Below are positions 1 through 64,000 of a stretch of DNA of 64,000 nt, piece by piece. Location: contig CP129473.1 in assembly GCA_030583745.1 (NCBI GenBank), forward strand, positions 140,551 through 204,550, in the 5' to 3' direction. Numbering within the stretch: the first letter of the stretch is position 1; every line of letters starts with the position of its first letter. The notes under the pieces are model-generated. The model was given only the letters and a program-made list of their open reading frames with translations, was not told the DNA's origin and ran no database searches. Both the position numbers and the translations under genes were made by a program. The stretch comes from Minisyncoccota bacterium (GTDB taxonomy: Bacteria; Patescibacteriota; Minisyncoccia; Phycocordibacterales; BOKC01).

Positions 1-7
1 ATAGAAC

Positions 8-60
8 CTATTGGCTATACCCTATACCCCAATCCCTAATTCAACCGTATTTCTCCCATC
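8..60. repeat. Dispersed tandem heptamer repeat (ACCCTAN)n copy A plus 24-bp match to the dprA 3' end
   Basis: cctattggctataccctataccccaatccctaattcaaccgtatttctcccatc; near-duplicate of 931..985. Confidence 0.7.
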
Positions 61-124
61 AATTTTTAGTAATCTTGAATTTAGCTTGAATTAAAATAAG
101 AGTATCGCAGAAAAAAATGGGAAA

Positions 125-165
125 CAAAAAACCGCTCCGTCTCGCGGGTGCGAGTGGAGCGGGTG
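125..165 (-). terminator. Rho-independent terminator for the Clp_N gene
   Basis: On the minus strand, GC hairpin ccgctcc...ggagcgg followed by a T-run. Confidence 0.5.
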
Positions 166-208
166 GGGACGGGTAGCTTGTCGAGAGAAGTTGAGTTGCC
201 GGCGCCAT

Positions 209-796
209 TCAGAGTTCAGGAAGCTCTTTTGCGATTACTCTCAACATCTTGGCGACAAGACGAGCGGACTCGGGCTTCAGTTTTTCAGCCCGCCTTGCGA
301 TTTCCAGTAGATCGGCTTGAATCTTCTCGACACTTTCACAGGCATCTCCCGGCGGAGTAAGGATCTTGAGAATCTCACTCCTTACTTTTTCGAGATCATT
401 GACGCCGACGCCGAGTTGCTCGAGAGCTTTGGCTGCAATACCGTCGCACTCGCGGATCAGGCCGAGGAGCAGGTGCTCGGTCCCGACGTAGTTGTGGTCG
501 AATCTCCGCGCCTCCTCGATGGCGTACTCGATGACCTTCTTGGCGAGCGGAGTCTGGGGTATGTGACCCCACATGGTGACCACCGGGCCGGCCTCGACGA
601 GTTTCATGACCTCGACACGGACCTTGTGCAGGTCGACGTCGAGGTTCTTGAGGACGTTCGCGCCGACGCCCGAGCCCTCCTTCACCAGGCCGAGCAGGAT
701 GTGCTCGGTCCCGATGTACTCGTGGTTGAAGCGCTGGGCCTCATGGTTGGCCAATTTCATGACCTTGCGAGCACGATCATGGAATCGCTCAAACAT
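209..796 (-). CDS. Stand-alone Clp N-terminal (Clp_N) double-repeat domain protein, GC-rich
   Basis: MFERFHDRARKVMKLANHEAQRFNHEYIGTEHILLGL and a second repeat FDHNYVGTEHLLLGLI, typical of the ClpA/ClpC N-domain. No AAA+ domain. RBS aaggag upstream of MFERF. ORF track 209..865 includes an N-extension. Confidence 0.7.
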   Translation of the reverse strand: MFERFHDRARKVMKLANHEAQRFNHEYIGTEHILLGLVKEGSGVGANVLKNLDVDLHKVRVEVMKLVEAGPVVTMWGHIPQTPLAKKVIEYAIEEARRFDHNYVGTEHLLLGLIRECDGIAAKALEQLGVGVNDLEKVRSEILKILTPPGDACESVEKIQADLLEIARRAEKLKPESARLVAKMLRVIAKELPEL

Positions 797-930
797 CTCA
801 AATCTCCTTGTTTTGTGCTGTTCTCCAGAAAACAACGCGCTTTCTGATGTTTTGTCTGTCAACAAAATAACACAATAAATTTATTTTTGTCAAAACAAAA
901 AATACCTGCTGTAGCCCTGGTCTTCCCCCC

Positions 931-985
931 CCTAAACCCTATACCCTATACCCTAATTCAACCGTATCTCCCCCATCTCCTCTTT
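931..985. repeat. Dispersed tandem heptamer repeat copy B; its 3' part encodes the dprA C-terminus
   Basis: cctaaaccctataccctataccctaattcaaccgtatctcccccatctcc. Confidence 0.7.
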
Positions 986-1816
986 AATCATCCCTTTTAT
1001 TTCCATAGCGGAAAGAAGAATTTGCGCTTGGCTCGGCGACAGTCCGCTTTGTCTAATCAACTCGTCTTTTTCCAAAGGTGTTTGTAAAAGCTCTATGATT
1101 ATTTTTTCTTCTTTGGTGCAATCGGAAAATTTATCTTCAAAATCTGTCTCTTCTTTTAGTCCCAAATATTCTCTCAAGTCTGCCGAATTTCTAACCACAT
1201 AAGCGCCGAGTTTAATAAGCATATTTGTCCCTTCCGAACTTCTGCTGAAAATTGAGCCGGGGATGGCCAAGACATCACGGTTGTATTCCGAAGCCAAGCG
1301 GGAGGTGATTAAGGTGCCGGATTTTATTTCGGCTTCCACCACCAAAACCGCCGAAGAGAGTCCCGCCATAACTCGGTTTCTTTGGGGAAAGGAGTATTGT
1401 GTGGCTTGAAAATCCGGCTCAAATTCGGAAATTAAACAGCCGCCTTTTTCCACTATTTTCTCCGCCAGATTTCTGTGCGAGCTCGGATAGAGAACTTTGT
1501 TAGACAGACCGGAGCCGGGCACTGCTATTGTTTTGAGGCCAATTTCTAGTGCCTTGCGATGAGCGATTGAATCCATTCCAAGCGCCAGCCCTGAAACAAT
1601 CACTACTTTTTCCCCGCGCAAGCCGTCAAGTATTTCTTCGCAGGCCGATTTGCCGTAAGGGGTAAATTTTCTGGAGCCAACGACGCAAAGCCAAGTAAAA
1701 TCCTCTGGTGGCAATTCTCCTCGAATAAAAAGGCGTTTTGGCGGGTCGGCAATTTCTTTTAAACACGCTGGCCATTTTTTTTCCGGCAGAACTTTTATTT
1801 CATCAGGTATTGGCAT
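953..1816 (-). CDS. dprA: DNA processing protein DprA/Smf
   Basis: Rossmann-like DprA core: VIVSGLALGMDSIAHRKALEIGLKTIAVPGSGL ... VLVVEAEIKSGTLITSRLA. Confidence 0.8.
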   Translation of the reverse strand: MPIPDEIKVLPEKKWPACLKEIADPPKRLFIRGELPPEDFTWLCVVGSRKFTPYGKSACEEILDGLRGEKVVIVSGLALGMDSIAHRKALEIGLKTIAVPGSGLSNKVLYPSSHRNLAEKIVEKGGCLISEFEPDFQATQYSFPQRNRVMAGLSSAVLVVEAEIKSGTLITSRLASEYNRDVLAIPGSIFSRSSEGTNMLIKLGAYVVRNSADLREYLGLKEETDFEDKFSDCTKEEKIIIELLQTPLEKDELIRQSGLSPSQAQILLSAMEIKGMIKEEMGEIRLN

Positions 1817-1878
1817 TATTTATTAATTCTAACATCTCTGTTATCATAGTGTTTATATTTATCCCTAAACTCTAAACA

Positions 1879-3147
1879 ATGTTAGACATTAAATTTATTA
1901 GAGAGAACAAAGAAATCATTTCCGAAAGCGCCAAAAAAAAGCGTGTTGAAATTGATTTGGACAAATTAATTGCTCTTGATGAAAAGAGAAGAGAGTTACT
2001 TGCCAAGACTGAAAATTTAAAGAGCCGGCAAAACCAAGCTAATGAAGGAGTCGTAAAATTGGCCTCGGACCCCGAACAAAAACAGAAACTGATTGAAGAA
2101 ATGCAGGCCTTAAAAAAAGAATTTCAAGACGGCGAATCAGAACTAAAGGAAGTAATGAAGGAGTGGCAGGGCTTGATGCTTGCGGTACCAAACATTCCTG
2201 ACGTTTCGGTGCCCGAGGGTAAGAGTGAGGAAGACAACGTGGAATTAAAAAAATGGGGAGAGATTCCGAAATTTGATTTTCCGGTCAAAGATCACGTTGA
2301 ATTGATGACGTCTAACGAAATGGTTGATTTTGAACGTGGGACAAAGGCGCACGGTTTTCGCGGCTATTTTCTTAAGAATGACGGCGCGCGACTTTCTTGG
2401 GCTGTTTGGAATTACGCTAGAGATTTTTTCTCCGGAGAGGGGGTTGAAGAAATTATTGCGCCATCAATCGTCAAAAAAGAATATTTTTATGGGACTGGTC
2501 ACTTACCGAGCGAAGCTGAAGATTTGTTCGAAACACAAGACGGTGATTATCTATCCGGTACTGCCGAAGTGCCGATGATGGCGTATCATTCCGGAGAGAT
2601 TTTGAAAAAAAGCGATTTACCTAAGAGGTTTTTAGCTTTTTCTCCTTGCTATCGCAGGGAAGCTGGAAGTCATGGTAAAGACACAAAAGGAATATTGAGA
2701 GTCCATGAGTTTTACAAATTTGAACAACTTATTTTATGTGAAGCCAGCCACGAAGAATCAGAAAAACTTCACGAAGAAATTACCAGAAAAAGTGAAGAGT
2801 TTATCGAGTCTCTTGGTCTGCCGTATCGACGGCTGATTGTTTGCACTGGCGATTTGTCATCTTCAAAAGTTAAGCAATATGAGCTTGAGCTCTGGATTCC
2901 GTCTCAAGAAAAATATAGAGAAATTGGAAGCGCCTCTTATTACCACGATTTTCAAACTCGGCGATTCAATATTCGCTACGACGACAACGGAGCGAAGCGT
3001 TATGCTCACTCCCTAAACAATACAGCAATCCCGACCCCGAGAGTCCTGATCTCTATTGTAGAAAATTTCCAGCAAGCTGATGGAAAAATTTTAGTGCCGA
3101 AAGTTCTTCGTCCATACCTTTCTGGTAGGGAATTTATTGGTTTGTAA
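1879..3147 (+). CDS. serS: Seryl-tRNA synthetase
   Basis: N-terminal coiled coil MLDIKFIRENKE plus class II aaRS core. Confidence 0.9.
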   Translation: MLDIKFIRENKEIISESAKKKRVEIDLDKLIALDEKRRELLAKTENLKSRQNQANEGVVKLASDPEQKQKLIEEMQALKKEFQDGESELKEVMKEWQGLMLAVPNIPDVSVPEGKSEEDNVELKKWGEIPKFDFPVKDHVELMTSNEMVDFERGTKAHGFRGYFLKNDGARLSWAVWNYARDFFSGEGVEEIIAPSIVKKEYFYGTGHLPSEAEDLFETQDGDYLSGTAEVPMMAYHSGEILKKSDLPKRFLAFSPCYRREAGSHGKDTKGILRVHEFYKFEQLILCEASHEESEKLHEEITRKSEEFIESLGLPYRRLIVCTGDLSSSKVKQYELELWIPSQEKYREIGSASYYHDFQTRRFNIRYDDNGAKRYAHSLNNTAIPTPRVLISIVENFQQADGKILVPKVLRPYLSGREFIGL

Positions 3148-4039
3148 AAATATGGCGCGAGACGGAATAAAACCCAAAACTTCAAAGCTGGCGCGAAAAA
3201 GAAAAAAAAGAGCTTTGGGGCGACTTGTTTTATTTTTTGTTTTTTTTGTATCAATAGTTGTTGGCTTATCTTTTTTGTCGTCGGTTGAATTTTTGTCAAT
3301 CAAGAATGTGGAGGTTGTTGGAGTCTCCGTTTTAAATTCTGAAGAAATTGGCAAGCTGGTTTTTAAAGAAATTGATAGTAAAAAATGGGGTCTGTTTGCC
3401 AACTCAAACGCCTTTCTTTATCCAAAGAGAAGAATTACCGGTCGGATTTTGGATTCCAACAATCGTATTGCTGATGCAAAAGTTTCGCTTGATGGTTTGT
3501 CTGACCTAAAAATTGAAATTCAAGAAAGAATGCCGTTTGGAATTTGGTGCTCTACGCCTGATTTGCCGGAAACACTGATCGAGAGTGAAGAAAATCTTGC
3601 GAGCGAAACACCCATGTCAAAACCTGAAGATTGTTTTTATTTTGACGATACAGGTTTTATATTTGAAAAAATTGCCGGCAACGAAAGTAACGAAAATAAT
3701 GATTACTTGTTTTATTACGGCGGAAATATAGAAAAGACGGTCGGTTCGTTTTTGACAACTGGTGAGATTTTTCAAAACTTGCAAACTTTTTTGAAATTAC
3801 TTACTAGTCTTTCAGTTCGTCCGGTAAAAATTTTCTTAGAGGGCACGGTAGAAGCTAAGATTGTGCTAGATTCGGGGACTGAAATTATTTTGGGTCTCGG
3901 TGAGAATTCAGAAAAATCTTTTGAAAATTTGGTTACTTTAATCAGTGAGCCGGAATTTCAGAATTCCAAAGACGGATTGTCTATGTTTGAAAACATTGAT
4001 TTAAGTTTTGGCCATAAGGTGCTGTATAGGTTAAGATAA
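3137..4039 (+). CDS. Cell division protein FtsQ/DivIB-like (N-terminal TM plus POTRA-like)
   Basis: Basic N-terminus, one TM, then IKNVEVVGVSVLNSEEI ... KIEIQERMPFGIWC, resembling an FtsQ POTRA domain. Confidence 0.5.
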   Translation: MVCKNMARDGIKPKTSKLARKRKKRALGRLVLFFVFFVSIVVGLSFLSSVEFLSIKNVEVVGVSVLNSEEIGKLVFKEIDSKKWGLFANSNAFLYPKRRITGRILDSNNRIADAKVSLDGLSDLKIEIQERMPFGIWCSTPDLPETLIESEENLASETPMSKPEDCFYFDDTGFIFEKIAGNESNENNDYLFYYGGNIEKTVGSFLTTGEIFQNLQTFLKLLTSLSVRPVKIFLEGTVEAKIVLDSGTEIILGLGENSEKSFENLVTLISEPEFQNSKDGLSMFENIDLSFGHKVLYRLR

Positions 4040-4048
4040 TTTTTCATT

Positions 4049-5038
4049 ATGCGGAAAAATTTTTGGCTAAATCTAGTGAAGCCGTTTTTTGTTTTGGCGC
4101 CAATGGCTGACGTGACCGACGTTGCTTTCAGGCGCATAATTGCTAAATATTCAAGACCTTTCGGCCCCGATGTTTTTTGGACGGAGTTTGTTTCGGCTGA
4201 CGGTCTTATTTTGGCTGATACAAAAGGCAGGAATAAACTTTTGAAAGATTTAACTTATTCGGAAAGTGAGCGGCCGATAGTCGCCCAGCTTTTTACTGCT
4301 CGACCGGAGATGATGGAAAAAGCAGCGAGATTGGTCTTGGAGCTTGGATTTGATGGTCTTGATATAAATATGGGCTGTCCTGATAGGGGAATAGAAAAAC
4401 AAGGAGCTGGCGCCGCTTTATGCAAGAAACCGGATTTGGCAAGGGAAATTATTAGAGCCGCAAAAAATGGGGTTTCAGATAAAATTCCAATTTCGGTAAA
4501 AATTCGGCTTGGTTACAACAAGGACGAACTTGATCCGCCAGTTGGTGGATGGTTGTCGGCAATTCTTGCCGAATCGCCAGCCGCTGTAACTATCCACGCT
4601 CGCACTAGAAAAGAGATGTCAAAAGTGCCGGCTAGGTGGGAGAGAGTTAAAAGAGCGGTGGAAATCAGAAATGAATTGAAAAGTAATTCGTTGATTATAG
4701 GTAACGGCGATGTCTTTGATTTGAACGATGCTAGAAAAAAAGCTGAAGAAACCGGAGCTGACGGCGTGATGCTTGGTCGGGCGATTTTTGGCAATCCGTG
4801 GTTATTTTCGGAAAAAGAACCAACCCCAGAAGAGCGCCTTAAAGTGCTTATTGAGCATATTAAACTTTTTGATGAATTACTTGGCAATACTAAAAACTTT
4901 TCGGTTATGAAAAAGCATTTCAAAGCGTATGTTAGCGATTGGGATGGAGCTAAAGAACTTCGAGAAAAACTTATGGAAACAGAGAGCGCAAAAGAGGCAG
5001 TTAGTGTTTTAAATAATTATCCAGCATTCAAACATTGA
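4049..5038 (+). CDS. dus: tRNA-dihydrouridine synthase
   Basis: LAPMADVTDVAFRRI ... DINMGCP ... TIM-barrel Dus motifs. Confidence 0.85.
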   Translation: MRKNFWLNLVKPFFVLAPMADVTDVAFRRIIAKYSRPFGPDVFWTEFVSADGLILADTKGRNKLLKDLTYSESERPIVAQLFTARPEMMEKAARLVLELGFDGLDINMGCPDRGIEKQGAGAALCKKPDLAREIIRAAKNGVSDKIPISVKIRLGYNKDELDPPVGGWLSAILAESPAAVTIHARTRKEMSKVPARWERVKRAVEIRNELKSNSLIIGNGDVFDLNDARKKAEETGADGVMLGRAIFGNPWLFSEKEPTPEERLKVLIEHIKLFDELLGNTKNFSVMKKHFKAYVSDWDGAKELREKLMETESAKEAVSVLNNYPAFKH

Positions 5039-5123
5039 CAGAATTCTTGGTTTTGTTATAATCTAAAAAGATTAGAGCAAGGCAAAAGGGCAAAAAGTGC
5101 CAAACAAGAAACAGGGAGGTCCC

Positions 5124-5411
5124 ATGCTGGTTTTGTCACGGAAGAAGGATCAAAAGATCGTCATCGAAGTCTTGAGGCCAGACGACACGACCGAACTCAT
5201 CGAGGTCACGATCGTGGATATTCGCGGAGATTCAGTTCGAGTCGGCATTGACGCTGATAAAGAACATAAAATCTTCTGCAAGGAAGATCTGGTTGAAGGC
5301 GCTCTTCCGAAAACTGGAAGCTGTCCGTCTAGGGCCGTTCAAAACTCGCGCAGTGCCACTGGGCCGAATCCTCCGAACCTCAAAGGTCGTACCATGCGGT
5401 TTGGTCGCTGA
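5124..5411 (+). CDS. csrA: CsrA-like carbon storage regulator with a C-terminal extension, GC-rich
   Basis: MLVLSRKKDQKIVI ... IEVTIVDIRGDSVRVGIDADKEHKIFCKE matches the CsrA fold pattern (MLILTRK...VRIGIEAPK...). RBS gggagg 6 nt upstream. ORF track start 5097. Confidence 0.55.
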   Translation: MLVLSRKKDQKIVIEVLRPDDTTELIEVTIVDIRGDSVRVGIDADKEHKIFCKEDLVEGALPKTGSCPSRAVQNSRSATGPNPPNLKGRTMRFGR

Positions 5412-5435
5412 AACAACCCAAAGAAGGAGGTGTTT

Positions 5436-5639
5436 ATGTTTCCGCCTCATTTTCCGCGTTTGGTTTTGGTGAGAGGGTATGAAGACTTCTTACCACCACC
5501 AGAAGTGGTGGCCGAACCCAAGCCCTTGCGAAGCAGAAGTGGTCGTTACCACCGATCGCCTCGGATACGAATCAGACATATGATGAATCCGAGGAAGAGG
5601 CGAAGTGGGCGACGTCGCTGTCGCAATCAGAAGTGGTAA
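5436..5639 (+). CDS. Small Arg-rich hypothetical protein
   Basis: RBS aaggagg 5 nt upstream of the ATG; highly basic C-terminus; no recognisable domain. Confidence 0.3.
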   Translation: MFPPHFPRLVLVRGYEDFLPPPEVVAEPKPLRSRSGRYHRSPRIRIRHMMNPRKRRSGRRRCRNQKW

Positions 5640-5731
5640 GGGTTGGCGGATGCCGGCCCAAATCCTGTTCCGTCAAGACGAGACGGACAGCGGAGCTGTC
5701 GTTTCCGAAAGTTTCCGAAAGGAGACCACGT

Positions 5732-5776
5732 ATGAAGCTCTGGCTTGTCGTTCTTTGCTACCTCGCTCTTTGCTGA
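5732..5776 (+). CDS. 14-aa hydrophobic peptide MKLWLVVLCYLALC
   Basis: RBS gaaaggag 7 nt upstream; immediately followed by two hairpins (terminator). Confidence 0.25.
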   Translation: MKLWLVVLCYLALC

Positions 5777-5831
5777 CCCCGCCATCCGGGTCAGCGTGAG
5801 GCCCCGCCGTTCGCACGGTGGGGTCTTTTTT
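5771..5831 (+). terminator. Tandem GC hairpins with a T-run (end of the first GC-rich transcription unit)
   Basis: ctgaccccgccatccgggtcag and ccccgccgttcgcacggtgggg then tctttttttt. Confidence 0.6.
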
Positions 5832-5859
5832 TGGCTAAAAATAAGGGTGTATTTCATTA

Positions 5860-5890
5860 TTGGCTATATCCCATACCCTAAACCCTAATT
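5860..5890. repeat. Dispersed heptamer repeat copy C
   Basis: ttggctatatcccataccctaaaccctaatt. Confidence 0.6.
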
Positions 5891-5934
5891 TATATTTGAC
5901 AAATAAAACGCTTTGTGCTAAGCTGTTAAGCAGA

Positions 5935-6421
5935 GGAGATAGAAAGAGGGAAGCGTAGTGCGACCCTCCAAATCAGCACATTGTTTAAGGGGGTGGTATG
6001 CCTTATTCCGGTTTTCCTCCGTAGCGGTCTGAATAAGACCGTCCGGAGGTGGAAGATGTTCGTTGCCCACGACTTCGAAAAGTCGCGGGCTGGATGTTAA
6101 CCTCAGAAAGAGGAGAACCCAAAATGCGGGTGATCATCGCTCTCCAGAACATCATTAACTGACCCGCGCGCCGCCGGCTTGGGCTGATCACATTGGGTGA
6201 TCGGCTCTGCCAGCCAAGAATTTGTGCTTTTCGCACAAATTCGCATTCTGGAAGGAGGTCTATGTGATCAAGAGTATTTGAGGGGCCGACCCCCACCCCT
6301 GCCGCAGGGTTAAGCGGTCCTTGCCAAGGGTCAAGGTGACGGCCTCTTCGCAGGCCAACCCTCAAACCAAACGTTGTTTGTACCGGGCCTCATCGCGCAC
6401 TATACGCGATGAGGCCTTTTT
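5935..6421 (+). ncRNA. Candidate GC-rich structured non-coding RNA, unknown family
   Basis: Promoter-like TTGACA-17-TAAGCT at about 5896..5925. About 490 nt with no ORF longer than 14 aa. Ends in a strong hairpin gggcctcatcgcgcactatacgcgatgaggcc plus T-run. Multiple GGA/AGGAGG motifs. Confidence 0.35.
6385..6421 (+). terminator. Rho-independent terminator
   Basis: gggcctcatcgcgc actata cgcgatgaggcc then ttttt. Confidence 0.7.
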
Positions 6422-6585
6422 CATTTTCATAATATCCCAAAAGGTTTATAATTCTTTGTATGAATCCAGTACGAAATCATAGTGTTATCAAATTAGGAAT
6501 TACTGGAAGAAGTGGAAATAGTGGTCGAATTAATTTAAATTTAATTTTTCAATACGGAAATTAAAAATTTCCTATTTCGTACGGG

Positions 6586-7638
6586 ATGAATGAAGAAATC
6601 GCTTTGTATAGAAAATACCGCCCGCAAAAATTTAGCGATGTTTTGGGGCAGGACCATATCGTCAAAGTTCTTGAGGGTTCGGTTCGCCTCAAAAGAATTT
6701 CGCACGCCTATCTTTTTACCGGCGCGCGAGGCACCGGCAAAACCAGTATTGCCAGAATTCTGGCCCGCGAGATCGGTTGCCAAGAAGAAGACCTTTACGA
6801 AATTGATGCCGCTTCAAACCGCGGTATAGACGACATTCGCGAGATTAAGCAATCAGTCTCGGCTTCGCCCTTTCGCTCACCCTATAAAGTTTATATCGTG
6901 GACGAAGTTCATATGTTGACTAAAGAAGCCGGGAACGCCCTTTTGAAAACTTTAGAAGAACCGCCTTCTTATGTTGTTTTTATTTTAGCCACCACCGAGC
7001 CGGACAAATTGCCAGAGACGGTTATTTCCCGTTGCCAAGTTTTTAATTTTAAAAGACCAAGCCAAGTTATTCTGCGTGATATGGTTTCGGCGGTTGCCAA
7101 AAAAGAGGGTTTTTCTCTTGAGCCATCGTCGGCTGATTTAATCTCTCTGCTTTCCGAGGGCTCTTTTCGCGACGCTCTGGGGATTCTGCAGAAAATTTTG
7201 AGTTTTTCCAAAGACAAGAAAATTTCTATTAAAGAAGTTGAAATGGTTACTGGCGCGCCGAAGGGTGAATTGGTCAACAAATTTATATCCTCAATCGCTA
7301 ATGGCGAATTAGAAAAAGGATTACAGGCGATTTCTGAAGTTGTGGGTCAGGATGTTGATATAAAGACATTTCTGAAAATTGTTTTGCAAAGAATCAGATT
7401 TACTCTGCTTTTGCGTCTGAAAGCCGGCTTGGATGAGGAAATTGAAAAAGAGTTGAAAAGTGAGGATTTCGAATTTCTTAAAAAATTGGCGGAGCAAAAA
7501 GATTCCAAAGTTAATTCTCATGCTTTACTAGAACTACTAGATGCTTACGAAAAAACAAACTCGTCACATATTGCGCAGTTGCCATTGGAGTTGGCGCTTG
7601 TAAAAATTCTCAAAAAAGATTCTGCTCTGGCCGAATAA
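6586..7638 (+). CDS. dnaX: DNA polymerase III subunit gamma/tau (short form)
   Basis: YRPQKFSDVLGQDHI ... TGARGTGKTS Walker A ... AAA+ clamp-loader motifs. Confidence 0.85.
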   Translation: MNEEIALYRKYRPQKFSDVLGQDHIVKVLEGSVRLKRISHAYLFTGARGTGKTSIARILAREIGCQEEDLYEIDAASNRGIDDIREIKQSVSASPFRSPYKVYIVDEVHMLTKEAGNALLKTLEEPPSYVVFILATTEPDKLPETVISRCQVFNFKRPSQVILRDMVSAVAKKEGFSLEPSSADLISLLSEGSFRDALGILQKILSFSKDKKISIKEVEMVTGAPKGELVNKFISSIANGELEKGLQAISEVVGQDVDIKTFLKIVLQRIRFTLLLRLKAGLDEEIEKELKSEDFEFLKKLAEQKDSKVNSHALLELLDAYEKTNSSHIAQLPLELALVKILKKDSALAE

Positions 7639-7699
7639 GTTTTCCACACTTTCAGATAAAATCTGGCCGATTTCGTGTATAATTTAAAGGTAAATTTAG

Positions 7700-8014
7700 A
7701 TGGATACTTTAAATATCGGCATTAAGCCGAAAGAGCCAAAAAATGGCAAGGGAATAATTTGGGGCGCGATTGCCATCTTGGTGGTCGTTGCTTTGTTAAT
7801 TTTCTTTTTCTTTTTTATGCCCGCCGAAAAGCCGGCCTCGTCTTTGTTGACGGAGGAAGAAAAGCAGCAAGTCAGGGATGAGCTAGCGTTGCCGCCTTTG
7901 ATAGAAATTACTGAAGATATGGCTGAGGAAATTAAGATAGATCTCTCTTCGCCGCCGACGGAAGAGTTGACAGACGAGGAAAAGGAAAGAATCCGAGAAC
8001 AATTAAGAAACTAA
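7700..8014 (+). CDS. Small membrane protein, hypothetical
   Basis: Single TM IIWGAIAILVVVALLIFFFFF followed by an acidic tail. Confidence 0.4.
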   Translation: MDTLNIGIKPKEPKNGKGIIWGAIAILVVVALLIFFFFFMPAEKPASSLLTEEEKQQVRDELALPPLIEITEDMAEEIKIDLSSPPTEELTDEEKERIREQLRN

Positions 8015-8047
8015 TTTTATAAATTTTATTAATCGTAAATAGAGAAT

Positions 8048-9976
8048 ATGCAAAAAATCAATTTTAAAATAATCGCTCTGGGACTGATTGTCGGTTTAGC
8101 CGGCATTGTCGGAGTAAATTATGTTTTAGCTCAATGGTCAGCGCCAGACGAAGCGCCTCCTGAAGGTAATGTTTTTGTGCCCGTGAATGTAGGGGATAAA
8201 CCTCAAGATAAAAATGGTGTATTTAGAGCAAACGGTTTGCGTTCTTTTGTTGATTTGTATGTAGACGAAAAAGTTGGTATTGGAACCACTAATCCGAATA
8301 CCAAATTACATATAGTTGGCAACGATGGTGTTCAAATTCAGAGAGCCAACAATTCAGGTTTTGCTAATGTTTATTTCAGAACCGGTACAGATGATAACAC
8401 TAGATCATCCATTGGTTTTATACCGGCAGGAGGGGCTAATGATTTAGTTTTTAGAGTAGGTAATTTAGTTGAAAGAATGAGAATCACTTCTGCCGGCAAT
8501 GTTGGAATCGGGACAACAAATCCCGGGGCGAGGTTAGAGGTTAACGGTCAAGTTAAAATTACCGGCGGCTCACCCGGAGCCGGTAGGGTTCTGACTTCCG
8601 ATGCAGCCGGTTTGGCAAGTTGGGCCACTCCTTCCGGTGGATTGCCTGGTGGAAGCTCTAATCAGACACTTCGTCATGACGGTAGTGGCTGGATAGCAAG
8701 CAATAATATAAAAAATAACGGAACAAACGTAAATATAGGTCCTGATGGCCTGACTAGCGATCGTCTTAGGGTTCAGGGACATTTAAATATTTCAGGCAAC
8801 GGAATTTTGAAAACAAACGGAAACAGCGGAACAACAGGTCAAGTCCTTACTCGGACAGATTCAGGGATGGCTTGGGAAACACCGGTTGGTGGTGGCGGTT
8901 CAAATTTCTGGACTCAATCTGGAAATTTACTTTTTCCAAATAATACAGCATGGAATGTTGGTTTAGGAATTAATACTCCAAGTTCAAAATTGCATATAAA
9001 AGATAGCGAAAATATCTTAACTAGAATTGATAGCGCTAATGCAAATCAACAAGCCGCCATATCTTTTGACGATAGGGGATCTTCTAAATTTATAATTGGT
9101 AAGCAGACAAACAACGGCTTCTTTATGTGGAACAATAAAGGTGGAAATCAAGGATCTTTTGATTTTCTGACCTCATCTCCGACTGGTCCCCTGTCTCTGC
9201 GTAGCCAAGGATTACTTTCTTTAAATGCTAATCTAAGTGACGCTGGCCTCCCAGGTATTATATCTTTCAGAACTCAAGACGTAGCTCGTATGGCAATTGG
9301 AGTGGGGGGAGGTTTAGCAATTGGACCTAATCCAGACAGTGTGGATACTACTGGTAGACGTTTATTTGTTTATGGCTCTGGAAACACTGTATTTAGGCAT
9401 GTCGCGGGCGATAGCACGGGAGAAACATCAATTGACCTTGTCACTACGGGGCAAGGTGGTGGTTCCGGACACAATCTAAGTAAAAACTGGTCTATTATAT
9501 CGAGGGGTAATAGCTATATTCCTGCCGGAGAAAGAAATGATCTGTTATTCTCATTTTATGACGGACCTGCTGGCGGTCAATGGACTGAAGGAATGCGTCT
9601 CAAAAGAAACGGAGATCTGCACGATTTAAGGGTGACAGGTGATGTTTATGCTAAAAATTTTAATCAATCCTCTGACGCCAATCTCAAAACTAACATCCAA
9701 AATCTTTCCGACTCGTTGGCAAAAATTATTGAACTTCGGGGCGTAACTTTCAACTGGAAAAATCGGGTTGATGAAAAAGAAAACATCGGCTTCATCGCTC
9801 AAGAAATTGAAAAGATTTTCCCTGAACTAGTTCATGGCGAAGACGGCCAAAAAAGCGTAAATTACGTCTCTTTGGTCCCTGTCCTAGTTGAAGCGGTCAA
9901 AGAGCTTGATGAAAAGAATAAAGAGCTTGAAGCTCGTCTTGAAAAACTGGAAAAAAGATTGGGAATCAGTTTTTAA
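8048..9976 (+). CDS. Secreted fibre/tail-fibre-like protein with a C-terminal intramolecular-chaperone (peptidase S74-like) domain
   Basis: Signal/TM, repeated GIGTTNP..KLH(I/V).G motifs, and a C-terminus NIQNLSDSLAKIIELRGVTFNWK...IGFIAQEIEKIFPELV...VNYVSLVPVLVEAVKEL typical of the endosialidase chaperone domain. Confidence 0.7.
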   Translation: MQKINFKIIALGLIVGLAGIVGVNYVLAQWSAPDEAPPEGNVFVPVNVGDKPQDKNGVFRANGLRSFVDLYVDEKVGIGTTNPNTKLHIVGNDGVQIQRANNSGFANVYFRTGTDDNTRSSIGFIPAGGANDLVFRVGNLVERMRITSAGNVGIGTTNPGARLEVNGQVKITGGSPGAGRVLTSDAAGLASWATPSGGLPGGSSNQTLRHDGSGWIASNNIKNNGTNVNIGPDGLTSDRLRVQGHLNISGNGILKTNGNSGTTGQVLTRTDSGMAWETPVGGGGSNFWTQSGNLLFPNNTAWNVGLGINTPSSKLHIKDSENILTRIDSANANQQAAISFDDRGSSKFIIGKQTNNGFFMWNNKGGNQGSFDFLTSSPTGPLSLRSQGLLSLNANLSDAGLPGIISFRTQDVARMAIGVGGGLAIGPNPDSVDTTGRRLFVYGSGNTVFRHVAGDSTGETSIDLVTTGQGGGSGHNLSKNWSIISRGNSYIPAGERNDLLFSFYDGPAGGQWTEGMRLKRNGDLHDLRVTGDVYAKNFNQSSDANLKTNIQNLSDSLAKIIELRGVTFNWKNRVDEKENIGFIAQEIEKIFPELVHGEDGQKSVNYVSLVPVLVEAVKELDEKNKELEARLEKLEKRLGISF

Positions 9977-9995
9977 CTTTTTCTCATAAAGCTAG

Positions 9996-10796
9996 ATGAA
10001 AAATCTAAAAAAAATCAATCAGAAATCTCTGTTTTTTATCGCCGGCGTTTTGGTAGTTGTTGCGGTTATTGTTTCTCTAAATTTGTCGGATAAAGTTTTC
10101 GGCGCGACTGGTGGCGGAGGCGGAGGTGGAGCTGGCGGTGGCGAGATAGATGGCGGAGCAGGGGCGACTTGCACTTTAACTGGCTTCGCTTGGAGCGGAT
10201 ATAAAGATAAAAGCGGTATCGGTTGGATAGGGTTTGGCCCACAAAATAATTTTCGTGTTGTTGTTGACTCAGATGGTTTACTAAACGGCCATGCTTGGAT
10301 TGGTGATAATACTGCTGTCAATGATAACGGTGAAGAAGTTGGCGCCATCGGTTGGGTGAAATTCGGCGGGCTCTCTGGTTTTCCAAATGGTGGAGGGACC
10401 AAGGCGGTGAACGCAACACTTGATTGGGAGAGCGGAAAAATGTCCGGTTGGGCAAGAGCTTGTAGCGCCGCTCCAAATCCAGAAACTTGCTCCGGACAAG
10501 GGGCTCATCCTAACGCGGGTGGCTGGGACGGCTGGATAAGTTTGAGTGGAACTACCGCTGACGGTGATTCTTACGACGTCTCTTGGAATTCAGGCACTCA
10601 ACAATTTGAGGGCTATGCCTGGGGCAGTAAAGAAGTCGCTGGTTGGATAAGTTTTGCAGGTAACAATCCTAACTATGGCGTTACTTTTACGACCAACACC
10701 TGCAAGGGTTCGATTGGAGATGGTGGCGGTGGCGGGTTTGATTATTCTGTTGATATCCCAAATCTTGTTCTTACGTTCCAGCGCAAGGATCATTAA
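9996..10796 (+). CDS. Secreted Gly-rich protein with four G(F/Y/H)AW...GWI(S/G)F repeats (N-terminal part of a split gene)
   Basis: N-terminal TM, poly-Gly, then four ~40-aa repeats. The reading frame continues in another frame at 10754. Confidence 0.5.
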   Translation: MKNLKKINQKSLFFIAGVLVVVAVIVSLNLSDKVFGATGGGGGGGAGGGEIDGGAGATCTLTGFAWSGYKDKSGIGWIGFGPQNNFRVVVDSDGLLNGHAWIGDNTAVNDNGEEVGAIGWVKFGGLSGFPNGGGTKAVNATLDWESGKMSGWARACSAAPNPETCSGQGAHPNAGGWDGWISLSGTTADGDSYDVSWNSGTQQFEGYAWGSKEVAGWISFAGNNPNYGVTFTTNTCKGSIGDGGGGGFDYSVDIPNLVLTFQRKDH

Positions 10797-11362
10797 ACCA
10801 TCCCGTTTTTATATCTCTTCAAGGCGGTTCTTCTCAAGAAGTCAAAATAGAAAATGTTTCAGATAACCCATCTCCGTTTGTTACTGTATCTGCAGCAGGT
10901 GATAAAAACTCTTGTGATCCAGATTGTACCGTAGAGCTTTTAGTCAGTTATGATTTAAGCAGTTATAACGGTGTCGGTGAAAACTTGTCTTACACAATTA
11001 CTACCAAAAGTGATGGGCTTAGTGACAAAACTAGTCCATTTATTATAACAATCCGAGTTTTATCCGACGAATTAAGTTGCGCTCCGCATCCAACTTTTGC
11101 TTTAGTCGGTCAAGAAGTCACTTGGACAGCCGACCCGGGAAATCTTAAAAATGTGGTTTCCTATGATTGGTCGGGAGATGAATTAGAGGAAACGACTATT
11201 GAACCAGAAAGAAGTGTGAAAGTGAAATATAATTCTGTTGGCCATAAGAACGCTAAAGTAGATGTTTATTACAACTGCACGGGTGATGTCTGCGAAACAA
11301 AATCTGCTCAATGCTCTCCGTCTGTTCAAGTATTCTCCGACATTCTATTCGAGCATCTTTAA
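10754..11362 (+). pseudogene. PKD/Ig-like domain segment with no start codon; likely C-terminal continuation of the 9996 gene after a frameshift
   Basis: Open frame from 10754 with no ATG until TTG at 10985; protein-like sequence throughout. PKD-like FALVGQEVTWTADPG..VSYDWSGDE...VKVKYNSVGHKNAKVDVYYN. Confidence 0.45.
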
Positions 11363-11375
11363 AACTTTTCCCCAT

Positions 11376-11404
11376 TGACTTTTTCTGCTACTCGTGTATA
11401 CTTG
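11376..11404 (+). promoter_or_regulatory. Sigma70-like promoter for the RRM gene
   Basis: TTGACT, 17-nt spacer, TATACT; followed by a ~130-nt structured leader. Confidence 0.45.
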
Positions 11405-11534
11405 TCTTTGAGTAAGCGCATTTCGTTTAAGCAAATTTAAGTTGTTTCTCCTTGTTTGGGGTTCTTAGTTTGGCTTAAAGAAGGGTTCGACGTCTTACGC
11501 TTTATAAGAAAAACACTTAAGCCAAACGAAGTAA

Positions 11535-11819
11535 ATGACTAAGCTTTATGTCGGTGGTCTGCCTTACAGCACCACTGAAAACGATTTGTCCGATCACTTT
11601 TCAAAAGCCGGACAAGTTGCTTCGGCTGCGGTAATTTCCGACAAAATGTCGGGACGCTCAAAAGGTTTCGGTTTCGTCGAAATGGCGACTCCAGAAGAAG
11701 CCAAGAATGCTATTGAAATGTTCAATGGCACTGAAATGGGTGGCAGAAAAATTACTGTTGACGAAGCTCGGCCAAAGGAAGAAAGGCCAAGAAGAGACAA
11801 CTTCAGAAGAGATTACTAA
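11535..11819 (+). CDS. RRM-type RNA-binding protein
   Basis: RNP2 LYVGGL and RNP1 KGFGFVEM. Confidence 0.85.
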   Translation: MTKLYVGGLPYSTTENDLSDHFSKAGQVASAAVISDKMSGRSKGFGFVEMATPEEAKNAIEMFNGTEMGGRKITVDEARPKEERPRRDNFRRDY

Positions 11820-11842
11820 TCTTTTTTGAGATTTTCTCGGAA

Positions 11843-11873
11843 AAGCCCCCGCTTTGGCGGGGGCTTTTCCTTT
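11843..11873 (+). terminator. Rho-independent terminator
   Basis: aaaagcccccgctttggcgggggcttttcc. Confidence 0.8.
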
Positions 11874-11891
11874 CGTGCTAAAATAGTAGTT

Positions 11892-12659
11892 ATGTTCATT
11901 TCTCGCACAATTTTCAAAAAAGAAATAATATGCGAATTTTTGCCTCCAGCGCGTAAAACAAAAAGACAAAAAGTTATAATTCTTTGCCCGGGCGCGCCTG
12001 GTGCTCCACGTAGGGACGAAGTTCTAAAACTTATCTCCAAGAAGGGCTTTTGGGTTTTTAATCCCAGATATAGGGGCACGTGGGAGAGTCACGGTAAATT
12101 TTTGAAAAAGTCTCCACATCAAGATATTCTGGATATTATTTCGGAATTACCTAAAGGTTTTAGTGATTCTAAAACAGAGAAGAAAATTCGACTAAAACCC
12201 GAGAAAATTTTTCTTATCGGTTCAAGCTTTGGTGGCCCGGCTGCTATTTTGGCTTCAAAAGACAAGAGAGTGGAAAAAGTGTTTTGTTTTTCTCCAGTTA
12301 TTGATTGGTCTTATCCGAGTAAAGAAGAGCCCTTAGATTTGTTTGGGAAATTTATAAGAAAATACTTTGGTCGAGCGTATGATTTTGATTTAAAGGATTG
12401 GAAAAAACTTAAAAAAGGCAACTTTTATAATCCTATTTCCGAAACAGAAAATTTAGACGGTAGAAAAATTTTTATTATTCACGCCAAGGACGATCGGGTA
12501 GTTTCTTACAAACCAACTGTCAAATTTGCTAAACTAACCGGCGCCAGATTAAAACTGCTTCGGAGAGGAGGACACCTCGGCACTCGTTATCTTTTAGTAA
12601 AAAATCAAGCGATGAAAGATATTTTAAAATTTTTTAACTCCGAACAAAAAACATTCTAA
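11892..12659 (+). CDS. Alpha/beta hydrolase (GxSxG)
   Basis: IGSSFGG nucleophile elbow; dienelactone hydrolase/peptidase S9-like length. ORF track start 11826. Confidence 0.55.
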   Translation: MFISRTIFKKEIICEFLPPARKTKRQKVIILCPGAPGAPRRDEVLKLISKKGFWVFNPRYRGTWESHGKFLKKSPHQDILDIISELPKGFSDSKTEKKIRLKPEKIFLIGSSFGGPAAILASKDKRVEKVFCFSPVIDWSYPSKEEPLDLFGKFIRKYFGRAYDFDLKDWKKLKKGNFYNPISETENLDGRKIFIIHAKDDRVVSYKPTVKFAKLTGARLKLLRRGGHLGTRYLLVKNQAMKDILKFFNSEQKTF

Positions 12660-12683
12660 TATTCTATAGAATGTTGGAATGTT
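12650..12683. promoter_or_regulatory. 34-bp perfect palindrome, copy 1 (candidate operator/terminator)
   Basis: aacattctaatattctatagaatgttggaatgtt, 19 bp upstream of the ndh ATG. Confidence 0.5.
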
Positions 12684-12701
12684 TATCCGTAAAATTTAAA
12701 A

Positions 12702-13955
12702 ATGATTAATAAGAAAAAAATTATTATTATCGGCGGGGGATTTGGTGGTATATATGTGGCCGGTGGTTTGAAGAAAATGGCCAATCGGGAAATGGCCGAA
12801 ATTACTTTGATCAGCCCACAAAACTATTTTCTTTTTACTCCGCTTTTGCATGAAGTGGCGACCGGTGGTCTGTCCCCGACAAGTGTTGCCGAGCCAATAA
12901 GAGAAATTTTTCGAAAAGATAAAATAAAATTTATTCAGGCCGAAGCTGGATTGATAGACACGGACAGGCAAATTGTCTCAATCGAGGGCGATAGTTTGTC
13001 GTATGATTTTTTGGTTTTGGCGACCGGCGCTGAAACAAATTTTTACAAAATTCCCGGCGCCGAGCGTTATGGATTGCCGCTCAAAACTCTAACTGATTCA
13101 GTAAAGATTCGCTCTAGAATTATCGATGCTTTTGAAAGGGCTGCATTGATCGCCGATTACGATCTACGAAAGGAATACTTAACTTTTGTAGTCGTTGGTG
13201 GTGGGGCAACCGGGGTGGAAATGGCAGGTGAAATAGCCGAATTCGCGCTCAAAACCCTGTCTTTGTATTACCGCCGGACTTTTTGCCAAAAACAAGAAAT
13301 TAGAATCGTTCTCGTTTCTTCAAGTGAACAGATTTTAAATATCTTTCCGGAAAATATGAGAATTTGGTCGGAAAAAGTTTTGGCTAAAAAAGGAGTTGAA
13401 GTTTTGAACAAAACTTCCGTCAAGTGGGTTTCGGAGAGTGGAGTTTCTTTAAGCGATGGCAGGGAAATAAAAAGTCGGACAGTGATCTGGACAGCCGGAG
13501 TGTCTGCCAAGATTCCAAAATTTACAAAGTCTGTGGCACTTGATGAGTCGGGCCGCATTATAGTTGATGAATGTTTGAGAATGAGGGGCTTGGAAAATGT
13601 TTTTGTTTTGGGCGATACTGCCAATTTTAAAAATAGGGGAGAGGAAAAAGCGTTACCGATGTTTGCGCAGGTAGCGGTTGAACAATCTAGTTCGGTAGTT
13701 AAAAATATTAAAGCCGGTCTTGAGGGGCAGGAAATTAGTCCTTTCTTTTACAGACATAAGGGTTTTTTGGTTTCTATTGGTCAATGGCGGGCGGTTGGCG
13801 TGGTCTTCGGGCTTGGAATTCAAGGTCGCTTTGCTTGGTGGCTTTGGCGGACAGTCTATCTTTTTAAGTTTATTTCTTGGCGGAAAAAGCTCCGAATCGC
13901 TTTTGAATGGACTATAAATCTGTTTTATCCGAGAGATACGACTAAAATCGGCTAA
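12702..13955 (+). CDS. ndh: Type II NADH dehydrogenase (NDH-2)
   Basis: IIIIGGGFGGIYVA FAD-binding fold and a second GGGATGVE NAD(P)-binding motif. Confidence 0.85.
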   Translation: MINKKKIIIIGGGFGGIYVAGGLKKMANREMAEITLISPQNYFLFTPLLHEVATGGLSPTSVAEPIREIFRKDKIKFIQAEAGLIDTDRQIVSIEGDSLSYDFLVLATGAETNFYKIPGAERYGLPLKTLTDSVKIRSRIIDAFERAALIADYDLRKEYLTFVVVGGGATGVEMAGEIAEFALKTLSLYYRRTFCQKQEIRIVLVSSSEQILNIFPENMRIWSEKVLAKKGVEVLNKTSVKWVSESGVSLSDGREIKSRTVIWTAGVSAKIPKFTKSVALDESGRIIVDECLRMRGLENVFVLGDTANFKNRGEEKALPMFAQVAVEQSSSVVKNIKAGLEGQEISPFFYRHKGFLVSIGQWRAVGVVFGLGIQGRFAWWLWRTVYLFKFISWRKKLRIAFEWTINLFYPRDTTKIG

Positions 13956-14030
13956 TTTTTTGTTTTGGGTCTTTTTATCTCTTTGTGTATAATGTGATTA
14001 AGAATTAAATTATAAGTCTAAAAATAAAAA

Positions 14031-14711
14031 ATGAATAAATCAGTAATGTTCCTCGTCGTTTTAATTGTTCTGGGTGTGGGTGCGCTTTTTGTATTTTCTT
14101 CAAATAATGACTCTATACCTTCCGGCGCAGAGTCAGATACTGAAGAAATGGTTGCTGGAGAAGCGTTTGAATTTACAGGTACACCTTTCGTAATTTCTTC
14201 TGGAACAAGCACGGTTGTTTGGGAAGGCAGTAAAAAACTCGTTCCAAATTATAAAGATTTAGGAACTTTGGAAATAAAAGAAGGCCGATTTTTTGTTGAT
14301 GGTGATATTTTACTCGGCGGGGTCGCGGTCTTTGATATGAATTCTATAAAAGTTTCAAGTACTGGAATTCTAGCCAACGAGAATCTTCTGGAAAGACATC
14401 TGAAATCAGACGACTTTTTCTCTGTTGAAAATTATCCGACGGCTGAAATTTTAATCTCAAAAGCTGAAGTTACAAGTGAGGGCCAATACCAGTTGAGCGG
14501 GACAATGACAATTAAGGAAATTGCGCAGGAAGTTTCTTTTCCAGCCAGTGTTTCTATCGGTGAGGATGAAATTTTGATTGAGGGTCGTGCAAGTTTTGAC
14601 AGAACTCTTTGGGATATCCGATATGGTTCGGACAAGTTTTTTGACAACTTGGCTAACAATGTCATTGACGATCTCTTTACTGTTGAATTTAAAATTGTAG
14701 CGAATAAATAA
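14031..14711 (+). CDS. YceI-like periplasmic protein
   Basis: Signal peptide; HLKSDDFFSVENYPTAEI pattern of the YceI family. Confidence 0.6.
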   Translation: MNKSVMFLVVLIVLGVGALFVFSSNNDSIPSGAESDTEEMVAGEAFEFTGTPFVISSGTSTVVWEGSKKLVPNYKDLGTLEIKEGRFFVDGDILLGGVAVFDMNSIKVSSTGILANENLLERHLKSDDFFSVENYPTAEILISKAEVTSEGQYQLSGTMTIKEIAQEVSFPASVSIGEDEILIEGRASFDRTLWDIRYGSDKFFDNLANNVIDDLFTVEFKIVANK

Positions 14712-14775
14712 ATTCCGGCCTCTATTTTAGTTTTTCACCCCCTTCCTGTTTTTTTCCGCTTTTCCCTTTGATTAC

Positions 14776-14809
14776 AACATTCCAACATTCTATAGAATGT
14801 TGGAATGTT
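14776..14809. promoter_or_regulatory. 34-bp palindrome, copy 2
   Basis: aacattccaacattctatagaatgttggaatgtt, about 70 bp upstream of the ArsR-like gene. Confidence 0.5.
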
Positions 14810-14879
14810 GTGTGTTAAAATAAAGAAAATAAATTTTAAGATAAAATAAAATTAGAAAATTGAAATAAGAGAAAATAAA

Positions 14880-15149
14880 ATGAAAACAGCCAAACAGTTG
14901 GAAAGATATTTCAAGGGGTCAGCCAATCACTGGCGGATTGCTATTTTGCTTTTAGTTGAAAAAAATGACGGGATTACTGTGGAGGGAATTACCAAAAGTT
15001 TTGACAAATCTGATTTTAAAAATATTTCCCAACACACTCATCGCTTGGTTCAGGCTGGTCTTTTAAATAAAAAATACCAAGGGCGGCAAGTTATTCACCG
15101 ACTTTCGCCTTATGGATTGGCCTTTGTTAAATTTATAAAAACATTCTAA
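14880..15149 (+). CDS. ArsR/SmtB-family winged-helix transcriptional regulator
   Basis: WRIAILLLVEKNDGITVEGI...SQHTHRLVQAGLLNKKYQGRQVIHRL; 89 aa. Confidence 0.6.
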   Translation: MKTAKQLERYFKGSANHWRIAILLLVEKNDGITVEGITKSFDKSDFKNISQHTHRLVQAGLLNKKYQGRQVIHRLSPYGLAFVKFIKTF

Positions 15150-15173
15150 TATTCTATAGAATGTTGGAATGTT
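15140..15173. promoter_or_regulatory. 34-bp palindrome, copy 3
   Basis: aacattctaatattctatagaatgttggaatgtt; overlaps the ArsR-like stop codon, 14 bp upstream of the Nudix ATG. Confidence 0.5.
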
Positions 15174-15186
15174 TTCTTGGTAAGAA

Positions 15187-15669
15187 ATGAAAAAAATAAA
15201 GAGAGTTGGTATAAGAATATTGGAATTTTTAAGGAAAATTTACTGGTTTATTTTTCGTCCCAAAACGAGAGGAGCAAAATGTGTCGTTGAAAATGATGGT
15301 AAAATTCTTTTGGTAAGATTGGCTTACGCTCACAAGGGCTGGACAATTCCAGGTGGAGGCGTCGACAAGGGCGAAACTTTTGAGGAAGCGGCGAGAAGAG
15401 AGCTTTTTGAAGAGACCGGTATCTTTGTAAAAGATTTAAGTAAAATTTACGAGTATTTTTCCAATGTGAATTATAAGCGTGATACAGTCCATGTTTTTTA
15501 TACGAAAATTAAAAAGAATCAAAAAGTCGATGTAAAAATAGACAATTTTGAAATACAGGATTATCTATGGTTTAACTCTGAACAAAATTTGCCTGAACCT
15601 CATGCCAAAAGGTTGCCTGAACTGATTAAAATTTTAAGAACCAAAAGGGCTCTGGATAATTCAAATTGA
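15187..15669 (+). CDS. NUDIX hydrolase
   Basis: Nudix box GGGVDKGETFEEAARRELFEETGI. Confidence 0.85.
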   Translation: MKKIKRVGIRILEFLRKIYWFIFRPKTRGAKCVVENDGKILLVRLAYAHKGWTIPGGGVDKGETFEEAARRELFEETGIFVKDLSKIYEYFSNVNYKRDTVHVFYTKIKKNQKVDVKIDNFEIQDYLWFNSEQNLPEPHAKRLPELIKILRTKRALDNSN

Positions 15670-15700
15670 CTTAGAAATTTTGTGTTAAACTAAAATTAAC

Positions 15701-16120
15701 ATGGAGAAAATGAACAAACCAAGCAAAATATTTTTAGCTCTCATAACTCTTTCTGTTTTATTAGTCATCATTGCGACGGCCTATAAGTTTTTATGGCTGA
15801 AGGATTATGATTTTTATGTTGAAGCCGTCTGTGATCCAGAAATTGAAATCTGCTTTTACCGAGACTGTTCTATTCCAGATGACTGCCCACCAAACGGTTT
15901 GGAACATTACCGGGCTTTTGAAGTGCCGGCGGGAGATTTTTCAAACTGTTCTGATAATTCTTGTTTAGCTGAATGTGTAAGCGGTAAAATACAATGTAAC
16001 GAATTAATTTGCGACGAATCTGAAGGGTATGAATGCTCTTTCCCAACAAATCTTTATGAAGAGCTTGAATTGGAGGTAGAAGCGCAAGACGCCATCTTAG
16101 AAGACCCTCAAGCTGAATAA
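15701..16120 (+). CDS. Membrane-anchored Cys-rich acidic protein, hypothetical
   Basis: N-terminal TM and 12 Cys in the ectodomain. Confidence 0.4.
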   Translation: MEKMNKPSKIFLALITLSVLLVIIATAYKFLWLKDYDFYVEAVCDPEIEICFYRDCSIPDDCPPNGLEHYRAFEVPAGDFSNCSDNSCLAECVSGKIQCNELICDESEGYECSFPTNLYEELELEVEAQDAILEDPQAE

Positions 16121-16145
16121 GTCTAGCGTTGGTGCTGATAAAAAT

Positions 16146-17939
16146 CTATTCACCGACAAACCCGTGACTTTGTTGTTTCCAGAGGCGGTAATAAAGCCCA
16201 TTTTTTGAAAGTAATTCTTTGTGTTTGCCCTGCTCAACAATTTCGCCGTTTTCCATAACGACTATTCTATCCATTTTTTGTATTGTGCTTAATCTGTGAG
16301 CTATAACAATTGTTGTTCTGTTTTTCATAAGTTTATCAAAAGCGTCTTGGATGTATTTTTCGCTGATAGAATCAAGCGAGCTTGTTGCTTCATCCAAAAT
16401 TAGTATTGGCGCGTCTTTCAGCATGGCTCTTGCGATTGCAACTCTTTGTCTTTCTCCTCCGGAGAGTTTTACCCCTCTTTCGCCAACATAAGTATTGTAG
16501 CCCTTCGGAAATTTATTGATAAATTCATCAGCATGAGATTTTTTCGCCGATTCCTGAATTTCTTCTTCAGTGGCGTCTGTTTTGCTATAAGAAATATTTT
16601 CTTTCAGGGTTCTATGAAAAAGAATTGGTTCTTGCGGAACATAAGCGATTTTTGTTCGCAGGTCATCTTGGGTTATAGAGCTAATGTTTTGTCCATCTAT
16701 GAGCACTTCTCCACTTTCTATGTCGGCGAATCTTAAGATTATTTTAGTGATTGTGCTTTTACCAGCACCTGATGGTCCAACCAAACCGACTTTTTCCCCC
16801 GGCTCAACATTCAAAGAAAAATTTTTGAAGACAGGATTTCGTGTGCTTTTTTCATCAACTTTTTTGTTGTAGTAAAAACTGATATTTTTTATCTCTATTT
16901 TGCCGTTGGAAATAAGGCACTTTTCTGGCTGTATTGGATCTCTGACCTCAAGCGGTTCTTCGAAAATCTCAATCATCTCTTTAGCTTCAGCTAGGGATCT
17001 CATGATTCTTGTGAAATTTCTACCAAGAGTCCACGTGATGTTAAAAGCCGCGATGATGTAAATCTGCATAAGTATTATTGTTCCAGCTGAGACCATCCCG
17101 TTTATCCAGAGATAAATTACAGAGAACATTCCTACAAATTCAAAAATTCCTATAAATAGACCCTGAAACAGAAATTGAAGATTTTGAAAATACCACGCGT
17201 CTCGCCTCTTTTTTTCTTCATCCGCCGTTGTTTCAGCAAAACTCAAAATTTCTTTTTCACTCGCTGAAAATATTTTTACATTTAGTATGTTGGTTATAAC
17301 GTCTGAAAGTCTGGCTGTGACTCTTGAATCTGCTTCAGCCGTTAATATGTCTTTTTTTATTTTAATTCTAATAAAAGGAATTGAAATCGCCACAAATAAA
17401 GTAAACCAAATCAAGAAAATTATTCCGAGCATGGGCGAGAAGTATGTCAGGACAGCAAAAGCAAATACTAGTCCAAGCCCTTTCATCCAAATTGTAAAAA
17501 TTATCTGATCATATATTTCTTCAAATGCCCTCAAATATCTTCTTATTTTTGCCACTAATGACCCTGAAAAATTGCTGGAAAAGAAATGGTATGAGTGCCG
17601 ACTGACTCTGGCGAAAGCGTCGTCCGCTAGGTCTTTTGCTGCTTTGCTTTGAGAGTAGGCGATTGAATAATCTGCAAGTCGAAAAAGCGTGCTGTATAAG
17701 AAAATTACTCCTCCTAGCATAAGTATGGTCATTATGAGCGATCTGGATAGTTCTTCCGAAACTTCACCCAAAGACACGAGATCCATGATTTTTTTGTATA
17801 AAAGGGGAGAAAAAATATCTGTCAAAACTACAGCCGAGCCAAAAAGCGCGAAGGTCAAAATGACCGTCTTTTTGTATCTTTTAATGTGGGGCCAATAGTA
17901 TTTGAATATCAGCTTTACTGAGATATTTTTATTATTCAT
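16146..17939 (-). CDS. ABC transporter permease/ATPase (MsbA-like exporter)
   Basis: Six-TM N-terminal half, Walker A GPSGAGKST, signature LSGGERQR, Walker B ILILDEATS. Confidence 0.9.
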   Translation of the reverse strand: MNNKNISVKLIFKYYWPHIKRYKKTVILTFALFGSAVVLTDIFSPLLYKKIMDLVSLGEVSEELSRSLIMTILMLGGVIFLYSTLFRLADYSIAYSQSKAAKDLADDAFARVSRHSYHFFSSNFSGSLVAKIRRYLRAFEEIYDQIIFTIWMKGLGLVFAFAVLTYFSPMLGIIFLIWFTLFVAISIPFIRIKIKKDILTAEADSRVTARLSDVITNILNVKIFSASEKEILSFAETTADEEKKRRDAWYFQNLQFLFQGLFIGIFEFVGMFSVIYLWINGMVSAGTIILMQIYIIAAFNITWTLGRNFTRIMRSLAEAKEMIEIFEEPLEVRDPIQPEKCLISNGKIEIKNISFYYNKKVDEKSTRNPVFKNFSLNVEPGEKVGLVGPSGAGKSTITKIILRFADIESGEVLIDGQNISSITQDDLRTKIAYVPQEPILFHRTLKENISYSKTDATEEEIQESAKKSHADEFINKFPKGYNTYVGERGVKLSGGERQRVAIARAMLKDAPILILDEATSSLDSISEKYIQDAFDKLMKNRTTIVIAHRLSTIQKMDRIVVMENGEIVEQGKHKELLSKNGLYYRLWKQQSHGFVGE

Positions 17940-18049
17940 TTGGCGGACAATATTTTACCACAAAACGGGTGTTGGAGGTTGTTTTTTTAAAATTAATCTT
18001 CATATCCACCAATTTGGGGTGGAGTGAGCGTCGAGTGTCATTAGACAGC

Positions 18050-18829
18050 TCAAAGAGACTGCGCGTATTTCGCGCGGTCTTTTTTTATAGATTTTCTTTT
18101 TTCTGTTTTTTTAAACACTAAATATAGCCACTGATTTTTTTTAGAATTTTTATGTTTTTTGATATTAGCAATAAAATCTTCTCGTCCTTTTGCAGATTTA
18201 AAATTTCTACTCATGACTGGAATTTTACTAAAAGTAATTATCTCATCGGCTGTTTTGCTATATTCCTTAACTGATTTAGCAATGAGAGTTAATTTGTTGT
18301 CTTTGGCCCAGGAAGTTAAGTTTTTAAGATTGTAAGGTAGAGGATTTCTTGGCTTATTTTTAAAATACCTATAACTAAAAAATTGATCAGGCAAATTAAA
18401 AGCGAATAGTCCATCATCTTTTAAAATATCAGAAATATTTCTAAAAGTTGTTTTTATCCTCATTTGCCAGAAAGCAGAATTACAAATGACTACGTCTACC
18501 GGCTCTTTAACAACTTTACAAAGATTTTCAGCTTCGGCCACGATAAACTTCATATTTTTTCTATTCTTAAATTTTTCCTGGGCTTTCTTTACCATTGCTT
18601 CCGCTTGGTCAATAGCGATAATACGAACATTGTCTCCAACAGCGTTTATAATTTCTTGTGTTGTTGCTCCAGTTCCAGCTGCTAGGTCAATTATTGTCAT
18701 TCCTGGTTTAACATCTGAAATTTTTACTAGATCTCGACTAGTATTCTTATACATAGAAAAACCAGTAGCATATTTATCATATGCATTTGCATTTTCTTTT
18801 GTATTCCAACTTATTCTGTATTTACTCAC
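18050..18829 (-). CDS. Class I SAM-dependent methyltransferase
   Basis: Motif I IIDLAAGTGATT. Confidence 0.8.
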   Translation of the reverse strand: MSKYRISWNTKENANAYDKYATGFSMYKNTSRDLVKISDVKPGMTIIDLAAGTGATTQEIINAVGDNVRIIAIDQAEAMVKKAQEKFKNRKNMKFIVAEAENLCKVVKEPVDVVICNSAFWQMRIKTTFRNISDILKDDGLFAFNLPDQFFSYRYFKNKPRNPLPYNLKNLTSWAKDNKLTLIAKSVKEYSKTADEIITFSKIPVMSRNFKSAKGREDFIANIKKHKNSKKNQWLYLVFKKTEKRKSIKKDRAKYAQSL

Positions 18830-18867
18830 GATGTTAGATAGAATATAACCTATTTATAATAAATAAA

Positions 18868-18957
18868 AGAGGAGCGAATAGAAATCCGCTCCTTTACTGA
18901 CTTCAGCCGTCGTTGCAGGCGGCGTTGAGGCGATCGCAGCCATTGCGAAACTCTCCT
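18868..18957 (-). CDS. Candidate 29-aa peptide MAAIASTPPATTAEVSKGADFYSLLFYLL downstream of repeat R1
   Basis: RBS aaggagag upstream; the same upstream cassette as the graspetide precursor; shares a TPPx(T/D)(T/D)A motif with the precursor core. Confidence 0.25.
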
Positions 18958-18960
18958 TTC

Positions 18961-19036
18961 GTAAAGAACCTACCCAACCTCTCCGTGAACACTCACAGAG
19001 ATAAAGGTTAGATCTATACTTATGTTGGCGGGGTGG
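18961..19036. repeat. 75-bp direct repeat R1 with an internal palindrome ctctgtgaacactcacagag
   Basis: Near-identical to 21176..21250. Confidence 0.8.
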
Positions 19037-19175
19037 TGACAGAAATTTAGATCTTAAAAAATTAGTATCTTTAAAAACTGACCATTCTGGCCGCGTGTTT
19101 TTACTAAAATTTCTTTTGTTTTTATGATACCTTGCTCTAATCTCTATGATTAAACTAATGTTATAATACGCCGAA

Positions 19176-19886
19176 ATGATTAGAAAAAGAATTTGGTCAA
19201 TAAAAAACTTTTCTTCGGAGGCGTTAAAAAAATACGATCTGTTTTGGATTGGTGAAATTCATGGAATTAGGGAGAACTATAAAGCCTACAAAACGATCCT
19301 ACCTTATCTTGCGAAGAACGGCTTTAGAAATATCTTGTGGGAAATGCCTTCTGATTTTTCAGAAAAAAGTGAATATACTGAAGACGCGAGAATTAACCCG
19401 TTTTCCATCAAATTTTTAAAGTGGCTTAATGAGCAGATTAATATAGGAAATATAGACAACCTTACTTTTTTTGGTGAGACAACCCCAGAAGATTACGGTG
19501 GCATAATACCTGAAGATATACACAGCAGAACAATTGTCCGCGAAAACAGGATGGCGGAAGAAGTAATAGATAAATCACGCAACACTAAAAGTGTGGTTAT
19601 AACAGGTAATTATCACATAATGAACTTGGCAAGTAAGGGAAGAGGAGAAAAATCTGCAGCTGATTTTATAAAAGAGAAAAGCAATCTTAAAATTTTAAAA
19701 ATATATTTAGATTATTCTGGCGGGACATTTTACAATTACGGCTACAAAACACTAATAAAAAAGAATTCTTATAAAGAAAGTAATTTAGAATTTGGTACGA
19801 TAAGTCGACACGGTGATAAGTTCTTTTTCCATGTGGGTAGAGTCAATGCTGTATTTAAAAGTCCCAAAATTAAAACTACCAAATAA
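19176..19886 (+). CDS. ChaN/Tiki/TraB/erythromycin-esterase-like superfamily protein
   Basis: GEIH motif (LFWIGEIHG) and a second GN(Y)H motif (VVITGNYHIM). Confidence 0.35.
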   Translation: MIRKRIWSIKNFSSEALKKYDLFWIGEIHGIRENYKAYKTILPYLAKNGFRNILWEMPSDFSEKSEYTEDARINPFSIKFLKWLNEQINIGNIDNLTFFGETTPEDYGGIIPEDIHSRTIVRENRMAEEVIDKSRNTKSVVITGNYHIMNLASKGRGEKSAADFIKEKSNLKILKIYLDYSGGTFYNYGYKTLIKKNSYKESNLEFGTISRHGDKFFFHVGRVNAVFKSPKIKTTK

Positions 19887-19933
19887 AAAACCCCAACTGC
19901 CAAGTAGCAAGCCGGGGAATAATGATCGGAGCA

Positions 19934-21016
19934 TCAGTCAGGTATCTTTCCTGACCTCAGCATTTCAATGAACATGTCAGACATGACAACCCCAGTTAGG
20001 AACTCAAGCCAGAGCCACTGCCCGTTGGGATTCAAGTCGACAAAAAACTCTTTCCCGTCCTGATCCACCAAAAAGTCCATTGAGCTGAAGGGAAGGTTGA
20101 AGTGATTAAGCACACCGAGGATTTTATCCCGCATATCTTTGGAGATACTGTAGGGGGTATACTCTACCTTCCCCAGCTCTCCTGACCTGATATCAAGAGG
20201 GCGGCCGCCTTTCATTGTTGCTTTGAAAGCGAAGAGATGCCTCCCGATAGCCACAATACGTAGCTCGTGCAGTACCGATATCTTTTCTTGGAAGATGGTT
20301 GGGCAAACGTAGAGTGAAGGATTTTCAAGGTCGTCCCTTGTAACTTCTTGAGTACGCAAGACATGGTAAGTGTCTTCTGATTCTACAAAGGGCACCTTGA
20401 GTGATTTTACGACCACCCCATTTGCACACTCATGGTAGAATGTTTCAATCAACCGGCGGTCCCTAGTTATGAGTGTCTTCGGTACGTTCAAGCCGACTTC
20501 GTGGGCGACAGAGAGTTGGTTTGGTTTTACTCTGGCTTTGTACAGGAGCCATGGCGCAGTTACCCAAAAGGCGGACCCGAAAGCAAAGGTGATGCTCTTG
20601 ATCCACTCCTTGGTTTCTCCCTTGAAGAATTTCAAACCGACTTCGTCAAGCATCTCCGCCGCCTTCTTATCTGAAGAAGGCCTTCGGTACCAGACAGATC
20701 TAACATCTGTTTCCGTGACAGATTCTTGCTCTCTGCAGTCCAACAAAGTCAGCTGATTGGAGTCCGGTTTGAGACCAATTTCGTATCTGTCCAGTTCGTT
20801 TGTGTTAAACCTGAAGACTTGTACGCCAGTTTCCTGCATTCTTGAGCAGATAAAATCAGCATGGGTGTCGAAGTCGCTTGTGATAACTAAGGTAACGTCT
20901 TTCATTTTTGCACAATCCTTTTTCTTCTGTTTGACGTTCCGTGATGAAATTACCCGAAGATACTTTGAAAGTATCTTCGGGTATGTAGAACGAAGTAGCC
21001 GTTGAAGCTCAGTCAT
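19934..21016 (-). CDS. Microviridin/graspetide-type ATP-grasp ligase (MdnC/MvdD-like)
   Basis: Pre-ATP-grasp N-domain VTLVITSDFDTHADFICSRMQETGVQVFRFNTNEL; ATP-grasp core; start ATG overlaps the precursor stop (TGATG). Confidence 0.7.
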   Translation of the reverse strand: MTELQRLLRSTYPKILSKYLRVISSRNVKQKKKDCAKMKDVTLVITSDFDTHADFICSRMQETGVQVFRFNTNELDRYEIGLKPDSNQLTLLDCREQESVTETDVRSVWYRRPSSDKKAAEMLDEVGLKFFKGETKEWIKSITFAFGSAFWVTAPWLLYKARVKPNQLSVAHEVGLNVPKTLITRDRRLIETFYHECANGVVVKSLKVPFVESEDTYHVLRTQEVTRDDLENPSLYVCPTIFQEKISVLHELRIVAIGRHLFAFKATMKGGRPLDIRSGELGKVEYTPYSISKDMRDKILGVLNHFNLPFSSMDFLVDQDGKEFFVDLNPNGQWLWLEFLTGVVMSDMFIEMLRSGKIPD

Positions 21017-21162
21017 CAATCCGACTGAGCATCGTCTGCCACCGGCGGGGTGCGGCAGTAGGTATCACCACTGCAAACCGCAGAAGCAGAATCAGGTTCC
21101 GGTTGATTTTCGCTTTTCGGGATTTCCAGAGACTTCTCGAGGAGAAATGGTTTGTTTTCCAT
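21016..21162 (-). CDS. Graspetide precursor peptide (48 aa)
   Basis: MENKPFLLEKSLEIPKSENQPEPDSASAVCSGDTYCRTPPVADDAQSD. Leader PFLLEKSL resembles the PFFARFL recognition helix; core rich in Thr/Ser/Asp; RBS aagga. Confidence 0.6.
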   Translation of the reverse strand: MENKPFLLEKSLEIPKSENQPEPDSASAVCSGDTYCRTPPVADDAQSD

Positions 21163-21175
21163 TTTCAGTCCTTTT

Positions 21176-21250
21176 CAAAGAACCACTTCTAACCTCTCTG
21201 TGAACACTCACAGAGATAAAGATTAGATCTATACTTATGTTGGCAGGGGG
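21176..21250. repeat. 75-bp direct repeat R2
   Basis: aaagaaccacttctaacctctctgtgaacactcacagagataaagattagatctatacttatgttggcagggggg. Confidence 0.8.
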
Positions 21251-21408
21251 GCGTTTGTTGTCAACTTCATGCCAAAAAATTATCCACAGGGTGATTTAGC
21301 TTGGTTTTATGATTTGTTTTTGAGACTTTGTTTTTACCTATTGCTTATTATCAACAACCCCATCAAAAACCATTTACATTTGGGGTTCTTGTTTTTAATA
21401 AAAAGTTA

Positions 21409-21876
21409 TTAGATATTCCCTTCAGCTTTTCTCTTATATTCTTCAATAGATTCAAGGCCTACTTCTGCCCTTAAATTATTGACTTTGGCTTCATCTTCAA
21501 TCGGTAAAAATTCTATCTCTCCTTCAACTATCTTATATTGAGTTCCATATTTTTGTTTTTTCCCTTCCTGAATTCTTATCTTATCAACAATAAATGCTTC
21601 ATCTTTATTTTCAACACATCCTTTTTTATTTTTTATTTCCTCATAAATAATTTTAATATTTTCAAGTGGCTGATGAAGAGTTAAAATAATTCCTGCTCCG
21701 TACCCTTCTTCGTTAGATGTATTTTTACAGGGGAAACCTTTATTTTTGAAAATATCAAAAAAACTTTTGGAAATATGTTTATTTATTTTTTTAAACTCTT
21801 CTTCAGAAATTTTCCCTTGCCTCAATAACTCAATGTTTTTCTGGTCTTCTTCAAGTAGATTTTTTATCTCGCCCAT
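21409..21876 (-). CDS. Hypothetical protein
   Basis: Intact ORF, K/E-rich, no recognised domain. Confidence 0.4.
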   Translation of the reverse strand: MGEIKNLLEEDQKNIELLRQGKISEEEFKKINKHISKSFFDIFKNKGFPCKNTSNEEGYGAGIILTLHQPLENIKIIYEEIKNKKGCVENKDEAFIVDKIRIQEGKKQKYGTQYKIVEGEIEFLPIEDEAKVNNLRAEVGLESIEEYKRKAEGNI

Positions 21877-22083
21877 GATTTATGATTTTATCATAGAAAA
21901 AGAGCCGCCACCTTATCAACAAACAACTTGGTTTGGAGTTTACACCACCTGAAAGGAGTGATAGAATACAAAAATGCTGAGTTTCGGTCATGGTATTTGG
22001 ATGGAACTGAAGGAAGATAGAATTTTGAATCTTCCAGTGTTTTTAGTAGTTCCAAAAGAATTAAAAATTTTATAAAAGATAAC

Positions 22084-22117
22084 AAAATCCCGTTTTTACG
22101 GGATTTTGTTTTTTTAG
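22084..22117 (+). terminator. Hairpin plus T-run just upstream of the PaaK-like gene
   Basis: aaaatcccgtttttacgggattttgttttttt. Confidence 0.6.
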
Positions 22118-23623
22118 ATGACTAACAGAAAGACAGGTACCGATATAAACAGAGAAATCTTATATATAAATAAGAAAAAAGCTTCTTTCTGGCAAAGTCT
22201 AGGAAGAAGAGAAGTTCTTGCTTTATTCAAGTCAGTTTCTAAGAATGTTCCAGCTTATAGAAAATTTTTAAAAAAATCTAGAATTAGTCCGCAAAAAATT
22301 AAGTCATACAATGATTTTTTGAATATACCGCAAATAAATAAAAAAAATTACATAAGCCAACATCCCATAGAAGATCTTACAAAGAAAGGTTCCTTATCTA
22401 AGCCTTTAATTTTCACTTCAACTTCTGGTTCAACTGGTAAATCTTATTATTTCCACCGTTCTTTCAAGATAGACAAGAATACTTCTATTGCTCACGAGTT
22501 GTTTTTTTTAAATGGAAATTACAAGAAAAACGAGCCAGTGCTAGTTATTGTATGTTTTGGTATGGGCGTTTGGATTGGTGGACTTATTACTTATCAAGCT
22601 TTCAGAATAATGCAAGAAAACGGTTATAATCTTTCTATAATTACTCCTGGCATAAACAAAGAAGAAATTTTTAGAGCACTGAAATCAATAGGGCCATCTT
22701 TTAAAAATATAATTTTAGTCGGTTATCCTCCTTTTATTAAAGATATCGTAGATGAAGCACCTTCTAAGGGTATAAATTGGCAGAATTTTAAAACTAGAAT
22801 TATTTTTGCGGCTGAACCTTTTACAGAAAAATTTAGGGACTATATTGCAAAAAAAGCAGCTGTCCGTAATGTATTTCTTGATACTATGAATATATATGGA
22901 ACTGCGGAGCTAGGAGCAATGTCTTTTGAAACTCCTTTGAGTATAATGATTCGCCGCATTTGTGTGAAAGATGTTAGGTTATTTCACCATATCTTTAGTC
23001 CTATCAATAAAACTCCAACTTTAACTCAATACATACCGTCCTTTATTAATTTTACATCCGATGACGGAAACATTTTGGTTACAGGTGATAACACGATACC
23101 CTTAGTTCAATACGCCTTAGGAGACAGGGGGGGTGTATACTCTTTTAAAGAAGTAATAAAACATTTAAAAGAACTTGGTGTTGATATAAAAAGAGAAGCT
23201 AGAAAAGCGAAAATAGAAAAGGAATTATATGAATTACCTTTCGTATATGTATATGAAAGAGATGATATGTCGACTCATTTTTACGGCCTACAAGTTTATC
23301 CTGAGCCGATAAGAGACACATTGCTTAAACAGCCAGCCTGTGATTATTTAACCGGTAAATTTTCGTTAGAAACTAAATTTGATGCTAGGCAAAATCAATA
23401 TTTTACGGTGCATTTAGAGCTTAGAAATAATCACGGCCTTCCTAATGTAATTAAAAAAGCTGTGTTGAAACTGATCGTTGATAGCTTAGAGAATAAAAAT
23501 TCTGAATACCGGGAATTACATAAATTTTTAGGAAAACGAGCTTTACCCCGTTTAGCTTTCTGGCCAAATGGAGATCCAAATTACTTTAAATCAGGAACCA
23601 AACAAAAATGGGTAAAAAAATAA
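22118..23623 (+). CDS. Adenylate-forming enzyme, PaaK/coenzyme F390 synthetase-like (ANL superfamily)
   Basis: P-loop TSTSGSTGKSYY and A5-like YGTAELG. Confidence 0.65.
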   Translation: MTNRKTGTDINREILYINKKKASFWQSLGRREVLALFKSVSKNVPAYRKFLKKSRISPQKIKSYNDFLNIPQINKKNYISQHPIEDLTKKGSLSKPLIFTSTSGSTGKSYYFHRSFKIDKNTSIAHELFFLNGNYKKNEPVLVIVCFGMGVWIGGLITYQAFRIMQENGYNLSIITPGINKEEIFRALKSIGPSFKNIILVGYPPFIKDIVDEAPSKGINWQNFKTRIIFAAEPFTEKFRDYIAKKAAVRNVFLDTMNIYGTAELGAMSFETPLSIMIRRICVKDVRLFHHIFSPINKTPTLTQYIPSFINFTSDDGNILVTGDNTIPLVQYALGDRGGVYSFKEVIKHLKELGVDIKREARKAKIEKELYELPFVYVYERDDMSTHFYGLQVYPEPIRDTLLKQPACDYLTGKFSLETKFDARQNQYFTVHLELRNNHGLPNVIKKAVLKLIVDSLENKNSEYRELHKFLGKRALPRLAFWPNGDPNYFKSGTKQKWVKK

Positions 23624-24639
23624 ATAGAAAGGAATTTATTTGGCTTGATCGAAATGAAAGCTATTTTTTCCTCAACAGACGAATCCTGAATAAAATAAAG
23701 AAATTTGATAGTTCTATAATAAGTAGATACCCAAGATATGGAGAACTAAAAAAGGTTTTAGCTAAAAGATATAACTCAAATCCAGAAAATATACTTTTAA
23801 CTAACGGCGCCGAGCAATCAATCCGGCTTTTCATTCAAACTTTTTTTAAAAAGGGTGATAAGGTTCTACTTCCAGCTCCGACATTTGTAGTTTTTACTCT
23901 AGCTCTTAAATCAATCGGTATAAAACCAAATGTAATATTTTACAAAGAACTTAATAATAAGTTTATATTTCCTACTGCAGAAGTCATATCTGCGATAGAC
24001 AAAAAAACAAAAGGAATACTGTTATGTAATCCAAATAATCCTTTAGGTTCTAGTATCACACGGAAAGAAATTTTATCAATATTAAATAAAACTAGGAAAT
24101 TTAAAATTCCAGTAGTTATAGATGAAGTTTATTCAGAGTTTTCTGGTTATTCTTCAATTAAGCTTACAGAAAATTATAAAAACTTAATTATTATAAAATC
24201 TTTCTCCAAAGAATTTGCTATGGCGGGTCTGAGGTTAGGATTTTTAGTCGCAGAAAAAGAAATGATAAATAAACTAGAAGAAAAAAGAGACTTACCTTGG
24301 GCGGTAAATCACTTTGCCATCCATACAGCAATGATATTGCTTAGAGAGAGAAAGTATCTCAGGAAAAAAATTAAAGAAGTTTTGAAGATAAAAAAAGAGT
24401 TAGTAAATTTTTTAAGACTTAAAGGTTTGAAATGTTATGAAACTGATACAAATTTTGTGATAATAAAACACAAAAATTATAAAAAGTTACTTAAAAATTT
24501 AGCATTTAAGGGGATATTTCTAAGTGAGACATCTAAGTACGCTTACGGACAAAAATTGTTAAAAGGGACTATTAGAATGGGTGTGCCCTCAAAAGAAGAT
24601 TTTAAAAAGATAAAACAGCGTTTTAGTAAAATTCACTAA
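23608..24639 (+). CDS. PLP-dependent aminotransferase class I/II (HisC-like)
   Basis: SFSKEFAMAGLRLG with the PLP lysine; LCNPNNPLG. Confidence 0.75.
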   Translation: MGKKINRKEFIWLDRNESYFFLNRRILNKIKKFDSSIISRYPRYGELKKVLAKRYNSNPENILLTNGAEQSIRLFIQTFFKKGDKVLLPAPTFVVFTLALKSIGIKPNVIFYKELNNKFIFPTAEVISAIDKKTKGILLCNPNNPLGSSITRKEILSILNKTRKFKIPVVIDEVYSEFSGYSSIKLTENYKNLIIIKSFSKEFAMAGLRLGFLVAEKEMINKLEEKRDLPWAVNHFAIHTAMILLRERKYLRKKIKEVLKIKKELVNFLRLKGLKCYETDTNFVIIKHKNYKKLLKNLAFKGIFLSETSKYAYGQKLLKGTIRMGVPSKEDFKKIKQRFSKIH

Positions 24640-24684
24640 TTTTTAAAATATTTTTCCCTAATCCTTCTACCCAATCTTTTTGAC

Positions 24685-24738
24685 ATGATAAAAACTATTT
24701 TATACTTCCTGAAATTAAATAAATTATGTTTTAATTAA
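24685..24738 (+). CDS. Candidate 17-aa peptide MIKTILYFLKLNKLCFN ending in Asn (MccA-like?)
   Basis: Stop codon 3 nt before the ThiF/MccB-like ATG; the terminal Asn is a hallmark of microcin-C-type precursors; no obvious SD. Confidence 0.25.
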   Translation: MIKTILYFLKLNKLCFN

Positions 24739-24741
24739 AGT

Positions 24742-25800
24742 ATGAATAATAAGCCAGTATTTATAAAATCTCCAAAAGAGCTTGCCGAAATAAACCAGCA
24801 GAAATACAAACCCGTTTTTGTGGATGCTTTTTCAAGGCAAATAAAAGAACTTTTTTTTATTGAAAATCCGAGATTTTCTGTAGAAGACAAAAAAGAAGTA
24901 TATCGGAGTGGGGAATTCAAAGATTTTTTAAAGAAAAAAGAAAAAGATTTTGTTCTTATTTATTTCCCTTGGAGTAATCGTTTGATTAAGTGTGTCAAAG
25001 AAAATGATTATTTCAAACTCAAAACCAACCGCAATAGAGATTTAATAACAGAAAAAGAGCAGAAGAAATTGGCAGATTTTACTGTTGGCGTTGTAGGACT
25101 TTCGGTAGGTGCCAATATGGCAACTGCCTTGATTCACAGTGGTTTCTCTAAAAATATTAAACTCTCTGATTTTGACGAGCTTGATACCACAAACTTAAAC
25201 CGAATTAGGGCAAAGGTTTCAGAAATTGGAGACTCTAAAATTAGCATCGCCAGCCGGCAAATTTTTGAAATTAATCCATACGTTAAGATAAACTCTTTTC
25301 CTAAAGGATTAAATAAAAAAAATCTAAAGAATTTTCTGGCAGGTAATCCGAAACCCAAGCTTGTGTTTGAACTGATTGATGATTTTGAAATGAAGATTTT
25401 ATTAAGAAAAGAAGCTAGGAGATATAAAGTCCCTGTAATTATGCTTACAAGTTTAGGAGACAGCGTTTTAATTGATATAGAGAGGTATGACACAGAGCCG
25501 AAAACAAAATTATTTAATGGAAAAGTAAGTGAAAAAGTTTTAGACAAAATCCTTGCTGGAAGTTTGAGCGAAAAAGAGAAACATCAATGCGCTATAGATA
25601 TCGTTGATGGGAAAAATCTTCCATCAAAAGTCAAAAATTCAATAAACCAAATTGGTAAGACCCTCGCCGGTCGACCTCAACTTATGTCGACTGTAACCGT
25701 CGCTTCCGGTATTGCCGTTTTCCTTGCCCGAAAAATCGCTCTTAACGAGAAACTTAAAAGTGGCAGGAAGCTAGTGAAATTTAATAATTTTATTAAATGA
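24742..25800 (+). CDS. ThiF/MoeB/E1-like adenylyltransferase with a ~110-aa N-terminal extension (MccB-like or TOMM C-protein-like)
   Basis: GVVGLSVGANMATALIHSGF..IKLSDFDELDTTNLNRI ... INPYVKI; no Zn CxxC pairs. Confidence 0.7.
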   Translation: MNNKPVFIKSPKELAEINQQKYKPVFVDAFSRQIKELFFIENPRFSVEDKKEVYRSGEFKDFLKKKEKDFVLIYFPWSNRLIKCVKENDYFKLKTNRNRDLITEKEQKKLADFTVGVVGLSVGANMATALIHSGFSKNIKLSDFDELDTTNLNRIRAKVSEIGDSKISIASRQIFEINPYVKINSFPKGLNKKNLKNFLAGNPKPKLVFELIDDFEMKILLRKEARRYKVPVIMLTSLGDSVLIDIERYDTEPKTKLFNGKVSEKVLDKILAGSLSEKEKHQCAIDIVDGKNLPSKVKNSINQIGKTLAGRPQLMSTVTVASGIAVFLARKIALNEKLKSGRKLVKFNNFIK

Positions 25801-26864
25801 AGGACGTAATCAAAGAAATCCTAACCCTCGCAGTTAATGCCCCCTCCGGCCACAATTCCCAGCCGTGGACGTTTGAGGTGAAAAATAACTCTATTTTCGT
25901 TTATAACGTTCCAGATAAAGATAAAATTCTATTCAACTGGAAGCAGAGGGGATCTATGATTGCTCACGGTGCTTTGATTGAAAATATAGCAATAATCTCT
26001 TCAGAAAAAGGATATCGGGCGGACATAAAAATTCTTCCAAATGAAAAAGAAACCAATTTAACCGCAGAAATAAAACTAGAAAAAAGCTCGGAAGATTGTT
26101 CTTACAGGCATCTTTCTCCCTTCATCTTAAAACGAACCACTAATAGAAGACCTTACGAAATAAAATCTCTTGGAGACACAGATAGGGAGGCGTTAAAGAA
26201 TTTTATGGAAAAACATAATAATTCTGGATATGAAATTCTTTTGACAGAAGACAGGGAGAAAATCAATCAAGTGGTAGGACCTTTTAGTGCCGGAGATAGG
26301 TTACTTTTTGAAAATTTTTACGTTCACAAATCTCTTTTTGATAATGTAAATTGGACACTAAAAGAAGAGCGAGAAAAAAGAGAGGGTTTATATTTAGGAA
26401 CCAAAGAACTTAATTTAGCGGAAAGATTTTTATTTAAATACATAATGAGTAAATGGAGTTTTGTTGAGAATCTAAATAAAATCGGCTTTGCAGAAAAAGC
26501 CGGAGAAAAAAGAGCAGAACTTTACAAAAAATGCTCGGCTATGGGTTTGGTTACAGCTCCCAGTGATTCTCCAAGAGACTTTATAAATTCAGGAAGGGTT
26601 TTAGAAAGATTCTGGCTGACTGTAACATCTCTTGGTTTAAGCTTCCAGCCTGTATCTGTTGGGCTTCTTTATTTAGGACAAAGGTGTAAAATAGAAAAAC
26701 CGGAGGAATTGACACCCGGACAATTTGAATACGTTAGAAAAGCATATGGAATAGTGGAAAATGTGTTTAATGTTACTGATAAGATTCCGACTTTCAGCTT
26801 TCGAATCGGATACGCACCACCACCTTCTGCTAGTTCGCTAAAAAAATTGCCGGAGATTGTATAA
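25797..26864 (+). CDS. Nitroreductase-fold (SagB-type dehydrogenase-like) protein
   Basis: APSGHNSQPW motif; 355 aa two-lobed nitroreductase architecture; start overlaps the ThiF-like stop. Confidence 0.65.
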   Translation: MKDVIKEILTLAVNAPSGHNSQPWTFEVKNNSIFVYNVPDKDKILFNWKQRGSMIAHGALIENIAIISSEKGYRADIKILPNEKETNLTAEIKLEKSSEDCSYRHLSPFILKRTTNRRPYEIKSLGDTDREALKNFMEKHNNSGYEILLTEDREKINQVVGPFSAGDRLLFENFYVHKSLFDNVNWTLKEEREKREGLYLGTKELNLAERFLFKYIMSKWSFVENLNKIGFAEKAGEKRAELYKKCSAMGLVTAPSDSPRDFINSGRVLERFWLTVTSLGLSFQPVSVGLLYLGQRCKIEKPEELTPGQFEYVRKAYGIVENVFNVTDKIPTFSFRIGYAPPPSASSLKKLPEIV

Positions 26865-26871
26865 TTAATTT

Positions 26872-28452
26872 ATGGAAATTTTAGAAAATTTAGATCTGTT
26901 GAGTGTAAGTATTACTACAGCAGCTACACTGGTATTGGGTTTTACTATTTATTTTAGTAATACAAAAAGTGTTACTAATTTTACTTTTCTTATTTTCGCT
27001 GTGATTACTGCGATGTGGAGTATGGCTAACTACTTTCATCATACAATTAATTCGGTACCAATTGCTTTTGCGTTAATCAAATTCGTTATATTTCTGGGTG
27101 TTTGGCATGCCTTCACTTTCTTCCAATTATTTTTTGTATTCCCAAAAGAGAATGTAACTTTCCCAAAAAATTATAAGTACTTAATTATTCCTATAGTTTC
27201 GGTTGCTTCAATTATAAATTTGACCCCGTTAGTATTTAAGGGAGTAGCAGAAGTAATAGACGGGAGAATTTCAAAAATAGAAAATGGTCCAGCTATAGCC
27301 CTTTTCGGCTTATTAATAGTTTCTTTTATAGTAAGCGGTGTATTTTTGTTGATAAAAAGAATTATAACTTCTCAGGGTCGTCTAAAAAAGCAATTTCAGA
27401 CTATTTTATATGGAGTTATTTTAACTTTTATTTTGATCCTTACATTTAATTTTATATTACCGGCATTTTTCAACAACCCTAGTTTTATACCCTTGAGCTC
27501 AATATTTATATTTCCTTTCATTGTTTTTACATCCTATTCAATTCTCAAACATAAATTTTTTAATATCAAAGTAGCGGGAATCAGTTTATTGGTTTTCGCA
27601 CTATCTATTGTTGCTTTTGGAGAAGTTATATTTGCCAGAGAGTTATTTTTGATTGTCTACCGAAGTAGTGTTTTTGTTTTGATTTTGATTTTTGGAATTC
27701 TTTTGATCAAGGGTGTTATGCGGGAGGTTTCCTTGAGAGAACAATTACAGGAAGCTAATAAGGCGCAGGAGAATTTGATTAACTTCATCACCCATCAAAT
27801 TAAGGGCTTTTTGACAAAATCAAGGAATATTTTTGCTGAAATGATGGAGGGGACTTTTGGGCCGATTTCCGGAGATATAAAAAATATTGCCGAGCAAGGG
27901 CTGAAAATAAATACCGATGGCGTTAATACTGTGCAGACAATTTTAAACGCGGCAAATATTCGTACAGGCAAGCTCTCTTACAATATGGCGCCGATAGATT
28001 TGAGAGATATCATCCAAAAATCATTTGAGAAAAATCGCAAGAGCGCCGAGTCAAAAGGTCTTGATTTTGTCTTGAACATTGGCGAGTCGTCAGAATATAA
28101 AATAAAAGGTGACGAGAATCAGCTGTCTGAAGCGTTTTCAAACTTAATAGACAATTCAATAAAATACACACCAAGAGGTCAGGTTAAAGTATCTCTTGTG
28201 AAAAGTGATAGTGCTATAAAATTTTCTATTAAAGACACCGGTATCGGTATTGCACCAGAAGATAAATCAAAACTTTTCACCGAGGGCGGACGCGCGAAAA
28301 ACGCGCTCGAGGTCAACGTTGACTCCACCGGCTTTGGTCTATACATCGTTAAAAATATTATAGAAGCGCATAACGGCCGTGTTTGGGTAGAGTCAGAAGG
28401 GGAGGGTAAAGGCTCGGAATTTATAGCTGAACTGCCTTATAAAGATAGTTGA
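26872..28452 (+). CDS. Multi-TM sensor histidine kinase
   Basis: About 8 TM; H-box FITHQIKGFL; HATPase G-boxes GFGLYIV, GEGKGSEF. Confidence 0.85.
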   Translation: MEILENLDLLSVSITTAATLVLGFTIYFSNTKSVTNFTFLIFAVITAMWSMANYFHHTINSVPIAFALIKFVIFLGVWHAFTFFQLFFVFPKENVTFPKNYKYLIIPIVSVASIINLTPLVFKGVAEVIDGRISKIENGPAIALFGLLIVSFIVSGVFLLIKRIITSQGRLKKQFQTILYGVILTFILILTFNFILPAFFNNPSFIPLSSIFIFPFIVFTSYSILKHKFFNIKVAGISLLVFALSIVAFGEVIFARELFLIVYRSSVFVLILIFGILLIKGVMREVSLREQLQEANKAQENLINFITHQIKGFLTKSRNIFAEMMEGTFGPISGDIKNIAEQGLKINTDGVNTVQTILNAANIRTGKLSYNMAPIDLRDIIQKSFEKNRKSAESKGLDFVLNIGESSEYKIKGDENQLSEAFSNLIDNSIKYTPRGQVKVSLVKSDSAIKFSIKDTGIGIAPEDKSKLFTEGGRAKNALEVNVDSTGFGLYIVKNIIEAHNGRVWVESEGEGKGSEFIAELPYKDS

Positions 28453-28456
28453 AATT

Positions 28457-29968
28457 ATGAATAAATACAGATTTGCGGCAACCGGTTACATAATTCATGA
28501 CAATAAAGTTTTACTAATAAAACACCCGAAGCTTGGAGTTTGGCTACCAGTTGGTGGTAAGGTTGACGTAGGAGAGCATCCTGAAGATTCTTTTATTCGA
28601 GAAGTGAAAGAGGAGGTTGGTCTTAGTGTAGAAATTATAAAGACTTTCGAACATCCGCGTGTAGTTGGTGGCCATCGCTATCTTCAGTTGGAAAAAGTAG
28701 GGGATGGATATCACCTAGATTTTATTTATTACGCAAAGGCGAACTCTAAAAAATTGGTTCTAAATGAAAAAATTAGGGAAGCAAGATGGCTTTCTTTCTC
28801 TGAATTTTTGCAAGATAAAAAAATGTTTTTTGAAGATGTCGTGATTGAACTTGAGAAAATATATGCTCGTTATTGTGATTATGATCCCTTTCAGATTGTT
28901 CGTGCCGAACACAACAATGTTGGACAAATTTTTGATAAAGCTTTTGTAGTCAATCATTCGGATGAAAAAACGGATTATTTTTTAAGAGAAGTTAATCGTT
29001 ATGCAAAGAAGACTTTCTATGTTGAGAAGGAATATTCAGGAAATAAAATTTCAAAAGAAAAAATCACTAACTTTGTAGGGAAACAAAATGTAGTCAATGT
29101 AAAGAATGCTTTAAAAATTCTCGAGACAAGCGATGCAAATGATGTTGTGTTTGATATGTCTGGATTAATATCTGAAAAAATCTACCAAAATTTAAATTGG
29201 AGGGGTTTCTCGATAGAAGATACGGCAAATGGCTTGAACTGGCTCAAGGGTGGCAAGAAAATTTCAAAACCAATATTTTCAATTGCTTACAGTAGGTTGA
29301 AAAAGAGCGTTGAGAATCCTAAAGTTGCGGAATCAATTTTTTCTTCTTTGTTAAATTATTGTTACAAAAATGATAGAAATATCTACGGAATCAATATCCT
29401 GATGATAGGATACGGATCAATAGGTTCTATATTAGTTGAAATGCTTTCGTCGATAACCGAAAACGTTGTAGTCTATGACATTGATTATTCTCAAATATTA
29501 AGAGCAAAGGCCAACAGGTTCAAGGTAATTGATTCTCTAGAAAATATATCTTGTTTTGATATGGTTATATCATCTACTGGAACGCCCGTGGCGCTTGGGG
29601 AAAAAGAGTTAAGAGTTTTGAAAAATGGCGCAATGTTGATCAATTGTTCAACTAAACAATGGGAATTTGATCGTGATTTTATAAACAGACAAGAAAGAAG
29701 AATTGTCGGTGATACAGAGTTTATAACCATTGAAGACAGGCAAATTGAATTGTTCAATTCAGGTTTCCCAATAAATTTTTGGAATTCAGGCGGGACTCAT
29801 TCATCAGCAATATTATCAACCTTTGCTTGTATCCTTGAATCCGCGGTACATATTGAAAAAAGACGCGATATTTTTTTAAAAGCTCACCCCCGGGTTTATG
29901 AGGTGTCGGAAATCCTACCAAAAATAGAAGACAAATATCTAAAATATTCTTTTTTAAAGAACTCGTAG
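28457..29968 (+). CDS. Fusion protein: N-terminal NUDIX hydrolase plus C-terminal adenosylhomocysteinase-like NAD-binding domain
   Basis: Nudix box GGKVDVGEHPEDSFIREVKEEVGL. C-terminal ILMIGYGSIGSILVEML..VVVYDIDY...ISSTGTPVAL resembles the SAHH NAD domain. Confidence 0.55.
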   Translation: MNKYRFAATGYIIHDNKVLLIKHPKLGVWLPVGGKVDVGEHPEDSFIREVKEEVGLSVEIIKTFEHPRVVGGHRYLQLEKVGDGYHLDFIYYAKANSKKLVLNEKIREARWLSFSEFLQDKKMFFEDVVIELEKIYARYCDYDPFQIVRAEHNNVGQIFDKAFVVNHSDEKTDYFLREVNRYAKKTFYVEKEYSGNKISKEKITNFVGKQNVVNVKNALKILETSDANDVVFDMSGLISEKIYQNLNWRGFSIEDTANGLNWLKGGKKISKPIFSIAYSRLKKSVENPKVAESIFSSLLNYCYKNDRNIYGINILMIGYGSIGSILVEMLSSITENVVVYDIDYSQILRAKANRFKVIDSLENISCFDMVISSTGTPVALGEKELRVLKNGAMLINCSTKQWEFDRDFINRQERRIVGDTEFITIEDRQIELFNSGFPINFWNSGGTHSSAILSTFACILESAVHIEKRRDIFLKAHPRVYEVSEILPKIEDKYLKYSFLKNS

Positions 29969-29988
29969 CAACTTTAGTGAAAATTAAT

Positions 29989-30072
29989 AAAGTAGGAAAA
30001 GTCTGGGTGGCGAGCGAAGGCGTCGGCAAGGGGGTTGAGTTTGTGGTGGAATTACCAACAACTAGGGTCTAG
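29989..30072 (+). pseudogene. 3' fragment of a histidine kinase gene (HATPase_c C-terminus only)
   Basis: KVWVASEGVGKGVEFVVELPTTRV* parallels the C-terminus of the 26872 kinase (RVWVESEGEGKGSEFIAELP); no start codon; stops upstream. Confidence 0.5.
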
Positions 30073-30112
30073 GGGTTAGGGTATAGGGTTTGGCCACTAG
30101 CCAATAGGGCGG
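30062..30112. repeat. Dispersed heptamer repeat copy D (inverted orientation)
   Basis: Reverse complement ccgccctattggctagtggccaaaccctataccctaacccctagaccctag. Confidence 0.6.
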
Positions 30113-30174
30113 AGATAACGACTGGATTGTTGTTCAGATCAGATCAGAGAATAAAAAAGGGTTGCCTCTAAATT

Positions 30175-30306
30175 TTGATAGGCGCAAGGACTTCTCTCAC
30201 ACTTAGAAGTATTTCCTTACGGGAACTAATTAAGAAATTTCGCAAGCTTGGTTTTGACGGTCCTTATTCTGGAGGCCACCATCTTTATATGCACGTCAGG
30301 CAATGA
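30175..30306 (+). pseudogene. hicA: Truncated HicA-family toxin (N-terminal two thirds, TTG start)
   Basis: SLRELIKKFRKLGFDGPYSGGHHLYMHVRQ* matches the HicA/YcfA pattern ..L.K.GF....GSHH.F.H; the C-terminal beta-strands are missing. Confidence 0.4.
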
Positions 30307-30526
30307 AAAAGAGCGAAGAACTCCAGACTCTTTTAAGTTTAATGGAGTATAAGCAAGGAAAGAAAAACAGATACACATCTACCGAGCGTATCTTTAGGAA
30401 ACTAAAAATTTCATAACTTTAAAAGTTAATTCGAAATTTTCTATTTGACATATTAGTGACGAGTGTGATAAAATTAAAAGAGAAAAGCTGGCAATAGGGC
30501 TGGCTTAATAAAAAAAGGGGTAGTGA

Positions 30527-31033
30527 TTGAATGCCAAGAAAACCCTGAAAAAAGGGGCAACTCTTGGTGCTGGAATTCTCTTGAAAAGAGCTTTCAGTTG
30601 GCCGTTTGACTATGTCCTCTACCCGGTGGTGTTGGTCTGGTTGGGTCACATTTGGGGTGGTCTTGTTATGACCGTTCTCTCTGTGCCTTTCAACCTTCTC
30701 ATCATTAGGGCCTACGACTGGTCTAAGATTGACTGGCTTCTCATCGAGACAGCAAAAGCTGTCCGCTACGAAGAGGTCGAAAACGGCTGGAGGGGCTTTA
30801 TCGGGAGGATCCTGCGCAAGAGTGATGTGCTTGCCTTTTTTGTTCTTTGCTTTGACGACCCAACGGTTGTTACTCTATATCTTCGCCACGGTGCCAGTCA
30901 GTACGACGGCATGTCAAGACGCGACTGGAAAATCTTTTTGTCCGCTACGATTGTTGCCAATCTGTACTGGATTGTTGGCTGGGTGGCGATAATAGAGCTC
31001 TGGCGTTGGGTTGTTGGAGCGTCCACTTTTTGA
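30527..31033 (+). CDS. Hypothetical 4-TM membrane protein, noticeably GC-richer than its flanks
   Basis: Hydrophobic helices; Trp-rich; no recognised domain. Confidence 0.45.
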   Translation: MNAKKTLKKGATLGAGILLKRAFSWPFDYVLYPVVLVWLGHIWGGLVMTVLSVPFNLLIIRAYDWSKIDWLLIETAKAVRYEEVENGWRGFIGRILRKSDVLAFFVLCFDDPTVVTLYLRHGASQYDGMSRRDWKIFLSATIVANLYWIVGWVAIIELWRWVVGASTF

Positions 31034-31059
31034 ACCGCGCTTTGGAGGAGCGCGGTTTT
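31033..31059 (+). terminator. Rho-independent terminator
   Basis: aaccgcgctttggaggagcgcggtttt. Confidence 0.7.
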
Positions 31060-31119
31060 CCTTATCAAGAGGTGATTTTTAGAGTTCTGTGTTGAAAACA
31101 AAATGGTATAATACTATTT

Positions 31120-32520
31120 ATGGATTTTAAGTTTGTTTCTGATAAATCAAAACTGTTGAAAGGTGTTGTTCAGGCAAAGTTTACAGACGGCAAAGAAATT
31201 AAATTTCTGAAAGACGAAAACAAGATAGACAAATTGCTCATAGGAATTTGTAAAAATAGAAGCGAGGTTAACTTGCGGGATTTTTTCATTTTGTGTCGGA
31301 AGCTGGTTAGGGTGGCTAAAATCCATAGAATTAAAAAATTAGCAATCGGTTTTGAAGAATTTGATTTTCCGAAATTAAAAAATTTGAGCGACGAAGAAAA
31401 GTCGAGAACAATTAGCGAGCAATTTTTAATCGCCGGTTTTGACTTTTTGAAATACAAAAGCGAGAAAGAAAGCTTTTTAGAGGAAGTTTTTATTTTAAAT
31501 TTTCCGAAAGAATGTAAAAGCGCCTTTGAAAAAGGAGTCATAGTTGGAAAGGAAGTAAATCGTTGTCGCGAGCTTGCTAATACGCCGGGCGGAGACATGA
31601 CCCCTGCTCTTTTGGCGCAAAAAGCCAAAGATGCCTGCCGAGGCACGGCAGTAAAGGTTTCAGTTTTTGATGAAAAGAAAATTAAAGAATTAAAAATGGG
31701 CGCAATTTTGGGAGTGTCGCGTGGCTCTCCCGAAAAACCCAAGTTTATAGTTATGGAATATTGGGGGAGTTCTTTAAAGGATTCAAGACAATCTAAACAC
31801 CCAATCGTTTTGGTTGGCAAAGGAGTAACTTTTGACACAGGTGGTCTTTCGCTTAAGTCTTCAGACTCAATGCTTGGTATGCATCTTGATATGTCTGGCG
31901 GAGCGGCTGTGATTCATGCGATTGCGGCGGCTGCCAAACTCGGACTCAAGAAAGATATAATAGGGCTTGTGCCGGCGGTGGAGAACATGCCTTCCGGCGA
32001 GAGCTATCGTCCGGGTGATATATTAAAAACAATGTCTGGAAAGACTGTTGAGGTTTTAAATACAGATGCCGAAGGACGCCTAATCTTGGCTGACGCTCTG
32101 ACTTTTGCCAAAAGATATAAGCCAAAACTGGTAATTGATATCGCAACTTTGACAGGCGCTGCAGTTGTGGCCTTAGGCGAGAGATGTTCAGCAATATTTT
32201 CAAAGGATAAAAAGATTATAAATCTTTTGGAAGAATCTGGAGAAAAGGTCGGCGAGTATGTTTGGCCACTGCCACTTTGGGAAGAATACGAGGAAGATAT
32301 TAAGGGACATTTTGCTGATTTTTCAAATATTCATAAAGATAATTCTCGTTGGGGTGGGGCAATTGAAGCAGCAGTCTTTCTTTATCAGTTTGCTAAAGAT
32401 TATCCTTGGGCCCATATAGACATGGCGCCTAGAATGGTATCAATCAAAAGTGATCACTTAGCCAGAGGCGCGACTGGAGAACCTCTTAAACTTTTGGTAA
32501 GATTGATTGAAAGTCAATAG
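31120..32520 (+). CDS. pepA: Leucyl aminopeptidase (M17)
   Basis: NTDAEGRLILADAL signature; VGKGVTFDTGG. Confidence 0.9.
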   Translation: MDFKFVSDKSKLLKGVVQAKFTDGKEIKFLKDENKIDKLLIGICKNRSEVNLRDFFILCRKLVRVAKIHRIKKLAIGFEEFDFPKLKNLSDEEKSRTISEQFLIAGFDFLKYKSEKESFLEEVFILNFPKECKSAFEKGVIVGKEVNRCRELANTPGGDMTPALLAQKAKDACRGTAVKVSVFDEKKIKELKMGAILGVSRGSPEKPKFIVMEYWGSSLKDSRQSKHPIVLVGKGVTFDTGGLSLKSSDSMLGMHLDMSGGAAVIHAIAAAAKLGLKKDIIGLVPAVENMPSGESYRPGDILKTMSGKTVEVLNTDAEGRLILADALTFAKRYKPKLVIDIATLTGAAVVALGERCSAIFSKDKKIINLLEESGEKVGEYVWPLPLWEEYEEDIKGHFADFSNIHKDNSRWGGAIEAAVFLYQFAKDYPWAHIDMAPRMVSIKSDHLARGATGEPLKLLVRLIESQ

Positions 32521-32538
32521 GATACTTAACTTTGTTTT

Positions 32539-33852
32539 ATGATTTTTAAAAAAGACAGAAAAAGAGACGACGTTAGAGACAAGAAAAAAGAGAAGCCAGA
32601 AGAAGAAAATATCCCGTTTGAAGACCTTCTTAAGGTAAAAGGTGTCAGAACGATGGAGACTGACGCTAGGGAATACAAAGAAAAGCAGGAAAAGTACGGT
32701 GATGATGTTCCGCCTTACGACCCATATCTTTCTTCTTCCGAATTGTCAGATAGAGATGATTTGATTGCACAAAAGGCACGGGAGACCACCTCGGCGCCGT
32801 TTGAAATCAGGCGAGAGATGCCGGAGACGTCCACTTCGGACTTAGGTGCGGGCTTGGAAGAACAATTACCAAACGAAACAGAAGAAAGCGTGACAGAATC
32901 TGTTCTAGATAAAGGGGTGGAGAGAGAATATGATTTTCCGAATGTTCAGACAAAATCAAAAACAGAAGCTGAAACGGAAGATGTAGAAGAAGAGCCCATT
33001 GAAGAACCGAATCGTAAGCCCTCGCAATACAAAGACGAAGAAACGATATTGCGGGAAAGCATAGAATACTTGGCTCGACAGCATGCGGAATTATTGCAAA
33101 AACTGGAACATTATCGAAAAAATAAGAAAAAAGTTTTTGAAGAAAAACAGGATTTTGTTTTGAAAAAAGAAGAGATTGAAAAGACTCTGAAACCTATTTT
33201 AGGAAAAGAAAAGGAAAAAGAGAGTGAAATAGAAGAGATAGAGCGCGCCGAAGAAATTATAAAAAACGAGGAAGAACTTAGAGCGAAGGAAAAAGAACGC
33301 TGGACGAAGGAAGACGAAAGGCAGGCGATTGAAAAAAAGAAGTGGGGATTGTCGGATGATCTTGAAACCATCAACAAATTTATAAAGGACAGGGATGAAT
33401 TGTCTGCTTCTTTGGCCGAGAAAGAAAAAGAGACTCAAGACAAAATAAAAGAAACTGAAACTGAAAAAAAGAAAAAAGAGATACAGCTTAGGATTTTGCA
33501 AATTAGAAGAAGTCGAAAACAGGCCGAGGATGAACTTAATAATTTTAAATCTCAACTAATTCAAATTTCCGAAACTATTTCAGGACTTGTCTCAGAAGAG
33601 GGTCAAATTTTGGAAAAAAAGAAAAAGGTTGAAGAAAAAGAAAAACAAGCCGGTTCATCCGAAGAAGAAAAGGAAGTTGAAGCTCTGCGGTGGGATTTGG
33701 AGAAGCGTTTAAGGCAGGTTGAGGGTAAAAGGTGGCAGGTGTCAGACCAAAAAGTCAGATTACAGCAGCTTGCGATTGAGTCGGAAAAACGTCTTCAGTT
33801 GATTCTATCAGAAGAAAATGAAGTCGAAGCCGAGCTGAAAACTCTCTCTTAG
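32539..33852 (+). CDS. Highly charged E/K-rich coiled-coil protein, hypothetical
   Basis: Low-complexity KEKE-type sequence throughout. Confidence 0.5.
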   Translation: MIFKKDRKRDDVRDKKKEKPEEENIPFEDLLKVKGVRTMETDAREYKEKQEKYGDDVPPYDPYLSSSELSDRDDLIAQKARETTSAPFEIRREMPETSTSDLGAGLEEQLPNETEESVTESVLDKGVEREYDFPNVQTKSKTEAETEDVEEEPIEEPNRKPSQYKDEETILRESIEYLARQHAELLQKLEHYRKNKKKVFEEKQDFVLKKEEIEKTLKPILGKEKEKESEIEEIERAEEIIKNEEELRAKEKERWTKEDERQAIEKKKWGLSDDLETINKFIKDRDELSASLAEKEKETQDKIKETETEKKKKEIQLRILQIRRSRKQAEDELNNFKSQLIQISETISGLVSEEGQILEKKKKVEEKEKQAGSSEEEKEVEALRWDLEKRLRQVEGKRWQVSDQKVRLQQLAIESEKRLQLILSEENEVEAELKTLS

Positions 33853-33872
33853 CTCGATTCTCAAAAAAAATT

Positions 33873-35354
33873 ATGACTAAAAAAGGGTTGAAGATAGTTC
33901 ACGTTTCTTCTGAAGTGGAACCATTTTCAAAAAGTGGGGGCCTAGCGAGTGTTGCTTCCGCCCTTCCGAAAGCCCAAAGTATTCTTGGTCACGACGTTTT
34001 GGTGGTTACTCCCTTTTATGAAAAATTGATAAACAGAAAGGAGTTTGGTCTTGAAGAAATTGGTAGTGATGTTTTGGAAATAAGTGGCAAGACTTATGAA
34101 GTCTCGTATTTAAAAGGTTACCTGAACGATAAAACCCCGATATTTTTCATTAGCAACAGCCGTTTTTTTGGCAAAAGACAGAATCTTTACGGCGCCAAAA
34201 AAGAAAATACCCGTTTTTTCTTTTTTGATTTGGCGGTTTTGGCTTTTCTGCGGAAAATAAATTACCAACCGGATATCTTACATTGCCACGATTGGCACAC
34301 TGGTCTCATACCATATTTTTTAAAAGGCAGATTTAAGAATGAGAATTTTTGGAAGAATACCGCAACGGTTTTTACTATTCATAACCTTGCTTACCAGCTC
34401 GGCCATGATTGGTGGACAATCACGGCGAAAAAGAAGGATAATGGAAGAATAATTCTACCAGCATTTTCCGATTCGAGAAGGGTGGAAACCATCAACTTTG
34501 CCAAGAGGGCTATTTTGTCGGCTGACACAGTAAATGCCGTTTCTGAAACTTATCGTGAGGAAATTATGACCAAAGATTTCGGCGAGGAGCTTCACAGAAT
34601 TTTGAAAAATCGTGAAGAAACTGTATTTGGTGTAGTCAATGGAATAGATTACGAAGAATATAACCCCTCAACTGATCCTGGACTTTACAATAATTTTGAT
34701 GCTAAAAATCCGGAGGCCAAGAAGGCCAATAAAACCTGGCTTCAAAAATTTTTAAGATTTAAAGTCGATAACGACACACCGCTTATTTGCATGACCTCAA
34801 GGATTGTGGAACAAAAGGGCTTTGAGTTGGTTTTAGAGATTTTGCCAACAATCCTAAAAGCTGATATCCAAATCGCAATTATGGGCGACGGCCAGAAGTC
34901 TATTGTGGAATCTTTGAAGAAAATTAAAAAACAATTTCCCAAAAAAATTGCGGTGATACCTTTTAACGTAAAATACGAAACCTCACTTTATGCCGGTTCG
35001 GATATCTTTCTTTTGCCATCCAGATTTGAACCGTGCGGAATTAATCAGCTTATTGCTCTTCGCTACGGTTCAATACCCGTCGTTCATCACATCGGTGGTT
35101 TGGCCGACACCATTCACAATTTTAATCCGGAGAAAAAAACCGGTAACGGATTTACTTTCAAGGAATACAGTCCGATTGCTCTGGCAATGGCAATTGCCAG
35201 GATTTTAGAAGTTTATAAACAGAAATCAATCTGGAATAATCTTTTAGTGTCAGTCTTGCAAGAATCTCACTCTTGGAAGATACCGGCCCAAAAATATGTT
35301 GAGCTTTATAAATCAACAATCCGCCGAACCAGATCAAAAAATAAAAACCTATGA
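33873..35354 (+). CDS. glgA: Glycogen/starch synthase
   Basis: KIVHVSSEVEPFSKSGGLASV N-terminal motif. Confidence 0.9.
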   Translation: MTKKGLKIVHVSSEVEPFSKSGGLASVASALPKAQSILGHDVLVVTPFYEKLINRKEFGLEEIGSDVLEISGKTYEVSYLKGYLNDKTPIFFISNSRFFGKRQNLYGAKKENTRFFFFDLAVLAFLRKINYQPDILHCHDWHTGLIPYFLKGRFKNENFWKNTATVFTIHNLAYQLGHDWWTITAKKKDNGRIILPAFSDSRRVETINFAKRAILSADTVNAVSETYREEIMTKDFGEELHRILKNREETVFGVVNGIDYEEYNPSTDPGLYNNFDAKNPEAKKANKTWLQKFLRFKVDNDTPLICMTSRIVEQKGFELVLEILPTILKADIQIAIMGDGQKSIVESLKKIKKQFPKKIAVIPFNVKYETSLYAGSDIFLLPSRFEPCGINQLIALRYGSIPVVHHIGGLADTIHNFNPEKKTGNGFTFKEYSPIALAMAIARILEVYKQKSIWNNLLVSVLQESHSWKIPAQKYVELYKSTIRRTRSKNKNL

Positions 35355-36514
35355 TTACTTGGGTAAATTTTCTCCATTTGCACCAGCCACCTCTGCAGGC
35401 GCCAGAAATTTTGAAAAAAGTTTCTGAAGAAAGCTACAAGGAGATTATTTCTATTTTTAATAAATTTCCTGAAGTGAAAATGACCTTAAACATCTCTGGT
35501 TCGCTCTTGGAACTATTTCAGAAAAACAACCAAACGGAAATCATAAAAGCTTTTAAGGAATTAGTTTCTTCTGGTCGGATTGAGATTACGAGCTCGGCCA
35601 TATATCACCCGATTTTACCGCTTATTTCGGAGTCAGAAGTCTTAAACCAGATAAGGTTAAACCGAGAAAAATTAGAAGAAGTTTTCGGCGCTACACATCA
35701 CCCAAAGGGATTTTTTTTGCCGGAGATGGCATATAGCCAAGAAGTCGCAAAATTGGTCGAGTCGGCCGGATTTTCCTGGTTGATTCTGGACGAAATTCAT
35801 TATCCTCTCGGCAAACCAAATTCCTCAAGCTCATACAGAATAAAAGGAACTGGTCTTAAGGTCGTCTTTCGAAATAGAATCTTTTCAAAAAGTTTTCCGC
35901 CCGAATCAATAATCAAAAATTTTAATGAACTAGAAAACCAGATTTTAATAACCGCTCATGATGGCGAAATGTATGGTCACTGGCACAAGGACGACCAAGG
36001 TTTTACTGACAAAGTGTTTGCTAATCCGGCAATAAAAACTATAACCGTCTCCGAGTATCTTGAATCTTTGACAACAAAGGCGGAAGAGATTGAGCCACTA
36101 AGGGCAAGTTGGGAGTCAGACCTTTCGGAAATCAAGAGGGATTTGCCTTATGCCATCTGGCAAAATCCGAAAAATAAAATCCAGAAAAAACTCTGGGATT
36201 TTGAAAATCAGGCTTACTCAATTCTGCAAGAAAACAAAGAGGATCCAAACTGGAAATGGGCAAAAAAACATTACGATAGAGGAATATCAAGTTGCGCTTG
36301 GTGGTGGGCTTCCGGAAGAAAACTAGACGCTTTTTCTCCTATTGCTTGGAATCCGACAGAAATTGAAAAAGGCGCTTTAGAAATTTTGCGTTCTGTTAGA
36401 TCTTTGGATAAACTTGATTTGAAAACCCACCTTAAATTGGAGAAAAAATTTGCAGATTTAAGAAAAATAATTTGGCTTCAACATTGGCAACAAAAACACA
36501 AAAAGAAAGATTAA
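35351..36514 (+). CDS. GH57-family alpha-glucan enzyme
   Basis: HLHQPP N-terminal motif; the family is an inference. Confidence 0.55.
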   Translation: MITWVNFLHLHQPPLQAPEILKKVSEESYKEIISIFNKFPEVKMTLNISGSLLELFQKNNQTEIIKAFKELVSSGRIEITSSAIYHPILPLISESEVLNQIRLNREKLEEVFGATHHPKGFFLPEMAYSQEVAKLVESAGFSWLILDEIHYPLGKPNSSSSYRIKGTGLKVVFRNRIFSKSFPPESIIKNFNELENQILITAHDGEMYGHWHKDDQGFTDKVFANPAIKTITVSEYLESLTTKAEEIEPLRASWESDLSEIKRDLPYAIWQNPKNKIQKKLWDFENQAYSILQENKEDPNWKWAKKHYDRGISSCAWWWASGRKLDAFSPIAWNPTEIEKGALEILRSVRSLDKLDLKTHLKLEKKFADLRKIIWLQHWQQKHKKKD

Positions 36515-37704
36515 AAAAACGGATTTTGTTTCCGTCTATTTGCCTTTATCTGCAAATTCATCAGCCGTTTAGGATTACTGGAGAAAAAGTTAACTATTTC
36601 AAAGATAGTAAAAAAAACGAAATAAGTAATAAAAAAATTTTTGAAAAGGTTTGCCGTAAATCATATCTACCAGCTGGCAAAATATTGCTAAAAATCCTAA
36701 AAAAACACAAAGATTTTCATTTCTCCATCTCTTTTTCCGGTTTAGCTTTGGAACAAATGGAAAAATTTTCCCCAGAAGCTTTGATGGTTTTTAAAAAAAT
36801 GCACGAAACTGGACGGATGGAAATTTTATCAGAAACTTATCATCACTCTCTGGCCTTTTTTTATTCCAAAAGAGAATTTGAAAAGCAAGTTTCAATGCAC
36901 CGCCAAAAAATTAAAAAACTTTTTAATGCTGACCCGAAAGTTTTCAGAAATACGGAGTTGGCCTACAACAATGATTTGGCGGTCTGGGCTGAAAAAAAAG
37001 GTTATGCTGGAATCTTGGCCGAAGGATGGGAGGAGTATATTGGGAGTTGTGGTCCAAATTATGTTTATCAACCAAAAGACACGGAAAAGATTAGATTGCT
37101 TTTGAGGAACTATAAATTTTCAGATGACATTGCTTTTCGCTTTTCTGAACCGAGTTGGCCAGGATGGCCACTAGACGCGTCGAAATTTGCAAATTGTTTG
37201 GGAAAAGATGGGGGAGAGACGATAAATATTTTCTTAGACTTTGAAACTTTCGGTGAACATCAATACCAGGAAACCGGAATATTTAACTTTCTTACAGAAT
37301 TGCCGATAGAAATATTAAAAAGAAACGGTAAATTTAGAACAGCAAGTCAAACAATTTCCTTTTTTAAGCCGAAAGCTAAAATTGATGTTCCGAAGATTTT
37401 AACATGGGCTGATTCAGAGAGAGATTTATCGGCCTGGAATGGAAATAAAATGCAAAAAGATGCGTTGAGAGTAGTTTATGGTTTAGAAAAAAATATTTCG
37501 TCTGTAAAAAATAGAAACGTTGTCAAGGATTGGCGAAGACTTCAAACTTCTGACCATTTTTATTATATGTCAACCAAAGGTCTTGATGATGGAGGAATAC
37601 ATGATTATTTTAGTCCTCATAAAAATCCACAAAAAGCTTACAAAATTTTTATAAAAACCATAAAAAATTTAGCTTTAAGAATTAAGAAAAAAAATAGTAG
37701 TTAA
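36472..37704 (+). CDS. GH57-family alpha-glucan enzyme, second copy
   Basis: LQIHQPFR motif; overlaps the previous gene. Confidence 0.55.
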   Translation: MASTLATKTQKERLKKRILFPSICLYLQIHQPFRITGEKVNYFKDSKKNEISNKKIFEKVCRKSYLPAGKILLKILKKHKDFHFSISFSGLALEQMEKFSPEALMVFKKMHETGRMEILSETYHHSLAFFYSKREFEKQVSMHRQKIKKLFNADPKVFRNTELAYNNDLAVWAEKKGYAGILAEGWEEYIGSCGPNYVYQPKDTEKIRLLLRNYKFSDDIAFRFSEPSWPGWPLDASKFANCLGKDGGETINIFLDFETFGEHQYQETGIFNFLTELPIEILKRNGKFRTASQTISFFKPKAKIDVPKILTWADSERDLSAWNGNKMQKDALRVVYGLEKNISSVKNRNVVKDWRRLQTSDHFYYMSTKGLDDGGIHDYFSPHKNPQKAYKIFIKTIKNLALRIKKKNSS

Positions 37705-37706
37705 TT

Positions 37707-38297
37707 TTATGCTTCAGATATCCACTCCAAAATATCCCTTGTTGCTTTCGGATTTGGAATTTTAGTTAAATCAATTTGTAAAATTGGAATTCTGGACATT
37801 TTTGCTATTTCAAAATATATATTTTGTATGGCCACATATTCTTCTGGCTTTCGGCTTATTCGCTCATAATGTCGATGTGAAGTTAACCTATCTTTTAAGC
37901 GTTTTTCAAAAATTATTGGGTCTTTGCTGACGGTACATAAAATTATTTTAGCTCCCAAACTTAGTAACCTGTCTTCCGTAGATTTATAGTTAAATCCTCT
38001 TTTTTTGTTTTCTAGAGAGTGGTAAACAGCATCGCTTAGATGAAATTTTTCAAAGATAACGTTACTGTCTTTCAATATCTCGGCCATTTCCAAATATTTT
38101 TCAATTATCAATTGTGAATCTTTAGTTCCAAAAATGCCTATATCGCTGTTAAACCAGTGGCAACCGTTTAAAATATGTCTATTTGTATTGTATTTCTTTT
38201 CTAAAAAATCATAAATTTGCTGGATAATATGACTTTTACCAACCAGTTCAACCCCCTCAAATATCAACTTGTGGGCTTTTTTGTTTTTTTCAATCAC
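37707..38297 (-). CDS. P-loop kinase-like protein (deoxynucleoside/dTMP kinase-like)
   Basis: Walker A GVELVGKS near the N-terminus. Confidence 0.4.
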   Translation of the reverse strand: MIEKNKKAHKLIFEGVELVGKSHIIQQIYDFLEKKYNTNRHILNGCHWFNSDIGIFGTKDSQLIIEKYLEMAEILKDSNVIFEKFHLSDAVYHSLENKKRGFNYKSTEDRLLSLGAKIILCTVSKDPIIFEKRLKDRLTSHRHYERISRKPEEYVAIQNIYFEIAKMSRIPILQIDLTKIPNPKATRDILEWISEA

Positions 38298-38315
38298 GTT
38301 GTAAAATAAAAAGAA

Positions 38316-39947
38316 ATGAAAAATCTAAAAGAGAATGATAATTACAAATGGTATCACAAGTCGGTGGTCTATCATATTTATACCAGAAGCTTTAAAGACT
38401 CAAACAAAGATGGGGTGGGTGATTTAAGGGGTATTATTGATAGATTAGATTATCTTGCCGGTAGTGAAAAATCTTTGGGAATCGGCGCAATCTGGCTTTC
38501 GCCTTTTTATAAATCTCCACAAGTTGACTACGGCTATGATATTTCTGATTACAAAGATATAGATCCAATGTTTGGTGACCTTGAAACTTTTAAAACTCTA
38601 GTAAAAGAGTGTCACAAAAAAAACATCCGAATTATAATAGATTTTGTAATCAATCACACATCTTCCGAACACAAGTGGTTTAAAGAATCCCGATCTTCGC
38701 GGGAAAATTCTAAAAGAGATTGGTATATTTGGCGCGATCCAAAACCGGACGGCTCTCCGCCCAATAACTGGCGCTCTGTTTTTGGTGGACCAGCTTGGAC
38801 TCTTGATGAAAAAACCGGTCAGTATTACTTTCATAGCTTTCTGCCTGAACAACCGGATTTAAATTGGCGTTATGAAGAAGTCCAAGAAGAAATGAAGCAG
38901 GTAGGAAGATTTTGGCTTGATATGGGGGTAGACGGTTTTCGGATTGATGCGATTGAGCATTTGATAGAAGACAGCTATCTGCGCGATGACCCAAGAAATC
39001 CAGATTATGTGCCACTACGCGATGACCCATATCTTTTAAATGAACATCTTTTCAGCAAAAGCCAGAAAGATTTGAGTTATTGTATAAATGCTTTATGTGA
39101 ACTAATCAGCGAATACCCCGACAGATTTATTGTCAGTGAGGCCTATGTTGATATTCCTAAAATTGTCTCTCTTTATCAGGCCTGCGAGCAAAAGGTTCAC
39201 GCACCTTTTAATTTTAATTTGATGGGAAAACGTTGGTCAGCCACAGAATATCGTCAATTTGTTGATGAATTTGAAAAAGCCCTGTCGCCAAACGATTGGC
39301 CAAATTATGTTTTTGGAAATCATGATCGTTCGCGTCTGGTATCCCGCCTCGGAGAGAAGAGGGCTAGGGTCGTGGCGGTTTTGCTTTTGACACTGCGTGG
39401 TATGCCTTTTATCTATTACGGTGATGAAATTGGTATGGCTGATGTTGAAATTTCTCTAGAAAAAATAAAAGACCCATTTGCTAAAAAATTGGGCGAAACC
39501 AGATATAGTCGCGACCCAGAACGGACACCAATGCAGTGGAGTAGAGAGAAATATGCCGGTTTTTCAGAAGTTGAGCCGTGGTTGCCGGTTTCGCCGGACT
39601 TTGAGAAAAAAAATGTCGAAGAAGAGCTCAAAGACCCAAGTTCAATTTTAAATCTTTATCGCTCTTTGATAGGTTTCAGAAATAAGACGCCGGCTTTGCA
39701 ATATGGAACTTATAAATCTTTGGATACTTTGTCCTCGGAAATATTCTCTTATGTTAGAGAATATGAATGTCAGAAGATTTTGATAATACTAAATTTTTCT
39801 GATAAAGAAGTTGAGGAAACTATACCTTTTAAAGAACTAAAATTTATTTGCTCCACTTACGGGGAAATCTTTAGGGTTGGCGACAATCCTTCTGGTAAGG
39901 TGAGTTTGAGACCAAACGAGGGCTGTATTTTTGAGGTTTTGAACTAA
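38316..39947 (+). CDS. GH13 alpha-glucosidase (oligo-1,6-glucosidase/trehalose-synthase-like)
   Basis: YHIYTRSFKDSNKDGVGDLRGI ... GFRIDAIEH ... FGNHD. Confidence 0.9.
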   Translation: MKNLKENDNYKWYHKSVVYHIYTRSFKDSNKDGVGDLRGIIDRLDYLAGSEKSLGIGAIWLSPFYKSPQVDYGYDISDYKDIDPMFGDLETFKTLVKECHKKNIRIIIDFVINHTSSEHKWFKESRSSRENSKRDWYIWRDPKPDGSPPNNWRSVFGGPAWTLDEKTGQYYFHSFLPEQPDLNWRYEEVQEEMKQVGRFWLDMGVDGFRIDAIEHLIEDSYLRDDPRNPDYVPLRDDPYLLNEHLFSKSQKDLSYCINALCELISEYPDRFIVSEAYVDIPKIVSLYQACEQKVHAPFNFNLMGKRWSATEYRQFVDEFEKALSPNDWPNYVFGNHDRSRLVSRLGEKRARVVAVLLLTLRGMPFIYYGDEIGMADVEISLEKIKDPFAKKLGETRYSRDPERTPMQWSREKYAGFSEVEPWLPVSPDFEKKNVEEELKDPSSILNLYRSLIGFRNKTPALQYGTYKSLDTLSSEIFSYVREYECQKILIILNFSDKEVEETIPFKELKFICSTYGEIFRVGDNPSGKVSLRPNEGCIFEVLN

Positions 39948-39994
39948 TTTTAAAAAGTTTTTAGACACTACCTTTTTCTATTGATAAAAATCTA

Positions 39995-40022
39995 TTATTT
40001 GTTATAATATAAAAAGTTGTAA
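39995..40022 (+). promoter_or_regulatory. Strong sigma70-like promoter in AT-rich DNA driving the GC-rich gene
   Basis: TTGATA, 16-nt spacer, TATAAT. Confidence 0.5.
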
Positions 40023-40125
40023 GTTTGTTCTTTGTCGTTGAGTTGTTTTATGAAGAGGGTAGTGTGTTGCTACTCTCATCACCCCCCGTCCTATTTCTTG
40101 GAGGACATACTGAAAGGAGCGAAAA

Positions 40126-40992
40126 ATGTTGGAGATTTTCCGTTTTGACTTGAGAGAGAATCCGAAGACGGGCAAGCCTCAGTGGCAGGCCCGACGGAAA
40201 GGCAGAGACGGCACGACGTGTTATATTGTCCCTGATGAGAGTCCCAGATTCCCCTCGTATGAGCAGGATGTTTGGCTCTGCGAGATCGGGGATCCGGTCT
40301 TCCTGTATCAGGACAAGAAGTCCCGAGTCGTTCAGGTCCGGCTCATCGCGCCGTGGCCGGAGAGGATGAAGCTTCTCTTTGTGCTTGGAGAGCGCGACGA
40401 GAAGCCCTTCTGGAGCGCGTCCGGGCGTGTCGGACCGGTGAATGTCACTTTCGTTGTCCACAAGTACAGCGAGGTGTCGCCTGATGAGACCAGTCCCGTC
40501 TGGAACTGCGGGCTGGATACCTTCATCATGGCCCAGAACCAGTACCGGATCATCGTTCCGGTTTGGCCGGAAGGACCGGTGGAAACCGAGCTCAGGACTC
40601 TTGACTTCACTGAAGACGAGAGCCCTGAAGGACGAGCCCAATTCGCCTGCCAATCGGCAAGCGACGGGGTCACCGTCAGGTATGTGGTTGACCGAGACCA
40701 CTACCTGCGCGTCAAAAACTCTGGCGAGTCCCGCTGGAGTTGTGCCTTCAAGCGGGATCTCTACACAAGCCCACTCTCCCGTGTGATCGCGGTCGTTCCC
40801 GTGTCTCCTGTGCCTCTCACCGCCCGAGGGAAAAGGCGACGGGAGAGACGTGAAGAGAGGGCGATTCGCAAGGCAGCAAGGCTCGAGGCCGAGCGCGAAT
40901 CGGCTCGGAAGCGCGCTGCCGAACGTCTGACGGGTGGTGGCACCCGGCGCTCCAACGGCGGTAAGAACAACAAGAAGGCTGCCACTACCTAA
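40126..40992 (+). CDS. GC-rich hypothetical protein with a basic C-terminal tail
   Basis: RBS gaaaggag; protein-like composition. The antisense ORF 40048..41058 is a GC shadow. Confidence 0.55.
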   Translation: MLEIFRFDLRENPKTGKPQWQARRKGRDGTTCYIVPDESPRFPSYEQDVWLCEIGDPVFLYQDKKSRVVQVRLIAPWPERMKLLFVLGERDEKPFWSASGRVGPVNVTFVVHKYSEVSPDETSPVWNCGLDTFIMAQNQYRIIVPVWPEGPVETELRTLDFTEDESPEGRAQFACQSASDGVTVRYVVDRDHYLRVKNSGESRWSCAFKRDLYTSPLSRVIAVVPVSPVPLTARGKRRRERREERAIRKAARLEAERESARKRAAERLTGGGTRRSNGGKNNKKAATT

Positions 40993-41007
40993 ACCTAACA
41001 ACTCAAT

Positions 41008-41036
41008 ACCGCACCTGCACCCCCGAGCCGTATGGG
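41008..41036 (+). terminator. Rho-independent terminator
   Basis: cacccccgagccgtatgggggtgtttttt. Confidence 0.7.
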
Positions 41037-41170
41037 GGTGTTTTTTGTTGATAAACAAATATCCGAGAGTAGTAACCGCTCTCGGTTTATTTTTTTTTAT
41101 TCTCTGTGGATTTTATTGTTGAAAATAAATAAGATAAGGTATAAAATTCTTTTCCAGGTTAATAGTTCTT

Positions 41171-41584
41171 TTGGTCGGGTGTCCGACCGGCTATTGCCGA
41201 AACCCTCAAAGAAAAGGGGTAATCGTGGAAGAGGAAGTTCCGACAATCAATGGGGCGAGGGACATGGACAAGATCGTGGAGGGAAAGAAGGTCAAGGTCG
41301 TCGGGGTCTGGATCAGAGTCACACCACAGAGTCCCATGACTCTGACTGTGACTGACTCCGCCGGGGAGATCAACTTCATCTGGTCTGATCCATATGTTCA
41401 GCCCACTACTAACATGCCGGGGTGCTGGGAGATGACGGTCAACAGCGAGATGGTGAAACTTGTGGGTTTCTACACCGTTTCTTCGGTTTCTGGGGGGCCG
41501 ATTCTTGAGCCGGAGCGCCCCAAATACTGGGGCAAAAAAGCCGTGAAGATTGACCGTGGGCGCAGTCCGGTTCACCACACCTGA
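41171..41584 (+). CDS. GC-rich hypothetical protein
   Basis: Probable GTG start at 41226 with RBS aaagggg; the antisense ORF is a shadow. Confidence 0.45.
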   Translation: MVGCPTGYCRNPQRKGVIVEEEVPTINGARDMDKIVEGKKVKVVGVWIRVTPQSPMTLTVTDSAGEINFIWSDPYVQPTTNMPGCWEMTVNSEMVKLVGFYTVSSVSGGPILEPERPKYWGKKAVKIDRGRSPVHHT

Positions 41585-41602
41585 AGGAGGCACACACTCA
41601 AA

Positions 41603-41638
41603 CCTCGCGCCAGACGGCTGGCGTGGGGTTTTTTTTAT
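41603..41638 (+). terminator. Rho-independent terminator
   Basis: cgcgccagacggctggcgtgggg tttttttt. Confidence 0.65.
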
Positions 41639-41952
41639 CCAATTTTTGAAGCCAATATAAAATCGTTTTCAGTCAAACCGCCGACTGAATGAGTAGAGAT
41701 TGAAATTTTGACTTTATTCCAATTAAAAATCAGAATGTCCGGGTGATGGCCCTCGTCTTCAGCGATTTTTCCAACTTTATTGACGAATTCCAGCGCTTTT
41801 GGAAAATTTTCAAATTCAATTTTTTTTTCTATTTTTTTGCCATCTCCCGAGAGCCCCCAGTCTGGTATTTCTTTTAGAAAATTATTTATCTCAAGAGAAT
41901 TTAACAACCCCCTACCGTTCTCGCAAGGAATACATTTTTTATTTTTTAACAC
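41635..41952 (-). CDS. Pterin-4a-carbinolamine dehydratase
   Basis: EGHHPD motif. Confidence 0.8.
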   Translation of the reverse strand: MLKNKKCIPCENGRGLLNSLEINNFLKEIPDWGLSGDGKKIEKKIEFENFPKALEFVNKVGKIAEDEGHHPDILIFNWNKVKISISTHSVGGLTENDFILASKIG

Positions 41953-41977
41953 GATAAAAATTCTTAACGCTTGTTTA

Positions 41978-42682
41978 TTATTTTACTAAATCTTCTCCAC
42001 AACATTTCAAACCTTCACGGATAGGGGCCTTTCCGATAATTTTTATAATTTCTTCTGGATCATCTATGATAGTGTAGAGTTTTGTATCTTCCTTCTCAAT
42101 CGTTCCATACTTATTTAACAGAAACTTCTTAATTAATTTATCAAACTGTTTCCAGTACTCTTTACCGACCAAAATTACCGGTACTGAATGAATTTTGCCG
42201 GTCTGCACCAAGGTCAAAATTTCAAAACACTCGTCGAGGGTTCCAAATCCGCCCGGGTAAAAAATGTAGGCCTCGGCGGCAAAGGATAGACAAACCTTTC
42301 TGGTAAAAAAATAATAAAAATTGACTTCTTCAGTTAAAAATTTATTAGTTGCTTGTTCGGTTGGTATATCAATTGTGAGACCTAAAGATGAACCACCAGC
42401 TTCAATCGCGCCTCTGTTCGCGGCCTCCATAATACCCGGACCGCCACCGGTCAGAATGGCATAATTAAGCTCCCGAACTATTTTTTGGGCCAATTTTCTC
42501 GCATGTTCGTAAAATTTATTTCCTTCTTTAAATTGGGATGAACCAAAAAAAGTTACGGATAGAGGATGATCTTTCAAGAATTGGAAGCCATTTTCAAATT
42601 CTTTTTTTATCATTTCAATCCTCTGTCGGTTAGCGGTCTCAAAATCTTTAGAGTTTAGTTCTTCAAAATTTGAATTTGTCAT
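41978..42682 (-). CDS. LOG-family protein (cytokinin riboside 5'-monophosphate phosphoribohydrolase-like)
   Basis: GGGPGIMEA and PGGFGTLDE motifs. Confidence 0.85.
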   Translation of the reverse strand: MTNSNFEELNSKDFETANRQRIEMIKKEFENGFQFLKDHPLSVTFFGSSQFKEGNKFYEHARKLAQKIVRELNYAILTGGGPGIMEAANRGAIEAGGSSLGLTIDIPTEQATNKFLTEEVNFYYFFTRKVCLSFAAEAYIFYPGGFGTLDECFEILTLVQTGKIHSVPVILVGKEYWKQFDKLIKKFLLNKYGTIEKEDTKLYTIIDDPEEIIKIIGKAPIREGLKCCGEDLVK

Positions 42683-42770
42683 AATTGTGTTGATTATTGG
42701 TTTTTGCCAGTTTATTGTATAATGAAAATAGGTTATTTCAAACCTTTATTACAAGCTCTAACCAAACAAA

Positions 42771-43307
42771 ATGAAAAGCAAATTAAGTACTAATCAGTGG
42801 ATAGCGGTTGTAGTCTCTATCTCGGCCGTTGTTTTCATCTTTTTTATTAGCGCGCAAAATTCCAATAGAGTAATTCCGACTGGCGCTTCGGAGTCAAGTT
42901 CCGAACGATTGCCGATAATCGGCGGTCTTGATCAAAAAAATATATTTCAGAATATTATGACGCAAAATACTCCTGAAGATTCAACAGGTCTTATGATTGA
43001 AGATTTAGTGGTCGGAGAAGGCAAGACCGCTGAAGTCGGCAATAAAGTTCTTGTGCATTACGATGGTTACTTAACAGACGAAACTCTATTTGATAGCAGT
43101 TATAGAAGAGGTACGCCGTTTGAGTTTGTCTTAGGCGCAGGCGAAGTTATTTCCGGTTGGGATAATGGAGTGGTGGGTATGAAAGAAGGAGGGTTAAGAA
43201 TTCTTGTAATTCCACCTGCTCTAGCTTACGGAGAAAGAGAGGTTGGCCCGATTCCGCCAAATTCAACTCTTGTCTTTACAGTGGAACTTATTGAAGTCTT
43301 GGAATAA
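42771..43307 (+). CDS. FKBP-type peptidyl-prolyl cis-trans isomerase
   Basis: VHYDGYLTDETLFDSS...FVLGAGEVISGWD...LVIPPALAYG. Confidence 0.9.
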   Translation: MKSKLSTNQWIAVVVSISAVVFIFFISAQNSNRVIPTGASESSSERLPIIGGLDQKNIFQNIMTQNTPEDSTGLMIEDLVVGEGKTAEVGNKVLVHYDGYLTDETLFDSSYRRGTPFEFVLGAGEVISGWDNGVVGMKEGGLRILVIPPALAYGEREVGPIPPNSTLVFTVELIEVLE

Positions 43308-43337
43308 AAGTTCTCTGGCGAATCTTTTTTGGTGTAG

Positions 43338-44573
43338 ATGTTTAAAATTGAAAAGAAAATTAGCGGCGCACTTGGGCGAGCCGGCGTTTTAACTACTCCT
43401 CACGGGGATATTTTAACTCCGGCTTTTGCCACTGTCGGCACAAAGGCCACGGTCAAAGCTCTTACCCCGGAAGAAGTTCGAAATACTAACAGTCAGGTTG
43501 TTTTAGCCAACACCTATCATCTTTATCTTCAGCCCGGAGAACAAATAATCAAAAAATCAGGCGGACTCCACAAATTTATGAATTGGCAAGGGCCAATAAT
43601 AACTGATTCAGGTGGATTTCAGGTTTTTTCTCTAGGTGCGGCTTTTGACCGGAATGTTTCAAAAATCTCAAAAACTCCAGTTGAGACAAAAACAGATTTC
43701 AGCCAGAAGAAAAATGGTCTTGCTAAAATAGATGAAGACGGAGTAAACTTCAAAAACCCTTTAGATGGCTCATCTCATCGTTTTACACCTGAAAAATCAA
43801 TTGAAATTCAAAGATGTCTTGGTGCTGATATCATTTTTTCTTTCGACGAATGTACTTCACCTCTAGCGCCACTTGAATATCAAAGGGAAGCAATGGAGAG
43901 GACTCATCGTTGGGCGGAAAGAGGGTTATCCTATTTTAAAAATAAGGGAGAGGGGAAAATTAAAAGAATTACCCGCAAGATTTTGAAAGTTCCGGAAGAA
44001 CAGGAGATAAATCCTGGGCAACAACTCTTTGGAATTGTTCAAGGTGGAAGGTTTGAAAATCTTCGGAAAGAGTCGGCAAGAATTATAGGAGGCATGGATT
44101 TTGATGGTTTTGGCATCGGTGGGTCTTTTGAAAAAAAAGACATCTACGAGTCTTTGAAGTGGGTAAATATAATCTTGCCGGAAAATAAGCCCAAGCATCT
44201 ACTTGGTATCGGTGAACCGAAAGATATCATTTTGGGAATTGAAAATGGCGCGGATTTGTTTGACTGCGTCATCCCAACCAGAATGGGACGGAATGGTTCT
44301 ATCTTTACCAAAAAAGGCAAGCTGAATATTACCAATTCCAGATTCAAAAAAGATTTTTCAAGTATTGAGAATGACTGTAGTTGCTATACTTGCCGAAATT
44401 TTTCTAGGGCCTATTTGTCACACTTGTTTAGAGCCAAAGAAATGCTCGCTTCGACCTTGGCTTCAATACACAATCTTTATTTTATAAACAATTTGTTTGT
44501 CTCTGCTCGCCAAGCGATTCTAAACGACACCTTTTTTGAATTTAAAAAACAATTTCTCGGAAACTATAAATAA
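43338..44573 (+). CDS. tgt: Queuine tRNA-ribosyltransferase
   Basis: LTTPHGDILTPAF...; the Zn site C.C..C is in the C-terminal third. Confidence 0.85.
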   Translation: MFKIEKKISGALGRAGVLTTPHGDILTPAFATVGTKATVKALTPEEVRNTNSQVVLANTYHLYLQPGEQIIKKSGGLHKFMNWQGPIITDSGGFQVFSLGAAFDRNVSKISKTPVETKTDFSQKKNGLAKIDEDGVNFKNPLDGSSHRFTPEKSIEIQRCLGADIIFSFDECTSPLAPLEYQREAMERTHRWAERGLSYFKNKGEGKIKRITRKILKVPEEQEINPGQQLFGIVQGGRFENLRKESARIIGGMDFDGFGIGGSFEKKDIYESLKWVNIILPENKPKHLLGIGEPKDIILGIENGADLFDCVIPTRMGRNGSIFTKKGKLNITNSRFKKDFSSIENDCSCYTCRNFSRAYLSHLFRAKEMLASTLASIHNLYFINNLFVSARQAILNDTFFEFKKQFLGNYK

Positions 44574-44583
44574 TTTTGCCAAA

Positions 44584-46602
44584 ATGACCCAAAACCGTTT
44601 CAAATTGAAAAGTGATTTTTCGCCGGCCGGCGACCAACCAAAAGCTATAGAAAAATTAGTTAGCGGTGTCGGTAAAAAATTTAAATACCAAACCCTGCTT
44701 GGTGTTACGGGTAGTGGCAAAACTTTTACCATTGCTAACGTTATTGAGAAAATTCAAAAACCGACCCTCGTCATTGCCCACAATAAAACTTTGGCGGCAC
44801 AACTAGCTCAAGAGTATCGAGATTTTTTTCCAGAAAACGCTGTCCATTACTTTGTTTCTTATTATGATTTCTATCAGCCGGAGGCCTATATGCCGGTTAC
44901 TGATACCTATATTGAAAAAGAAGCAATGATCAACGAAGAAATTGATCGTTTAAGACATGCTTCCACTCAAGCACTTTTGACAAGGCAAGACGTCATAATT
45001 GTAGCTTCAGTTTCGTGTATATATGGTTTAGGCAACCCCAGTGAATACAAGAAAGCGCACTTGAGTATTGAAGTTGGAGATAAACTTGGCCGATCATCGC
45101 TAATCAGGAATCTGGTTGAGATGCATTTTAGGAGAACCAATAGCGATCTAGTCTCTGGCGAATTTAGAGCGATAGGCAATAGCTTGGAAATTATGCCGAC
45201 TAACGAGAAACTTATTTTTAGATTGGAAATAGATAATGAAATTGTGTCAAAAATTGAAATTCTAAATCCGATTTCCCGTTCAATTATTAGCGAGGAGAAT
45301 TCAGTTTTTATATTTCCAGCAAAACATTTTATCACTGACGATGAAGAGCTTGAAAGAGCTACTCGCGCCATAAAAAGTGAACTAAAAAACCAACTCAAAA
45401 AATTTGAAAAAGAGGAAAAACTTTTGGAAGCCGAACGCCTAAAAAGAAGAACAAATTATGATTTGGCTTTGATAAAGGAAGTAGGATATTGCAATGGAAT
45501 TGAAAACTACTCGCGTCATTTTGAAAACCGAGAGCCAGGCAAACCCCCATTTACTCTGCTTGATTATTTTGTCTTTGGTCGTAAAAATAAAGATTTTCTG
45601 ATAATTATAGACGAATCACATGTTACTTTGCCACAAATCGCTGGAATGCAATCAGGTGATGCCGCCAGAAAAAAGGTTTTGATAGAGCACGGTTTTCGCT
45701 TGCCTTCAGCCAAAGATAATCGCCCAATGACCTTTGAAGAATTTCAAGGAAGAATCAGCCAAGCAATTTTTACTTCTGCTACGCCGGGAGAGTTTGAGAA
45801 AAAAAACAGCCGTCAAGTTGTTGAGCAAATAATCCGCCCAACTGGTCTTATTGATCCTGCTATTGAGGTTAGGCCAATAAACGGAAAAAAAGGATATCCC
45901 GGACAAATTCATGATTTTATCAAGGATACCGAGAAAGTCGTGAAGGGTGGTGGGAGGGTTTTGGTGACCACTTTGACCAAAAAAATGGCCGAGGATTTGA
46001 GTCAGTTTTTGAAAGAAAAGAAAATCAAATCGGAATATTTGCACAGCGACATAAAAACTTTGGAGAGAATTGAAATTTTGACGAATTTTAGAAAAGGAGA
46101 CTTTGACTGTTTGGTTGGAGTAAATCTTTTACGTGAAGGTCTTGATTTACCAGAAGTAGAATTAATTGGGATTCTAGATGCAGACAAAGAGGGTTTTCTA
46201 AGAAGCGAAACTTCCTTGATACAGATAATTGGTCGGGCGGCAAGAAATGTAAAAGGTCGAGTGATTCTTTACGCCGACAAGCTAACAGATTCAATGAATA
46301 GGGCTATCAGTGAGACAAACAGAAGAAGAGAGATTCAAATTTCATACAATAAAAAACACAAAATAATTCCAAAGACCGTGATCAAAAAAATTAGAGACAT
46401 TACAGAAGACATAAGAAACCGCCACCAAAAAGCTGCTGATTCTTTAGCTTCTCTTGATAGGGAAGTTTATAAAGGTGGCATCAAGAAAATATTGAAAGAG
46501 AAAGAAAAACAAATGAACGAGGCGGTTAAGAATTTAGATTTTGAAACTGCCGCTATTTTACGAGATGAAATAAAAATTCTCTTGGGAAGAGGAGAAAAAT
46601 AA
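44584..46602 (+). CDS. uvrB: Excinuclease ABC subunit B
   Basis: GVTGSGKTFT Walker A, helicase motifs, C-terminal UVR domain. ORF track start 44536. Confidence 0.95.
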   Translation: MTQNRFKLKSDFSPAGDQPKAIEKLVSGVGKKFKYQTLLGVTGSGKTFTIANVIEKIQKPTLVIAHNKTLAAQLAQEYRDFFPENAVHYFVSYYDFYQPEAYMPVTDTYIEKEAMINEEIDRLRHASTQALLTRQDVIIVASVSCIYGLGNPSEYKKAHLSIEVGDKLGRSSLIRNLVEMHFRRTNSDLVSGEFRAIGNSLEIMPTNEKLIFRLEIDNEIVSKIEILNPISRSIISEENSVFIFPAKHFITDDEELERATRAIKSELKNQLKKFEKEEKLLEAERLKRRTNYDLALIKEVGYCNGIENYSRHFENREPGKPPFTLLDYFVFGRKNKDFLIIIDESHVTLPQIAGMQSGDAARKKVLIEHGFRLPSAKDNRPMTFEEFQGRISQAIFTSATPGEFEKKNSRQVVEQIIRPTGLIDPAIEVRPINGKKGYPGQIHDFIKDTEKVVKGGGRVLVTTLTKKMAEDLSQFLKEKKIKSEYLHSDIKTLERIEILTNFRKGDFDCLVGVNLLREGLDLPEVELIGILDADKEGFLRSETSLIQIIGRAARNVKGRVILYADKLTDSMNRAISETNRRREIQISYNKKHKIIPKTVIKKIRDITEDIRNRHQKAADSLASLDREVYKGGIKKILKEKEKQMNEAVKNLDFETAAILRDEIKILLGRGEK

Positions 46603-46661
46603 TTTTATATCCCCAATGTATTTGTAAGTTTTTATCTTTTTGCTTGCTATAATTTAAAGAC

Positions 46662-48131
46662 ATGGCGATCCGACTAATTCACAGTAACAAGTTTGAATCA
46701 AACAAATGGTTGATTTCGGCGAGGTGGTTTTACGCCCCGGCGATTTTTGTTATGGGACTTTTGTCCAGACTCGATCCGGTCGGCGATGCAGTATTCCCAC
46801 TACCGGTAATGCTCCTCTTGTTTTCTATTTTTATTTTGGTCAATGCGGTTTTTTGGTTGACTGCCAAACAGTTGGAAATGAAAAACCAGACCAAAAGAAT
46901 AAATTATCTCGGATTCGGGCAAATTATGGCAGAACTTGTTTTCTTTTTATTCATCTTCCATTTCTCTGGGGGGATCGAGAGCATCTCATCAATATTTTTC
47001 TTCATTCCAATTGTTTCCTCAATAATTCTGTTCAGTCCAATCGGTTCGCTCTTTGTGGCCTTTGTTTCCGCTGTTTTAGTCAACGGAATGATTTTTCTTT
47101 CGTATTTTGGAATTGCCCAAAAAATTTACGGTTACTCCGGACGCGAGATTGTTGAGTATGACGAACTTTTAGTGATGCTTTCAACCTCAATAGTTATTTC
47201 GGCTGTTTATTTTATTGTCGGCTCATTATCCGGCTACCTGTCTTCAGCTTTGAAAAAAAGAGAATATCAGATTATTGAAGGAAGAAGACAAGCCGAACTT
47301 CAGTCCGAAAAGTTGCGTCTATTGAACGAAGAATACAACAAATTTGCTAGGCGCTTAATACGGCAAGATTTAGAATTAAAAAAGGAAACCGAAGAAGTCG
47401 AACGTCTTGACCAAGAAAAAAGGGAGTTCGTTTCAACTGTTGCCCATCAATTAAGAACTCCACTTTCGGCTATCAAGTGGACACTCGATACTTTGTTGAG
47501 AGGCAATGAAGGGGTTTTAACAAGCGACCAAAGAGCTTTGATAATGAAAGCTTACGAGAGCAATGAAAGAATCATAAGTTTGATACATGATATGCTCGGT
47601 TCTGAAAGGATTGACGCCGGTGCCGGTGGTTTCTCTCCAGTTGAAATAAATCTGACTGATTTGCTAGATAATGTGCTCCCAGACTTCCACTCCGTTATTG
47701 AAAACAAAAACATAAAAATTGAGATTCAAAAAGAAAAAAACTTACCAAAAGTTAAGGTTGATCCACAAAAAATTCGCGCCGTTTTCCAGAATTTGATTGA
47801 AAACGCGGTTAAATATTCAAAAAAAGGTGGAAAAATTACGATCGCCCTTAGTTTGAATAAGGTTGGGGACAAAGTTTTAGCACTAATTTCTGACGAAGGT
47901 ATTGGAATTCCTAAAGAAGAACAATCTAATCTTTTTAGAAAGTTTTTCAGAGCCTCAAACGCTGTAAAGCTTGAACCAGGTGGAACTGGACTCGGACTTT
48001 TCATAGTCAAAAGTTTGATTGAACAGCACGGCGGTTCAATCAATTTTGAAAGTCAAGACGGCAAAGGAACTAAATTTATATTAGAAATCCCCATAAGCCC
48101 TGTTCCTCCCGCTCAAAAAGTTGTAAAATAA
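46662..48131 (+). CDS. Membrane sensor histidine kinase
   Basis: H-box VAHQLRTPL; HATPase motifs. Confidence 0.85.
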   Translation: MAIRLIHSNKFESNKWLISARWFYAPAIFVMGLLSRLDPVGDAVFPLPVMLLLFSIFILVNAVFWLTAKQLEMKNQTKRINYLGFGQIMAELVFFLFIFHFSGGIESISSIFFFIPIVSSIILFSPIGSLFVAFVSAVLVNGMIFLSYFGIAQKIYGYSGREIVEYDELLVMLSTSIVISAVYFIVGSLSGYLSSALKKREYQIIEGRRQAELQSEKLRLLNEEYNKFARRLIRQDLELKKETEEVERLDQEKREFVSTVAHQLRTPLSAIKWTLDTLLRGNEGVLTSDQRALIMKAYESNERIISLIHDMLGSERIDAGAGGFSPVEINLTDLLDNVLPDFHSVIENKNIKIEIQKEKNLPKVKVDPQKIRAVFQNLIENAVKYSKKGGKITIALSLNKVGDKVLALISDEGIGIPKEEQSNLFRKFFRASNAVKLEPGGTGLGLFIVKSLIEQHGGSINFESQDGKGTKFILEIPISPVPPAQKVVK

Positions 48132-48135
48132 AACT

Positions 48136-48921
48136 ATGGCAGAAAAAATTTTAATTGTTTTGGAAGAAGACCTCTTTCTTGGCAATGTTATAAACGAAAA
48201 AATAAAGAAGGAAGGTTTTGAGACATTGTTTATAAACAATGCCAGAATAGCGCTCTCACAGATGGAGAACTTCAAACCCGATCTTGTGATTCTGGATATC
48301 AGTCTAAAAACCATTAGCTCATTCAAGGTGTTGGAAGAAAAAAATGCAAGACAAGACTTGCGACAAATTCCCGTGATTACAATATCACCCTCTGGAGGCG
48401 TTGATGAGATAAGGCGGGTTTTAGATCTTGGGGTTAGAGATTATATAGTCAAATCACAATTCAGCGCCGACGAATTAGTATCAAAAGTTAAAATTCAGCT
48501 TGTAAAGACTGGTAAAAAAGATGGTAAAAATTTTTTGGAGGGTAGAAAGATTATGTGGGTTGAAGATGATCAATTTTTAAGCGATTTAATTGCCAGAAAA
48601 CTCTCGCAACAAAAAAGCCAATTGCTTTTTTCAAGAACTGGCGAAGAAGCTCTAAAAGTTTTAGAACAAGACCAGCCGGATGTTATTTTGCTAGATCTTT
48701 TACTTCCCGGAATAAGCGGTTTTGATGTCTTGAAAGCGGTTAAATCAAATAATAAATTAAAAGATATTCCGGTCATCATTCTCTCAAACTTCACTCAAAA
48801 TAACGAAATAGAAAGAACAAGAGCTATGGGCGCCGACCGATTTTTGACAAAAGCGACTGTAGTTTTAGACGATATCGTAAAAGAAATTCAAAACGTTCTT
48901 TTTGAAAAACAAAAAATCTAG
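48136..48921 (+). CDS. Response regulator with two tandem receiver domains and no output domain
   Basis: Two REC domains with DLVILDISL and DVILLDLLLPGISGFD. Confidence 0.8.
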   Translation: MAEKILIVLEEDLFLGNVINEKIKKEGFETLFINNARIALSQMENFKPDLVILDISLKTISSFKVLEEKNARQDLRQIPVITISPSGGVDEIRRVLDLGVRDYIVKSQFSADELVSKVKIQLVKTGKKDGKNFLEGRKIMWVEDDQFLSDLIARKLSQQKSQLLFSRTGEEALKVLEQDQPDVILLDLLLPGISGFDVLKAVKSNNKLKDIPVIILSNFTQNNEIERTRAMGADRFLTKATVVLDDIVKEIQNVLFEKQKI

Positions 48922-49002
48922 ATTGGAGATGAGTTAGTATTGTGTTAGTATAAACTTTAATACCCCTAGTAAGTTAAGAAAGGGGGTTTTGTTGCTTGTT
49001 TT

Positions 49003-51591
49003 ATGCAAAAAAATTCAGGAGACAAGATAATAGTGCGTGGCGCTAGAACTCATAATTTAAAAAATATCACGGTAGAAATGCCGAGAAACAAGATAACCGT
49101 GATAACCGGTCTGTCGGGTTCCGGCAAATCGTCTTTGGCTTTTGATACGATTTTTGCCGAAGGGCAGAGGCGTTACATAGAATCCCTTTCTCCCTATGCC
49201 AGACAATTTTTGAGAATAATGCCCAAACCTGATGTTGATGAGATTTCGGGCCTGTCTCCGGCTATTTCTATTGACCAGAAATTTCGCTCCGGAAATCCGC
49301 GTTCAACAGTTGCGACTATGACCGAAATTTATGATTACCTGCGAATTTTGTTTGCCAGAATCGGCCGACCGCATTGTCTAATCTGCGGAAAAGAGATTGA
49401 AAAAATGTCACGTGAAGAGATAAAAAATTTAATTGTTAAAAAAATACGGGAAAAAATCACAAAATCAGGAAAAGAATCTACACTCGAAATATACTCTCCG
49501 GTTGTTCGAGGGCGAAAAGGTGAGTATTACCAACTACTCTACGACCTCTTAGGCAGAGGGTATTCAAAAGTTTCAATTGATGGGCAATTAAAAAGTCTAA
49601 GGCAACAAATTATTCTCTCCAAAAATAAAAAGCACAATATCGATATTCTTGTTGACGAGATTAAATTTTCCGATTTGTCCTTGTCAGTTCCGACAAACAA
49701 GGACTGGCAAGAAAGATTGGGAGAGGATTTGGAGAAAGCGCTTGAGGAATCAGAAGGTCTTGTAAAAATAATTTTTAATTTTGGAAAGACAGAAAAAGAA
49801 GAGTTCGTTTGGTCTACTAAATTCTCTTGTCCTTCAGACGGTTATTCGTATCCAGAAATAGAACCGAGAATGTTTTCTTTTAATTCTCCTTATGGAGCTT
49901 GCCAAGATTGCAATGGTCTTGGTACCAAACATTATTGGGGTTCTGAACCTTGTCCAAATTGTAATGGTTCAAGATTGAGAAAGGAGGCCTTAAAGGTCTT
50001 GATTTCCGGAAAAAATATAGTTGAAATCGGTAGTCTTTCAATTTCCGAAGCAGATGAATTTTTTGGAAATATTAAACTTAACAAGAAAGAAAAAGAAATT
50101 TCTGAAGTTGCAATCAGAGAAATAGTTTCTCGTCTGAAATTTATGATTAATGTCGGAATTGAATACCTGACTTTAGACAGGCGAGCCGGAACGCTTTCCG
50201 GCGGAGAAGCGCAAAGAATTCGCTTGGCAAGCCAACTCGGGTCTGGTCTGGTCGGCGCACTTTATGTTTTAGACGAACCAACAATTGGCCTACATGCTCA
50301 CGACAACAATCGACTGGTAAAAACTTTGGCCGAACTTCGAGACCTTGGTAACACAATAATAATTGTTGAGCACGACGAAGATACTATTTATTCTTCAGAT
50401 TACATTGTTGATATTGGTCCGGGAGCTGGAATTCATGGTGGAGAAGTGGTGGTTTCTGGTTTTTTGGAAAAATTATTGACCGAAGCAAATTCGTCAGCTA
50501 GCAGAAAAAATAATTCTCTGACCCTTGATTACTTGAGAGGTGATAACAAAATTCCGGTTCCGGAAAAAAGACGGGATACAGAAAAAGGCAAAATAATAAT
50601 AAAAGGTGGGAAAGTTTTTAATATAAAAAATTTAAATGCTGAAATCCCTCTCGGTAAATTTGTGGTAATAACCGGTCTGTCGGGCTCCGGTAAATCGTCT
50701 CTACTTTACGAAATTCTCCATAAAAATTTACAAGCCAGGTTTGATCGTAGATACAGAAGCGCAGAAATTTTTAATTGTCAGTCTTTTACTGGTACAGAAT
50801 ATCTAAACAGAGCAATTTTAATAGACCAGTCACCAATTGGCCGAACCCCGCGCTCTAACCCAGCGACTTATACCGGCGCATGGACTTTTATCCGCGAGCT
50901 TTTCGCCGAAACTTCCGAAGCTAAAGTCCGCGGTTGGAAACCTAGCCGTTTCTCTTTCAATGTCAAAGGTGGTCGTTGTGAAGCTTGCCAGGGTAATGGA
51001 ACCATAGAGGTTGAAATGCAGTTTTTGCCGACTGTTTATGTCACTTGTGATGTGTGCAACGGCCGTCGGTTTATGAAAGAAACTCTTGAGGTTAAATATA
51101 AGAAAAAAAATATATATGACGTCCTAAAGATGACAATAGAAGAAGCGCTTGATTTTTTCAAAGATATTCCGGGAGTTTACGACCGTTTGAAAACCATGGA
51201 CGAGGTTGGCTTGAGCTATTTAGAGCTTGGTCAGTCTGCTACCACGCTTTCTGGTGGGGAAGCGCAGAGAGTAAAGATTTCTTCCGAACTTTTTCGGCCC
51301 GATTTATACAAAACAATTTATCTTTTAGACGAGCCGACGGTCGGCTTACATTACGAAGATGTAAAAAAACTTGTTGAGATTCTTCAAAAATTGGTTGATA
51401 AGGGTAACACCGTCGTAACAATCGAACACAATATGGATTTCATAAAAAACTCCGACTACATTATTGATATGGGGCCGGAAGGTGGAGACAGAGGTGGTGA
51501 AATTGTTGCCAAAGGCACACCTGAACAAATTGCTCAATCTAAAGATTCCTATACCGGAGAATATTTGAGAAAAACTCTAAAGAAAGAATAA
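49003..51591 (+). CDS. uvrA: Excinuclease ABC subunit A
   Basis: Two ABC ATPase modules, Zn-finger CxxC pairs, LSGGEAQR twice. Confidence 0.95.
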   Translation: MQKNSGDKIIVRGARTHNLKNITVEMPRNKITVITGLSGSGKSSLAFDTIFAEGQRRYIESLSPYARQFLRIMPKPDVDEISGLSPAISIDQKFRSGNPRSTVATMTEIYDYLRILFARIGRPHCLICGKEIEKMSREEIKNLIVKKIREKITKSGKESTLEIYSPVVRGRKGEYYQLLYDLLGRGYSKVSIDGQLKSLRQQIILSKNKKHNIDILVDEIKFSDLSLSVPTNKDWQERLGEDLEKALEESEGLVKIIFNFGKTEKEEFVWSTKFSCPSDGYSYPEIEPRMFSFNSPYGACQDCNGLGTKHYWGSEPCPNCNGSRLRKEALKVLISGKNIVEIGSLSISEADEFFGNIKLNKKEKEISEVAIREIVSRLKFMINVGIEYLTLDRRAGTLSGGEAQRIRLASQLGSGLVGALYVLDEPTIGLHAHDNNRLVKTLAELRDLGNTIIIVEHDEDTIYSSDYIVDIGPGAGIHGGEVVVSGFLEKLLTEANSSASRKNNSLTLDYLRGDNKIPVPEKRRDTEKGKIIIKGGKVFNIKNLNAEIPLGKFVVITGLSGSGKSSLLYEILHKNLQARFDRRYRSAEIFNCQSFTGTEYLNRAILIDQSPIGRTPRSNPATYTGAWTFIRELFAETSEAKVRGWKPSRFSFNVKGGRCEACQGNGTIEVEMQFLPTVYVTCDVCNGRRFMKETLEVKYKKKNIYDVLKMTIEEALDFFKDIPGVYDRLKTMDEVGLSYLELGQSATTLSGGEAQRVKISSELFRPDLYKTIYLLDEPTVGLHYEDVKKLVEILQKLVDKGNTVVTIEHNMDFIKNSDYIIDMGPEGGDRGGEIVAKGTPEQIAQSKDSYTGEYLRKTLKKE

Positions 51592-51601
51592 TTCATAACG
51601 A

Positions 51602-52837
51602 ATGCGTTCAGATAGCAAAATGAATCCTTCGCTTGCTAAAAAAATAAAAAACCTGCCGGATTCTCCTGGTGTTTATTTATTTTCAGCGAGAGGGGGTAAA
51701 ACGGAAGACGAAAAAATTCTTTATATTGGTAAAGCCACGTCTCTTCGGAACAGGGTAAGAAGTTATTTTAATGGAAACTTATTATTTTCTCGCGGCCCCT
51801 TGATTGCCAAGATGGTTGAGGAAATAAAAAATATAAAGTATCAAAAAACCGATTCTGTCCTTGAGGCGCTTATCTTAGAGGCCAATTTAATTAAAAAATA
51901 CAAACCGAAATACAATACTCAAGAAAAAGATGACAGGAGTTGGAATTATATTGTGATAACCGACGAAGATTTCCCTAGAATTCTCACCATCCGCCAAAAA
52001 GAACTCGCCCTAGACCCTAAACCCTATACCCTAATGGCTAGCTTCGGTCCTTTCCCCCACGGAAACCAATTAAAAGAGGCCTTGAGAATTCTTAGAAAAA
52101 TCTTTCCTTTCTACTCGAGCGACACAAAAAACACCCAAGGTGAAAGATTTTACAAAGAAATAGGATTGGCTCCAAACCAAAACAAATCTGACTATCAAAA
52201 AACAATTAGTCATCTAAAACTCTTCCTTGAGGGTAAGAAAAAACAAATTATTTTTAATCTAGAAAAAGAGATGATGGGTGAAGTCAAAAAACTCAATTTT
52301 GAAAAAGCGGGGGAGTTGAGAAACAAAATATTTGCTTTAAAACACATACAAGACATTGCCTTACTGAAGAATTTGGATGAAAGTGGTGTAGACCAAGGGA
52401 ATTTTCGAATAGAATCTTATGACGTGGCACATATTTCAGGGACATTTATGGTTGGCGTGATGGTTGTCCTTGAAGAAGGAATTTTCAAAAAAAGTCAGTA
52501 CAGAAAATTTAAAATAAAAAAAACAGAAGGAGGCGACACATCAGCTCTATCTGAAATTATCGATAGAAGATTTAACCACGCCGAATGGCAGATGCCAAAT
52601 CTTGTCTGCGTTGATGGCGGAATAGCACAAAAAAACGTAGCAGAAAAAATTTTAAGAAAAAAAGATTTATTCATTCCGGTAGTTTCAGTTGTTAAAGACA
52701 AAAAACACAAACCGAAACAAATCCTCGGGGATAGAAAAACGATTGGTAATCGGCAAAAAGAGATTCTTCTCATCAATCAAGAAGCTCATCGTTTCGCCTT
52801 ATCTTTTCATAAAAAATTGAGAGACAAAATTAATTGA
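51602..52837 (+). CDS. uvrC: Excinuclease ABC subunit C, short form lacking the C-terminal HhH domain
   Basis: GIY-YIG N-terminus GVYLF..ILYIGKA; UVR domain; RNase H-like endonuclease region. Confidence 0.8.
   Translation: MRSDSKMNPSLAKKIKNLPDSPGVYLFSARGGKTEDEKILYIGKATSLRNRVRSYFNGNLLFSRGPLIAKMVEEIKNIKYQKTDSVLEALILEANLIKKYKPKYNTQEKDDRSWNYIVITDEDFPRILTIRQKELALDPKPYTLMASFGPFPHGNQLKEALRILRKIFPFYSSDTKNTQGERFYKEIGLAPNQNKSDYQKTISHLKLFLEGKKKQIIFNLEKEMMGEVKKLNFEKAGELRNKIFALKHIQDIALLKNLDESGVDQGNFRIESYDVAHISGTFMVGVMVVLEEGIFKKSQYRKFKIKKTEGGDTSALSEIIDRRFNHAEWQMPNLVCVDGGIAQKNVAEKILRKKDLFIPVVSVVKDKKHKPKQILGDRKTIGNRQKEILLINQEAHRFALSFHKKLRDKIN
52008..52041. repeat. Dispersed heptamer repeat copy E, located in-frame inside uvrC
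   Basis: ccctagaccctaaaccctataccctaatggctag encodes LDPKPYTLMAS. Confidence 0.55.
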
Positions 52838-52895
52838 AGATCCATATCGCTTTTCTATTAATGCTATTTGTTTTTCAACTGATATAATAGTAATT

Positions 52896-53870
52896 ATGTC
52901 AAAGATTGGGAAAATTAGAGTTGGCGTTTTGCGCGGTGGACCATCTGGCGAATATGAAATTTCTCTTAAAACCGGCAATGCAGTTTTAGAAAATCTGCCG
53001 GCAAAATATCATCCGATTGATATTTTCATAGACAAAAACGGGATTTGGCATCACCACGGATTACCTTACCAACCGGAAAAAATCTTAAAACATTTGGACG
53101 TGGTTTTTAATGCTCTACATGGAGAATATGGCGAAGATGGGAAAGTTCAAAAGGTTTTTGAACACTTTAAGATTCCATATACCGGCTCAAACTCATTTTC
53201 TTCAGCTTTGGCAATGAACAAGGTTTTTTCTAGAAAGATTTTCGGTGAAGTTGGTTTAAAGATTCCAGAAGCCGAAGTTCTAAAGAAATCAGAAGCCAGT
53301 TATTTGAAAGTTTTTGAAATTTTTTCTCACTTACCCAAACCGATTGTTGTCAAACCATCTTCAGGTGGATCGTCTTTGGGAGTTAATATTACAGACTCTT
53401 TGGAAAATTTTTCTGAAGCAATTTGGAACGCCTTTGAGTATTCTGAAATTGCTTTGATTGAGCGGTGTGTTGAGGGAATTGAGGTTACCTGCGGAGTAAT
53501 AGAGGGTGTAAATCAAAATCAAATTTTTGCTCTGCCTCCTATTGAAATTCGACCTACAAATTCAGATTTTTTTGACTATCAAGCAAAATACAGTGGAACA
53601 ACAGAAGAGATTTGTCCGGCTGAATTACCAGAAGATTTAATCGAAGAAGTAAAAAATGTTGCAATCTTAGCCCATAAGGCACTGAATCTAAAACATTATT
53701 CTAGAACAGACATGATTATTGACGATGACGATAATATCTACGTTCTGGAAACCAACACTCTGCCCGGTCTAACATTAGAATCGCTTTTCCCAAAATCGGT
53801 AAGGGCTGCCGGTTCTAATCTGTCAGACTTTTTAGACCACCTCTTAACCCTGGCTTTAAAAAATAGGTAG
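52896..53870 (+). CDS. ddl: D-alanine--D-alanine ligase
   Basis: ATP-grasp with IRVGVLRGGPSGEYEISL N-terminus and LETNTLPG C-terminus. Confidence 0.9.
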   Translation: MSKIGKIRVGVLRGGPSGEYEISLKTGNAVLENLPAKYHPIDIFIDKNGIWHHHGLPYQPEKILKHLDVVFNALHGEYGEDGKVQKVFEHFKIPYTGSNSFSSALAMNKVFSRKIFGEVGLKIPEAEVLKKSEASYLKVFEIFSHLPKPIVVKPSSGGSSLGVNITDSLENFSEAIWNAFEYSEIALIERCVEGIEVTCGVIEGVNQNQIFALPPIEIRPTNSDFFDYQAKYSGTTEEICPAELPEDLIEEVKNVAILAHKALNLKHYSRTDMIIDDDDNIYVLETNTLPGLTLESLFPKSVRAAGSNLSDFLDHLLTLALKNR

Positions 53871-53961
53871 GTTTTTGTACTAACCATCTAATTTTGGTGG
53901 TGTTTGTTTGAAAAAGTCAGGACCCATTTCGAGCAGAACCCCGACTAATGTGCCACGCGCG

Positions 53962-54102
53962 GAGCGCGGTAGGAATGCGTGGCGGATTTTTGCCAAAGCT
54001 TGTATAGATGACGAAATTGTGGTAGCTTATTTCTGGATGAAATCCATGGTGGATTTCTCAAATTGCACATTCACAACTGAAAAAGGAGATCAAAATGGAA
54101 AC
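53962..54102 (+). repeat. Left copy of a ~140-bp inverted repeat carrying a shared promoter/leader/RBS/ATG for radical SAM gene 1
   Basis: Near-identical to the reverse complement of 63228..63366; contains alternative hairpins tggatgaaatcca / gaaatccatggtggatttc and RBS aaaggag. Confidence 0.8.
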
Positions 54103-55090
54103 AAGAATTGGACGTCAATACATCACTTCGAGGCAAGAACTCGGAATTGCTCGATCCGAAACACTTCAACATCTCTTTGAAAATCATTCAAAATCCTCAA
54201 CAACTGAAAATAAGGTGGGGTTCGCTTCACTTTATGTGACAGGACGTTGCCACCTGAACTGTCCACACTGTTACGCTGAAGAGGAGTTTGCTGGACTTTC
54301 AAAAGATGCTTCGACTGAACAGATGGTGAGAATCATCAACTTTCTGTGCCAGTTGACGAGCAGAATACAGCTCACTGGTGGGGAAATTTTCGTCCGAGCA
54401 GATCCTGAGTCTCGACGAAATGACACCCTTCTTTTGGTAGATGAAATCTCGCAACGCAATCGGGAAGTGATTATACAAACCACAGGAATGCATATCACTG
54501 TTCCAATGCTTGAGTTTTGTGCTGTACGTAACGTGAAGTGGTTTTCGCTTTCACTTGACGGTCCAGATGCAGAATCAAACAGTCTCATCCGAGGAAACGA
54601 CTCTGCGTTTACAAAGACAATAGAGTTAATTCCCCAGCTGAAACAATTCGGTTTTAAAGTAAAAGTCGGAACCACAATGACGGCCATTACCCAAAAACGA
54701 GAGAATCTTATCAGGGTTGGAGAGTTGATGGCGAAACTCGGCGTTGACAATTGGAAGATCACACAATTCTTCGGTCGGGAAAAGGGTCGAGCATCTGGAG
54801 AAAATGCACATTGGCTTAGTGTGCCTGACGAGCTCTTTTATTCTCTTACCACGGAACTGCAGAATATGTTTCAAGGCAAAGAGATGAGGGTGACGACACA
54901 TAGCGTCAATGACTTTTCTTCAAGCCCTGCTCTATTGGTTCAGCCCACAGGCATAATAACGGTGACTCACGGGGCTGACGATGTGTACGTTGGGAATGCC
55001 CTCACGGACAAACCAACAGACACAATTGCACGACTAGAATCAATGAGCGGAATCACTTCAATTCAGGTCAACGCCCAAAAGACTTACTAA
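54095..55090 (+). CDS. Radical SAM enzyme 1 (CxxxCxxC, no obvious SPASM domain)
   Basis: GRCHLNCPHCY cluster; GGE motif QLTGGEIF; LSLDGPDAESNSLIRG. Confidence 0.8.
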   Translation: METRIGRQYITSRQELGIARSETLQHLFENHSKSSTTENKVGFASLYVTGRCHLNCPHCYAEEEFAGLSKDASTEQMVRIINFLCQLTSRIQLTGGEIFVRADPESRRNDTLLLVDEISQRNREVIIQTTGMHITVPMLEFCAVRNVKWFSLSLDGPDAESNSLIRGNDSAFTKTIELIPQLKQFGFKVKVGTTMTAITQKRENLIRVGELMAKLGVDNWKITQFFGREKGRASGENAHWLSVPDELFYSLTTELQNMFQGKEMRVTTHSVNDFSSSPALLVQPTGIITVTHGADDVYVGNALTDKPTDTIARLESMSGITSIQVNAQKTY

Positions 55091-55104
55091 AAGAGGAGTA
55101 ATCT

Positions 55105-55833
55105 ATGAAGCCACTTTTTTCTCGAGAAGAGATGGAGAATGTTCTGAATTCTCCTAGGAAAGGAAGCGGATCAGGAATTGGCCTTTACCGTGAGGGATAT
55201 CGAACTCATGGTATTAATTTCTGGGGAATGAAGGTTGGAAGCAAAGTCCAAGAGTTTCTTGATAGAAACTCTAACACTGACTGGAGCCAGTCTTCTGTAC
55301 TGGAAATCGGTGCAGGCACGGGAAAAAATATCTTCGAGCTTGTTCGTATAGGTGTAAATAGGGCTGTTGCTGTAGAGATTGATTCAATTGCAATCAGTGT
55401 CTTTGTTGACACCCTCGTTCGTCTCGAAGAATGTGGACTTGTGCCCGAAGGCCGGGTTTCTATAGTGAAAGATGATGCACTACAGTTTCTGCGACACAAC
55501 AGTGAGCGGTTTGATATCGTTGTTTGCTATGGTGTACTGCACGTTTTGAAACAGCAAGAACAACTCGTTTTGTTGGCGAAAAGCGTGACAAATGCCGTAG
55601 CAAAAGGCGGTCATCTCATACTTCAAACAATCACTAACAAATATCCAGCACCAGCCTCACAGCCTGAGCTTGAAGGAGTGATCGTCACACCTAGACTAGT
55701 GAAAGAATTGTTCCCAAAGGATATATGGGAGATAATAAGTTGGGATGAGGAAGATATCGTCCATAGTCATCTAGGCTCAGAAGAAGATCATCGTCACGGC
55801 TCCGTCCGTTCAATTTTTAGGAGTCTACGGTGA
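55105..55833 (+). CDS. Class I SAM-dependent methyltransferase
   Basis: Motif I VLEIGAGTGKN. Confidence 0.75.
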   Translation: MKPLFSREEMENVLNSPRKGSGSGIGLYREGYRTHGINFWGMKVGSKVQEFLDRNSNTDWSQSSVLEIGAGTGKNIFELVRIGVNRAVAVEIDSIAISVFVDTLVRLEECGLVPEGRVSIVKDDALQFLRHNSERFDIVVCYGVLHVLKQQEQLVLLAKSVTNAVAKGGHLILQTITNKYPAPASQPELEGVIVTPRLVKELFPKDIWEIISWDEEDIVHSHLGSEEDHRHGSVRSIFRSLR

Positions 55834-56007
55834 AGAGTCCGAAGACAACATGGCCCTGACTGTCATAGCACAGTCAGGGCTTTCTTTATCATCTTTGGTA
55901 ATACTTTTGGACATACACTGAAGTATATGTTATGATATCGCAAGCCTTGGGATAATCTCGAGGTTTTGTTCTTTTACAATCCAATCCTGAAAGGAGGAAC
56001 AGCACGT

Positions 56008-56286
56008 ATGCGCACAGCAGAAGAAGTCATGATGCGCTGCAAGCTCATCCTCGATCAGCCGGACATCGTCCTTCTGGTCGATAAGAGCAGCAGTCCAACG
56101 GCGGCCTACGACATGGTCATGGACGCAACCCACAACGACGAGACCGCGAAAGCGGCTCGCTGGCTCGGCGTATTGAGAAGGGATTACCCCGATCGCTACG
56201 CCGAAATCACCCACAACACTCTCAGCCACGTTCAGAGGAACACGGCGAGGAAAGGAGAACGGAATGAAAACGACGTATGCAGTTGA
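56008..56286 (+). CDS. Small hypothetical protein (92 aa)
   Basis: RBS aaaggagg upstream of the ATG; overlaps the next gene by 23 nt. Confidence 0.4.
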   Translation: MRTAEEVMMRCKLILDQPDIVLLVDKSSSPTAAYDMVMDATHNDETAKAARWLGVLRRDYPDRYAEITHNTLSHVQRNTARKGERNENDVCS

Positions 56287-57586
56287 CCTACTCCACAGTC
56301 CTTCTGATGGAACGACGGTTGTGCTCTACGGTTGGGTGAAAGCCCGCCGGCGACATAATCACGTCGTTTTTCTGGACATCACGGACTCCACTGGTTCGGT
56401 GCAGTGTGTGGTCGAAGCTGGCAACAAGCCCGCTTTTGAACTCGCGCGGCGCATGAACCAGGAAACGGCGGTTAAGATCACTGGTGTCCTTGCGGATACT
56501 GGCCGAGCGAACCCGCAGCGGGAAATCCGCGTCGACAATATCGAGGTCATCGGCGTGAGCACCATCAGTGTCTCTCCGTATCCGCGGGGAAACATCGACA
56601 TTCAAGACCCGAGGTTGCAGGAGCAACTTTTGGACAAGCGGCATTTCTATCTCCGCAACGAGAAATTTGCCGCCATCCTGAAGTTTCGTCACGTCCTCAC
56701 AAGGATCGTGCATCAATGGTTCCATGAGAATGGGTTCATTGAGATCCACGCTCCGGTGCTGACACCAACGCCGCTGTACGACGATCGTACGGCTATGGCA
56801 ATCAAGGTACATGAGCAAGATGTATACCTGACACAGTGTGTTGGGTTCTATCTCGAACAAGCAGTTCATGCTCTCGAGAAGATCTACAACATCGGTCCCA
56901 GCTTCCGCGCCGAGGAGAGCCGCTCCAAGAGACATCTCATGGAGTACTGGCACATCAAGGCAGAGTTGGCGTTCGTGGACTTTGAGGACATGGCCTCAGT
57001 AGTCGAGCGGTTCATCCATGATGTGAGCGAGCAGTGTATCCGCGAGGGTCGCGAGCTTGCAAACATTATCGGCACCGAGATATGTGGCGACGGACTTAAA
57101 ACTCCGTTTCCGCGCATTGACTACGCCGAGGCGGTGGAGTGGCTCAAGACGCAGGGTTCCGATATTGAGTTTGGCAAAAGCATGGGTTCCGACGAGGAAA
57201 CTATGCTCTGCCAGCGGTTCGGCGACACTCCGTTTTGGATTGTCGGCATTCCACGACCCATCGAACCCTTTCCTTATGTGATTGACGCAGCCGATACTCG
57301 TCGAACGAAGACGGCTGATTTGATCGCAAGTCGAGGGTTTGGTGAGCTTCTCGGTATTGCCGAGAAGATTCATTCTCTGTCGATGCTCGATGAGCGGCTG
57401 GCAGAGAAAGGTAAAGCCGGTGACGCCCGCTACGAATGGTTGCGGGACCTTCGTCAATACGGTTGTGTACCGCACGGAGGGTTTGGTATGGGGCTTGAAC
57501 GGTTCATCCGTTGGCTCTTGCAGATCCCGCATGTGCGAGACACCATTCCTTTTCACCGAGCGTTCAGTAGGAGGATTGATCCATGA
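56264..57586 (+). CDS. Class IIb aminoacyl-tRNA synthetase paralog, AsnRS-like (archaeal/eukaryal type)
   Basis: N-terminal OB fold VVLYGWVKARRRHNHVVFLDITD; motif 2 FRAEESRSKRHLMEYWHIKAE; motif 3 GGFGMGLERF. Confidence 0.7.
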   Translation: MKTTYAVDLLHSPSDGTTVVLYGWVKARRRHNHVVFLDITDSTGSVQCVVEAGNKPAFELARRMNQETAVKITGVLADTGRANPQREIRVDNIEVIGVSTISVSPYPRGNIDIQDPRLQEQLLDKRHFYLRNEKFAAILKFRHVLTRIVHQWFHENGFIEIHAPVLTPTPLYDDRTAMAIKVHEQDVYLTQCVGFYLEQAVHALEKIYNIGPSFRAEESRSKRHLMEYWHIKAELAFVDFEDMASVVERFIHDVSEQCIREGRELANIIGTEICGDGLKTPFPRIDYAEAVEWLKTQGSDIEFGKSMGSDEETMLCQRFGDTPFWIVGIPRPIEPFPYVIDAADTRRTKTADLIASRGFGELLGIAEKIHSLSMLDERLAEKGKAGDARYEWLRDLRQYGCVPHGGFGMGLERFIRWLLQIPHVRDTIPFHRAFSRRIDP

Positions 57587-57638
57587 GTACCACATACGCC
57601 AAGCCAATCACGGCAAGGCATACCAAAAGGAGAACATC

Positions 57639-58946
57639 ATGCAAAGAACACTGATCAAGCAACTCGGATCCGAGGTCGGCAAGACCGTTCGGATCTGCGG
57701 ATGGGTGGGAACGTTCCGCGATCAAAAGCGGATGCAATTCATTATCGTCCGTGACCACACCGGCAATGTACAGGTGGTGCACGAGAAGTCGGCAAACGCC
57801 GAACTGACGGCAACAATCGCCAGCCTCACATCCGAAAGCGCAGTGGAAATCATCGGCAAGGTTATTGCCAATCCTATGGTCAAGCTGGGCGGGATGGAAG
57901 TGATGGCCGAATCAGTGAACATCGTCAGCAAGGCGGAAGCACTTCTGCCGTTTGGCGAAAGCCCGACCATCGAAACTCGACTGGACTGGAGATTTCTGGA
58001 CCTGCGTACTCCGCAGAACCTACTGATCTTCAAGATTCAGACGGCGGCCGAACACGCTATGCGTTCGTTCTGGACGGCGGAGGGGTTCATCGAGATGCAC
58101 TCCCCGAAGTTCATGGGTAGCGCAAGCGAGTCCGGTGCGGAGCTCTTCGAGGTAAAGTACTTCGACCGCAAGGCGTATCTCGCTCAGTCGCCTCAGTTTT
58201 ACAAACAGATGGCGATGACGGCGGGGTTCGACCGCGTGTTCGAGATCGGGCCGGTCTTTCGGGCCAACCCGTCCTTCACTTCGCGGCACGACACGGAGTT
58301 CACCAGCGTGGACGTCGAAATCTCGTGGATTGACTCCCACGAGGACGTCATGCAGCTTGAGGAACGTTGGCTTCGCCATGTGCTTCAGGTGGTGAAAGCC
58401 GAGTACGGCGAGGAGATCAAGGCGACGTTCGGCACGGAGATCACGGTTCCCGAGCTTCCGTTTCCGCGTGTGACTATGGAAGAGGCGTACAACATCCTCG
58501 ACCAGATGGGTCACCGAATCGAGCGGGGCGAAAAGGGCGACCTCGATCCGGAGGGCGAGCGACTCTTGTGTCGACACTTCCACGAGAAGACCGGCCACGA
58601 GTTCGTCTTCGTCACCGAGTACCCTGCTGTGGTGCGAGCGTTCTACCACATGCGTCCCGAAGGAAAACCCCATCTCACTAAGAGCTTCGACCTTCTCTGG
58701 AAGGGACTTGAAGTGACGACAGGGGCGCAAAGGGAGCATCGCTACGAGATCTTGGTGGAGCAAGCCAAGGAGAAGGGGCTCTTGCTTGAGCCCATCCAGT
58801 ACTATCTGGACTTCTTCCGCTACGGCTGTCCGCCTCACGGCGGTTATGGCTTCGGTCTCACCCGTATGCTCATGGTGATGCTGAGCGCGAAAAGCGTGCG
58901 TGAGGTGACGTACCTCTACCGAGGCGTCAACCGACTCACTCCGTAA
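57639..58946 (+). CDS. aspS: Archaeal-type aspartyl-tRNA synthetase, GC-rich xenolog; motif 2 is FRAN rather than FRAE
   Basis: OB fold; YFDRKAYLAQSPQFYKQMAM; FRANPSFTSRHDTEF; GGYGFGLTRM. RBS aaaaggagaac upstream. ORF track start 57339. Confidence 0.75.
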   Translation: MQRTLIKQLGSEVGKTVRICGWVGTFRDQKRMQFIIVRDHTGNVQVVHEKSANAELTATIASLTSESAVEIIGKVIANPMVKLGGMEVMAESVNIVSKAEALLPFGESPTIETRLDWRFLDLRTPQNLLIFKIQTAAEHAMRSFWTAEGFIEMHSPKFMGSASESGAELFEVKYFDRKAYLAQSPQFYKQMAMTAGFDRVFEIGPVFRANPSFTSRHDTEFTSVDVEISWIDSHEDVMQLEERWLRHVLQVVKAEYGEEIKATFGTEITVPELPFPRVTMEEAYNILDQMGHRIERGEKGDLDPEGERLLCRHFHEKTGHEFVFVTEYPAVVRAFYHMRPEGKPHLTKSFDLLWKGLEVTTGAQREHRYEILVEQAKEKGLLLEPIQYYLDFFRYGCPPHGGYGFGLTRMLMVMLSAKSVREVTYLYRGVNRLTP

Positions 58947-59019
58947 GGAGGGGATCGACAACCAACAAGGCTCTGATTGTGTTTATCACAGTCAGAGCCT
59001 TTTTTCTTGCTATTGCTGT

Positions 59020-59272
59020 ATATATATCTTACTGCTATTATAGAAACATAAAGGCATTGAAGCTGCTGACACAGCTGAGCCAAGGGAAGAAATCTCGTAA
59101 AAGAGAAATTAGAGCCCTTCGGGATAAGCCCGTAATAGCTTCGAGTCGTAGTAAGGCGACGATGAGGTTCGGTATTGCCGAACAAAGTAAGGTGGCACCG
59201 CGAAAAGATCGCCCTTACAAGTTCATCGATTTTTAATCGGTGATTTTGTAAGGGTAATTTTTATTTAGAAAT
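59020..59272 (+). promoter_or_regulatory. T-box riboswitch leader (Asp-specific by inference) upstream of aspS
   Basis: Conserved T-box sequence agtaaggtggcaccgcg at 59184..59202; terminator hairpin cccttacaa...ttgtaaggg plus U-run at 59212..59266. Confidence 0.5.
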
Positions 59273-60589
59273 ATGCAGAGACTTCATATAAACGAAATTA
59301 AAGAACATATTGGAAAAAAGGTTAAGATTGCTGGTTTCGTCCAGACTATACGCGATCAAGGGAGCATCAAGTTTCTTCTGATACGCGACATTACGGGAGT
59401 TATTCAAGTTGTGGTCACCAAACATAGCCCCGATGCTTTAGCTATAGCAAAAACTCTTACTCACGAATCAATAGTGGAAATCGTTGGTTTAGCTAAGGAG
59501 GAAAAGCAAGCTCCTGGAGGTTTTGAAATTGAAGTAGAAAAACTCATAATTTTATCTCTTGCCGACCCAGAACTACCGATACCGATTATAGTGAAGGGAC
59601 AGCAAGGAGAAACAGAACAATCAATACGTCTTGATTGGCGTTGGATTGATCTGCGCAAGCCTCAAGGGTCACTCACATTCAAGGTATGGACCGAGCTTGA
59701 AGCAGCTTTCCGCGAATTTTGGACAAAAAACGGTTATATAGAAATACATTCTCCGAAACTAATTTCTACCGCAAGTGAGTCCGGTGCGGAAGTATTCGAG
59801 GTTAAATACTTTGATCGCAAGGCATATCTAGCTCAATCTCCGCAATTCTACAAACAGATGGCGATGTCAGCTGGATTTGAAAGAGTTTTTGAAGTCGGAC
59901 CGGTGTTCAGAGCGGAGCCATCATTTACATCGCGACATGCCACAGAGTTTACTGGTTATGACGCTGAAATATCATACATTGAGTCTCATGAAGACGTAAT
60001 GCAAGAGGAAGAGAAGGTTATCCAATTCGCCGTCAGTAAGGTAAAGGAGAAATTCGGCGAGGAAATAAAACAGGTTTTCGCCAGAGAAGTCGTAGCCCCG
60101 ACACTTCCATTCCCTAGATTGACTATCAAAGAGGCTAAAACGATACTTACCGAAATGGGCGTAACCGGAGAAAAGGACGGGGACTTGTCGTCAGAAGAAG
60201 AACGCAAGATTGGTGAGTATGTAATGAATACATTTGGCCATGAGTTTGTGTTTATCACTGAATATCCAGCAAAAGATCGTGCTTTCTATCATATGCGCGA
60301 TGAAAATGATAAAACTCTCACAAAAGGTTTTGACCTTCTTTGGAACGGTCTTGAAGTAACCACTGGCGCTCAACGAGAACATCGCTACGATGTGCTTGTA
60401 AAGCAGGCGAAAGAGAAAGGAATGGATTTAGAGTCTTTGAAATTCTATTTAAACTTCTTTAAGTACGGCTGTCCTCCACACGGCGGCTTCGGTATGGGGC
60501 CAAACAGGATGATTATGAAATTGCTCGGCATAGACAATGTACGAGACGCGATGTTTATCTACCGCGGAGTAAAACGCCTTGAACCATAA
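59273..60589 (+). CDS. aspS: Archaeal-type aspartyl-tRNA synthetase (intermediate-GC copy with a T-box leader, enclosed by the terminal inverted repeats)
   Basis: FRAEPSFTSRHATEF; GGFGMGPNRM; about 80% nucleotide identity to the GC-rich copy over conserved blocks, with third-position differences. Confidence 0.85.
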   Translation: MQRLHINEIKEHIGKKVKIAGFVQTIRDQGSIKFLLIRDITGVIQVVVTKHSPDALAIAKTLTHESIVEIVGLAKEEKQAPGGFEIEVEKLIILSLADPELPIPIIVKGQQGETEQSIRLDWRWIDLRKPQGSLTFKVWTELEAAFREFWTKNGYIEIHSPKLISTASESGAEVFEVKYFDRKAYLAQSPQFYKQMAMSAGFERVFEVGPVFRAEPSFTSRHATEFTGYDAEISYIESHEDVMQEEEKVIQFAVSKVKEKFGEEIKQVFAREVVAPTLPFPRLTIKEAKTILTEMGVTGEKDGDLSSEEERKIGEYVMNTFGHEFVFITEYPAKDRAFYHMRDENDKTLTKGFDLLWNGLEVTTGAQREHRYDVLVKQAKEKGMDLESLKFYLNFFKYGCPPHGGFGMGPNRMIMKLLGIDNVRDAMFIYRGVKRLEP

Positions 60590-60596
60590 ATAAAAA

Positions 60597-60626
60597 GTCT
60601 CCCGAACGAATCGTCGTTCGGGAGAC
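60597..60626. terminator. Bidirectional terminator between the convergent operons
   Basis: gtctcccgaacgaatcgtcgttcgggagac. Confidence 0.75.
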
Positions 60627-60640
60627 TTGGTGTTGGCACA

Positions 60641-61687
60641 TTATGCCCATCTCTTTTCCAAGGATAAGTAATTCTTGTAAGAAGATAGTAGGGCGCCTTG
60701 TCGGTTGTGATTAGAGATCGCTTCCTCAATATCCTGCTTAGTGTCGTGATTATCTCTTGCGCGGACACGCAACACTTCACAAGCAATTGTTGAAAGCATA
60801 TCTGCCCAAACCGGATTAAACTCATCCCAGACTTGCTTCAGAGCAGCTTGCAGTGTAGACAAAGAACCCACATCCTCTCGTATCCTCTGTTCTTCAGAAA
60901 CCAGTAATTTCCTGGTTTCCTCTGAAAAAGACTGGATTGGCGTCATTCTCTTTGACTGTTGTATTTCCGACACAAATGATGGTATAAAATCGAAATCCTT
61001 ACCTCGAAGGTGTGCGGAAACTGCTGTGTGCCAATATGATCCAACTTCCATACCGACTCGTGCCGCCATGCATTCCTGCAAGAGGGAAAAATCAAAGATG
61101 TTGTAGGGTAAGAGTTTTACCACATCATTGGCTCGCATACAGACCGTTGAATGCAAGACATTTCCCCTTGGCATAAATACTATGCTCATTGCGCATGGAA
61201 TGTCGCGAGAATCAATTCGCTCCAAATCACCACTGTCGTAAACGGTGATCACGGCACGTTTTGTGTCTGGTCGTTGAGCGATGAGTTTTGCAACTATTTC
61301 AAACTGGTTATCAATCGGTTTGTTTCCGAATATCCGCTTTCCATAAGATGAACCAGGAATTGTTTCTCCGTCATCAGAGAACTGACGAACTCTATCCGTG
61401 TAGAACGCGATTGGATCAAGCAGATTTGAGCCCGATAGCATATACATGAATCGGGCGACTGCAAGGCCAGGATTGAATATCGGAAACAATCCGCTCCCCA
61501 GTATCCTTTTTCTTGGATCAGTGAGACACACCGAAGCATTCCACACTTCTTTGATCGTTTGACCATGGTTCATGGAGAGATCACTTGATTTGTACGTGAG
61601 ACCATGATCCATGATTTCTTTGGCGACGAGTCTAACGACGATGTTAACGTCGTCGCTAGACAGACAGATTTGCTTGGAACACCACAT
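60641..61687 (-). CDS. Thymidylate synthase-fold enzyme (ThyA / dCMP/dUMP/CMP hydroxymethylase family)
   Basis: Catalytic Cys context DIPCAMSIVF (PCH-like); RANDVVKLLPYNIFDFSLL parallels RSADVFLGVPFNIASYALL; PIFNPGLAVARFMYMLSG parallels FPLLTTKRVF...ELLWFLKG. Confidence 0.65.
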   Translation of the reverse strand: MWCSKQICLSSDDVNIVVRLVAKEIMDHGLTYKSSDLSMNHGQTIKEVWNASVCLTDPRKRILGSGLFPIFNPGLAVARFMYMLSGSNLLDPIAFYTDRVRQFSDDGETIPGSSYGKRIFGNKPIDNQFEIVAKLIAQRPDTKRAVITVYDSGDLERIDSRDIPCAMSIVFMPRGNVLHSTVCMRANDVVKLLPYNIFDFSLLQECMAARVGMEVGSYWHTAVSAHLRGKDFDFIPSFVSEIQQSKRMTPIQSFSEETRKLLVSEEQRIREDVGSLSTLQAALKQVWDEFNPVWADMLSTIACEVLRVRARDNHDTKQDIEEAISNHNRQGALLSSYKNYLSLEKRWA

Positions 61688-61690
61688 ATC

Positions 61691-63235
61691 TTATCCTCCT
61701 TTCTGTTTCCAGTTGGTGATTGTCTTTCTGATTCGCGACTCGTCTTCTTTACTCACCTGATCCAACCAGACACTCTCTTCATTCCCGATAATGGGATCAA
61801 GAACACGTGGAGCATGTTCACTTCCTACAACCGGAAGTCGAGCGTGTGGTTTTGAAGTAAGATACATCTGCTTAAGATTCGCGTCTGACAGGTTAATAAG
61901 TTCTCGAACCAGTGGGTTCTCGAACTCCACTCCACCGATAGCGCGATCTTTCAGAATGCGTATGGTGAGATAGAGACGAAGAGCAGAAGTTTCCATTGCT
62001 GTGAACGGAATTTGGAAGACGAAGTTACGCGCATCCAAGATTTTATCGAGATCTGACTCGACCTCTTTAGCATACGCAAGCAGCACGTCCGTGGGTTCCG
62101 AAACAGCAGTACGCTGTAGAATGTCTTGGGAAACCTGATTCCAGTACTCATTCCATGACCCAATAGATTCTATTGGCAACCATGTATCCGGTGCAGAAGC
62201 GTTAATAATGAATCGCCCGTCTGCAGGAAGATACACGCACAGGCGCTTTTCTTTTTGTTTTCTGGGAGTTATATAACGCTCTGCCCCGGAGAGTTCCGAC
62301 TGCCAGTAGCTATGTCCTCGCAAGACAGTTTCGTAGAAGTTGTGACCTTCTCCATGTCTTCCACGCAAGGAAAGATTGAAGAAAGAATTACCAACCTCTT
62401 CCTCTTCTTTGATTTCACGCCACGAAGTCCCTGGAACCTCTGAACGACTTAGCTTCTTGCCGAAACCCAGGAAATATACCGGTTTGTAGATCACTGGGAT
62501 TTCGATATCATCAACGACCAACCATCTCGTTGGGAAACCATCAATGATGGGCAGGTTTTTCACGGGATCGTTGTCGTTTTTTACAGGGACGAGTTTTGCT
62601 CGCAGTTCTTTCGCAAGAAGTACATCTAGGTTTTCTCTAGGATCAAGCAGGGTTCTCACTATTGGACGAATGGTCAATCCTTCTTGAGTATGCAGTTTTG
62701 CGTATTTAATTACCCGTGCGACATTTTGAACGGACACCTTGTGAAAAGTGTCAAAGCTGATCCGTATCACGAAATCAAGCTTCTTATTTCTCGCTTGGTT
62801 GCCACGCAACATCGCAGAAGTAAGCTGATCCAGGACAAGACGAGTTTCTTCTTCGCTGTTCGCGAAGTACAAGCTTGTGATACTCACAACTTGCCGAATG
62901 TGCCGGAGGTGTTCGACCGCGTAACACATCGAGTCGAGGTTTTCGTAGGACTCTCCGCCACCAGAGAAAACAACAAGCTCCAGACCTGATTCATTCATGA
63001 TGTGTACGAAGCGCTCAATTTGTCTCATCGAGACTGCTGGAGGATTTCCGCCAAAGATTTTGGTTGTCAAAGCGGCAGAGAACAAGCAATTCGGACAAGT
63101 TAGAGCGCATTTATCAGCAGCGTTAACTACCGCAACGGAGACTCCAGGATTTGCGATTACTCCAAGTTCTGGCGTATGTTGGACAATGTAACTCCGGACT
63201 TTTTGAGAGAGTTTGGATGTGAAGATTGTTTCCAT
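61691..63235 (-). CDS. Radical SAM enzyme 2 (CxxxCxxC) with a ~250-aa C-terminal extension of unknown function
   Basis: DKCALTCPNCLF; VVFSGGGESYENL; true start METIFTSKL at 63235. ORF track extends to 63310 into the leader. Confidence 0.75.
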   Translation of the reverse strand: METIFTSKLSQKVRSYIVQHTPELGVIANPGVSVAVVNAADKCALTCPNCLFSAALTTKIFGGNPPAVSMRQIERFVHIMNESGLELVVFSGGGESYENLDSMCYAVEHLRHIRQVVSITSLYFANSEEETRLVLDQLTSAMLRGNQARNKKLDFVIRISFDTFHKVSVQNVARVIKYAKLHTQEGLTIRPIVRTLLDPRENLDVLLAKELRAKLVPVKNDNDPVKNLPIIDGFPTRWLVVDDIEIPVIYKPVYFLGFGKKLSRSEVPGTSWREIKEEEEVGNSFFNLSLRGRHGEGHNFYETVLRGHSYWQSELSGAERYITPRKQKEKRLCVYLPADGRFIINASAPDTWLPIESIGSWNEYWNQVSQDILQRTAVSEPTDVLLAYAKEVESDLDKILDARNFVFQIPFTAMETSALRLYLTIRILKDRAIGGVEFENPLVRELINLSDANLKQMYLTSKPHARLPVVGSEHAPRVLDPIIGNEESVWLDQVSKEDESRIRKTITNWKQKGG

Positions 63236-63366
63236 TTTGATCTCCTTTTTCAGTTGTGAATGTGCATTTGAGAAATCCACCATGGATTTCATCCAGAAAT
63301 AAGCTACCACAATTTCGTCATCTATACAAGCTTTGGCAAAAATCCGCCACGCATTCCTACCGCGCC
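63228..63366 (-). repeat. Right (inverted) copy of the ~140-bp repeat: promoter/leader/RBS/ATG for radical SAM gene 2
   Basis: Reverse complement matches 53962..54102 almost base-for-base, through ATGGAAAC. Confidence 0.8.
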
Positions 63367-63439
63367 CAGCGGGGCGTCCTCATTCGTGGGGGTTCTCCGC
63401 AAAATCGCTCCGTTTCTTTAATTCCGAACAAGTTTCGTT

Positions 63440-63513
63440 TGGTGGACCCGAGGAGAATCGAACTCCTGCTTCAGCAATGCGAATGCTGCGTAATACCACT
63501 TTACTACGGGCCC
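63440..63513 (-). tRNA. tRNA-Ala (anticodon CGC) with encoded CCA
   Basis: Cloverleaf GGGCCCG/CGGGUCC acceptor with a G3:U70 pair, A73, anticodon loop UUCGCAU, T-loop GGAGUUCGAUUCUCC. Confidence 0.9.
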
Positions 63514-63564
63514 GAATTGGACAGTATATTTGCGCGAACCTTTTTTTTTAAAAAACAACGGCTA

Positions 63565-64000
63565 TTAAAATTCGAGTTCCTTATCAATTTCTAGAATCAC
63601 GAATTTTATACCTTTTGGCTCTAAAACTTTTGGCGGTATTGCGTGTGTAGAGCCGGGTTGTTTCAAAATGCCCTCATGCACAGGAAAACAAGTTTTCGGT
63701 TTGATAAGAAGCGCATAGTCAATCGCTTCTAACAATCTCATCCAAGGCCCTGCCACAGGCAAAGCTAAAACCTCAACTTGTTTTCCTGGATTCGTGAAAG
63801 CGTCTCCCGGATAGAAAAGTTTGTTAGCGATGAAGTAGCCAGTATTTTGAATTGGCGGAATTGAAGTGTGCATGAGGGCATGATTTTCGCCAAAGCCCTC
63901 TATCAAAACTCCGTCTGCGTCAAGATTTTGACCGTCTTCAACTACACTGAAAGCAATATTATCTTTTTCTAAAAGTGCACCAACACTTTTATTGGTAATA
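63565..64000 (-). CDS. MBL-fold metallo-hydrolase (partial; N-terminus beyond the window end)
   Basis: C-terminal part of a beta-lactamase-fold protein; low GC. Confidence 0.5.
   Translation of the reverse strand, partial: ITNKSVGALLEKDNIAFSVVEDGQNLDADGVLIEGFGENHALMHTSIPPIQNTGYFIANKLFYPGDAFTNPGKQVEVLALPVAGPWMRLLEAIDYALLIKPKTCFPVHEGILKQPGSTHAIPPKVLEPKGIKFVILEIDKELEF

Follow-up and report, generated by a model that had tools for sequence, protein, structure and literature searches.

A Patescibacteria gene cassette that pairs a PaaK-fold ligase with oxazolone-synthetase-like enzymes: a candidate route to N-acyl-amino-acid-derived heterocycles

Oxazolone synthetases (OxzB, TyzB/TyzC and TrzS) cyclise and desaturate N-acyl aromatic amino acids, and Rv1355c (TrzS), OxzB and TyzBC have been shown experimentally to be such enzymes on N-acyl Tyr, Phe or Trp. 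All oxazolone pathways described to date use an acyl-CoA and an acyltransferase (OxzA, TyzA, TrzA or NasY) whose gene is adjacent in the known systems, and the step of the flavin-dependent oxidase (FDO) is O2-dependent in TyzC and TrzS. Clusters of NasY, ThiF and nitroreductase genes are the source of stieleriacines, thalassotalic acids and kyonggic acids, and Stieleria-type ThiF plus nitroreductase clusters gave dehydrotyrosines rather than isolated oxazolones. The authors of studies on these recently discovered pathways describe the physiological role of oxazolones as a major unresolved question. ClxA and NatL2, the PaaK-fold amide/ester ligases of closoxazole and nataxazole (benzoxazole) biosynthesis, use ATP to activate an acid, which is transferred straight to an amine or hydroxyl; no intermediate with CoA has been described for them, and they act just before the heterocycle-forming enzyme. 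Our literature searches returned no paper covering both oxazolones and Patescibacteria, and nothing relevant on the gene combination described below in Patescibacteria.

Here we analysed a 64-kb stretch of DNA, referred to below as the window. In it, a PaaK-like ligase gene and a HisC-like aminotransferase gene overlap and are co-directional, as the initial annotation had described; the overlap is 16 nt. With a probability of about 55%, we consider that these two genes form the opening module of a cassette specific to Patescibacteria, which would make a small heterocycle of oxazolone (azlactone) type from an N-acyl amino acid. The ThiF-like and nitroreductase genes both lie 3' of the aminotransferase on the same strand with a 4-nt overlap between them, and the unit runs past 24639 into a 7TM histidine kinase gene that starts 7 nt beyond the nitroreductase. 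The features of the locus are:

21939..21967, + strand: promoter-like site TTTACA-17-TAGAAT with an upstream TG (10/12 consensus matches), in the divergent intergenic region 5' of the ligase gene
22081..22110, + strand: perfect hairpin of 13 bp with a T-run after it; the feature ends 8 nt 5' of the ligase ATG
22118..23623, + strand: PaaK-fold adenylate-forming ligase, 501 aa (adenylation motifs, predicted fold, homologue family)
23608..24639, + strand: HisC-like class I/II PLP aminotransferase, 343 aa (Pfam, NCBIfam, SFSK)
24640..24741, + strand: spacer of 102 nt, 19.6% GC, with a TTGACA hexamer at 24680 and a 17-aa ORF at 24685-24738
24742..25800, + strand: ThiF-like ATP-dependent adenylase/cyclase (NF005901), the N-terminal half of the Rv1355c/TrzS type and equivalent of TyzB
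25797..26864, + strand: nitroreductase-superfamily FDO, the C-terminal half of the Rv1355c type and equivalent of TyzC
26872..28452, + strand: histidine kinase with an N-terminal 7TM sensor region (HisKA_7TM, HATPase_c), the fourth conserved cassette gene
28457..29968, + strand: fusion of Nudix and AdoHcyase-like NAD-binding domains, 503 aa, 4 nt 3' of the kinase and co-directional

The order PaaK-like ligase, ThiF, nitroreductase and 7TM histidine kinase is conserved in 80 related Patescibacteria loci of up to 21 kb each, with junctions that are mostly overlaps or shorter than 30 nt. Among the 52 of these loci with at least 5.5 kb of downstream sequence, ThiF accompanies the PaaK-like gene in 52/52, the nitroreductase in 48/52, the kinase in 48/52 and all three in 47/52. 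Gene-neighbourhood conservation therefore holds for the ligase, and its conserved link to ThiF and the nitroreductase supports the earlier suggestion of an operon-like unit outside primary metabolism. The unit of five genes first outlined has to be redrawn, as the conserved core comprises the ligase, ThiF, the nitroreductase and the 7TM histidine kinase, which had been missed. Cassettes occur in lineages that include Paceibacterota, Kaiser-, Wolfe-, Lipton-, Harrison-, Brenner-, Nomura-, Magasanik- and Falkowbacteria, Gracilibacteria and Microgenomates. Neighbouring genes are also found as fusions with full-length domains: dehydrogenase (DH)-ligase (P0129), ligase-ThiF (P0138), ThiF-ligase (P0212) and DH-ligase-ThiF (P0216).

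The ligase is recorded in GenBank as a 'hypothetical protein' of a Candidatus Paceibacterota MAG (WKZ26632.1). It has ~2000 full-length homologues at 50-97% identity and so represents a real gene rather than a chance ORF. A Pfam search of the protein gave no match, AMP-binding included, and identity to any characterised enzyme is only ~15%. The motifs quoted in the initial annotation were located at aa 100-111 (TSTSGSTGKSYY) and aa 260-266 (YGTAELG), and the protein also carries YALGDRGG and a C-terminal GxKQKW. In an alignment of 21 ligase-family sequences, T100/T102/S103/G104/T106, Y260/G261, G335/D336 and K495 were invariant. The AlphaFold (AF2) model of the ligase (pLDDT 87.8) matched PaaK, BT_0428, HCL, ClxA and Acs at a Foldseek probability of 1.00, with E values of 1e-20 to 1e-12 for the PaaK1/2, BT_0428, HCL and ClxA structures. 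The predicted two-domain fold, together with the P-loop, YGxxE, GD and C-terminal Lys motifs, places the ligase in the ANL/PaaK-fold adenylate-forming superfamily, where it belongs to an undescribed, Patescibacteria-wide PaaK-fold family. Its extreme C-terminal GxKQKW tail is conserved and has low pLDDT in the monomer model, which is at most suggestive of a ClxA/NatL2-type C-terminal cap shared between monomers. We propose that the ligase may be a carboxylic-acid-activating, N-acylating enzyme.

The second gene of the module is less constant. The aminotransferase matched Pfam Aminotran_1_2 (1.9e-44), and the SFSK motif with the PLP lysine, noted before, was found at aa 198-201. Its best NCBIfam model is hisC (TIGR01141) at 224 bits, below the cutoff of 276.55; a match to the CobD model (185 bits) is also below cutoff, and there are no his or cob genes near it. 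A relative at 75% identity (L083) has the same ligase-then-aminotransferase order. Across the related loci, a HisC-like aminotransferase occurs in 14-16 of ~80, mostly upstream of the ligase, and its position is taken by a Leu/Phe/Trp-type dehydrogenase in 22 loci and by other aminotransferases in a few, which contradicts its earlier description as a fixed member of the unit. The ligase adjoins an amino acid/2-oxo acid enzyme in 33/71 loci, and these enzymes are non-homologous: an ELFV dehydrogenase (best match the Trp dehydrogenase ScyB, 327 bits) and HisC-like, class IV and 456-aa class I/II aminotransferases. Around half of the loci have neither an aminotransferase nor a dehydrogenase beside the ligase, which counts against the oxazolone model. 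The aminotransferase is the accessory amino acid/2-oxo acid module of the cassette.

These comparisons bear on whether the two genes are simply housekeeping paaK (phenylacetate catabolism) and hisC (histidine biosynthesis) that lie beside ThiF and the nitroreductase by chance. Such an origin would agree with hisC being the top NCBIfam model of the aminotransferase and with the label 'phenylacetate-CoA ligase' that JGI attaches to ligase homologues. It is extremely improbable and was ruled out by synteny and curated cutoffs. The NCBIfam PaaK model (TIGR02155) reaches 46.9 bits on the ligase, over the N-terminal domain only, against a cutoff of 646.3, and the hisC score also falls short; the window contains no paa or his genes; and the ligase keeps ThiF as its neighbour throughout, even in fused form, while the aminotransferase is interchangeable with a dehydrogenase.

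The ThiF-like protein matched NF005901 (NCBIfam Rv1355c) at 2.2e-79 and 267.6 bits over model positions 27-338, compared with at most 74 bits for the next-best ThiF families, and it is 32% identical (E 6e-48) to an annotated Rv1355c-family protein. Its GxxGxxxG, DFDELDxxNLNR (DxDxxxxxNLNR) and ELIDD motifs are conserved. The closest PDB entry is TcdA, and a TcdA-like role in tRNA modification was rejected at 36 bits for TcdA versus 267 for the Rv1355c family. The nitroreductase scored 182 bits with PRK14851, 170 bits with NF005901 and 141 bits with the Acg family, has MsAcg (2ymv) as its structural match, and aligned with the C-terminal half of an Rv1355c-family protein at E 1e-27. Jointly, the two proteins align end to end with fusion proteins annotated as members of the Rv1355c family. 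Conserved Asp, Arg and Gln residues fit D217, R540 and Q651 of TrzS, with the GDR and QP positions kept; the equivalence to D217 derives from a consistent numbering offset and not from the M. smegmatis sequence itself. By sequence, the ThiF-like protein is predicted to have an intact ATP/adenylation site and has an adjacent FDO domain, as would be expected of an oxazolone synthetase, and we propose that the nitroreductase acts as a putative C-alpha/C-beta desaturase. As the combined NF005901 score of ~438 bits is under the equivalog cutoff of the fused model (476), we class the pair as a divergent relative rather than an equivalog, and its substrate may differ.

Many Patescibacteria are thought to be anaerobes, and the O2 dependence of the FDO in TyzC and TrzS counts against the oxazolone model in such hosts.

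The initial annotation had instead placed ThiF and the nitroreductase among E1/dehydrogenase pairs of RiPP type, in which the E1-like enzyme would activate the C-terminal Asn of a peptide as in microcin C, and the group made by the ligase and aminotransferase would be attached. The ThiF family does include MccB-type enzymes, and the small ORF at the centre of this idea has the position and last residue given for it: MIKTILYFLKLNKLCFN, of 17 aa, starts 45 nt past the aminotransferase stop and ends in Asn. However, this ORF is unique to the spacer of this window, which is 19.6% GC; it lacks a Shine-Dalgarno sequence and is absent from the gene calls in GenBank, where protein accessions are consecutive across the spacer. 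Across related loci, the gap 5' of ThiF measures 8 nt at the median and stays below 30 nt in 53/67, which usually leaves no room for a peptide gene, and no conserved small ORF was found in the pre-ThiF gaps of these 67 loci. Clustering of all ORFs of at least 60 aa across the loci likewise yielded no conserved small ORF or precursor peptide, and no YcaO gene is present. ThiF, including its N-terminal extension, fits the small-molecule Rv1355c family far better than other ThiF families, and the pair corresponds to an enzyme of the Rv1355c/OxzB/TyzBC family divided between two proteins; members of this family work on small N-acyl amino acids. We judge the 17-aa ORF to be a chance ORF in a non-coding spacer, and the RiPP reading to be largely refuted and very improbable. 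Part of the earlier proposal survives, as an acyl or aryl building block combined with an amino-group enzyme is compatible with the data, but a peptide target is unsupported.

No Pfam acyltransferase domain was detected among ORFs of at least 120 aa in the window, and no conserved acyltransferase cluster or N-acyl amino acid synthase among the 80 related loci, where the conserved partner position beside ThiF is held by the PaaK-like ligase. Genes inserted between cassette members encode TrmB-family regulators, S9 peptidases, GTP cyclohydrolase II-like proteins, ATP-grasp/TPR proteins and, between the nitroreductase and kinase in 7 loci, a 305-aa protein. A hidden acyltransferase among these inserts was considered and rejected, as none of the inserted genes is one.

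The ligase could nonetheless be an ordinary acyl/aryl-CoA ligase whose product is used by an N-acyl amino acid synthase from another part of the genome, and ThiF and the nitroreductase would then work as in Tyz and Trz. The solved structures nearest to it are true CoA ligases (PaaK1/2, BT_0428 and HCL), with ClxA ranking behind, and this proximity counts against the oxazolone model in the form proposed here, since the ligase may just make acyl-CoA for a distant acyltransferase. All described oxazolone pathways run through acyl-CoA and an acyltransferase, and an acetyl-CoA synthetase in at least one Patescibacteria locus indicates that CoA chemistry exists in the group. We hold this route to be unlikely, though deserving of weight, as known systems keep the acyltransferase gene adjacent and none was found in the window or conserved in the related loci. 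The ligase-ThiF and DH-ligase-ThiF fusions, moreover, suggest that the ligase product goes straight to ThiF.

The same enzymes might also carry out other chemistry, in which the ligase adenylates the 2-oxo acid formed by the dehydrogenase or aminotransferase, or the carboxylate of an amino acid, and ThiF and the nitroreductase build a related product other than an oxazolone; examples would be a different azlactone-like heterocycle, an amide of a dehydro-amino acid or a molecule resembling a cofactor or signal. The order of operons and fusions (DH or aminotransferase, ligase, ThiF), the score of the pair below the Rv1355c equivalog cutoff, and the dehydrotyrosines of Stieleria-type clusters would all agree with this. 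Parsimony favours extending to the cassette the activity demonstrated for its nearest characterised family; nothing specific speaks against the other chemistry, which we consider improbable.

For the preferred oxazolone-type reading, the following pathway can be proposed. The aminotransferase would convert an amino acid to its 2-oxo acid or back, probably with an aromatic or branched-chain substrate, thereby supplying either the amino acid or a 2-oxo acid as acyl donor; in other lineages, the Leu/Phe/Trp-type dehydrogenase or another aminotransferase would perform the same interconversion. The PaaK-fold ligase would then adenylate a carboxylic acid and use it to acylate the amino acid at its amino group; by forming the N-acyl amino acid in this way, it would stand in for the acyl-CoA-dependent synthase OxzA/TyzA/TrzA/NasY, with ClxA and NatL2 as precedent. 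By homology to TyzB/TrzS, the ThiF-like enzyme would adenylate the alpha-carboxylate and cyclise it onto the amide oxygen, and by homology to TyzC/TrzS, the nitroreductase-fold flavoenzyme would desaturate the C-alpha/C-beta bond. The 7TM histidine kinase, predicted to be co-transcribed, may sense the product or control the operon; its link to the cassette chemistry is one that we infer from synteny alone.

The promoter-like site at 21939..21967 is weak evidence for a promoter of the ligase gene, as such sites are no commoner in the surrounding region than in shuffled sequence. The leader region folds with a z of -4.55, and its hairpin at 22081-22110 could be a leader, attenuator or operator. 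An Rfam search at gathering and E-value thresholds assigned the hairpin to no family, it is single-copy within the window and it is not conserved in L083; a riboswitch or leader of a known kind 5' of the ligase was rejected on these grounds. The spacer at 24640..24741 may serve as an internal promoter from which ThiF, the nitroreductase and the kinase are transcribed. In L083, the ligase-aminotransferase and ThiF-nitroreductase-kinase sub-operons are divergent. The Nudix-NAD-binding gene that follows the kinase is a doubtful member of the cassette, as tblastn matched it in 0/80 related loci.

Patescibacteria retain very little biosynthesis in their very small genomes, so a cassette of 4-6 genes that consumes ATP and persists in many of these lineages probably matters for how they live. 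Because a 7TM histidine kinase nearly always accompanies the biosynthetic genes, the cassette molecules can be hypothesised to act as signals; receiver-only response regulators are present in many cassette loci. In its fullest form, the cassette would be a self-contained signalling circuit of ultra-small episymbionts, in which a CoA-free ligase makes N-acyl (or N-2-oxoacyl) amino acids that become oxazolones, and the 7TM kinase with receiver-only regulators is the receptor for the product or for a host-derived precursor acid. We offer this as a speculative and, as a whole, rather unlikely extension; if true, it would give oxazolones a role in cell-cell or host sensing and add a new family of amide-forming enzymes. 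A ligase in the place of the acyltransferase suggests that N-acyl amino acids are formed here independently of CoA, and the enzyme could be a new biocatalyst for amide bonds; ~2000 proteins now labelled 'hypothetical' or 'phenylacetate-CoA ligase' could be renamed.

Compared with known systems, the cassette shares an E1/ThiF-superfamily enzyme with microcin C (MccA/MccB) and TOMM (E1-like C protein, SagB) biosynthesis, and with TOMM also a nitroreductase-fold dehydrogenase, but it has no conserved precursor gene, YcaO or sign of a peptide clamp, and its ThiF belongs to the Rv1355c family. The aminotransferase has the class I/II fold and SFSK PLP lysine of HisC-family histidinol-phosphate/aromatic aminotransferases and of CobD; it differs in scoring under both cutoffs, in lacking his or cob context and in being swapped with a Leu/Phe/Trp-type dehydrogenase. 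The ligase resembles PaaK1/PaaK2 of Burkholderia cenocepacia, BT_0428 and 2-hydroxyisobutyryl-CoA ligase both in fold (Foldseek E 7e-20, TM ~0.6) and in its P-loop, YGxxE, GD and C-terminal Lys signatures; compared with this group, it is 13-17% identical, ~60-70 residues longer, and without a Pfam AMP-binding match or paa context. ClxA (9s45/9s3l; Foldseek E 1e-12) has the same PaaK-like fold, although identity to ClxA/NatL2 is 13-14% and their partner for heterocycle formation is an amidohydrolase, where the cassette has ThiF.

Agr/Com-type quorum-sensing loci have signal synthase genes beside a polytopic membrane histidine kinase. The cassette is like them in combining small-molecule biosynthesis genes with a multi-pass kinase and response regulators; there is no sequence relationship, and the likeness is one of analogy only.

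The OxzAB (Pseudoalteromonas rubra), TyzACB, TrzAS (Rv1356c/Rv1355c, Mycobacterium tuberculosis) and NasY clusters have a ThiF cyclase and a flavin oxidase in a tight operon in common with the cassette, and TyzB and TyzC are likewise two adjacent genes. Unlike these oxazolone systems, the cassette has no N-acyl amino acid synthase and carries in its stead a PaaK-fold ligase that is sometimes fused to ThiF; it often includes an amino acid dehydrogenase or aminotransferase and nearly always a 7TM histidine kinase, and its hosts are Patescibacteria.

The genes considered here are the following, all on the + strand except that the 17-aa ORF is given by position only.

22118-23623, +, ligase, 501 aa
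23608-24639, +, HisC-like aminotransferase, 343 aa (Pfam Aminotran_1_2, 1.9e-44)
24685-24738, 17-aa Asn-ended ORF, inside the 102-nt spacer between aminotransferase and ThiF
24742-25800, +, ThiF-family gene, N-terminal half of NCBIfam 'Rv1355c family protein'
25797-26864, +, nitroreductase-fold gene (FDO), Rv1355c-family C-terminal half, overlapping ThiF by 4 nt
26872-28452, +, 7TM histidine kinase, 7-nt gap after the nitroreductase
28457-29968, +, Nudix/NAD-binding fusion, 503 aa, 4-nt gap after the kinase

The ligase and aminotransferase ORFs overlap by 16 nt on the + strand, and both ORFs, their overlap and the motifs quoted in the initial annotation were confirmed (TSTSGSTGKSYY at aa 100-111 and YGTAELG at aa 260-266 of the ligase; SFSK at aa 198-201 of the aminotransferase). 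Further ligase motifs are YALGDRGG and, at the C-terminus, GTKQKWVKK, and the adenylation motifs are all invariant across the family. The protein (WKZ26632.1, from a Candidatus Paceibacterota MAG) is labeled 'hypothetical protein' in GenBank, has zero matches to Pfam, and matches the PaaK model weakly and over the N-terminal domain only (46.9 bits; cutoff 646.3), while a sequence search of the PDB reached 2y4o at 1e-5. Modelling with AlphaFold2 from 21 homologues (pLDDT 87.8, pTM 0.89) clearly predicts a PaaK fold for the ligase. Foldseek retrieved PaaK1/2 and BT_0428 at E ~1e-19, then 2-hydroxyisobutyryl-CoA ligase at 1e-14, and ClxA, an amide ligase, at 1e-12.

Homologues of the ligase numbered ~2000 at E <=1e-3 among the candidates scored, of which the best 120 are full length and 51–97% identical; all taxon-named matches are Patescibacteria (Falkow-, Lipton-, Brennerbacteria, 'Patescibacteria group'). 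When 1.84 billion representatives at 50% identity were searched exhaustively with a profile, 728 of them matched at E <=1e-30. By scanning one genome per GTDB species we confirmed 270 loci and kept 80 for comparison, covering Harrison-, Lipton-, Brenner-, Kaiser-, Wolfe-, Wildermuth-, Nomura- and Magasanikbacteria as well as Gracilibacteria, Microgenomates, Paceibacterota and Minisyncoccia. Neighbourhoods were compared by tblastn with the window proteins and by unbiased all-against-all ORF clustering, with agreeing results: the largest ORF families are the ligase (81 loci, window included), ThiF (72), the nitroreductase (65) and the 7TM kinase (57), generally in that gene order, with ThiF and nitroreductase swapped in a minority. 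Where the sequence runs 5.5 kb or more past the ligase (52 loci), all 52 have ThiF, 48 the nitroreductase, 48 the kinase and 47 all three together; every junction is <200 nt in 29 of these loci. The block is thus kept as a unit, and the ligase withstands the test of neighbourhood conservation set for it in the initial annotation. The five-gene unit first described had overlooked the kinase. Receiver-only response regulators, one to three per locus, are frequent upstream or downstream (31 loci).

The aminotransferase had been counted as a fixed member, and here the comparison points the other way. Its best NCBIfam model is hisC (224 bits, under the cutoff of 276.55), with 185 bits to the CobD model, and its orthologues occur in 16 loci, nearly always directly upstream of the ligase. 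An ELFV-family dehydrogenase (350-aa Leu/Phe/Val/Trp type) occupies the position in 22 other loci, a class IV aminotransferase in one and a divergent 456-aa class I/II aminotransferase in another; the dehydrogenase best matches the tryptophan dehydrogenase ScyB (327 bits, under cutoff), with only ~90 bits to glutamate dehydrogenase models. A dehydrogenase or HisC-like aminotransferase stands immediately 5' of the ligase in 33/71 loci with enough upstream sequence. These substitutes have in common only the conversion of an amino acid to or from a 2-oxo acid, which argues that this reaction feeds the ligase and makes the aminotransferase an interchangeable, optional accessory module of the cassette. 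L083, the closest available relative (ligase 75% identical), shares the window's order of ligase and then aminotransferase; its ThiF, nitroreductase and kinase genes lie in a divergent operon, which fits the window's AT-rich spacer (19.6% GC) and its TTGACA hexamer.

Evidence independent of synteny came from four long profile-search matches whose domains were checked with Pfam and BLAST, each composed of full-length domains joined by linkers of 40–60 aa:

P0129, dehydrogenase-ligase, 847 aa
P0138, ligase-ThiF, 863 aa
P0212, ThiF-ligase, 880 aa
P0216, dehydrogenase-ligase-ThiF, 1242 aa

These fusions tie the dehydrogenase, ligase and ThiF activities to one pathway.

The identity of that pathway is suggested by the ThiF and nitroreductase pair, each of which matches the expected half of an Rv1355c-family fusion protein. 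Against the family model, ThiF scores 267.6 bits (2.2e-79, model positions 27–338) and the nitroreductase 170 bits (7e-50, positions 374–712), a combined ~438 bits that is slightly under the equivalog cutoff of 476; all other ThiF families (ThiF, MoeB, TcdA, E1) give ThiF <=74 bits. An annotated fusion protein of the family on a Mycobacterium plasmid is 32% identical to ThiF (E 6e-48) and 22% identical to the nitroreductase (E 1e-27). Since the alignment covers the N-terminal extension of ThiF, this extension is a family feature and not an MccB-like peptide clamp. Positions fitting the mutated TrzS residues D217, R540 and Q651 are kept in the window proteins (ELIDD, GDR, FQP), an equivalence drawn from a consistent numbering offset rather than from the M. 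smegmatis sequence. The nearest solved structures are MsAcg (2ymv) for the nitroreductase and, for ThiF, TcdA, an ATP-dependent cyclodehydratase that forms an oxazolone on tRNA. MsAcg was also the template for the authors of the TrzS study. A caveat is that the FDO reaction is O2-dependent in known enzymes, whereas many Patescibacteria are thought to be anaerobic.

These scores place the pair outside the RiPP system initially proposed, which was not borne out because a conserved precursor ORF and YcaO are both lacking and ThiF falls in the Rv1355c family. The Asn-ended ORF is spurious as a gene: it lies in the only sizeable spacer, is without a ribosome-binding site and is not called in GenBank, while the median gap ahead of ThiF in related loci is 8 nt (<30 nt in 53/67) and a search for a conserved small ORF found none. 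The overall interpretation therefore holds in part, namely for a conserved non-housekeeping unit with a ligase that plausibly makes an acyl building block.

By homology, ThiF would adenylate an N-acyl amino acid at its carboxylate and close the oxazolone ring, and the flavoenzyme would install the C-alpha/C-beta double bond. In all described pathways the substrate comes from an acyl-CoA-dependent acyltransferase, which the PaaK-fold ligase would replace by converting a carboxylic acid to an adenylate and transferring it to the amino acid. No N-acyl amino acid synthase or GNAT was found on any window ORF of at least 120 aa, nor any conserved acyltransferase cluster among the 80 loci; one in the inserts between cassette genes was also considered and rejected, these being TrmB regulators, S9 peptidases, a 305-aa protein of unknown kind (7 loci), GTP-cyclohydrolase-II-like proteins and ATP-grasp/TPR genes. 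An acyltransferase encoded away from the cassette may still serve the pathway, because the ligase's best structural neighbours are true CoA ligases. Direct coupling by the ligase has a precedent in the PaaK-fold enzymes ClxA and NatL2, which act in this way just ahead of heterocyclisation: ClxA uses ATP to join 3,4-AHBA units as amides and esters, with no CoA intermediate described, and NatL2 forms an ester that then rearranges to an amide. The aminotransferase or dehydrogenase could turn a scavenged 2-oxo acid into the amino acid, or could provide a 2-oxo acid to serve as acyl donor; both roles agree with the order dehydrogenase, ligase, ThiF seen in operons and fusions. Known oxazolones contain aromatic amino acids, which suits HisC-type aminotransferases and Phe/Trp/Leu dehydrogenases. 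Linked by synteny only, the kinase may detect the product or regulate the operon.

Several other features were observed around the cassette. A promoter-like site lies at 21939-21967. The leader (21970-22120; fold z = -4.55) holds a perfect 13-bp, GC-cored hairpin with a T-run (22081-22110) that ends 8 nt before the ligase start, without an upstream + strand gene to terminate; it has no Rfam match and no second copy in the window, is not kept in L083, and could be an attenuator or operator. TrmB-family HTH regulators lie beside or inside the cassette at L083:12554-13348, L002:11571-12350, L027 and L078. Seven loci (L029:13695-14609, L037, L041, L042, L055, L070 and L079) carry a ~305–318-aa protein between nitroreductase and kinase, with no Pfam match and a Gly-rich LGSGG stretch recalling by eye SAM methyltransferases, which may be a tailoring enzyme. 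The window's Nudix fusion has an unusual layout (N-terminal Nudix hydrolase domain, then an AdoHcyase-like NAD-binding Rossmann domain) and is absent from all 80 related loci.

On the - strand at 19934-21162 is an ATP-grasp 'ribosomal peptide maturase' (TIGR04187, 193 bits; MvdD pre-ATP-grasp domain), preceded with a 4-nt overlap by a 48-aa ORF, MENKPFLLEKSLEIPKSENQPEPDSASAVCSGDTYCRTPPVADDAQSD; the two are a candidate graspetide maturase and precursor. L083, L016, L042, L068 and L077 likewise carry MvdD-like ATP-grasp genes no further than 10 kb from the cassette, in L042 inside it alongside a TPR protein. An ABC exporter (ABC_membrane + ABC_tran; 16146-17939, - strand) could secrete the cassette product or the graspetide; in 8/80 loci a homologue of it lies no further than 10 kb from the cassette. 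Elsewhere the window is an ordinary small-genome chromosome (SerRS, DprA, Dus, UvrABC, Ddl, TGT, glycogen enzymes). Region 56264-60589 carries three tandem class IIb aminoacyl-tRNA-synthetase paralogues (56264-57586, 57339-58946 and 59273-60589; tRNA-synt_2 plus OB anticodon-binding domain) in a 50–55% GC island (~35% elsewhere), which could be a horizontal acquisition or an AsnRS/AspRS/LysRS-type expansion. A second island (40000-41600, 50% GC) has long ORFs on both strands (40048-41058, -; 40126-40992, +; 41159-41593 / 41171-41584), with no Pfam or Rfam match, and a 642-aa protein at 8048-9976 ends in a Peptidase_S74 (endosialidase chaperone) domain of the sort that phage tail fibres and self-cleaving surface fibres have.

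Known oxazolone systems supply close parallels. In Pseudoalteromonas rubra, the oxazolone synthetase OxzB combines a ThiF and a nitroreductase domain and works on N-acyl tyrosine supplied by the N-acyltransferase OxzA; in M. tuberculosis, TyzB (ThiF) and TyzC (FDO), with the acyltransferase TyzA, yield N-acyl tyrazolones; Rv1355c is TrzS, which uses ATP to cyclise the N-acyl tryptophan that TrzA makes and O2 to desaturate it; and NasY is paired with ThiF and nitroreductase in Planctomycete, Thalassotalea and Massilia clusters. The TrzS authors independently pointed to the resemblance of N-acyl oxazolones to signalling molecules and described their physiological role as unresolved. The oxazolone literature retrieved made no mention of Patescibacteria, and searching for the gene combination in this group gave nothing relevant. 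Judged from sequence, the ThiF and nitroreductase chemistry is of a known kind, that of an oxazolone synthetase. What is new is the partner enzyme, from a PaaK-fold family that is uncharacterised, lacks a Pfam match and is annotated 'hypothetical', together with the amino-acid/2-oxo-acid module, the near-obligatory 7TM kinase and the host clade.

Follow-up and report, generated by a model that had tools for sequence, protein, structure and literature searches.

A radical SAM cassette with a duplicated leader beside aspS in a Candidatus Paceibacterota bacterium and its possible role in nucleotide tailoring

Genes and leaders between the inverted repeats

The window, the 64,000-nucleotide stretch of DNA analyzed here, derives from the genome of a Candidatus Paceibacterota (CPR) bacterium and contains a locus framed by an inverted repeat. 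In the alignment, nucleotides 53958–54104 are about 99% identical to the reverse complement of 63226–63371. Two pairs of arms were obtained with a repeat finder and alignment (53958–54063/63266–63371, 106 nt, 98%; 54061–54104/63226–63269, 44 nt, 98%), and they constitute one repeat of ~147 nt with a single 1-nt indel. Outward of the repeat, a similarity of ~65% continues for about 38 nt (53920–53957 versus 63372–63411), and the leader including this diverged part is about 185 nt long; blastn aligned the repeat and its outer extension with 91% identity over 177 nt. The left copy (53958–54104, plus strand) heads the first radical SAM gene, rSAM1, and covers the promoter/leader region, the ribosome-binding site (GGAG, 54085–54088), and the first 10 coding nucleotides, ATGGAAACAA. 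The right copy (63226–63371, minus strand) is fused in frame to the second one, rSAM2. The preliminary description had claimed that the flanks are almost identical through the ribosome-binding site and the first codons and that one leader and start serves two different radical SAM genes, and the alignment bears out both points. In addition, independent Logan assemblies from at least six samples have contigs that terminate precisely within the repeat (L001, 9181 bp), as is expected if the repeat is genuine. Both rSAM1 and rSAM2 of the window start with MET; elsewhere, the rSAM1 relatives of three other lineages start with ME, and the rSAM2 relatives start with M-x-x-(I/L)F. The repeats represent one and the same promoter-proximal leader, ribosome-binding site, and first three codons in two copies.

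A candidate extended −10 promoter within the repeat (TTGTAT at 54000–54005, a 17-nt spacing, and TGgTAGCTT at 54020–54028) was matched by eye only and was missed by a consensus scan. Mutually exclusive hairpins had also been proposed for the leader. The overlapping hairpin sequences do exist, at 54034–54046 and 54039–54057 (the palindrome GAAATCCAtggTGGATTTC), but a switch or riboswitch is unsupported: the leader has no Rfam match, its folding energy shows no gain over shuffled sequences (z = +0.6), and its sequence is not conserved beyond this lineage.

rSAM1 (54095–55090, plus strand) passed the Pfam Radical_SAM threshold. It has a viperin-like fold with a single CX3CX2C cluster, lacks a SPASM/twitch domain, and most closely resembles viperin in fold. 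It matches PADLOC pVip profiles, but its score against prokaryotic viperins was 51.9 bits, compared with a cut-off of 180. It also differs from viperin and the pVips in the cluster motif (ASLYVTGRCHLNCPHC), in an invariant C-terminal N-x-x-K-T-Y that is specific to its own family, and in the absence of a nucleotide kinase partner. The next gene encodes a TehB-like class I SAM-dependent methyltransferase (55105–55833, plus strand; above threshold in the profile search) and is followed by a terminator-like hairpin (55852–55888, plus strand).

rSAM2 (61691–63235, minus strand) is a protein of 514 residues with an EpeE/YydG-like core and a C-terminal domain of ~210 residues without an assignable match. 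The CX3CX2C motif is present, but the score against Pfam Radical_SAM (17.7 bits) is below the threshold of 29.5. The likeness to the EpeE/YydG peptide epimerases is remote. The sequence identity is 11–14%, the TIGR04078 score is 17 bits against a cut-off of 300, neither the conserved auxiliary-cluster cysteines nor the H-donor cysteine is present, the C-terminal domain is additional, and a precursor-peptide gene is not conserved near rSAM2. Unlike the epimerases, rSAM2 has relatives fused to nucleotide enzymes: UPRTase (P0183), histidine phosphatase (P0181), and carbamoyltransferase (P0186) domains were found, and relative P0171 contains HD and DUF218 domains by Pfam and an HxGH nucleotidyltransferase-like motif by eye.

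Directly after rSAM2 lies the gene of a ThyA-fold enzyme with a C-terminal extension of ~110 residues (60641–61687, minus strand; PF00303, Thymidylat_synt, 53.5 bits, above threshold). The described adjacency of the two genes is correct, with a gap of 3 nt rather than 4 nt. In a PDB search, the best match was MilA (5b6d/5jnh, 8e-28), whereas the next thymidylate synthase reached 2.5e-12, and in sequence the enzyme is closest to the NMP hydroxymethylases MilA and BcmA, the CMP 5-hydroxymethylases of mildiomycin and bacimethrin. Residue mapping showed that the catalytic Cys155 and the ribose-specific Lys133 and Ala176 are retained, whereas the cytosine-specifying Asp186 is replaced with asparagine in 10 of 10 members, as in dUMP enzymes. 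The specificity residues are thus of the ribo-type (Lys, Ala) and the uracil-type (Asn). In this family, arginine occupies the positions of the catalytic glutamate (MilA Glu68) and of Tyr218, and the chemistry may therefore differ from that of MilA or thymidylate synthase. The extension is likewise absent from MilA and BcmA, and the partners here are radical SAM enzymes and an aspartyl-tRNA synthetase (AspRS) instead of the N-glycosidases MilB and BcmB. More distant ThyA-like relatives are paired with N-glycosidase-family genes, as MilA and BcmA are.

Three synthetases and a mobile 3.0-kb block

Between the repeats we found three class IIb synthetases, all passing tRNA-synt_2, where only an AsnRS-like enzyme and one AspRS had been listed. 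All the profile assignments other than that of rSAM2 (rSAM1, the methyltransferase, the ThyA-like enzyme, and the synthetases) were above threshold. The AsnRS-like gene (56264–57586), an AspRS of clade b (57639–58946), and orf92 (56008–56286), all on the plus strand, form a GC-rich block of 3.0 kb (55951–58968). The block is 92.1% identical over 3019 nt to a segment of GCA_964399075.1 (L030), a genome that carries no rSAM cassette and whose native AspRS is only 66% identical at the amino acid level. The block is missing from L014, the 84% relative. About 50 nt at the methyltransferase terminator (55838–55887) recur at 58955–59004, flanking the inserted block, and nucleotides 1765–1814 of L014 match both copies. 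The 90% cluster of the clade b AspRS has 58 members.

The third synthetase is the native AspRS (clade a, archaeal-type; 59273–60589, plus strand; NF003483, 514.6 bits against a cut-off of 353). It is preceded by a T-box leader (59048–59219, plus strand) with a short stem I and the loop CUGACA containing a GAC (Asp) specifier; in a 400-nt search, the leader scored 53.7 bits with RF00230 (E = 3.9e-11), which is below the gathering score of 93. The leader is conserved in L014 and L030.

The backbone genes have a mean GC of 0.374 and a GC3 of 0.33 ± 0.05. GC3 is mildly raised in the four cassette genes (0.37–0.45), near the host value in the native AspRS (0.39), and strongly raised only in orf92, the AsnRS-like gene, and the second AspRS (0.62–0.75). 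The 3.0-kb block is foreign, separately mobile, and recently transferred. The proposed foreign composition is borne out for part of the region. A single 9.4-kb island does not exist: the region is a composite of a split cassette, the native T-box-controlled aspS, and the mobile block, which is absent from L014 and present in L030.

The cassette in related genomes and the origin of the split layout

In 24 distinct loci, an AspRS gene lies within 6 kb of a cluster of rSAM1, methyltransferase, and rSAM2 genes, confirming the suggested co-localization of the gene set in other genomes. These loci additionally contain either the ThyA-like gene or an unrelated protein of 340–405 residues, and they occur in CPR lineages and on contigs of 0.69 GC with actinobacterial-type neighbors. 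The ThyA type with AspRS is present in Staskawiczbacteria (L005, L020, and L036), in other CPR bacteria (L008, L011/L022, L023, L017, L019, L039, and L040), and on 0.69-GC contigs with Lsr2 or integrase neighbors (L029, L054, L055, and L060). A low-GC subtype has the 340–405-residue protein instead of ThyA (L013, L024, L025, L041, L042, L046, L049, and L059). The cassette is a rare, undescribed gene set. AspRS lies beside or inside it in every locus with enough visible flank; the native AspRS of the window is 72–86% identical to the cassette-adjoining AspRS of L014, L005, and L020, and the AspRS of the high-GC operons groups with the GC-rich clade b (57–58% versus 46–49%). The conserved synthetase partner of the cassette is AspRS, not the AsnRS-like gene of the separate mobile block. 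In the genomes with clade c, clade d, or high-GC cassettes, the linked AspRS could be the sole housekeeping copy.

Most other lineages have the three genes rSAM1, methyltransferase, and rSAM2 in one contiguous, co-oriented run, and the methyltransferase is directly upstream of and co-oriented with rSAM2 in every unsplit locus. One CPR group has rSAM1 in divergent orientation relative to the remaining genes, and some loci carry the ThyA-like gene on the other strand. A layout in which the rSAM2–ThyA pair faces the rSAM1–methyltransferase pair across the native aspS is restricted to the window and L014. Because this inward-facing layout is confined to one lineage and its 84% relative, we conclude that the repeat arose by copying of a leader and does not mark the terminus of a transposon.

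The alternative, a composite transposon or invertible element integrated at tRNA-Ala, in which the repeats are the termini or recombination sites of a 9.4-kb segment moving or flipping as a unit, appears highly improbable. Near-identical 147-nt inverted repeats do surround a raised-GC region beside a tRNA gene, and homologous recombination between the arms could flip the segment with expression unchanged. However, neither transposase, integrase, nor recombinase genes are present in or beside the segment, which includes the native aspS, a gene under T-box control and close to the host in GC. The boundaries of the repeat delimit a leader with a start codon that is joined in frame to each of two genes, no related locus whose sequence spans the promoter region contains the repeat, and the genomic neighborhoods differ. 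The tRNA-Ala(CGC) gene (63440–63513, minus strand) does point its 3' end towards the repeat, as had been noted, but tRNA-targeted integration fails as an explanation. No att-like repeat or copy of the tRNA-Ala 3' end was found, and in the 13 related loci that were scanned the module never adjoins a tRNA gene; a single tRNA gene was detected there, tRNA-Ser in L022, at a distance of ~4.7 kb. We regard tRNA-Ala as a neighbor that is not part of the system.

As reconstructed from the present-day layouts, an ancestral [rSAM2–ThyA–aspS] segment may have been inverted, after which the leader and ME start of rSAM1 would have been copied in frame onto rSAM2, presumably preserving co-expression of the two halves. 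The synthetase block was inserted later, 3' of the methyltransferase. The near-identity of the leader copies, compared with ~65% in the outer extension and 82–87% between the coding DNA and that of the relative, suggests gene conversion or strong selection on the copies.

Nucleotide tailoring and the link to AspRS

The overall best explanation, to which we assign a probability of roughly 0.6, is a cassette with a duplicated leader next to AspRS and with a putative nucleotide-tailoring function. Three readings had been offered at the outset. An aaRS-linked nucleoside pathway fits best, since the cassette has the appearance of a pathway for nucleotide tailoring with a role for aaRS paralogs; a hypermodified-pyrimidine pathway is partly compatible, and the composite transposon fails. 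The presence of the cassette in L014 without a second AspRS between the repeats counts against our explanation.

The constant company of AspRS could also point to modification of tRNA (or rRNA), namely a C5-derived hypermodification of uridine in tRNA-Asp/tRNA-Asn, for example at the shared U35, with the extra AspRS and AsnRS copies reading modified or unmodified tRNA. Co-localization would then reflect the need of a synthetase to co-evolve with its modified tRNA. The AspRS adjacency across three cassette types, the OB-fold anticodon-binding domains kept in the synthetases, and the weak CmoB-family matches of the cassette methyltransferases are in line with this idea. The protein replacing ThyA in the low-GC subtype has a weak match to Peptidase_U32 (E = 0.0076), a family that includes RNA pyrimidine C5-hydroxylases, but the match is below threshold and neither profile nor PDB searches confirmed it. 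The nearest ThyA relatives are of the N-glycosidase-paired MilA/BcmA type, and to our knowledge all characterized ThyA-fold enzymes act on free mononucleotides. Considering also that the fusion partners of the rSAM2 relatives are enzymes acting on small-molecule nucleotides (UPRTase, HD, and phosphatase), that the synthetase block occurs in a genome without the cassette, and that tRNA genes are not near the cassettes in the 13 scanned loci, we consider RNA modification unlikely.

The viperin-like fold of rSAM1 and its pVip profile matches raise the further idea of an antiviral or conflict system, in which a toxic or chain-terminating modified pyrimidine nucleotide would act on phage (defense) or on a host cell (attack), AspRS being a co-selected neighbor or decoy. 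The high-GC cassettes lie near integrase, XRE-type regulator, Lsr2, and CRISPR-Cas genes, and distant ThyA-like relatives have defense-like surroundings (AbiH, ImmA/IrrE, and restriction endonuclease). Nevertheless, rSAM1 is far below the viperin cut-off, the gene set fits no PADLOC system, rSAM2 homologs are absent from 50,697 phage and 72,556 plasmid records, and the consistent AspRS linkage would be left without a reason. This possibility seems to us quite improbable.

Within the nucleotide-tailoring explanation, we tentatively propose, by analogy with albomycin and at somewhat less than even odds, that the cassette might convert a uridine ribonucleotide or nucleoside into an aspartyl-adenylate-like antimetabolite against AspRS. 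The tailoring would involve the MilA-like C5 enzyme with its ribo- and uracil-type residues, the viperin-fold radical SAM enzyme, the methyltransferase, and the second radical SAM enzyme, whose relatives carry fused domains of nucleotide metabolism. The linked AspRS paralog may supply aspartyl-adenylate, provide self-immunity, or both. No gene for joining the amino acid to the nucleoside is obvious in the cassette, unless AspRS itself serves.

Microcin C-type peptidyl-nucleotides show that aspartyl-adenylate mimics, pyrimidine-based ones included, occur naturally as weapons against AspRS, and insensitive synthetase copies such as mupirocin-resistant IleRS pass horizontally (see also PMC8323819). 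Unlike in microcin C, neither a MccB/ThiF-like adenylyltransferase, a precursor peptide, nor a MccC/E/F homolog is present here. If the proposal is true, the freely moving AspRS/AsnRS block would behave like a transferable resistance cassette, with a putative resistance role for the clade b AspRS.

In the albomycin cluster, the SerRS paralog AbmK has biosynthetic and immunity roles and lies beside AbmJ (radical SAM) and AbmI (methyltransferase), and the cluster also encodes the aaRS-like ligase AbmF and the carbamoyltransferase AbmE (PMC9032320). The proposed likeness extends to the use of radical SAM enzymes together with a methyltransferase in making a pyrimidine nucleoside, to a paralog of the target synthetase, encoded within the cluster, that supplies aminoacyl-adenylate and confers immunity, and to a second, divergent synthetase copy adjoining the housekeeping one in the producer. 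The carbamoyltransferase fusion of an rSAM2 relative has its counterpart there, as does a truncated SerRS-like (amino acid–carrier protein ligase-like) gene in L017. Besides a second methyltransferase, this locus contains a nucleoside phosphorylase-family gene and an MFS transporter; an exporter is seen at no other locus, which weighs against the proposal.

Duplicated leader of the split cassette

The cassette comprises four genes in two inward-facing pairs: the radical SAM gene rSAM1 (54095–55090, plus strand) with a methyltransferase gene (MT; 55105–55833, plus strand), and the radical SAM gene rSAM2 (61691–63235, minus strand) with a gene for a ThyA-like enzyme (60641–61687, minus strand). 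The gene calls of the preliminary description were correct overall, except that the class IIb synthetase genes number three rather than two and that the gap between rSAM2 and the ThyA-like gene is 3 nt rather than 4 nt. The inverted repeat that it had placed at the heads of the two radical SAM genes (53958–54104 and 63226–63371) was confirmed. Alignment of 53900–54130 with the reverse complement of 63200–63430 gave an unbroken run of identity over 53958–54104 with one 1-nt indel, and a repeat finder split it into neighbouring arms of 106 nt and 44 nt, both 98% complementary. The identical stretch takes in the ribosome-binding site (RBS), the ATG codon and the seven bases after it in both copies, so that the rSAM1 and rSAM2 proteins both start with Met-Glu-Thr. 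Beyond the sharp boundary of the repeat, the flanks are still ~65% alike over another ~38 nt. In Logan assemblies from six or more further sequencing runs, a 9181-bp contig ends 20 nt upstream of each start codon, and a contig break inside the repeat was also found in a relative with 84% identity (L014). Since the contig ends fall inside the repeat in independent assemblies, the repeat is genuine rather than a product of assembly.

The leader had also been thought to form mutually exclusive hairpins acting as a regulatory switch, and this idea was not borne out. Rfam returned no match at the gathering or any meaningful level (best E-values of 2–10, to unrelated families), folding revealed no extra stability over shuffled controls (z = +0.6), and no consensus structure was found among eight leaders or upstream regions, including those of other lineages. 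The idea that the shared leader contains a riboswitch or an attenuator was accordingly rejected as unsupported. A pattern of TTnACAAyyrA plus RBS is a loose resemblance among upstream regions, noticed only by eye. A scan of the left repeat for the sigma-70 consensus gave zero matches, and the candidate extended -10 element is likewise a by-eye call. The 8+3+8 palindrome at 54039–54057 could equally be a protein operator. The leader is lineage-specific: an exact 30-nt leader pattern did not occur in the JGI metagenomes, and among the fetched loci the leader was detected only at the contig ends of L001–L004 and L014, and upstream of the cassette in no other locus.

The preliminary description had further offered, as one of three readings, that the repeats are the ends of a composite transposon, and had seen in the region the geometry of an island targeted to a tRNA gene. 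A tRNA-Ala(CGC) gene does lie beside the right repeat (63440–63513, minus strand), and the window stops 490 nt past it. The ORFs of 46.6–64 kb contain no transposase or integrase domain, however, and the repeats end within the coding sequences of rSAM1 and rSAM2, so a composite transposon or insertion sequence was rejected. The 3' end of the tRNA is present as a single copy with no direct repeat. A tRNA gene adjoined the module in none of the 13 related loci scanned, the sole tRNA gene found there being a tRNA-Ser gene ~4.7 kb away (L022). The tRNA-targeted genomic island was rejected on these grounds as well, and a transposon or invertible element in general is very improbable.

Comparison of gene orders suggests an origin for the repeat. 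The inward-facing arrangement, with rSAM1-MT and aspS on one strand and ThyA-rSAM2 on the other, was seen only in the window and L014 among the loci compared. In the Staskawiczbacteria loci, rSAM1-MT-rSAM2-ThyA is followed by an oppositely oriented aspS, and one inversion of the rSAM2-ThyA-aspS segment would turn this order into that of the window. The N-terminus of rSAM1 reads ME.. in three other lineages (L005, L020, and L008). Relatives of rSAM2 generally start with M-x-x-(I/L)F, and rSAM2 of the window starts with MET-IF at the same length. On the simplest reading, the leader and first three codons of rSAM1 would have been copied in frame onto rSAM2. The two copies are ~99% identical, the outer extension is ~65% alike, and the coding DNA of the window and L014 differs by 13–18%. 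In the 22 nt visible at the contig ends of L014, both copies have G where both copies of the window have A. This pattern, which has little sequence behind it, suggests that gene conversion or strong selection keeps the copies alike. In evolutionary terms the inverted repeat is a common device, the duplication of a control region, but it is an unusually clean case: a split operon has kept both halves under one control region by means of a copied leader and start codon.

Composite make-up of the GC-rich region

The claim of a single GC-rich island held only in part. The segment at 55951–58968, which carries orf92, an AsnRS-like gene (56264–57586), and an AspRS gene of clade b (57639–58946; clades a–d are the sequence groups of our AspRS alignment), has GC3 values of 0.62–0.75, whereas the four cassette genes are only mildly enriched (0.37–0.45 against a backbone of 0.33 ± 0.05) and the native aspS (59273–60589) is close to the host in composition. 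The native AspRS is 72–86% identical to the cassette-adjacent AspRS of L014, L005, and L020, and its gene is a housekeeping gene. A candidate T-box leader precedes it at 59048–59219 (RF00230, 53.7 bits with a gathering threshold of 93; E = 3.9e-11 in a 400-nt search). It contains GGUGGCACCGCG, its stem I is unusually short or truncated, and a hairpin loop, CUGACA, offers GAC (Asp) as the specifier. The candidate leader is kept in L014 and in L030 (GCA_964399075.1).

L014 lacks the aaRS block, and its methyltransferase terminator leads directly into the T-box region. In L030, which lacks the rSAM cassette, the block (7314–10331) is 92.1% identical to that of the window at the nucleotide level across 3019 nt and again adjoins a T-box aspS, although the native AspRS is only 66% identical to that of the window in amino acids. 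In addition, the 90%-identity cluster of AspRS clade b has 58 members, compared with 1–6 for the neighbouring genes. The absence from L014, the match in the cassette-free L030, and the cluster size together indicate that the aaRS block is a separate, recently transferred unit, providing a clear case of recent transfer of synthetase genes between lineages of the candidate phyla radiation (CPR). AspRS clade b has a GC3 of ~0.72 in three CPR lineages with genomes of ~0.39–0.40 GC, and it clusters with the AspRS from the 0.69-GC operons (57–58% identity versus 46–49% for clade a), which is compatible with an origin in a high-GC organism. Three structural conclusions are very probable, and much firmer than the functional readings below: the leader of the split cassette is duplicated, the island is a composite, and the aaRS block moves separately.

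Both AspRS proteins of the window are of the archaeal, putatively non-discriminating type (NF003483, 490.8 and 514.6 bits for 57639–58946 and 59273–60589, respectively, with a cut-off of 353); each has an OB-fold and a class II core, and the QSPQ motif is seen in the alignment. The AsnRS-like protein is labelled asparagine--tRNA ligase by NCBI, despite scores below both cut-offs (NF003037, 325.1 bits against 414; TIGR00457, 306.0 against 342.6). No family match was obtained for orf92 in Pfam, NCBIfam, or PADLOC. Variation in the synthetase motifs was also observed. In clade c (L008, L019, L022, and L023), the His of PPHGG is replaced by Glu and QR(E/I)H by RR(I/V)N, and motif 2 of clade b shows a correlated swap from FRAE...RHA to FRAN/D...RHD/N.

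Distribution and predicted function of the cassette

The surroundings of homologues were collected from NCBI, ENA, JGI, Logan contigs, GTDB species representatives, and JGI metagenomes, and all ORFs of the fetched loci were scored against the proteins of the window. As the preliminary description had anticipated, the gene set is co-localised in other genomes: together with an AspRS gene it is clustered in 24 distinct loci, and the loci fall into three cassette types. Type I, from CPR bacteria, consists of rSAM1, the methyltransferase, rSAM2, and the ThyA-like gene, which are contiguous and co-oriented in most lineages (L005, L020, L036, L012, and L039); variants have a divergent rSAM1 in one group (L008, L011/L022, L023, and L040) or, in two lineages, ThyA on the opposite strand (L017 and L019). 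Type II, from low-GC CPR bacteria, has a 340–405-aa protein in place of ThyA (L013, L024, L025, L041, L042, L046, L049, L050, L056, and L059). The only family signal of this protein was a sub-threshold match to Peptidase_U32, NCBIfam and profile-versus-PDB searches being empty; it carries the conserved Cys/His motifs NEGCxxxCPYQxxHQ and AKCKY. In type III (0.69 GC; L029, L054, L055, and L060), rSAM1-MT-rSAM2-ThyA-AspRS form five co-directional genes, and Lsr2, an XRE-family regulator, CRISPR-Cas genes, or an integrase are found nearby. Synteny analysis of the high-GC loci by tblastx was swamped by compositional noise.

An AspRS gene lies at most 6 kb away in all 24 distinct loci and all three types, and inside the operon in several (L013, L019, L029, L041, L046, and L047). 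The ten loci in which no AspRS is visible are contigs cut within or beside the cassette, and there is no counter-example with both flanks visible. The linkage to a synthetase thus belongs to the cassette itself, and it is among the tightest gene-neighbourhood signals obtainable. AspRS is the partner that is conserved, and the AsnRS-like gene is not. Two AspRS genes are present in the window, L005, L020, L036, L040, L049, and L059, and the AspRS of the 0.69-GC operons is of the archaeal type. An extra synthetase copy inside or next to the cluster, the hallmark of a cluster for an aminoacyl-tRNA synthetase inhibitor with a self-resistance copy, is accordingly found here. The analysis shows that the nucleotide-type enzymes form a cassette which is horizontally mobile and tied to AspRS. 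A pathway for modification of tRNA-Asp or tRNA-Asn, weighed as another way to read this tie, is improbable. Extra AspRS-like genes were also observed beside type II cassettes (L049, 3854–5206; L059, 609–2039) at 0.51–0.52 GC in genomes of 0.34–0.37 GC, so the pattern of a GC-rich second AspRS recurs in a different lineage. L017 has a nucleoside phosphorylase-family gene, a second methyltransferase, an MFS transporter, and a truncated gene resembling methanogen-type SerRS or amino acid–carrier-protein ligases.

The ThyA-like protein has the ThyA fold (PF00303, 53.5 bits against a threshold of 24.3), and the catalytic-Cys motif DIPC is present in 10/10 members. Its best match in the PDB was MilA (E = 8e-28), the CMP 5-hydroxymethylase of mildiomycin biosynthesis, compared with 2.5e-12 for the nearest thymidylate synthase. 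Ten family members were aligned and mapped onto the specificity positions defined for MilA (PMC5175136). In common with MilA and BcmA, the ThyA-like enzyme keeps the nucleophilic Cys and the two residues linked to ribose preference, Lys133 (9/10) and Ala176 (10/10). In contrast, Asp186, the residue of cytosine specificity, is Asn in all ten, as in the uracil-type thymidylate synthase and dUMP hydroxymethylase, and Arg replaces Glu68 in all ten, where the alignment is less certain, and Tyr218 in nine. From these residues, we predict a C5 enzyme for ribo-uridine nucleotides whose chemistry is altered or whose substrate is more anionic; the prediction applies to this ThyA-fold clade whatever the product of the cassette. 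The close clade has about two dozen members. More distant relatives adjoin genes of the nucleoside 2-deoxyribosyltransferase family, a pairing like those of MilA/MilB and BcmA/BcmB, and plasmid 'thymidylate synthase' relatives (27–38% identity) lie in unrelated contexts.

The motif CHLNCPHC at residues 52–59 of rSAM1 is invariant in 39/39 homologues, and PF04055 places the protein among radical SAM enzymes (56.7 bits, threshold 29.5); 42 relatives were found. The score of rSAM1 stays under the 180-bit cut-off of the viperin/pVip family NF038283, and we regard an antiviral or conflict system of the viperin type as quite unlikely. rSAM2 is identical to the QY304_01005 protein of a Candidatus Paceibacterota MAG. 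It has CX3CX2C, but its PF04055 score is below the gathering threshold, and it reaches only 17.1 of the 300 bits required by TIGR04078 (YydG/EpeE). The only conserved Cys of its family are the three radical SAM cysteines, and the auxiliary [4Fe-4S] cluster and catalytic Cys H-donor of EpeE have no counterpart. Neither rSAM1 nor rSAM2 showed a SPASM/twitch domain (no PF13186 match and no further conserved Cys). The family of rSAM2 comprises 27 clusters among 5.8 billion proteins, with ~13 full-length representatives among 1.84 billion 50%-identity representatives, and no homologue was found in phage (50,697) or plasmid (72,556) records. rSAM2 represents an apparently new and very rare family of radical SAM enzymes that lacks a Pfam model and has a core like that of EpeE. 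An exhaustive profile search retrieved large proteins in which rSAM2-like cores are fused to uracil phosphoribosyltransferase (P0183), histidine phosphatase (P0181), or carbamoyltransferase (P0186), and a full-length rSAM2 module (P0171) joined to an HD phosphohydrolase and DUF218 according to Pfam, with an HxGH nucleotidyltransferase-like motif seen by eye. The fusion partners suggest that the substrate of rSAM2 is a nucleotide or nucleoside rather than a peptide. The methyltransferase is TehB-like and otherwise unspecific.

The closest precedent for nucleoside-type enzymes with a synthetase paralog in one cluster is the albomycin cluster. There, a pyrimidine nucleoside is combined with radical SAM enzymes, a carbamoyltransferase, and a methyltransferase, and the SerRS paralog AbmK supplies seryl-adenylate and protects the producer (PMC9032320). 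By analogy, the cassette would tailor a uridine nucleotide so that the resulting compound interacts with AspRS, a reading to which we assign a probability of roughly 0.4. The linked AspRS would then supply Asp-AMP, give immunity, or both, and the circulating AspRS/AsnRS block would serve as a transferable immunity cassette. It may be speculated that an acquired AsnRS would bypass the dependence of Asn-tRNA synthesis on AspRS. A more specific version is doubtful: that ultra-small CPR bacteria and some high-GC bacteria share an unrecognised pathway converting a uridine nucleotide into an AspRS antimetabolite mimicking aspartyl-adenylate, via a ThyA-fold enzyme of the UMP type and a pair of new radical SAM families, with the compact GC-discordant AspRS/AsnRS cassette passing as immunity among neighbouring CPR genomes. 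Whatever probability these readings leave falls to something else.

Among curated thresholds of functionally defined families, only those for the two AspRS were reached, and no description of this gene set was found in the full-text literature. We file the cassette under a known kind, clusters for nucleoside tailoring that contain a synthetase paralog; two enzyme families in it appear to be new. If AspRS is indeed the target of its product, the cassette would be the first nucleoside pathway of the antibiotic type to be assigned to Patescibacteria. It would also add a new natural way of inhibiting AspRS, uncovered through resistance-gene logic, in host genomes of ~0.7 Mb in which each gene kept comes at a cost.

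Other repeats and GC-rich patches in the window

Telomere-like runs of the heptamer CCCTA(A/T)A occur at 20–31, 930–955, 1863–1874, 5876–5887, 8767–8778, 30063–30088, and 52008–52033. Some are bracketed by CTAG, and one lies within the UvrC ORF (51602–52837). With one mismatch allowed, CCCTAWACCCTA matched 13 times, compared with 0.22 expected. A near-perfect, operator-like 34-nt palindrome, AACATTCCAACATTCTATAGAATGTTGGAATGTT, is present in three intergenic copies (12643–12709, 14776–14816, and 15139–15175).

Direct repeats of 61 nt, 93% identical (18976–19036 and 21191–21251), bracket a 2.2-kb segment that encodes a 236-aa ORF without assignment and an MvdD-like ATP-grasp gene (19934–21019, minus strand, GC3 0.54), and the segment may be a graspetide-type cassette. 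A 1-kb patch at 40048–41058 with 0.57–0.59 GC has long ORFs on both strands and zero Pfam matches, and another GC-rich patch at 209–865 contains an ORF with a Clp_N domain.

What the first reader, a model, noticed from the sequence alone, without database searches (positions are those of the whole stretch)
57639..60589. Tandem AspRS xenolog pair: a GC-rich copy with motif 2 FRAN next to an intermediate-GC copy (FRAE) that alone has a T-box leader
Seen: the two 435-438-aa archaeal-type AspRS genes are collinear and highly similar at protein level (for example YFDRKAYLAQSPQFYKQMAM is identical). Nucleotide differences are concentrated at third positions, driving one copy to high GC. The GC-rich copy has Asn instead of the conserved Glu after the motif-2 Arg (FRANPSF versus FRAEPSF). 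Only the downstream copy is preceded by a T-box-like leader. Established knowledge: extra aaRS copies in biosynthetic islands are frequently self-resistance genes against aaRS inhibitors (mupirocin, borrelidin, albomycin, indolmycin), and AspRS is the target of processed microcin C. Inference: the GC-rich copy could be an immunity/resistant AspRS or a neofunctionalised enzyme, arriving with the island. The AsnRS-like gene just upstream (56264..57586) may belong to the same logic.
Basis: partly seen in the sequence, partly recalled or inferred. Interest (0 to 1): 0.6.

Follow-up and report, generated by a model that had tools for sequence, protein, structure and literature searches.

The report
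Imported AsnRS–AspRS gene cassette
A small GC-rich, horizontally acquired cassette in a Patescibacteria genome carries an intact second aspartyl-tRNA synthetase plus an asparaginyl-tRNA-synthetase-like gene. In related genomes the same gene pair almost always sits beside enzymes that destroy microcin-C-type antibiotics, so it may protect protein synthesis from such toxins, though this is not proven.

Summary
There are two archaeal-type AspRS genes in tandem, the upstream one is GC-rich with motif 2 FRAN, and only the downstream FRAE copy has a T-box. However, the copies share only 56% amino-acid identity and belong to different clades, so they are old xenologs and not near-synonymous copies.

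The GC-rich gene is part of a ~3.0-kb cassette (about 55945-59005) made of a 92-aa ORF, an AsnRS-like gene and the AspRS. It is 92% nt-identical to a cassette in another Patescibacteria MAG and is under strong purifying selection (dN/dS 0.05-0.13).

FRAN is not a private mutation. It is invariant in the whole clade of AspRS genes that follow this AsnRS-like gene (about 45 genomes, 56-100% identity).

The FRAN copy has the anticodon-loop signature of discriminating AspRS. The T-box (GAC specifier) copy has the non-discriminating signature.

No inhibitor gene cluster lies in the window. Elsewhere, though, the pair is flanked in 41 of 46 loci by MccH-type HIT, MccF-type S66, S51 or amidohydrolase genes.

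Ordinary housekeeping use remains a strong rival, because the MccH-type HIT genes also sit next to other AspRS types.

The parts
55852..55881 (+). Terminator-like hairpin after the methyltransferase gene. It belongs to the same sequence family as the terminators that end the cassette in L004 and L013, so it forms the left copy of a direct repeat flanking the cassette.
   Evidence: blastn match of window 55834-55887 to the cassette end in L013
55908..55936 (+). Promoter-like site TGGACA-17-TATGAT with a TG extension. It lies just upstream of where similarity to other cassettes begins.
   Evidence: This is a consensus match only. Cassette similarity starts at 55945-55951.
55942..55966 (+). Conserved palindrome or hairpin (AAGCCTTGGGATAATCTCGAGGTTT) between the promoter and the small ORF. 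It is also present in L004, L013 and L010. It could be an operator or a 5' UTR element; its function is unknown.
56008..56286 (+). 92-aa ORF that overlaps the start of the AsnRS-like gene by 23 nt. The predicted fold is a five-helix protein with no known family or fold match. It is part of the cassette in a subset of lineages and is degraded in L009 and L010.
   Evidence: (dN/dS 0.12-0.25)
56264..57586 (+). AsnRS-family gene (440 aa; NCBI WKZ26661.1 'asparagine--tRNA ligase') with a rewired amino-acid pocket: WHIKAE, G.AEKI and TQCVG.
   Evidence: (325 bits, below the cut-off of 414)
57639..58946 (+). GC-rich archaeal-type AspRS (435 aa; WKZ26662.1). It has motif 2 FRAN (Asn210), motif 3 GLTR and a discriminating-type anticodon loop VKLGG.
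58967..59001 (+). Intrinsic-terminator-like hairpin plus a T run that ends the cassette. This is the right copy of the flanking hairpin repeat.
59048..59265 (+). T-box leader of the resident aspS. It has a short Stem I hairpin at 59061-59076 with the specifier GAC at 59068-59070, the T-box sequence at 59184-59202, and a terminator at 59212-59254 followed by a U run.
59273..60589 (+). Resident archaeal-type AspRS (438 aa; WKZ26663.1). It has motif 2 FRAE (Glu215), motif 3 GPNR, a non-discriminating-type loop QAP-GG, and host-like GC3 of 0.39.

Best explanation
SHOWN:
- Gene 57639-58946 is an intact AspRS under purifying selection.
- It travels as a unit with an AsnRS-family gene and a small ORF on a cassette of about 3.0 kb. 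The cassette was acquired by horizontal transfer, probably from a GC-richer Patescibacteria lineage.
- The cassette lies directly upstream of the host's own AspRS, which is controlled by a tRNA-Asp-sensing T-box.
- Asn in place of the motif-2 Glu is the fixed state of the whole clade of AspRS genes that follow this AsnRS-like gene. It is not a lesion.

INFERRED FROM LOOP SIGNATURES:
- The imported AspRS is of the discriminating kind (charges tRNA-Asp only).
- The resident T-box copy is of the non-discriminating kind.
- The cassette would therefore supply a self-contained, constitutively expressed route to both Asp-tRNA-Asp and Asn-tRNA-Asn that does not depend on the resident enzyme.

INFERRED FROM GENOME CONTEXT ELSEWHERE:
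- In other genomes this pair is almost always flanked by hydrolases of the kinds that destroy processed microcin C: MccH-type HIT, MccF-type S66, and also S51 and amidohydrolase genes.
- The changed Glu is the residue that grips the adenine of tight-binding aspartyl-adenylate mimics.
- The most likely reason for the pair being kept, exchanged between lineages and present here as an extra copy is to protect Asp/Asn charging against aspartyl-adenylate-mimicking antibiotics, through a less sensitive or bypass target.
For: Intact and selected:
- Full-length class IIb domains. NF003483 scores 490 bits against a cut-off of 353.
- The Asp-recognition elements QSPQxxK, the D of 'SVDVE', GAQREHR and the motif-3 Arg are all kept.
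- dN/dS against L008, L004, L013 and L009 is 0.08-0.10 for the AspRS, 0.05-0.13 for the AsnRS-like gene and 0.12-0.25 for the sORF.

Horizontal transfer:
- 3019 bp at 92% nt identity to L008 and about 81% to L004, in an unrelated gene context.
- GC3 of 0.62/0.73 against a mean of 0.40 for neighbouring ORFs (z=3.5).
- In the tree the window copy sits with L008, L004, L009, L013, L011 and L014. L014 is a GC-rich host in which the pair's composition looks native.
- The junctions are confirmed by independent assemblies.

FRAN is clade-wide:
- 115 of the 120 closest homologues carry it.
- It is invariant in all pair-linked copies.
- N, D and E all occur at this position in the nearest 50%-identity clusters.

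The pair is conserved:
- The AsnRS-like gene is immediately followed by a FRAN AspRS in about 45 of 49 genomes.

Discriminating versus non-discriminating signature:
- FRAN clade 'VKLGG' resembles the T. kodakarensis AspRS 'AKLG'.
- Native 'QAP-GG' resembles the T. thermophilus non-discriminating AspRS2 (1N9W) 'KA-PGG' and S. tokodaii 'RAP-RG'.

T-box:
- The GAC specifier sits in a covarying hairpin that is conserved in L008.

Antibiotic link:
- 41 of 46 loci have HIT, S66, S51 or Amidohydro_2 genes next to the pair, in shuffled order. HIT, S66 and S51 are largely mutually exclusive.
- All 20 full-length HIT neighbours carry the MccH signature ExxxxxHxHxKxx plus Phe in place of the HinT His (signature and Parcubacteria MccH activity from PMC7157772).
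- The S66 profile matches MccF-like chains at 1e-106 to 1e-82, against 1e-44 to 1e-27 for LdcA. MccF protects against microcin C and LdcA does not (PMC8323819).
- In the reverse test, 20 of 49 informative HIT-anchored metagenome loci carry the FRAN pair.
- The motif-II Glu H-bonds the adenine amino group in the Asp-AMS and Asp-DACM complexes but not in the Asp-AMP complex of P. vivax AspRS (PMC12262901).
Against: - In the window itself no MccH, MccF or S51 gene is next to the cassette, and none was found anywhere in the 64 kb.
- MccH-type HIT genes are also adjacent to bacterial-type (FRDED) and FRAE AspRS genes: 9 adjacent and 4 within 6 kb, out of 49 informative loci. The linkage is therefore to AspRS in general. 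It fits equally well with the pair being the ordinary housekeeping enzymes guarded by a detoxifier.
- The HIT, S51 and S66 genes have host-like GC3, unlike the pair.
- Nothing measures inhibitor sensitivity.
- Asn can still accept an H-bond from adenine N6.
- The discriminating/non-discriminating call rests on one loop. The mutational work behind it (Feng et al. 2003, Charron et al. 2003) is recalled from memory and could not be retrieved.
- Whether the 692-kb genome has GatCAB or another AsnRS is unknown.
Confidence: 0.45

Rival explanations
1. This is plain housekeeping. The AsnRS-like plus AspRS pair is the normal Patescibacteria asnS-aspS operon for direct Asn and Asp charging. The window copy is an ordinary xenologous replacement or addition of a translation gene, and FRAN is a neutral clade trait. 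The neighbouring HIT, S66 and S51 genes serve AspRS-related housekeeping or Asp salvage, or are simply syntenic. Antibiotics play no part.
For: - Motifs are invariant and selection is strongly purifying across classes of the phylum at 50-67% identity, which is typical of an essential gene.
- No second AspRS is visible within 10 kb in most loci.
- In L028 a host-GC version of the pair occupies the same position upstream of a close relative (84%) of the resident aspS.
- The AsnRS type occurs alone, next to tRNA-Asn, in non-CPR MAGs (L049).
- MccH-type HIT genes sit next to any AspRS type.
- NCBI annotates the genes as ordinary ligases.
- S51 is the family of the aspartyl dipeptidase PepE, which would fit Asp supply.
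Against: - In 20 of 44 loci the pair's GC3 is at least 0.15 above the neighbouring ORFs. This means repeated transfer or replacement, which needs a driver.
- At least 9 of 46 loci, including the window, carry another AspRS within 10 kb.
- The neighbours are specifically of the MccH and MccF branches and not generic HinT or LdcA.
- Their shuffled and mutually exclusive arrangement looks like a functional module.
Confidence: 0.38
2. The pair is neofunctionalised. One or both enzymes no longer do standard aminoacylation. For example, the AsnRS-like protein, which has lost the canonical Asn-binding Glu and Arg, might amidate Asp-tRNA-Asn made by its partner, activate a different amino acid, or make or bind an aminoacyl-nucleotide.
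For: - In the AsnRS-like family the residues aligned with T. thermophilus AsnRS Glu225, Gln367 and Arg368 are Lys, Glu and Lys. The Mg-site Ser is Ala and QSxQ is QCVG. All of these are invariant.
- The protein scores below both NCBIfam AsnRS cut-offs.
- The AspRS lacks the motif-2 Glu and the acidic residue before the motif-3 Arg.
- Strict adjacency of the two genes would fit sequential or heteromeric action.
Against: - Both proteins keep the anticodon-binding OB folds, the motif 2 and motif 3 arginines, and, in the AspRS, every Asp-recognition residue.
- The AsnRS-like type stands alone in some genomes, where it is presumably the AsnRS (L049, L052).
- There is no carrier protein, exporter or other biosynthetic partner.
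- A Lys plus Glu pair could still read an amide.
Confidence: 0.1
3. This is self-immunity for an inhibitor gene cluster in this window.
For: - A ThiF-family gene (24742-25800), an MvdD-like ATP-grasp gene (19934-21019), and a radical SAM plus methyltransferase pair directly upstream (54095-55833) are present.
Against: - The ThiF and nitroreductase genes are a split Rv1355c-type protein and not MccB (268 and 170 bits to NF005901).
- The alien block ends at about 55945 and 59005.
- The rSAM and MTase genes are not found with the cassette in other genomes.
- The rest of the window is ordinary chromosome.
Confidence: 0.03
4. The GC-rich copy is a decaying duplicate, or the region is an assembly chimera.
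For: None beyond the odd composition.
Against: - dN/dS is about 0.1 and the reading frames are intact. There are 58 members in the 90% identity cluster.
- The copy belongs to a different clade from the resident gene.
- The same junctions are seen in independent assemblies from several samples.
Confidence: 0.01

Closest known systems
AspRS2 of Thermus thermophilus and Deinococcus radiodurans (an archaeal-type second AspRS acquired horizontally by a bacterium; PDB 1N9W)
   Same: - It is an archaeal-genre AspRS of about 420-440 aa without the GAD insertion.
- It is present as an additional, horizontally acquired copy beside another AspRS, in an organism that also has an AsnRS-type gene (PMC4206432, PMC2330236).
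   Different: - In those bacteria the extra copy is the non-discriminating one, used with GatCAB.
- Here the imported copy has the discriminating-type loop and it is the resident T-box copy that looks like 1N9W.
- The imported copy has Asn in place of the motif-2 Glu, is fused into an operon with an AsnRS-like gene, and is itself repeatedly transferred.
Antibiotic-insensitive second aaRS genes (for example mupirocin-resistant IleRS, the albomycin SerRS2 and the agrocin 84 LeuRS AgnB2)
   Same: - An extra aaRS copy of foreign composition sits beside a resident copy.
- It is horizontally mobile.
- It carries an active-site substitution at a ligand-contact residue.
   Different: - There is no linked producer cluster and insensitivity has not been measured.
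- The substitution is a clade-wide trait.
- Two aaRS genes travel together.
- In the literature searched, target replacement has not been described as a microcin C defence.
Microcin C immunity genes mccF (S66) and mccH (HIT), including stand-alone homologues
   Same: - In related loci the neighbours of the pair carry the diagnostic MccH motif and fall in the MccF branch.
- A stand-alone Parcubacteria MccH homologue is experimentally active against McC1120 (PMC7157772).
   Different: - These genes are not in the window.
- They are described in the literature as stand-alone genes. Their adjacency to AspRS genes is an observation made here.
- The cassette itself encodes no hydrolase.
T-box leaders with a truncated Stem I (described for actinobacterial ileS; recalled from memory)
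   Same: - Stem I is reduced to a short hairpin that presents the specifier in its loop.
- Stem II/IIA-B-like elements, the T-box sequence and the antiterminator are present.
   Different: - This one is on an aspS gene of a Patescibacteria genome.
- Its specifier is GAC.
- It ends in an intrinsic terminator (transcriptional read-out) rather than an SD-sequestering helix.
- It scores below the Rfam gathering threshold.

Membership tests
Archaeal/eukaryal-type aspartyl-tRNA synthetase (class IIb) | N-terminal OB-fold anticodon-binding domain plus class II core, without the bacterial GAD insertion; scores above the curated family cut-off. | tested here: met
   PF01336 plus PF00152; 435 aa; NF003483 490 bits against a cut-off of 353; best PDB match is T. 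kodakarensis AspRS at E=1e-107.
Archaeal/eukaryal-type aspartyl-tRNA synthetase (class IIb) | Aspartate-recognition residues (QSPQxxK Lys, the Asp after motif 2, the Arg of G.QR) and the motif 2 and motif 3 arginines. | tested here: met
   QSPQFYK 183-189, SVDVE, GAQREHR 362-368, R208 and R409 are all present and invariant in the clade.
Archaeal/eukaryal-type aspartyl-tRNA synthetase (class IIb) | Motif 2 signature fRxE, where the Glu contacts the adenine. | tested here: not met
   The motif is FRAN (Asn210). The acidic residue before the motif-3 Arg is also absent (GLTR). Both changes are fixed in the pair-linked clade. The role of the Glu is taken from PMC12262901 and PMC10831071.
Non-discriminating AspRS ('aspartate--tRNA(Asn) ligase', as annotated) | Charges tRNA-Asn as well as tRNA-Asp. 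The sequence proxy is Pro rather than Lys in the anticodon-binding loop (K85 of T. kodakarensis). | tested here: inconclusive
   By the proxy, the FRAN copy has Lys (VKLGG, like the discriminating enzyme) and the resident copy has Pro (QAP-GG, like 1N9W and 1WYD). Activity cannot be tested with these tools. The mutational basis of the proxy is recalled from memory.
Asparaginyl-tRNA synthetase (for 56264-57586) | Scores above the curated equivalog cut-off. | tested here: not met
   NF003037 325 bits against a cut-off of 414; TIGR00457 306 bits against 342.6. The protein is still closer to AsnRS than to AspRS (PDB 1X54 E=3e-82 against AspRS 1e-51).
Asparaginyl-tRNA synthetase (for 56264-57586) | Asn side-chain recognition by the Glu after motif 2 and the Arg of GGSQR (Glu225 and Arg368 of T. 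thermophilus AsnRS; the roles are recalled from memory). | tested here: not met
   The aligned residues are Lys231 (WHIKAE) and Lys368 with Glu367 (AEKI). They are invariant in 44 family members.
T-box leader (RF00230) | Rfam gathering score. | tested here: not met
   53.7 bits against a gathering score of 93 (E=3.6e-10). 74 model positions of Stem I are missing.
T-box leader (RF00230) | Specifier codon presented in Stem I, the conserved T-box sequence, and mutually exclusive antiterminator and terminator helices. | tested here: met
   GAC plus A sits in a hairpin loop whose stem covaries with the L008 homologue. AAAGUAAGGUGGCACCGCG is present, and there is a terminator hairpin with a U run. 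The fold z-score is -6.1.
aaRS self-resistance gene of an inhibitor biosynthetic cluster | Co-location with the inhibitor's biosynthetic genes. | tested here: not met
   No mcc-like or other aaRS-inhibitor cluster is present in the 64 kb or next to the pair in 46 loci.
aaRS self-resistance gene of an inhibitor biosynthetic cluster | Reduced sensitivity of the enzyme to the inhibitor. | not testable with these tools
   This needs enzyme assays with processed microcin C or Asp-AMS.
MccH clade of HIT hydrolases (neighbours of the pair in related loci, not in the window) | ExxxxxHxHxKxx motif with the third His replaced by Lys, and Phe replacing the N-terminal catalytic-support His (PMC7157772). 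| tested here: met
   20 of 20 full-length HIT neighbours carry it, for example FEGFGVDHVHAKLF and ..NTEGFSVVITK...
MccF branch of peptidase S66 (neighbours in related loci) | Closer to MccF than to the murein LD-carboxypeptidase LdcA. | tested here: met
   A profile of 10 neighbours gives 7e-106 to 9e-82 for MccF-like and MccF chains, against 5e-44 to 2e-27 for LdcA. Activity was not tested.
Mobile element (integron cassette, transposon or genomic island) | Integrase or transposase, attC or terminal inverted repeats, or target-site duplication. | tested here: inconclusive
   There is no recombinase in the cassette or its immediate flanks. Only a direct repeat of a terminator-type hairpin flanks it. 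The transfer mechanism is unknown, and homologous replacement of a resident pair is possible (compare L028).

The most novel reading that the evidence does not exclude
Patescibacteria carry a conserved and frequently exchanged anti-microcin-C island. In it, a variant AspRS (motif-2 Glu to Asn, discriminating type) and a rewired AsnRS act as toxin-insensitive replacements for the sensitive non-discriminating AspRS route, alongside MccH, MccF or S51 detoxifying hydrolases. This would be the first case of target replacement as a defence against peptide-nucleotide antibiotics. It would also be evidence that such antibiotics shape the ecology of these episymbiotic bacteria.
Probability: 0.3. Interest if true: 0.75.

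Novelty: new variant of a known kind. Interest (0 to 1): 0.55.

Why it matters
If the link holds, it adds target replacement to the known defences against microcin-C-type Trojan-horse antibiotics, which are efflux, acetylation, MccF and MccH. It would identify a natural AspRS variant that could show how to evade, or how to design around, aspartyl-adenylate mimics. It would also imply that aaRS-targeting peptide-nucleotides are a significant selective force on ultra-small groundwater bacteria.

Even without the antibiotic link, three things are useful. First, there is a strictly conserved AsnRS-like/AspRS operon with non-canonical active-site residues. Second, its GC3 is repeatedly alien (20 of 44 genomes). 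Third, a T-box with a minimal Stem I occurs in Patescibacteria. These are concrete leads for aaRS evolution and for annotation, because both AspRS genes are currently labelled 'aspartate--tRNA(Asn) ligase'.

Tried and rejected
- **Recent duplication or pseudogene:** rejected (56% identity, different clades, dN/dS about 0.1).
- **Assembly chimera:** rejected.
- **MccB-like producer gene in the window:** the ThiF gene at 24742 plus the nitroreductase gene is a split Rv1355c-family protein. No short Asn-terminal peptide gene was pursued.
- **tRNA gene linked to the pair:** none is consistently present.
- **Phage or plasmid carriage:** the viral-contig scan gave only hits at 48-51% identity, which are not the cassette. 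The plasmid and phage BLAST collections were not searched.
- **Anti-phage defence membership:** PADLOC finds nothing for the three cassette proteins. There are only weak pVip and mad2 hits for the upstream rSAM and MTase genes.
- **sORF function:** no Pfam, NCBIfam or PADLOC hit. The AlphaFold model (pLDDT 81) has no Foldseek PDB match at E<=0.001.
- **Carrier-protein idea for the sORF** (aaRS-like amino acid:carrier-protein ligases): dropped, because there is no PP-binding signature.
- **Synteny with the relative L028:** only the three aaRS genes are shared, so in-situ replacement and fresh insertion could not be told apart.
- **Literature:** there is nothing on this pair in Patescibacteria and nothing on an AspRS as microcin C immunity. 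The papers on the K85P and W26H specificity switch could not be retrieved.
- **Prevalence of the pair in the phylum:** this could not be estimated. The genome scan relied on the peptide MEYWHIKA, so the apparent invariance of that stretch and the count of 49 genomes are subject to ascertainment bias.

Full report
**What is at the coordinates**

The window has a GC content of about 38-41%. The stretch from 56 to 59 kb stands out at 54-58%. It holds three co-directional genes.
- A 92-aa ORF at 56008-56286.
- A 440-aa AsnRS-family gene at 56264-57586, which overlaps the small ORF by 23 nt.
- A 435-aa AspRS at 57639-58946, which starts 52 nt after the AsnRS-family gene.

A terminator-like hairpin follows at 58967-59001. 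After it come a leader RNA and a second AspRS of 438 aa at 59273-60589.

Both AspRS proteins have the OB fold and the class II core. Both pass the NCBIfam archaeal-type AspRS model, at 490 and 515 bits against a cut-off of 353. The AsnRS-like protein is closest to AsnRS but falls below both curated AsnRS cut-offs, at 325 against 414 bits.

The exact proteins are in NCBI as WKZ26661-WKZ26663 from a Candidatus Paceibacterota MAG with a 691,769-bp contig. They are annotated as one asparagine--tRNA ligase and two aspartate--tRNA(Asn) ligases.

**Checking the observation**

The following points hold.
- The genes are in tandem.
- The 20-residue stretch is identical in the two proteins.
- The upstream copy has FRAN and the downstream copy has FRAE.
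- The upstream copy is GC-rich.

The claim that the two are highly similar with changes concentrated at third positions does not hold.
- The proteins are 56% identical.
- 33%, 26% and 71% of first, second and third codon positions differ.
- Synonymous sites are saturated.

What is concentrated at third positions is the GC difference, with GC3 of 0.75 against 0.39.

The T-box claim holds with a caveat.
- Rfam's T-box model matches 59048-59219 at E=3.6e-10. At 53.7 bits this is under the gathering score of 93, because most of Stem I is missing.
- A homologous leader precedes the corresponding AspRS in locus L008, at 56 bits.
- In the alignment of the two leaders, the short Stem I hairpin keeps the loop sequence GAC-A while its stem covaries. 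The T-box sequence and terminator are conserved.
- The leader folds much better than shuffled controls, with z=-6.1.

It is therefore a genuine T-box-type leader that reads tRNA-Asp. Nothing similar lies upstream of the GC-rich genes.

The arrangement is not an assembly artefact. An independent contig recovered from six samples spans both junctions.

**The GC-rich block is a transferred cassette**

- Nucleotide similarity to a Patescibacteria MAG (L008) runs from 55951 to 58968 at 92%. Similarity to a Hainich groundwater MAG (L004) runs from 55945 to 59041 at 81%.
- In L004 the same three genes sit between unrelated genes, a NUDIX gene on one side and a HIT gene on the other.
- GC3 of the cassette genes (0.62-0.75) is 3.5 standard deviations above that of the neighbouring ORFs.
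- All three genes are under purifying selection against four other copies. dN/dS is 0.08-0.10 for the AspRS, 0.05-0.13 for the AsnRS-like gene and 0.12-0.25 for the small ORF.
- The cassette carries its own promoter-like site (55908-55936) and a conserved palindrome (55942-55966).
- Its terminator hairpin has a second copy of the same sequence family to the left of the cassette, at 55852-55881.
- No recombinase is present, so the transfer mechanism is open.

In L008 the cassette also abuts the 5' side of a T-box aspS leader, but in the opposite orientation. In L028 a divergent version of the pair with host-like GC occupies the same position upstream of an 84%-identical relative of the resident AspRS. 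Replacement of a resident pair by a xenolog is therefore as likely as a fresh insertion.

**FRAN is a family trait**

- Of the 120 closest homologues (68-97% identity, mostly from Patescibacteria MAGs), 115 have FRAN.
- A scan of one genome per species with the AsnRS-like protein returned 49 loci. In about 45 of them the AsnRS-like gene is immediately followed by an AspRS.
- Every one of those AspRS copies, from 56 to 100% identity, has GPVFRANPSFTSRHDTEF and a motif 3 ending in G.TR or G.SR.
- In a distance tree these pair-linked copies form one clade. The resident FRAE copy falls in another clade, together with L028 (FRAE) and with L008 and L034 second copies that are themselves FRAN.
- Among 50%-identity cluster representatives, the nearest clusters have N, D or E at this position, and more distant ones have E.

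The decay alternative is excluded.

**What the two AspRS copies are likely to do**

The imported enzyme keeps every aspartate-recognition element and both catalytic arginines.

The two copies differ in the anticodon-binding loop that distinguishes the solved archaeal-type enzymes.
- The pair-linked clade has VKLGG, like the T. kodakarensis AspRS (AKLG).
- The resident copy has QAP-GG, like the T. thermophilus non-discriminating AspRS2 (KA-PGG; PDB 1N9W, so named by its depositors) and the S. tokodaii enzyme (RAP-RG).

From memory, Lys85-to-Pro in the T. kodakarensis enzyme relaxes its tRNA specificity (Feng et al. 2003). I could not retrieve that paper.

On this basis the imported AspRS is probably discriminating. 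That makes functional sense of its invariable AsnRS-like partner. The resident T-box enzyme is probably non-discriminating. This is an inference.

**The AsnRS-like partner is unusual**

It is aligned here to T. thermophilus and P. horikoshii AsnRS.
- The Glu after motif 2 is Lys (WHIKAE).
- GGSQR is G.AEK, so the Arg becomes Lys, the Gln becomes Glu, and the Mg-site Ser becomes Ala.
- QSxQ is QCVG.

All of these are invariant in 44 sequences. The assignment of Glu225 and Arg368 as the Asn-reading residues is from memory.

The protein keeps the motif 2 and motif 3 arginines and the OB fold. In two non-CPR MAGs it stands alone, once next to tRNA-Asn. It is most simply a divergent AsnRS, but that has not been shown.

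**Context across genomes, the main new result**

I clustered the ORFs around the pair in 46 distinct loci. The recurrent immediate neighbours are listed below.
- HIT-family proteins: 21 loci.
- Peptidase S51: 14 loci.
- Amidohydrolase_2: 12 loci.
- A 7TM histidine kinase: 11 loci.
- Peptidase S66: 10 loci.
- A methyltransferase with a 126-aa protein.

The order and orientation of these genes are shuffled. HIT, S51 and S66 are largely mutually exclusive. In all, 41 of 46 loci have at least one of HIT, S51, S66 or Amidohydrolase_2.

The S66 proteins belong to the MccF branch. Their profile gives E=1e-106 to 1e-82 for MccF-like and MccF chains, against 1e-44 to 1e-27 for LdcA. MccF removes the aspartate from processed microcin C, whereas LdcA does not protect (PMC8323819).

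All 20 full-length HIT neighbours carry the MccH-clade signature ExxxxxHxHxKxx and have Phe in place of the HinT histidine. Yagmurov et al. defined that signature. They showed that MccH cleaves the P-N bond of aspartamide-adenylate, and that a stand-alone Parcubacteria homologue protects E. coli from microcin C (PMC7157772). They did not mention any AspRS neighbour.

Processed microcin C inhibits AspRS. The motif-II Glu that is Asn here H-bonds the adenine amino group in complexes of P. vivax AspRS with tight-binding aspartyl-sulfamoyl-adenosines, but points away in the Asp-AMP complex (PMC12262901). The equivalent Glu contacts the adenylate in human AsnRS (PMC10831071).

**A control that tempers the conclusion**

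I fetched 80 metagenome loci with a profile of the MccH-type HIT proteins. More than 600 matches exist. Of these loci, 49 have informative flanks.
- 20 have the FRAN pair beside the HIT gene.
- 9 have another AspRS/AsnRS-type gene directly adjacent, of the bacterial FRDED type or the archaeal FRAE type.
- 4 have an AspRS within 6 kb.
- 16 have none.

The HIT gene is therefore linked to AspRS genes of any type. This strongly ties this HIT clade to AspRS. It does not single out the FRAN enzyme as the insensitive one.

The HIT, S51 and S66 genes also have host-like GC3. The pair, by contrast, is at least 0.15 above its neighbours in 20 of 44 loci. This pattern suggests resident guard genes with a target operon that is repeatedly replaced.

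**The window itself**

- No MccH, MccF, S51 or Amidohydrolase_2 homologue occurs anywhere in the 64 kb.
- No GatCAB is present.
- No inhibitor biosynthetic cluster is present. The ThiF and nitroreductase genes at 24742-26864 are a split Rv1355c-type protein.
- The rest is ordinary chromosome: DprA, SerRS, Dus, holB, NDH-2, glycogen genes, TGT, UvrABC and Ddl.
- The small ORF is a predicted five-helix protein (pLDDT 81) with no sequence-family or fold match. It has decayed in two lineages.

**Verdict**

The finding is a real, intact, horizontally acquired AsnRS-like/AspRS cassette placed next to a T-box-regulated resident AspRS.

The FRAN residue is a clade-wide feature. It is not evidence of decay, and by itself it is not evidence of a special function in this copy.

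It receives unexpected comparative support from the near-universal association of this gene pair with microcin-C-immunity-type hydrolases.

I rate the bypass or less-sensitive-target explanation at about 0.45, ordinary housekeeping use at about 0.38, and neofunctionalisation at about 0.1. Enzyme assays and a whole-genome inventory would decide between them.

Noticed in passing
L061-L140 (metagenome loci) and L004-L056: HIT genes of the MccH clade (ExxxxxHxHxKxx) in Patescibacteria-type contigs are genomically linked to AspRS genes of any type. Of 49 informative loci anchored on the HIT gene, 29 have an AspRS/AsnRS-type gene directly adjacent, and 4 more have one within 6 kb. The literature treats these HIT genes as stand-alone.
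   Followed up: yes
window 59048-59265; L008 9374-9625 (- strand): This T-box leader has Stem I reduced to a 5-bp hairpin that presents GAC-A in a 6-nt loop. It still ends in an intrinsic terminator. It is conserved, with stem covariation, in a second Patescibacteria genome. It scores below Rfam's gathering threshold, so standard annotation misses it.
   Followed up: partly
window 55852-55881 and 58967-59001: The cassette is flanked by two copies of one terminator-type hairpin family (GCCCTGACTGT...ACAGTCAGGGC). The left copy resembles the cassette-end terminators of L004 and L013 more than the window's own right copy does. It may be a trace of how the cassette recombined in.
   Followed up: partly
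window 55942-55966: A conserved palindrome (CCTTGGGATAATCTCGAGG) lies between the cassette promoter and the 92-aa ORF. It is also present in L004, L010 and L013. It could be an operator, possibly for the small protein, or a 5' UTR hairpin.
   Followed up: no
window 56264-57586 and 44 homologues in L004-L055: The AsnRS-family protein has invariant replacements at the positions that read the Asn side chain in solved AsnRS structures: Glu to Lys in WHIKAE, and GGSQR to G.AEK. QSxQ is QCVG. It scores below NCBIfam's AsnRS cut-offs yet is annotated as asparagine--tRNA ligase.
   Followed up: partly
L004-L056: In 20 of 44 genomes the AsnRS-like/AspRS pair has GC3 at least 0.15 above the surrounding ORFs, across sub-clades that are only about 60% identical to one another. 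The adjacent HIT, S51 and S66 genes have host-like GC3. Repeated replacement, or some compositional drive acting specifically on this operon, is unexplained.
   Followed up: partly
L008, L014, L015, L026, L035, L036, L038, L040, L041: An Amidohydro_2 (PF04909) gene with no NCBIfam or PDB relative co-occurs with the MccH-type HIT gene in 9 of its 12 occurrences next to the pair. It tends to be GC3-rich like the pair. It might process the isoasparagine that MccH releases, but this is speculation.
   Followed up: no
L049 10001-11332; L052 10001-11323: The same unusual AsnRS type (WHIKAE/AEKI) occurs without an adjacent AspRS in two MAGs labelled Gammaproteobacteria (GC about 0.36). In L049 a tRNA-Asn gene lies 1.3 kb upstream.
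   Followed up: no
window 54095-55833: A radical SAM protein and a SAM methyltransferase lie directly upstream of the cassette. The radical SAM protein gives weak viperin-like hits (PADLOC pVip E=8e-16; NCBIfam viperin 52 bits against a cut-off of 180). The methyltransferase gives a PADLOC mad2 hit at E=1.5e-14. GC is slightly raised (0.44). They do not travel with the cassette elsewhere.
   Followed up: partly
window 24742-26864: A ThiF-family gene and a nitroreductase-like gene together match the two halves of the Rv1355c-family fusion protein. An aminotransferase, a PaaK-like ligase, a 7TM histidine kinase and a NUDIX-AdoHcyase-like protein lie nearby, in a very AT-rich stretch (GC 0.27-0.36).
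   Followed up: partly
window 40048-41058 and 19934-21019: There are other short GC-rich patches. The 40-41 kb patch (GC 0.57) has overlapping ORFs on both strands with no Pfam hit. The 20-21 kb patch (GC 0.47) encodes a protein with an MvdD-type pre-ATP-grasp domain.
   Followed up: no
window 8048-9976: A 642-aa protein has a C-terminal Peptidase_S74 'chaperone of endosialidase' domain, which is typical of phage tail-fibre or tailspike proteins.
   Followed up: no
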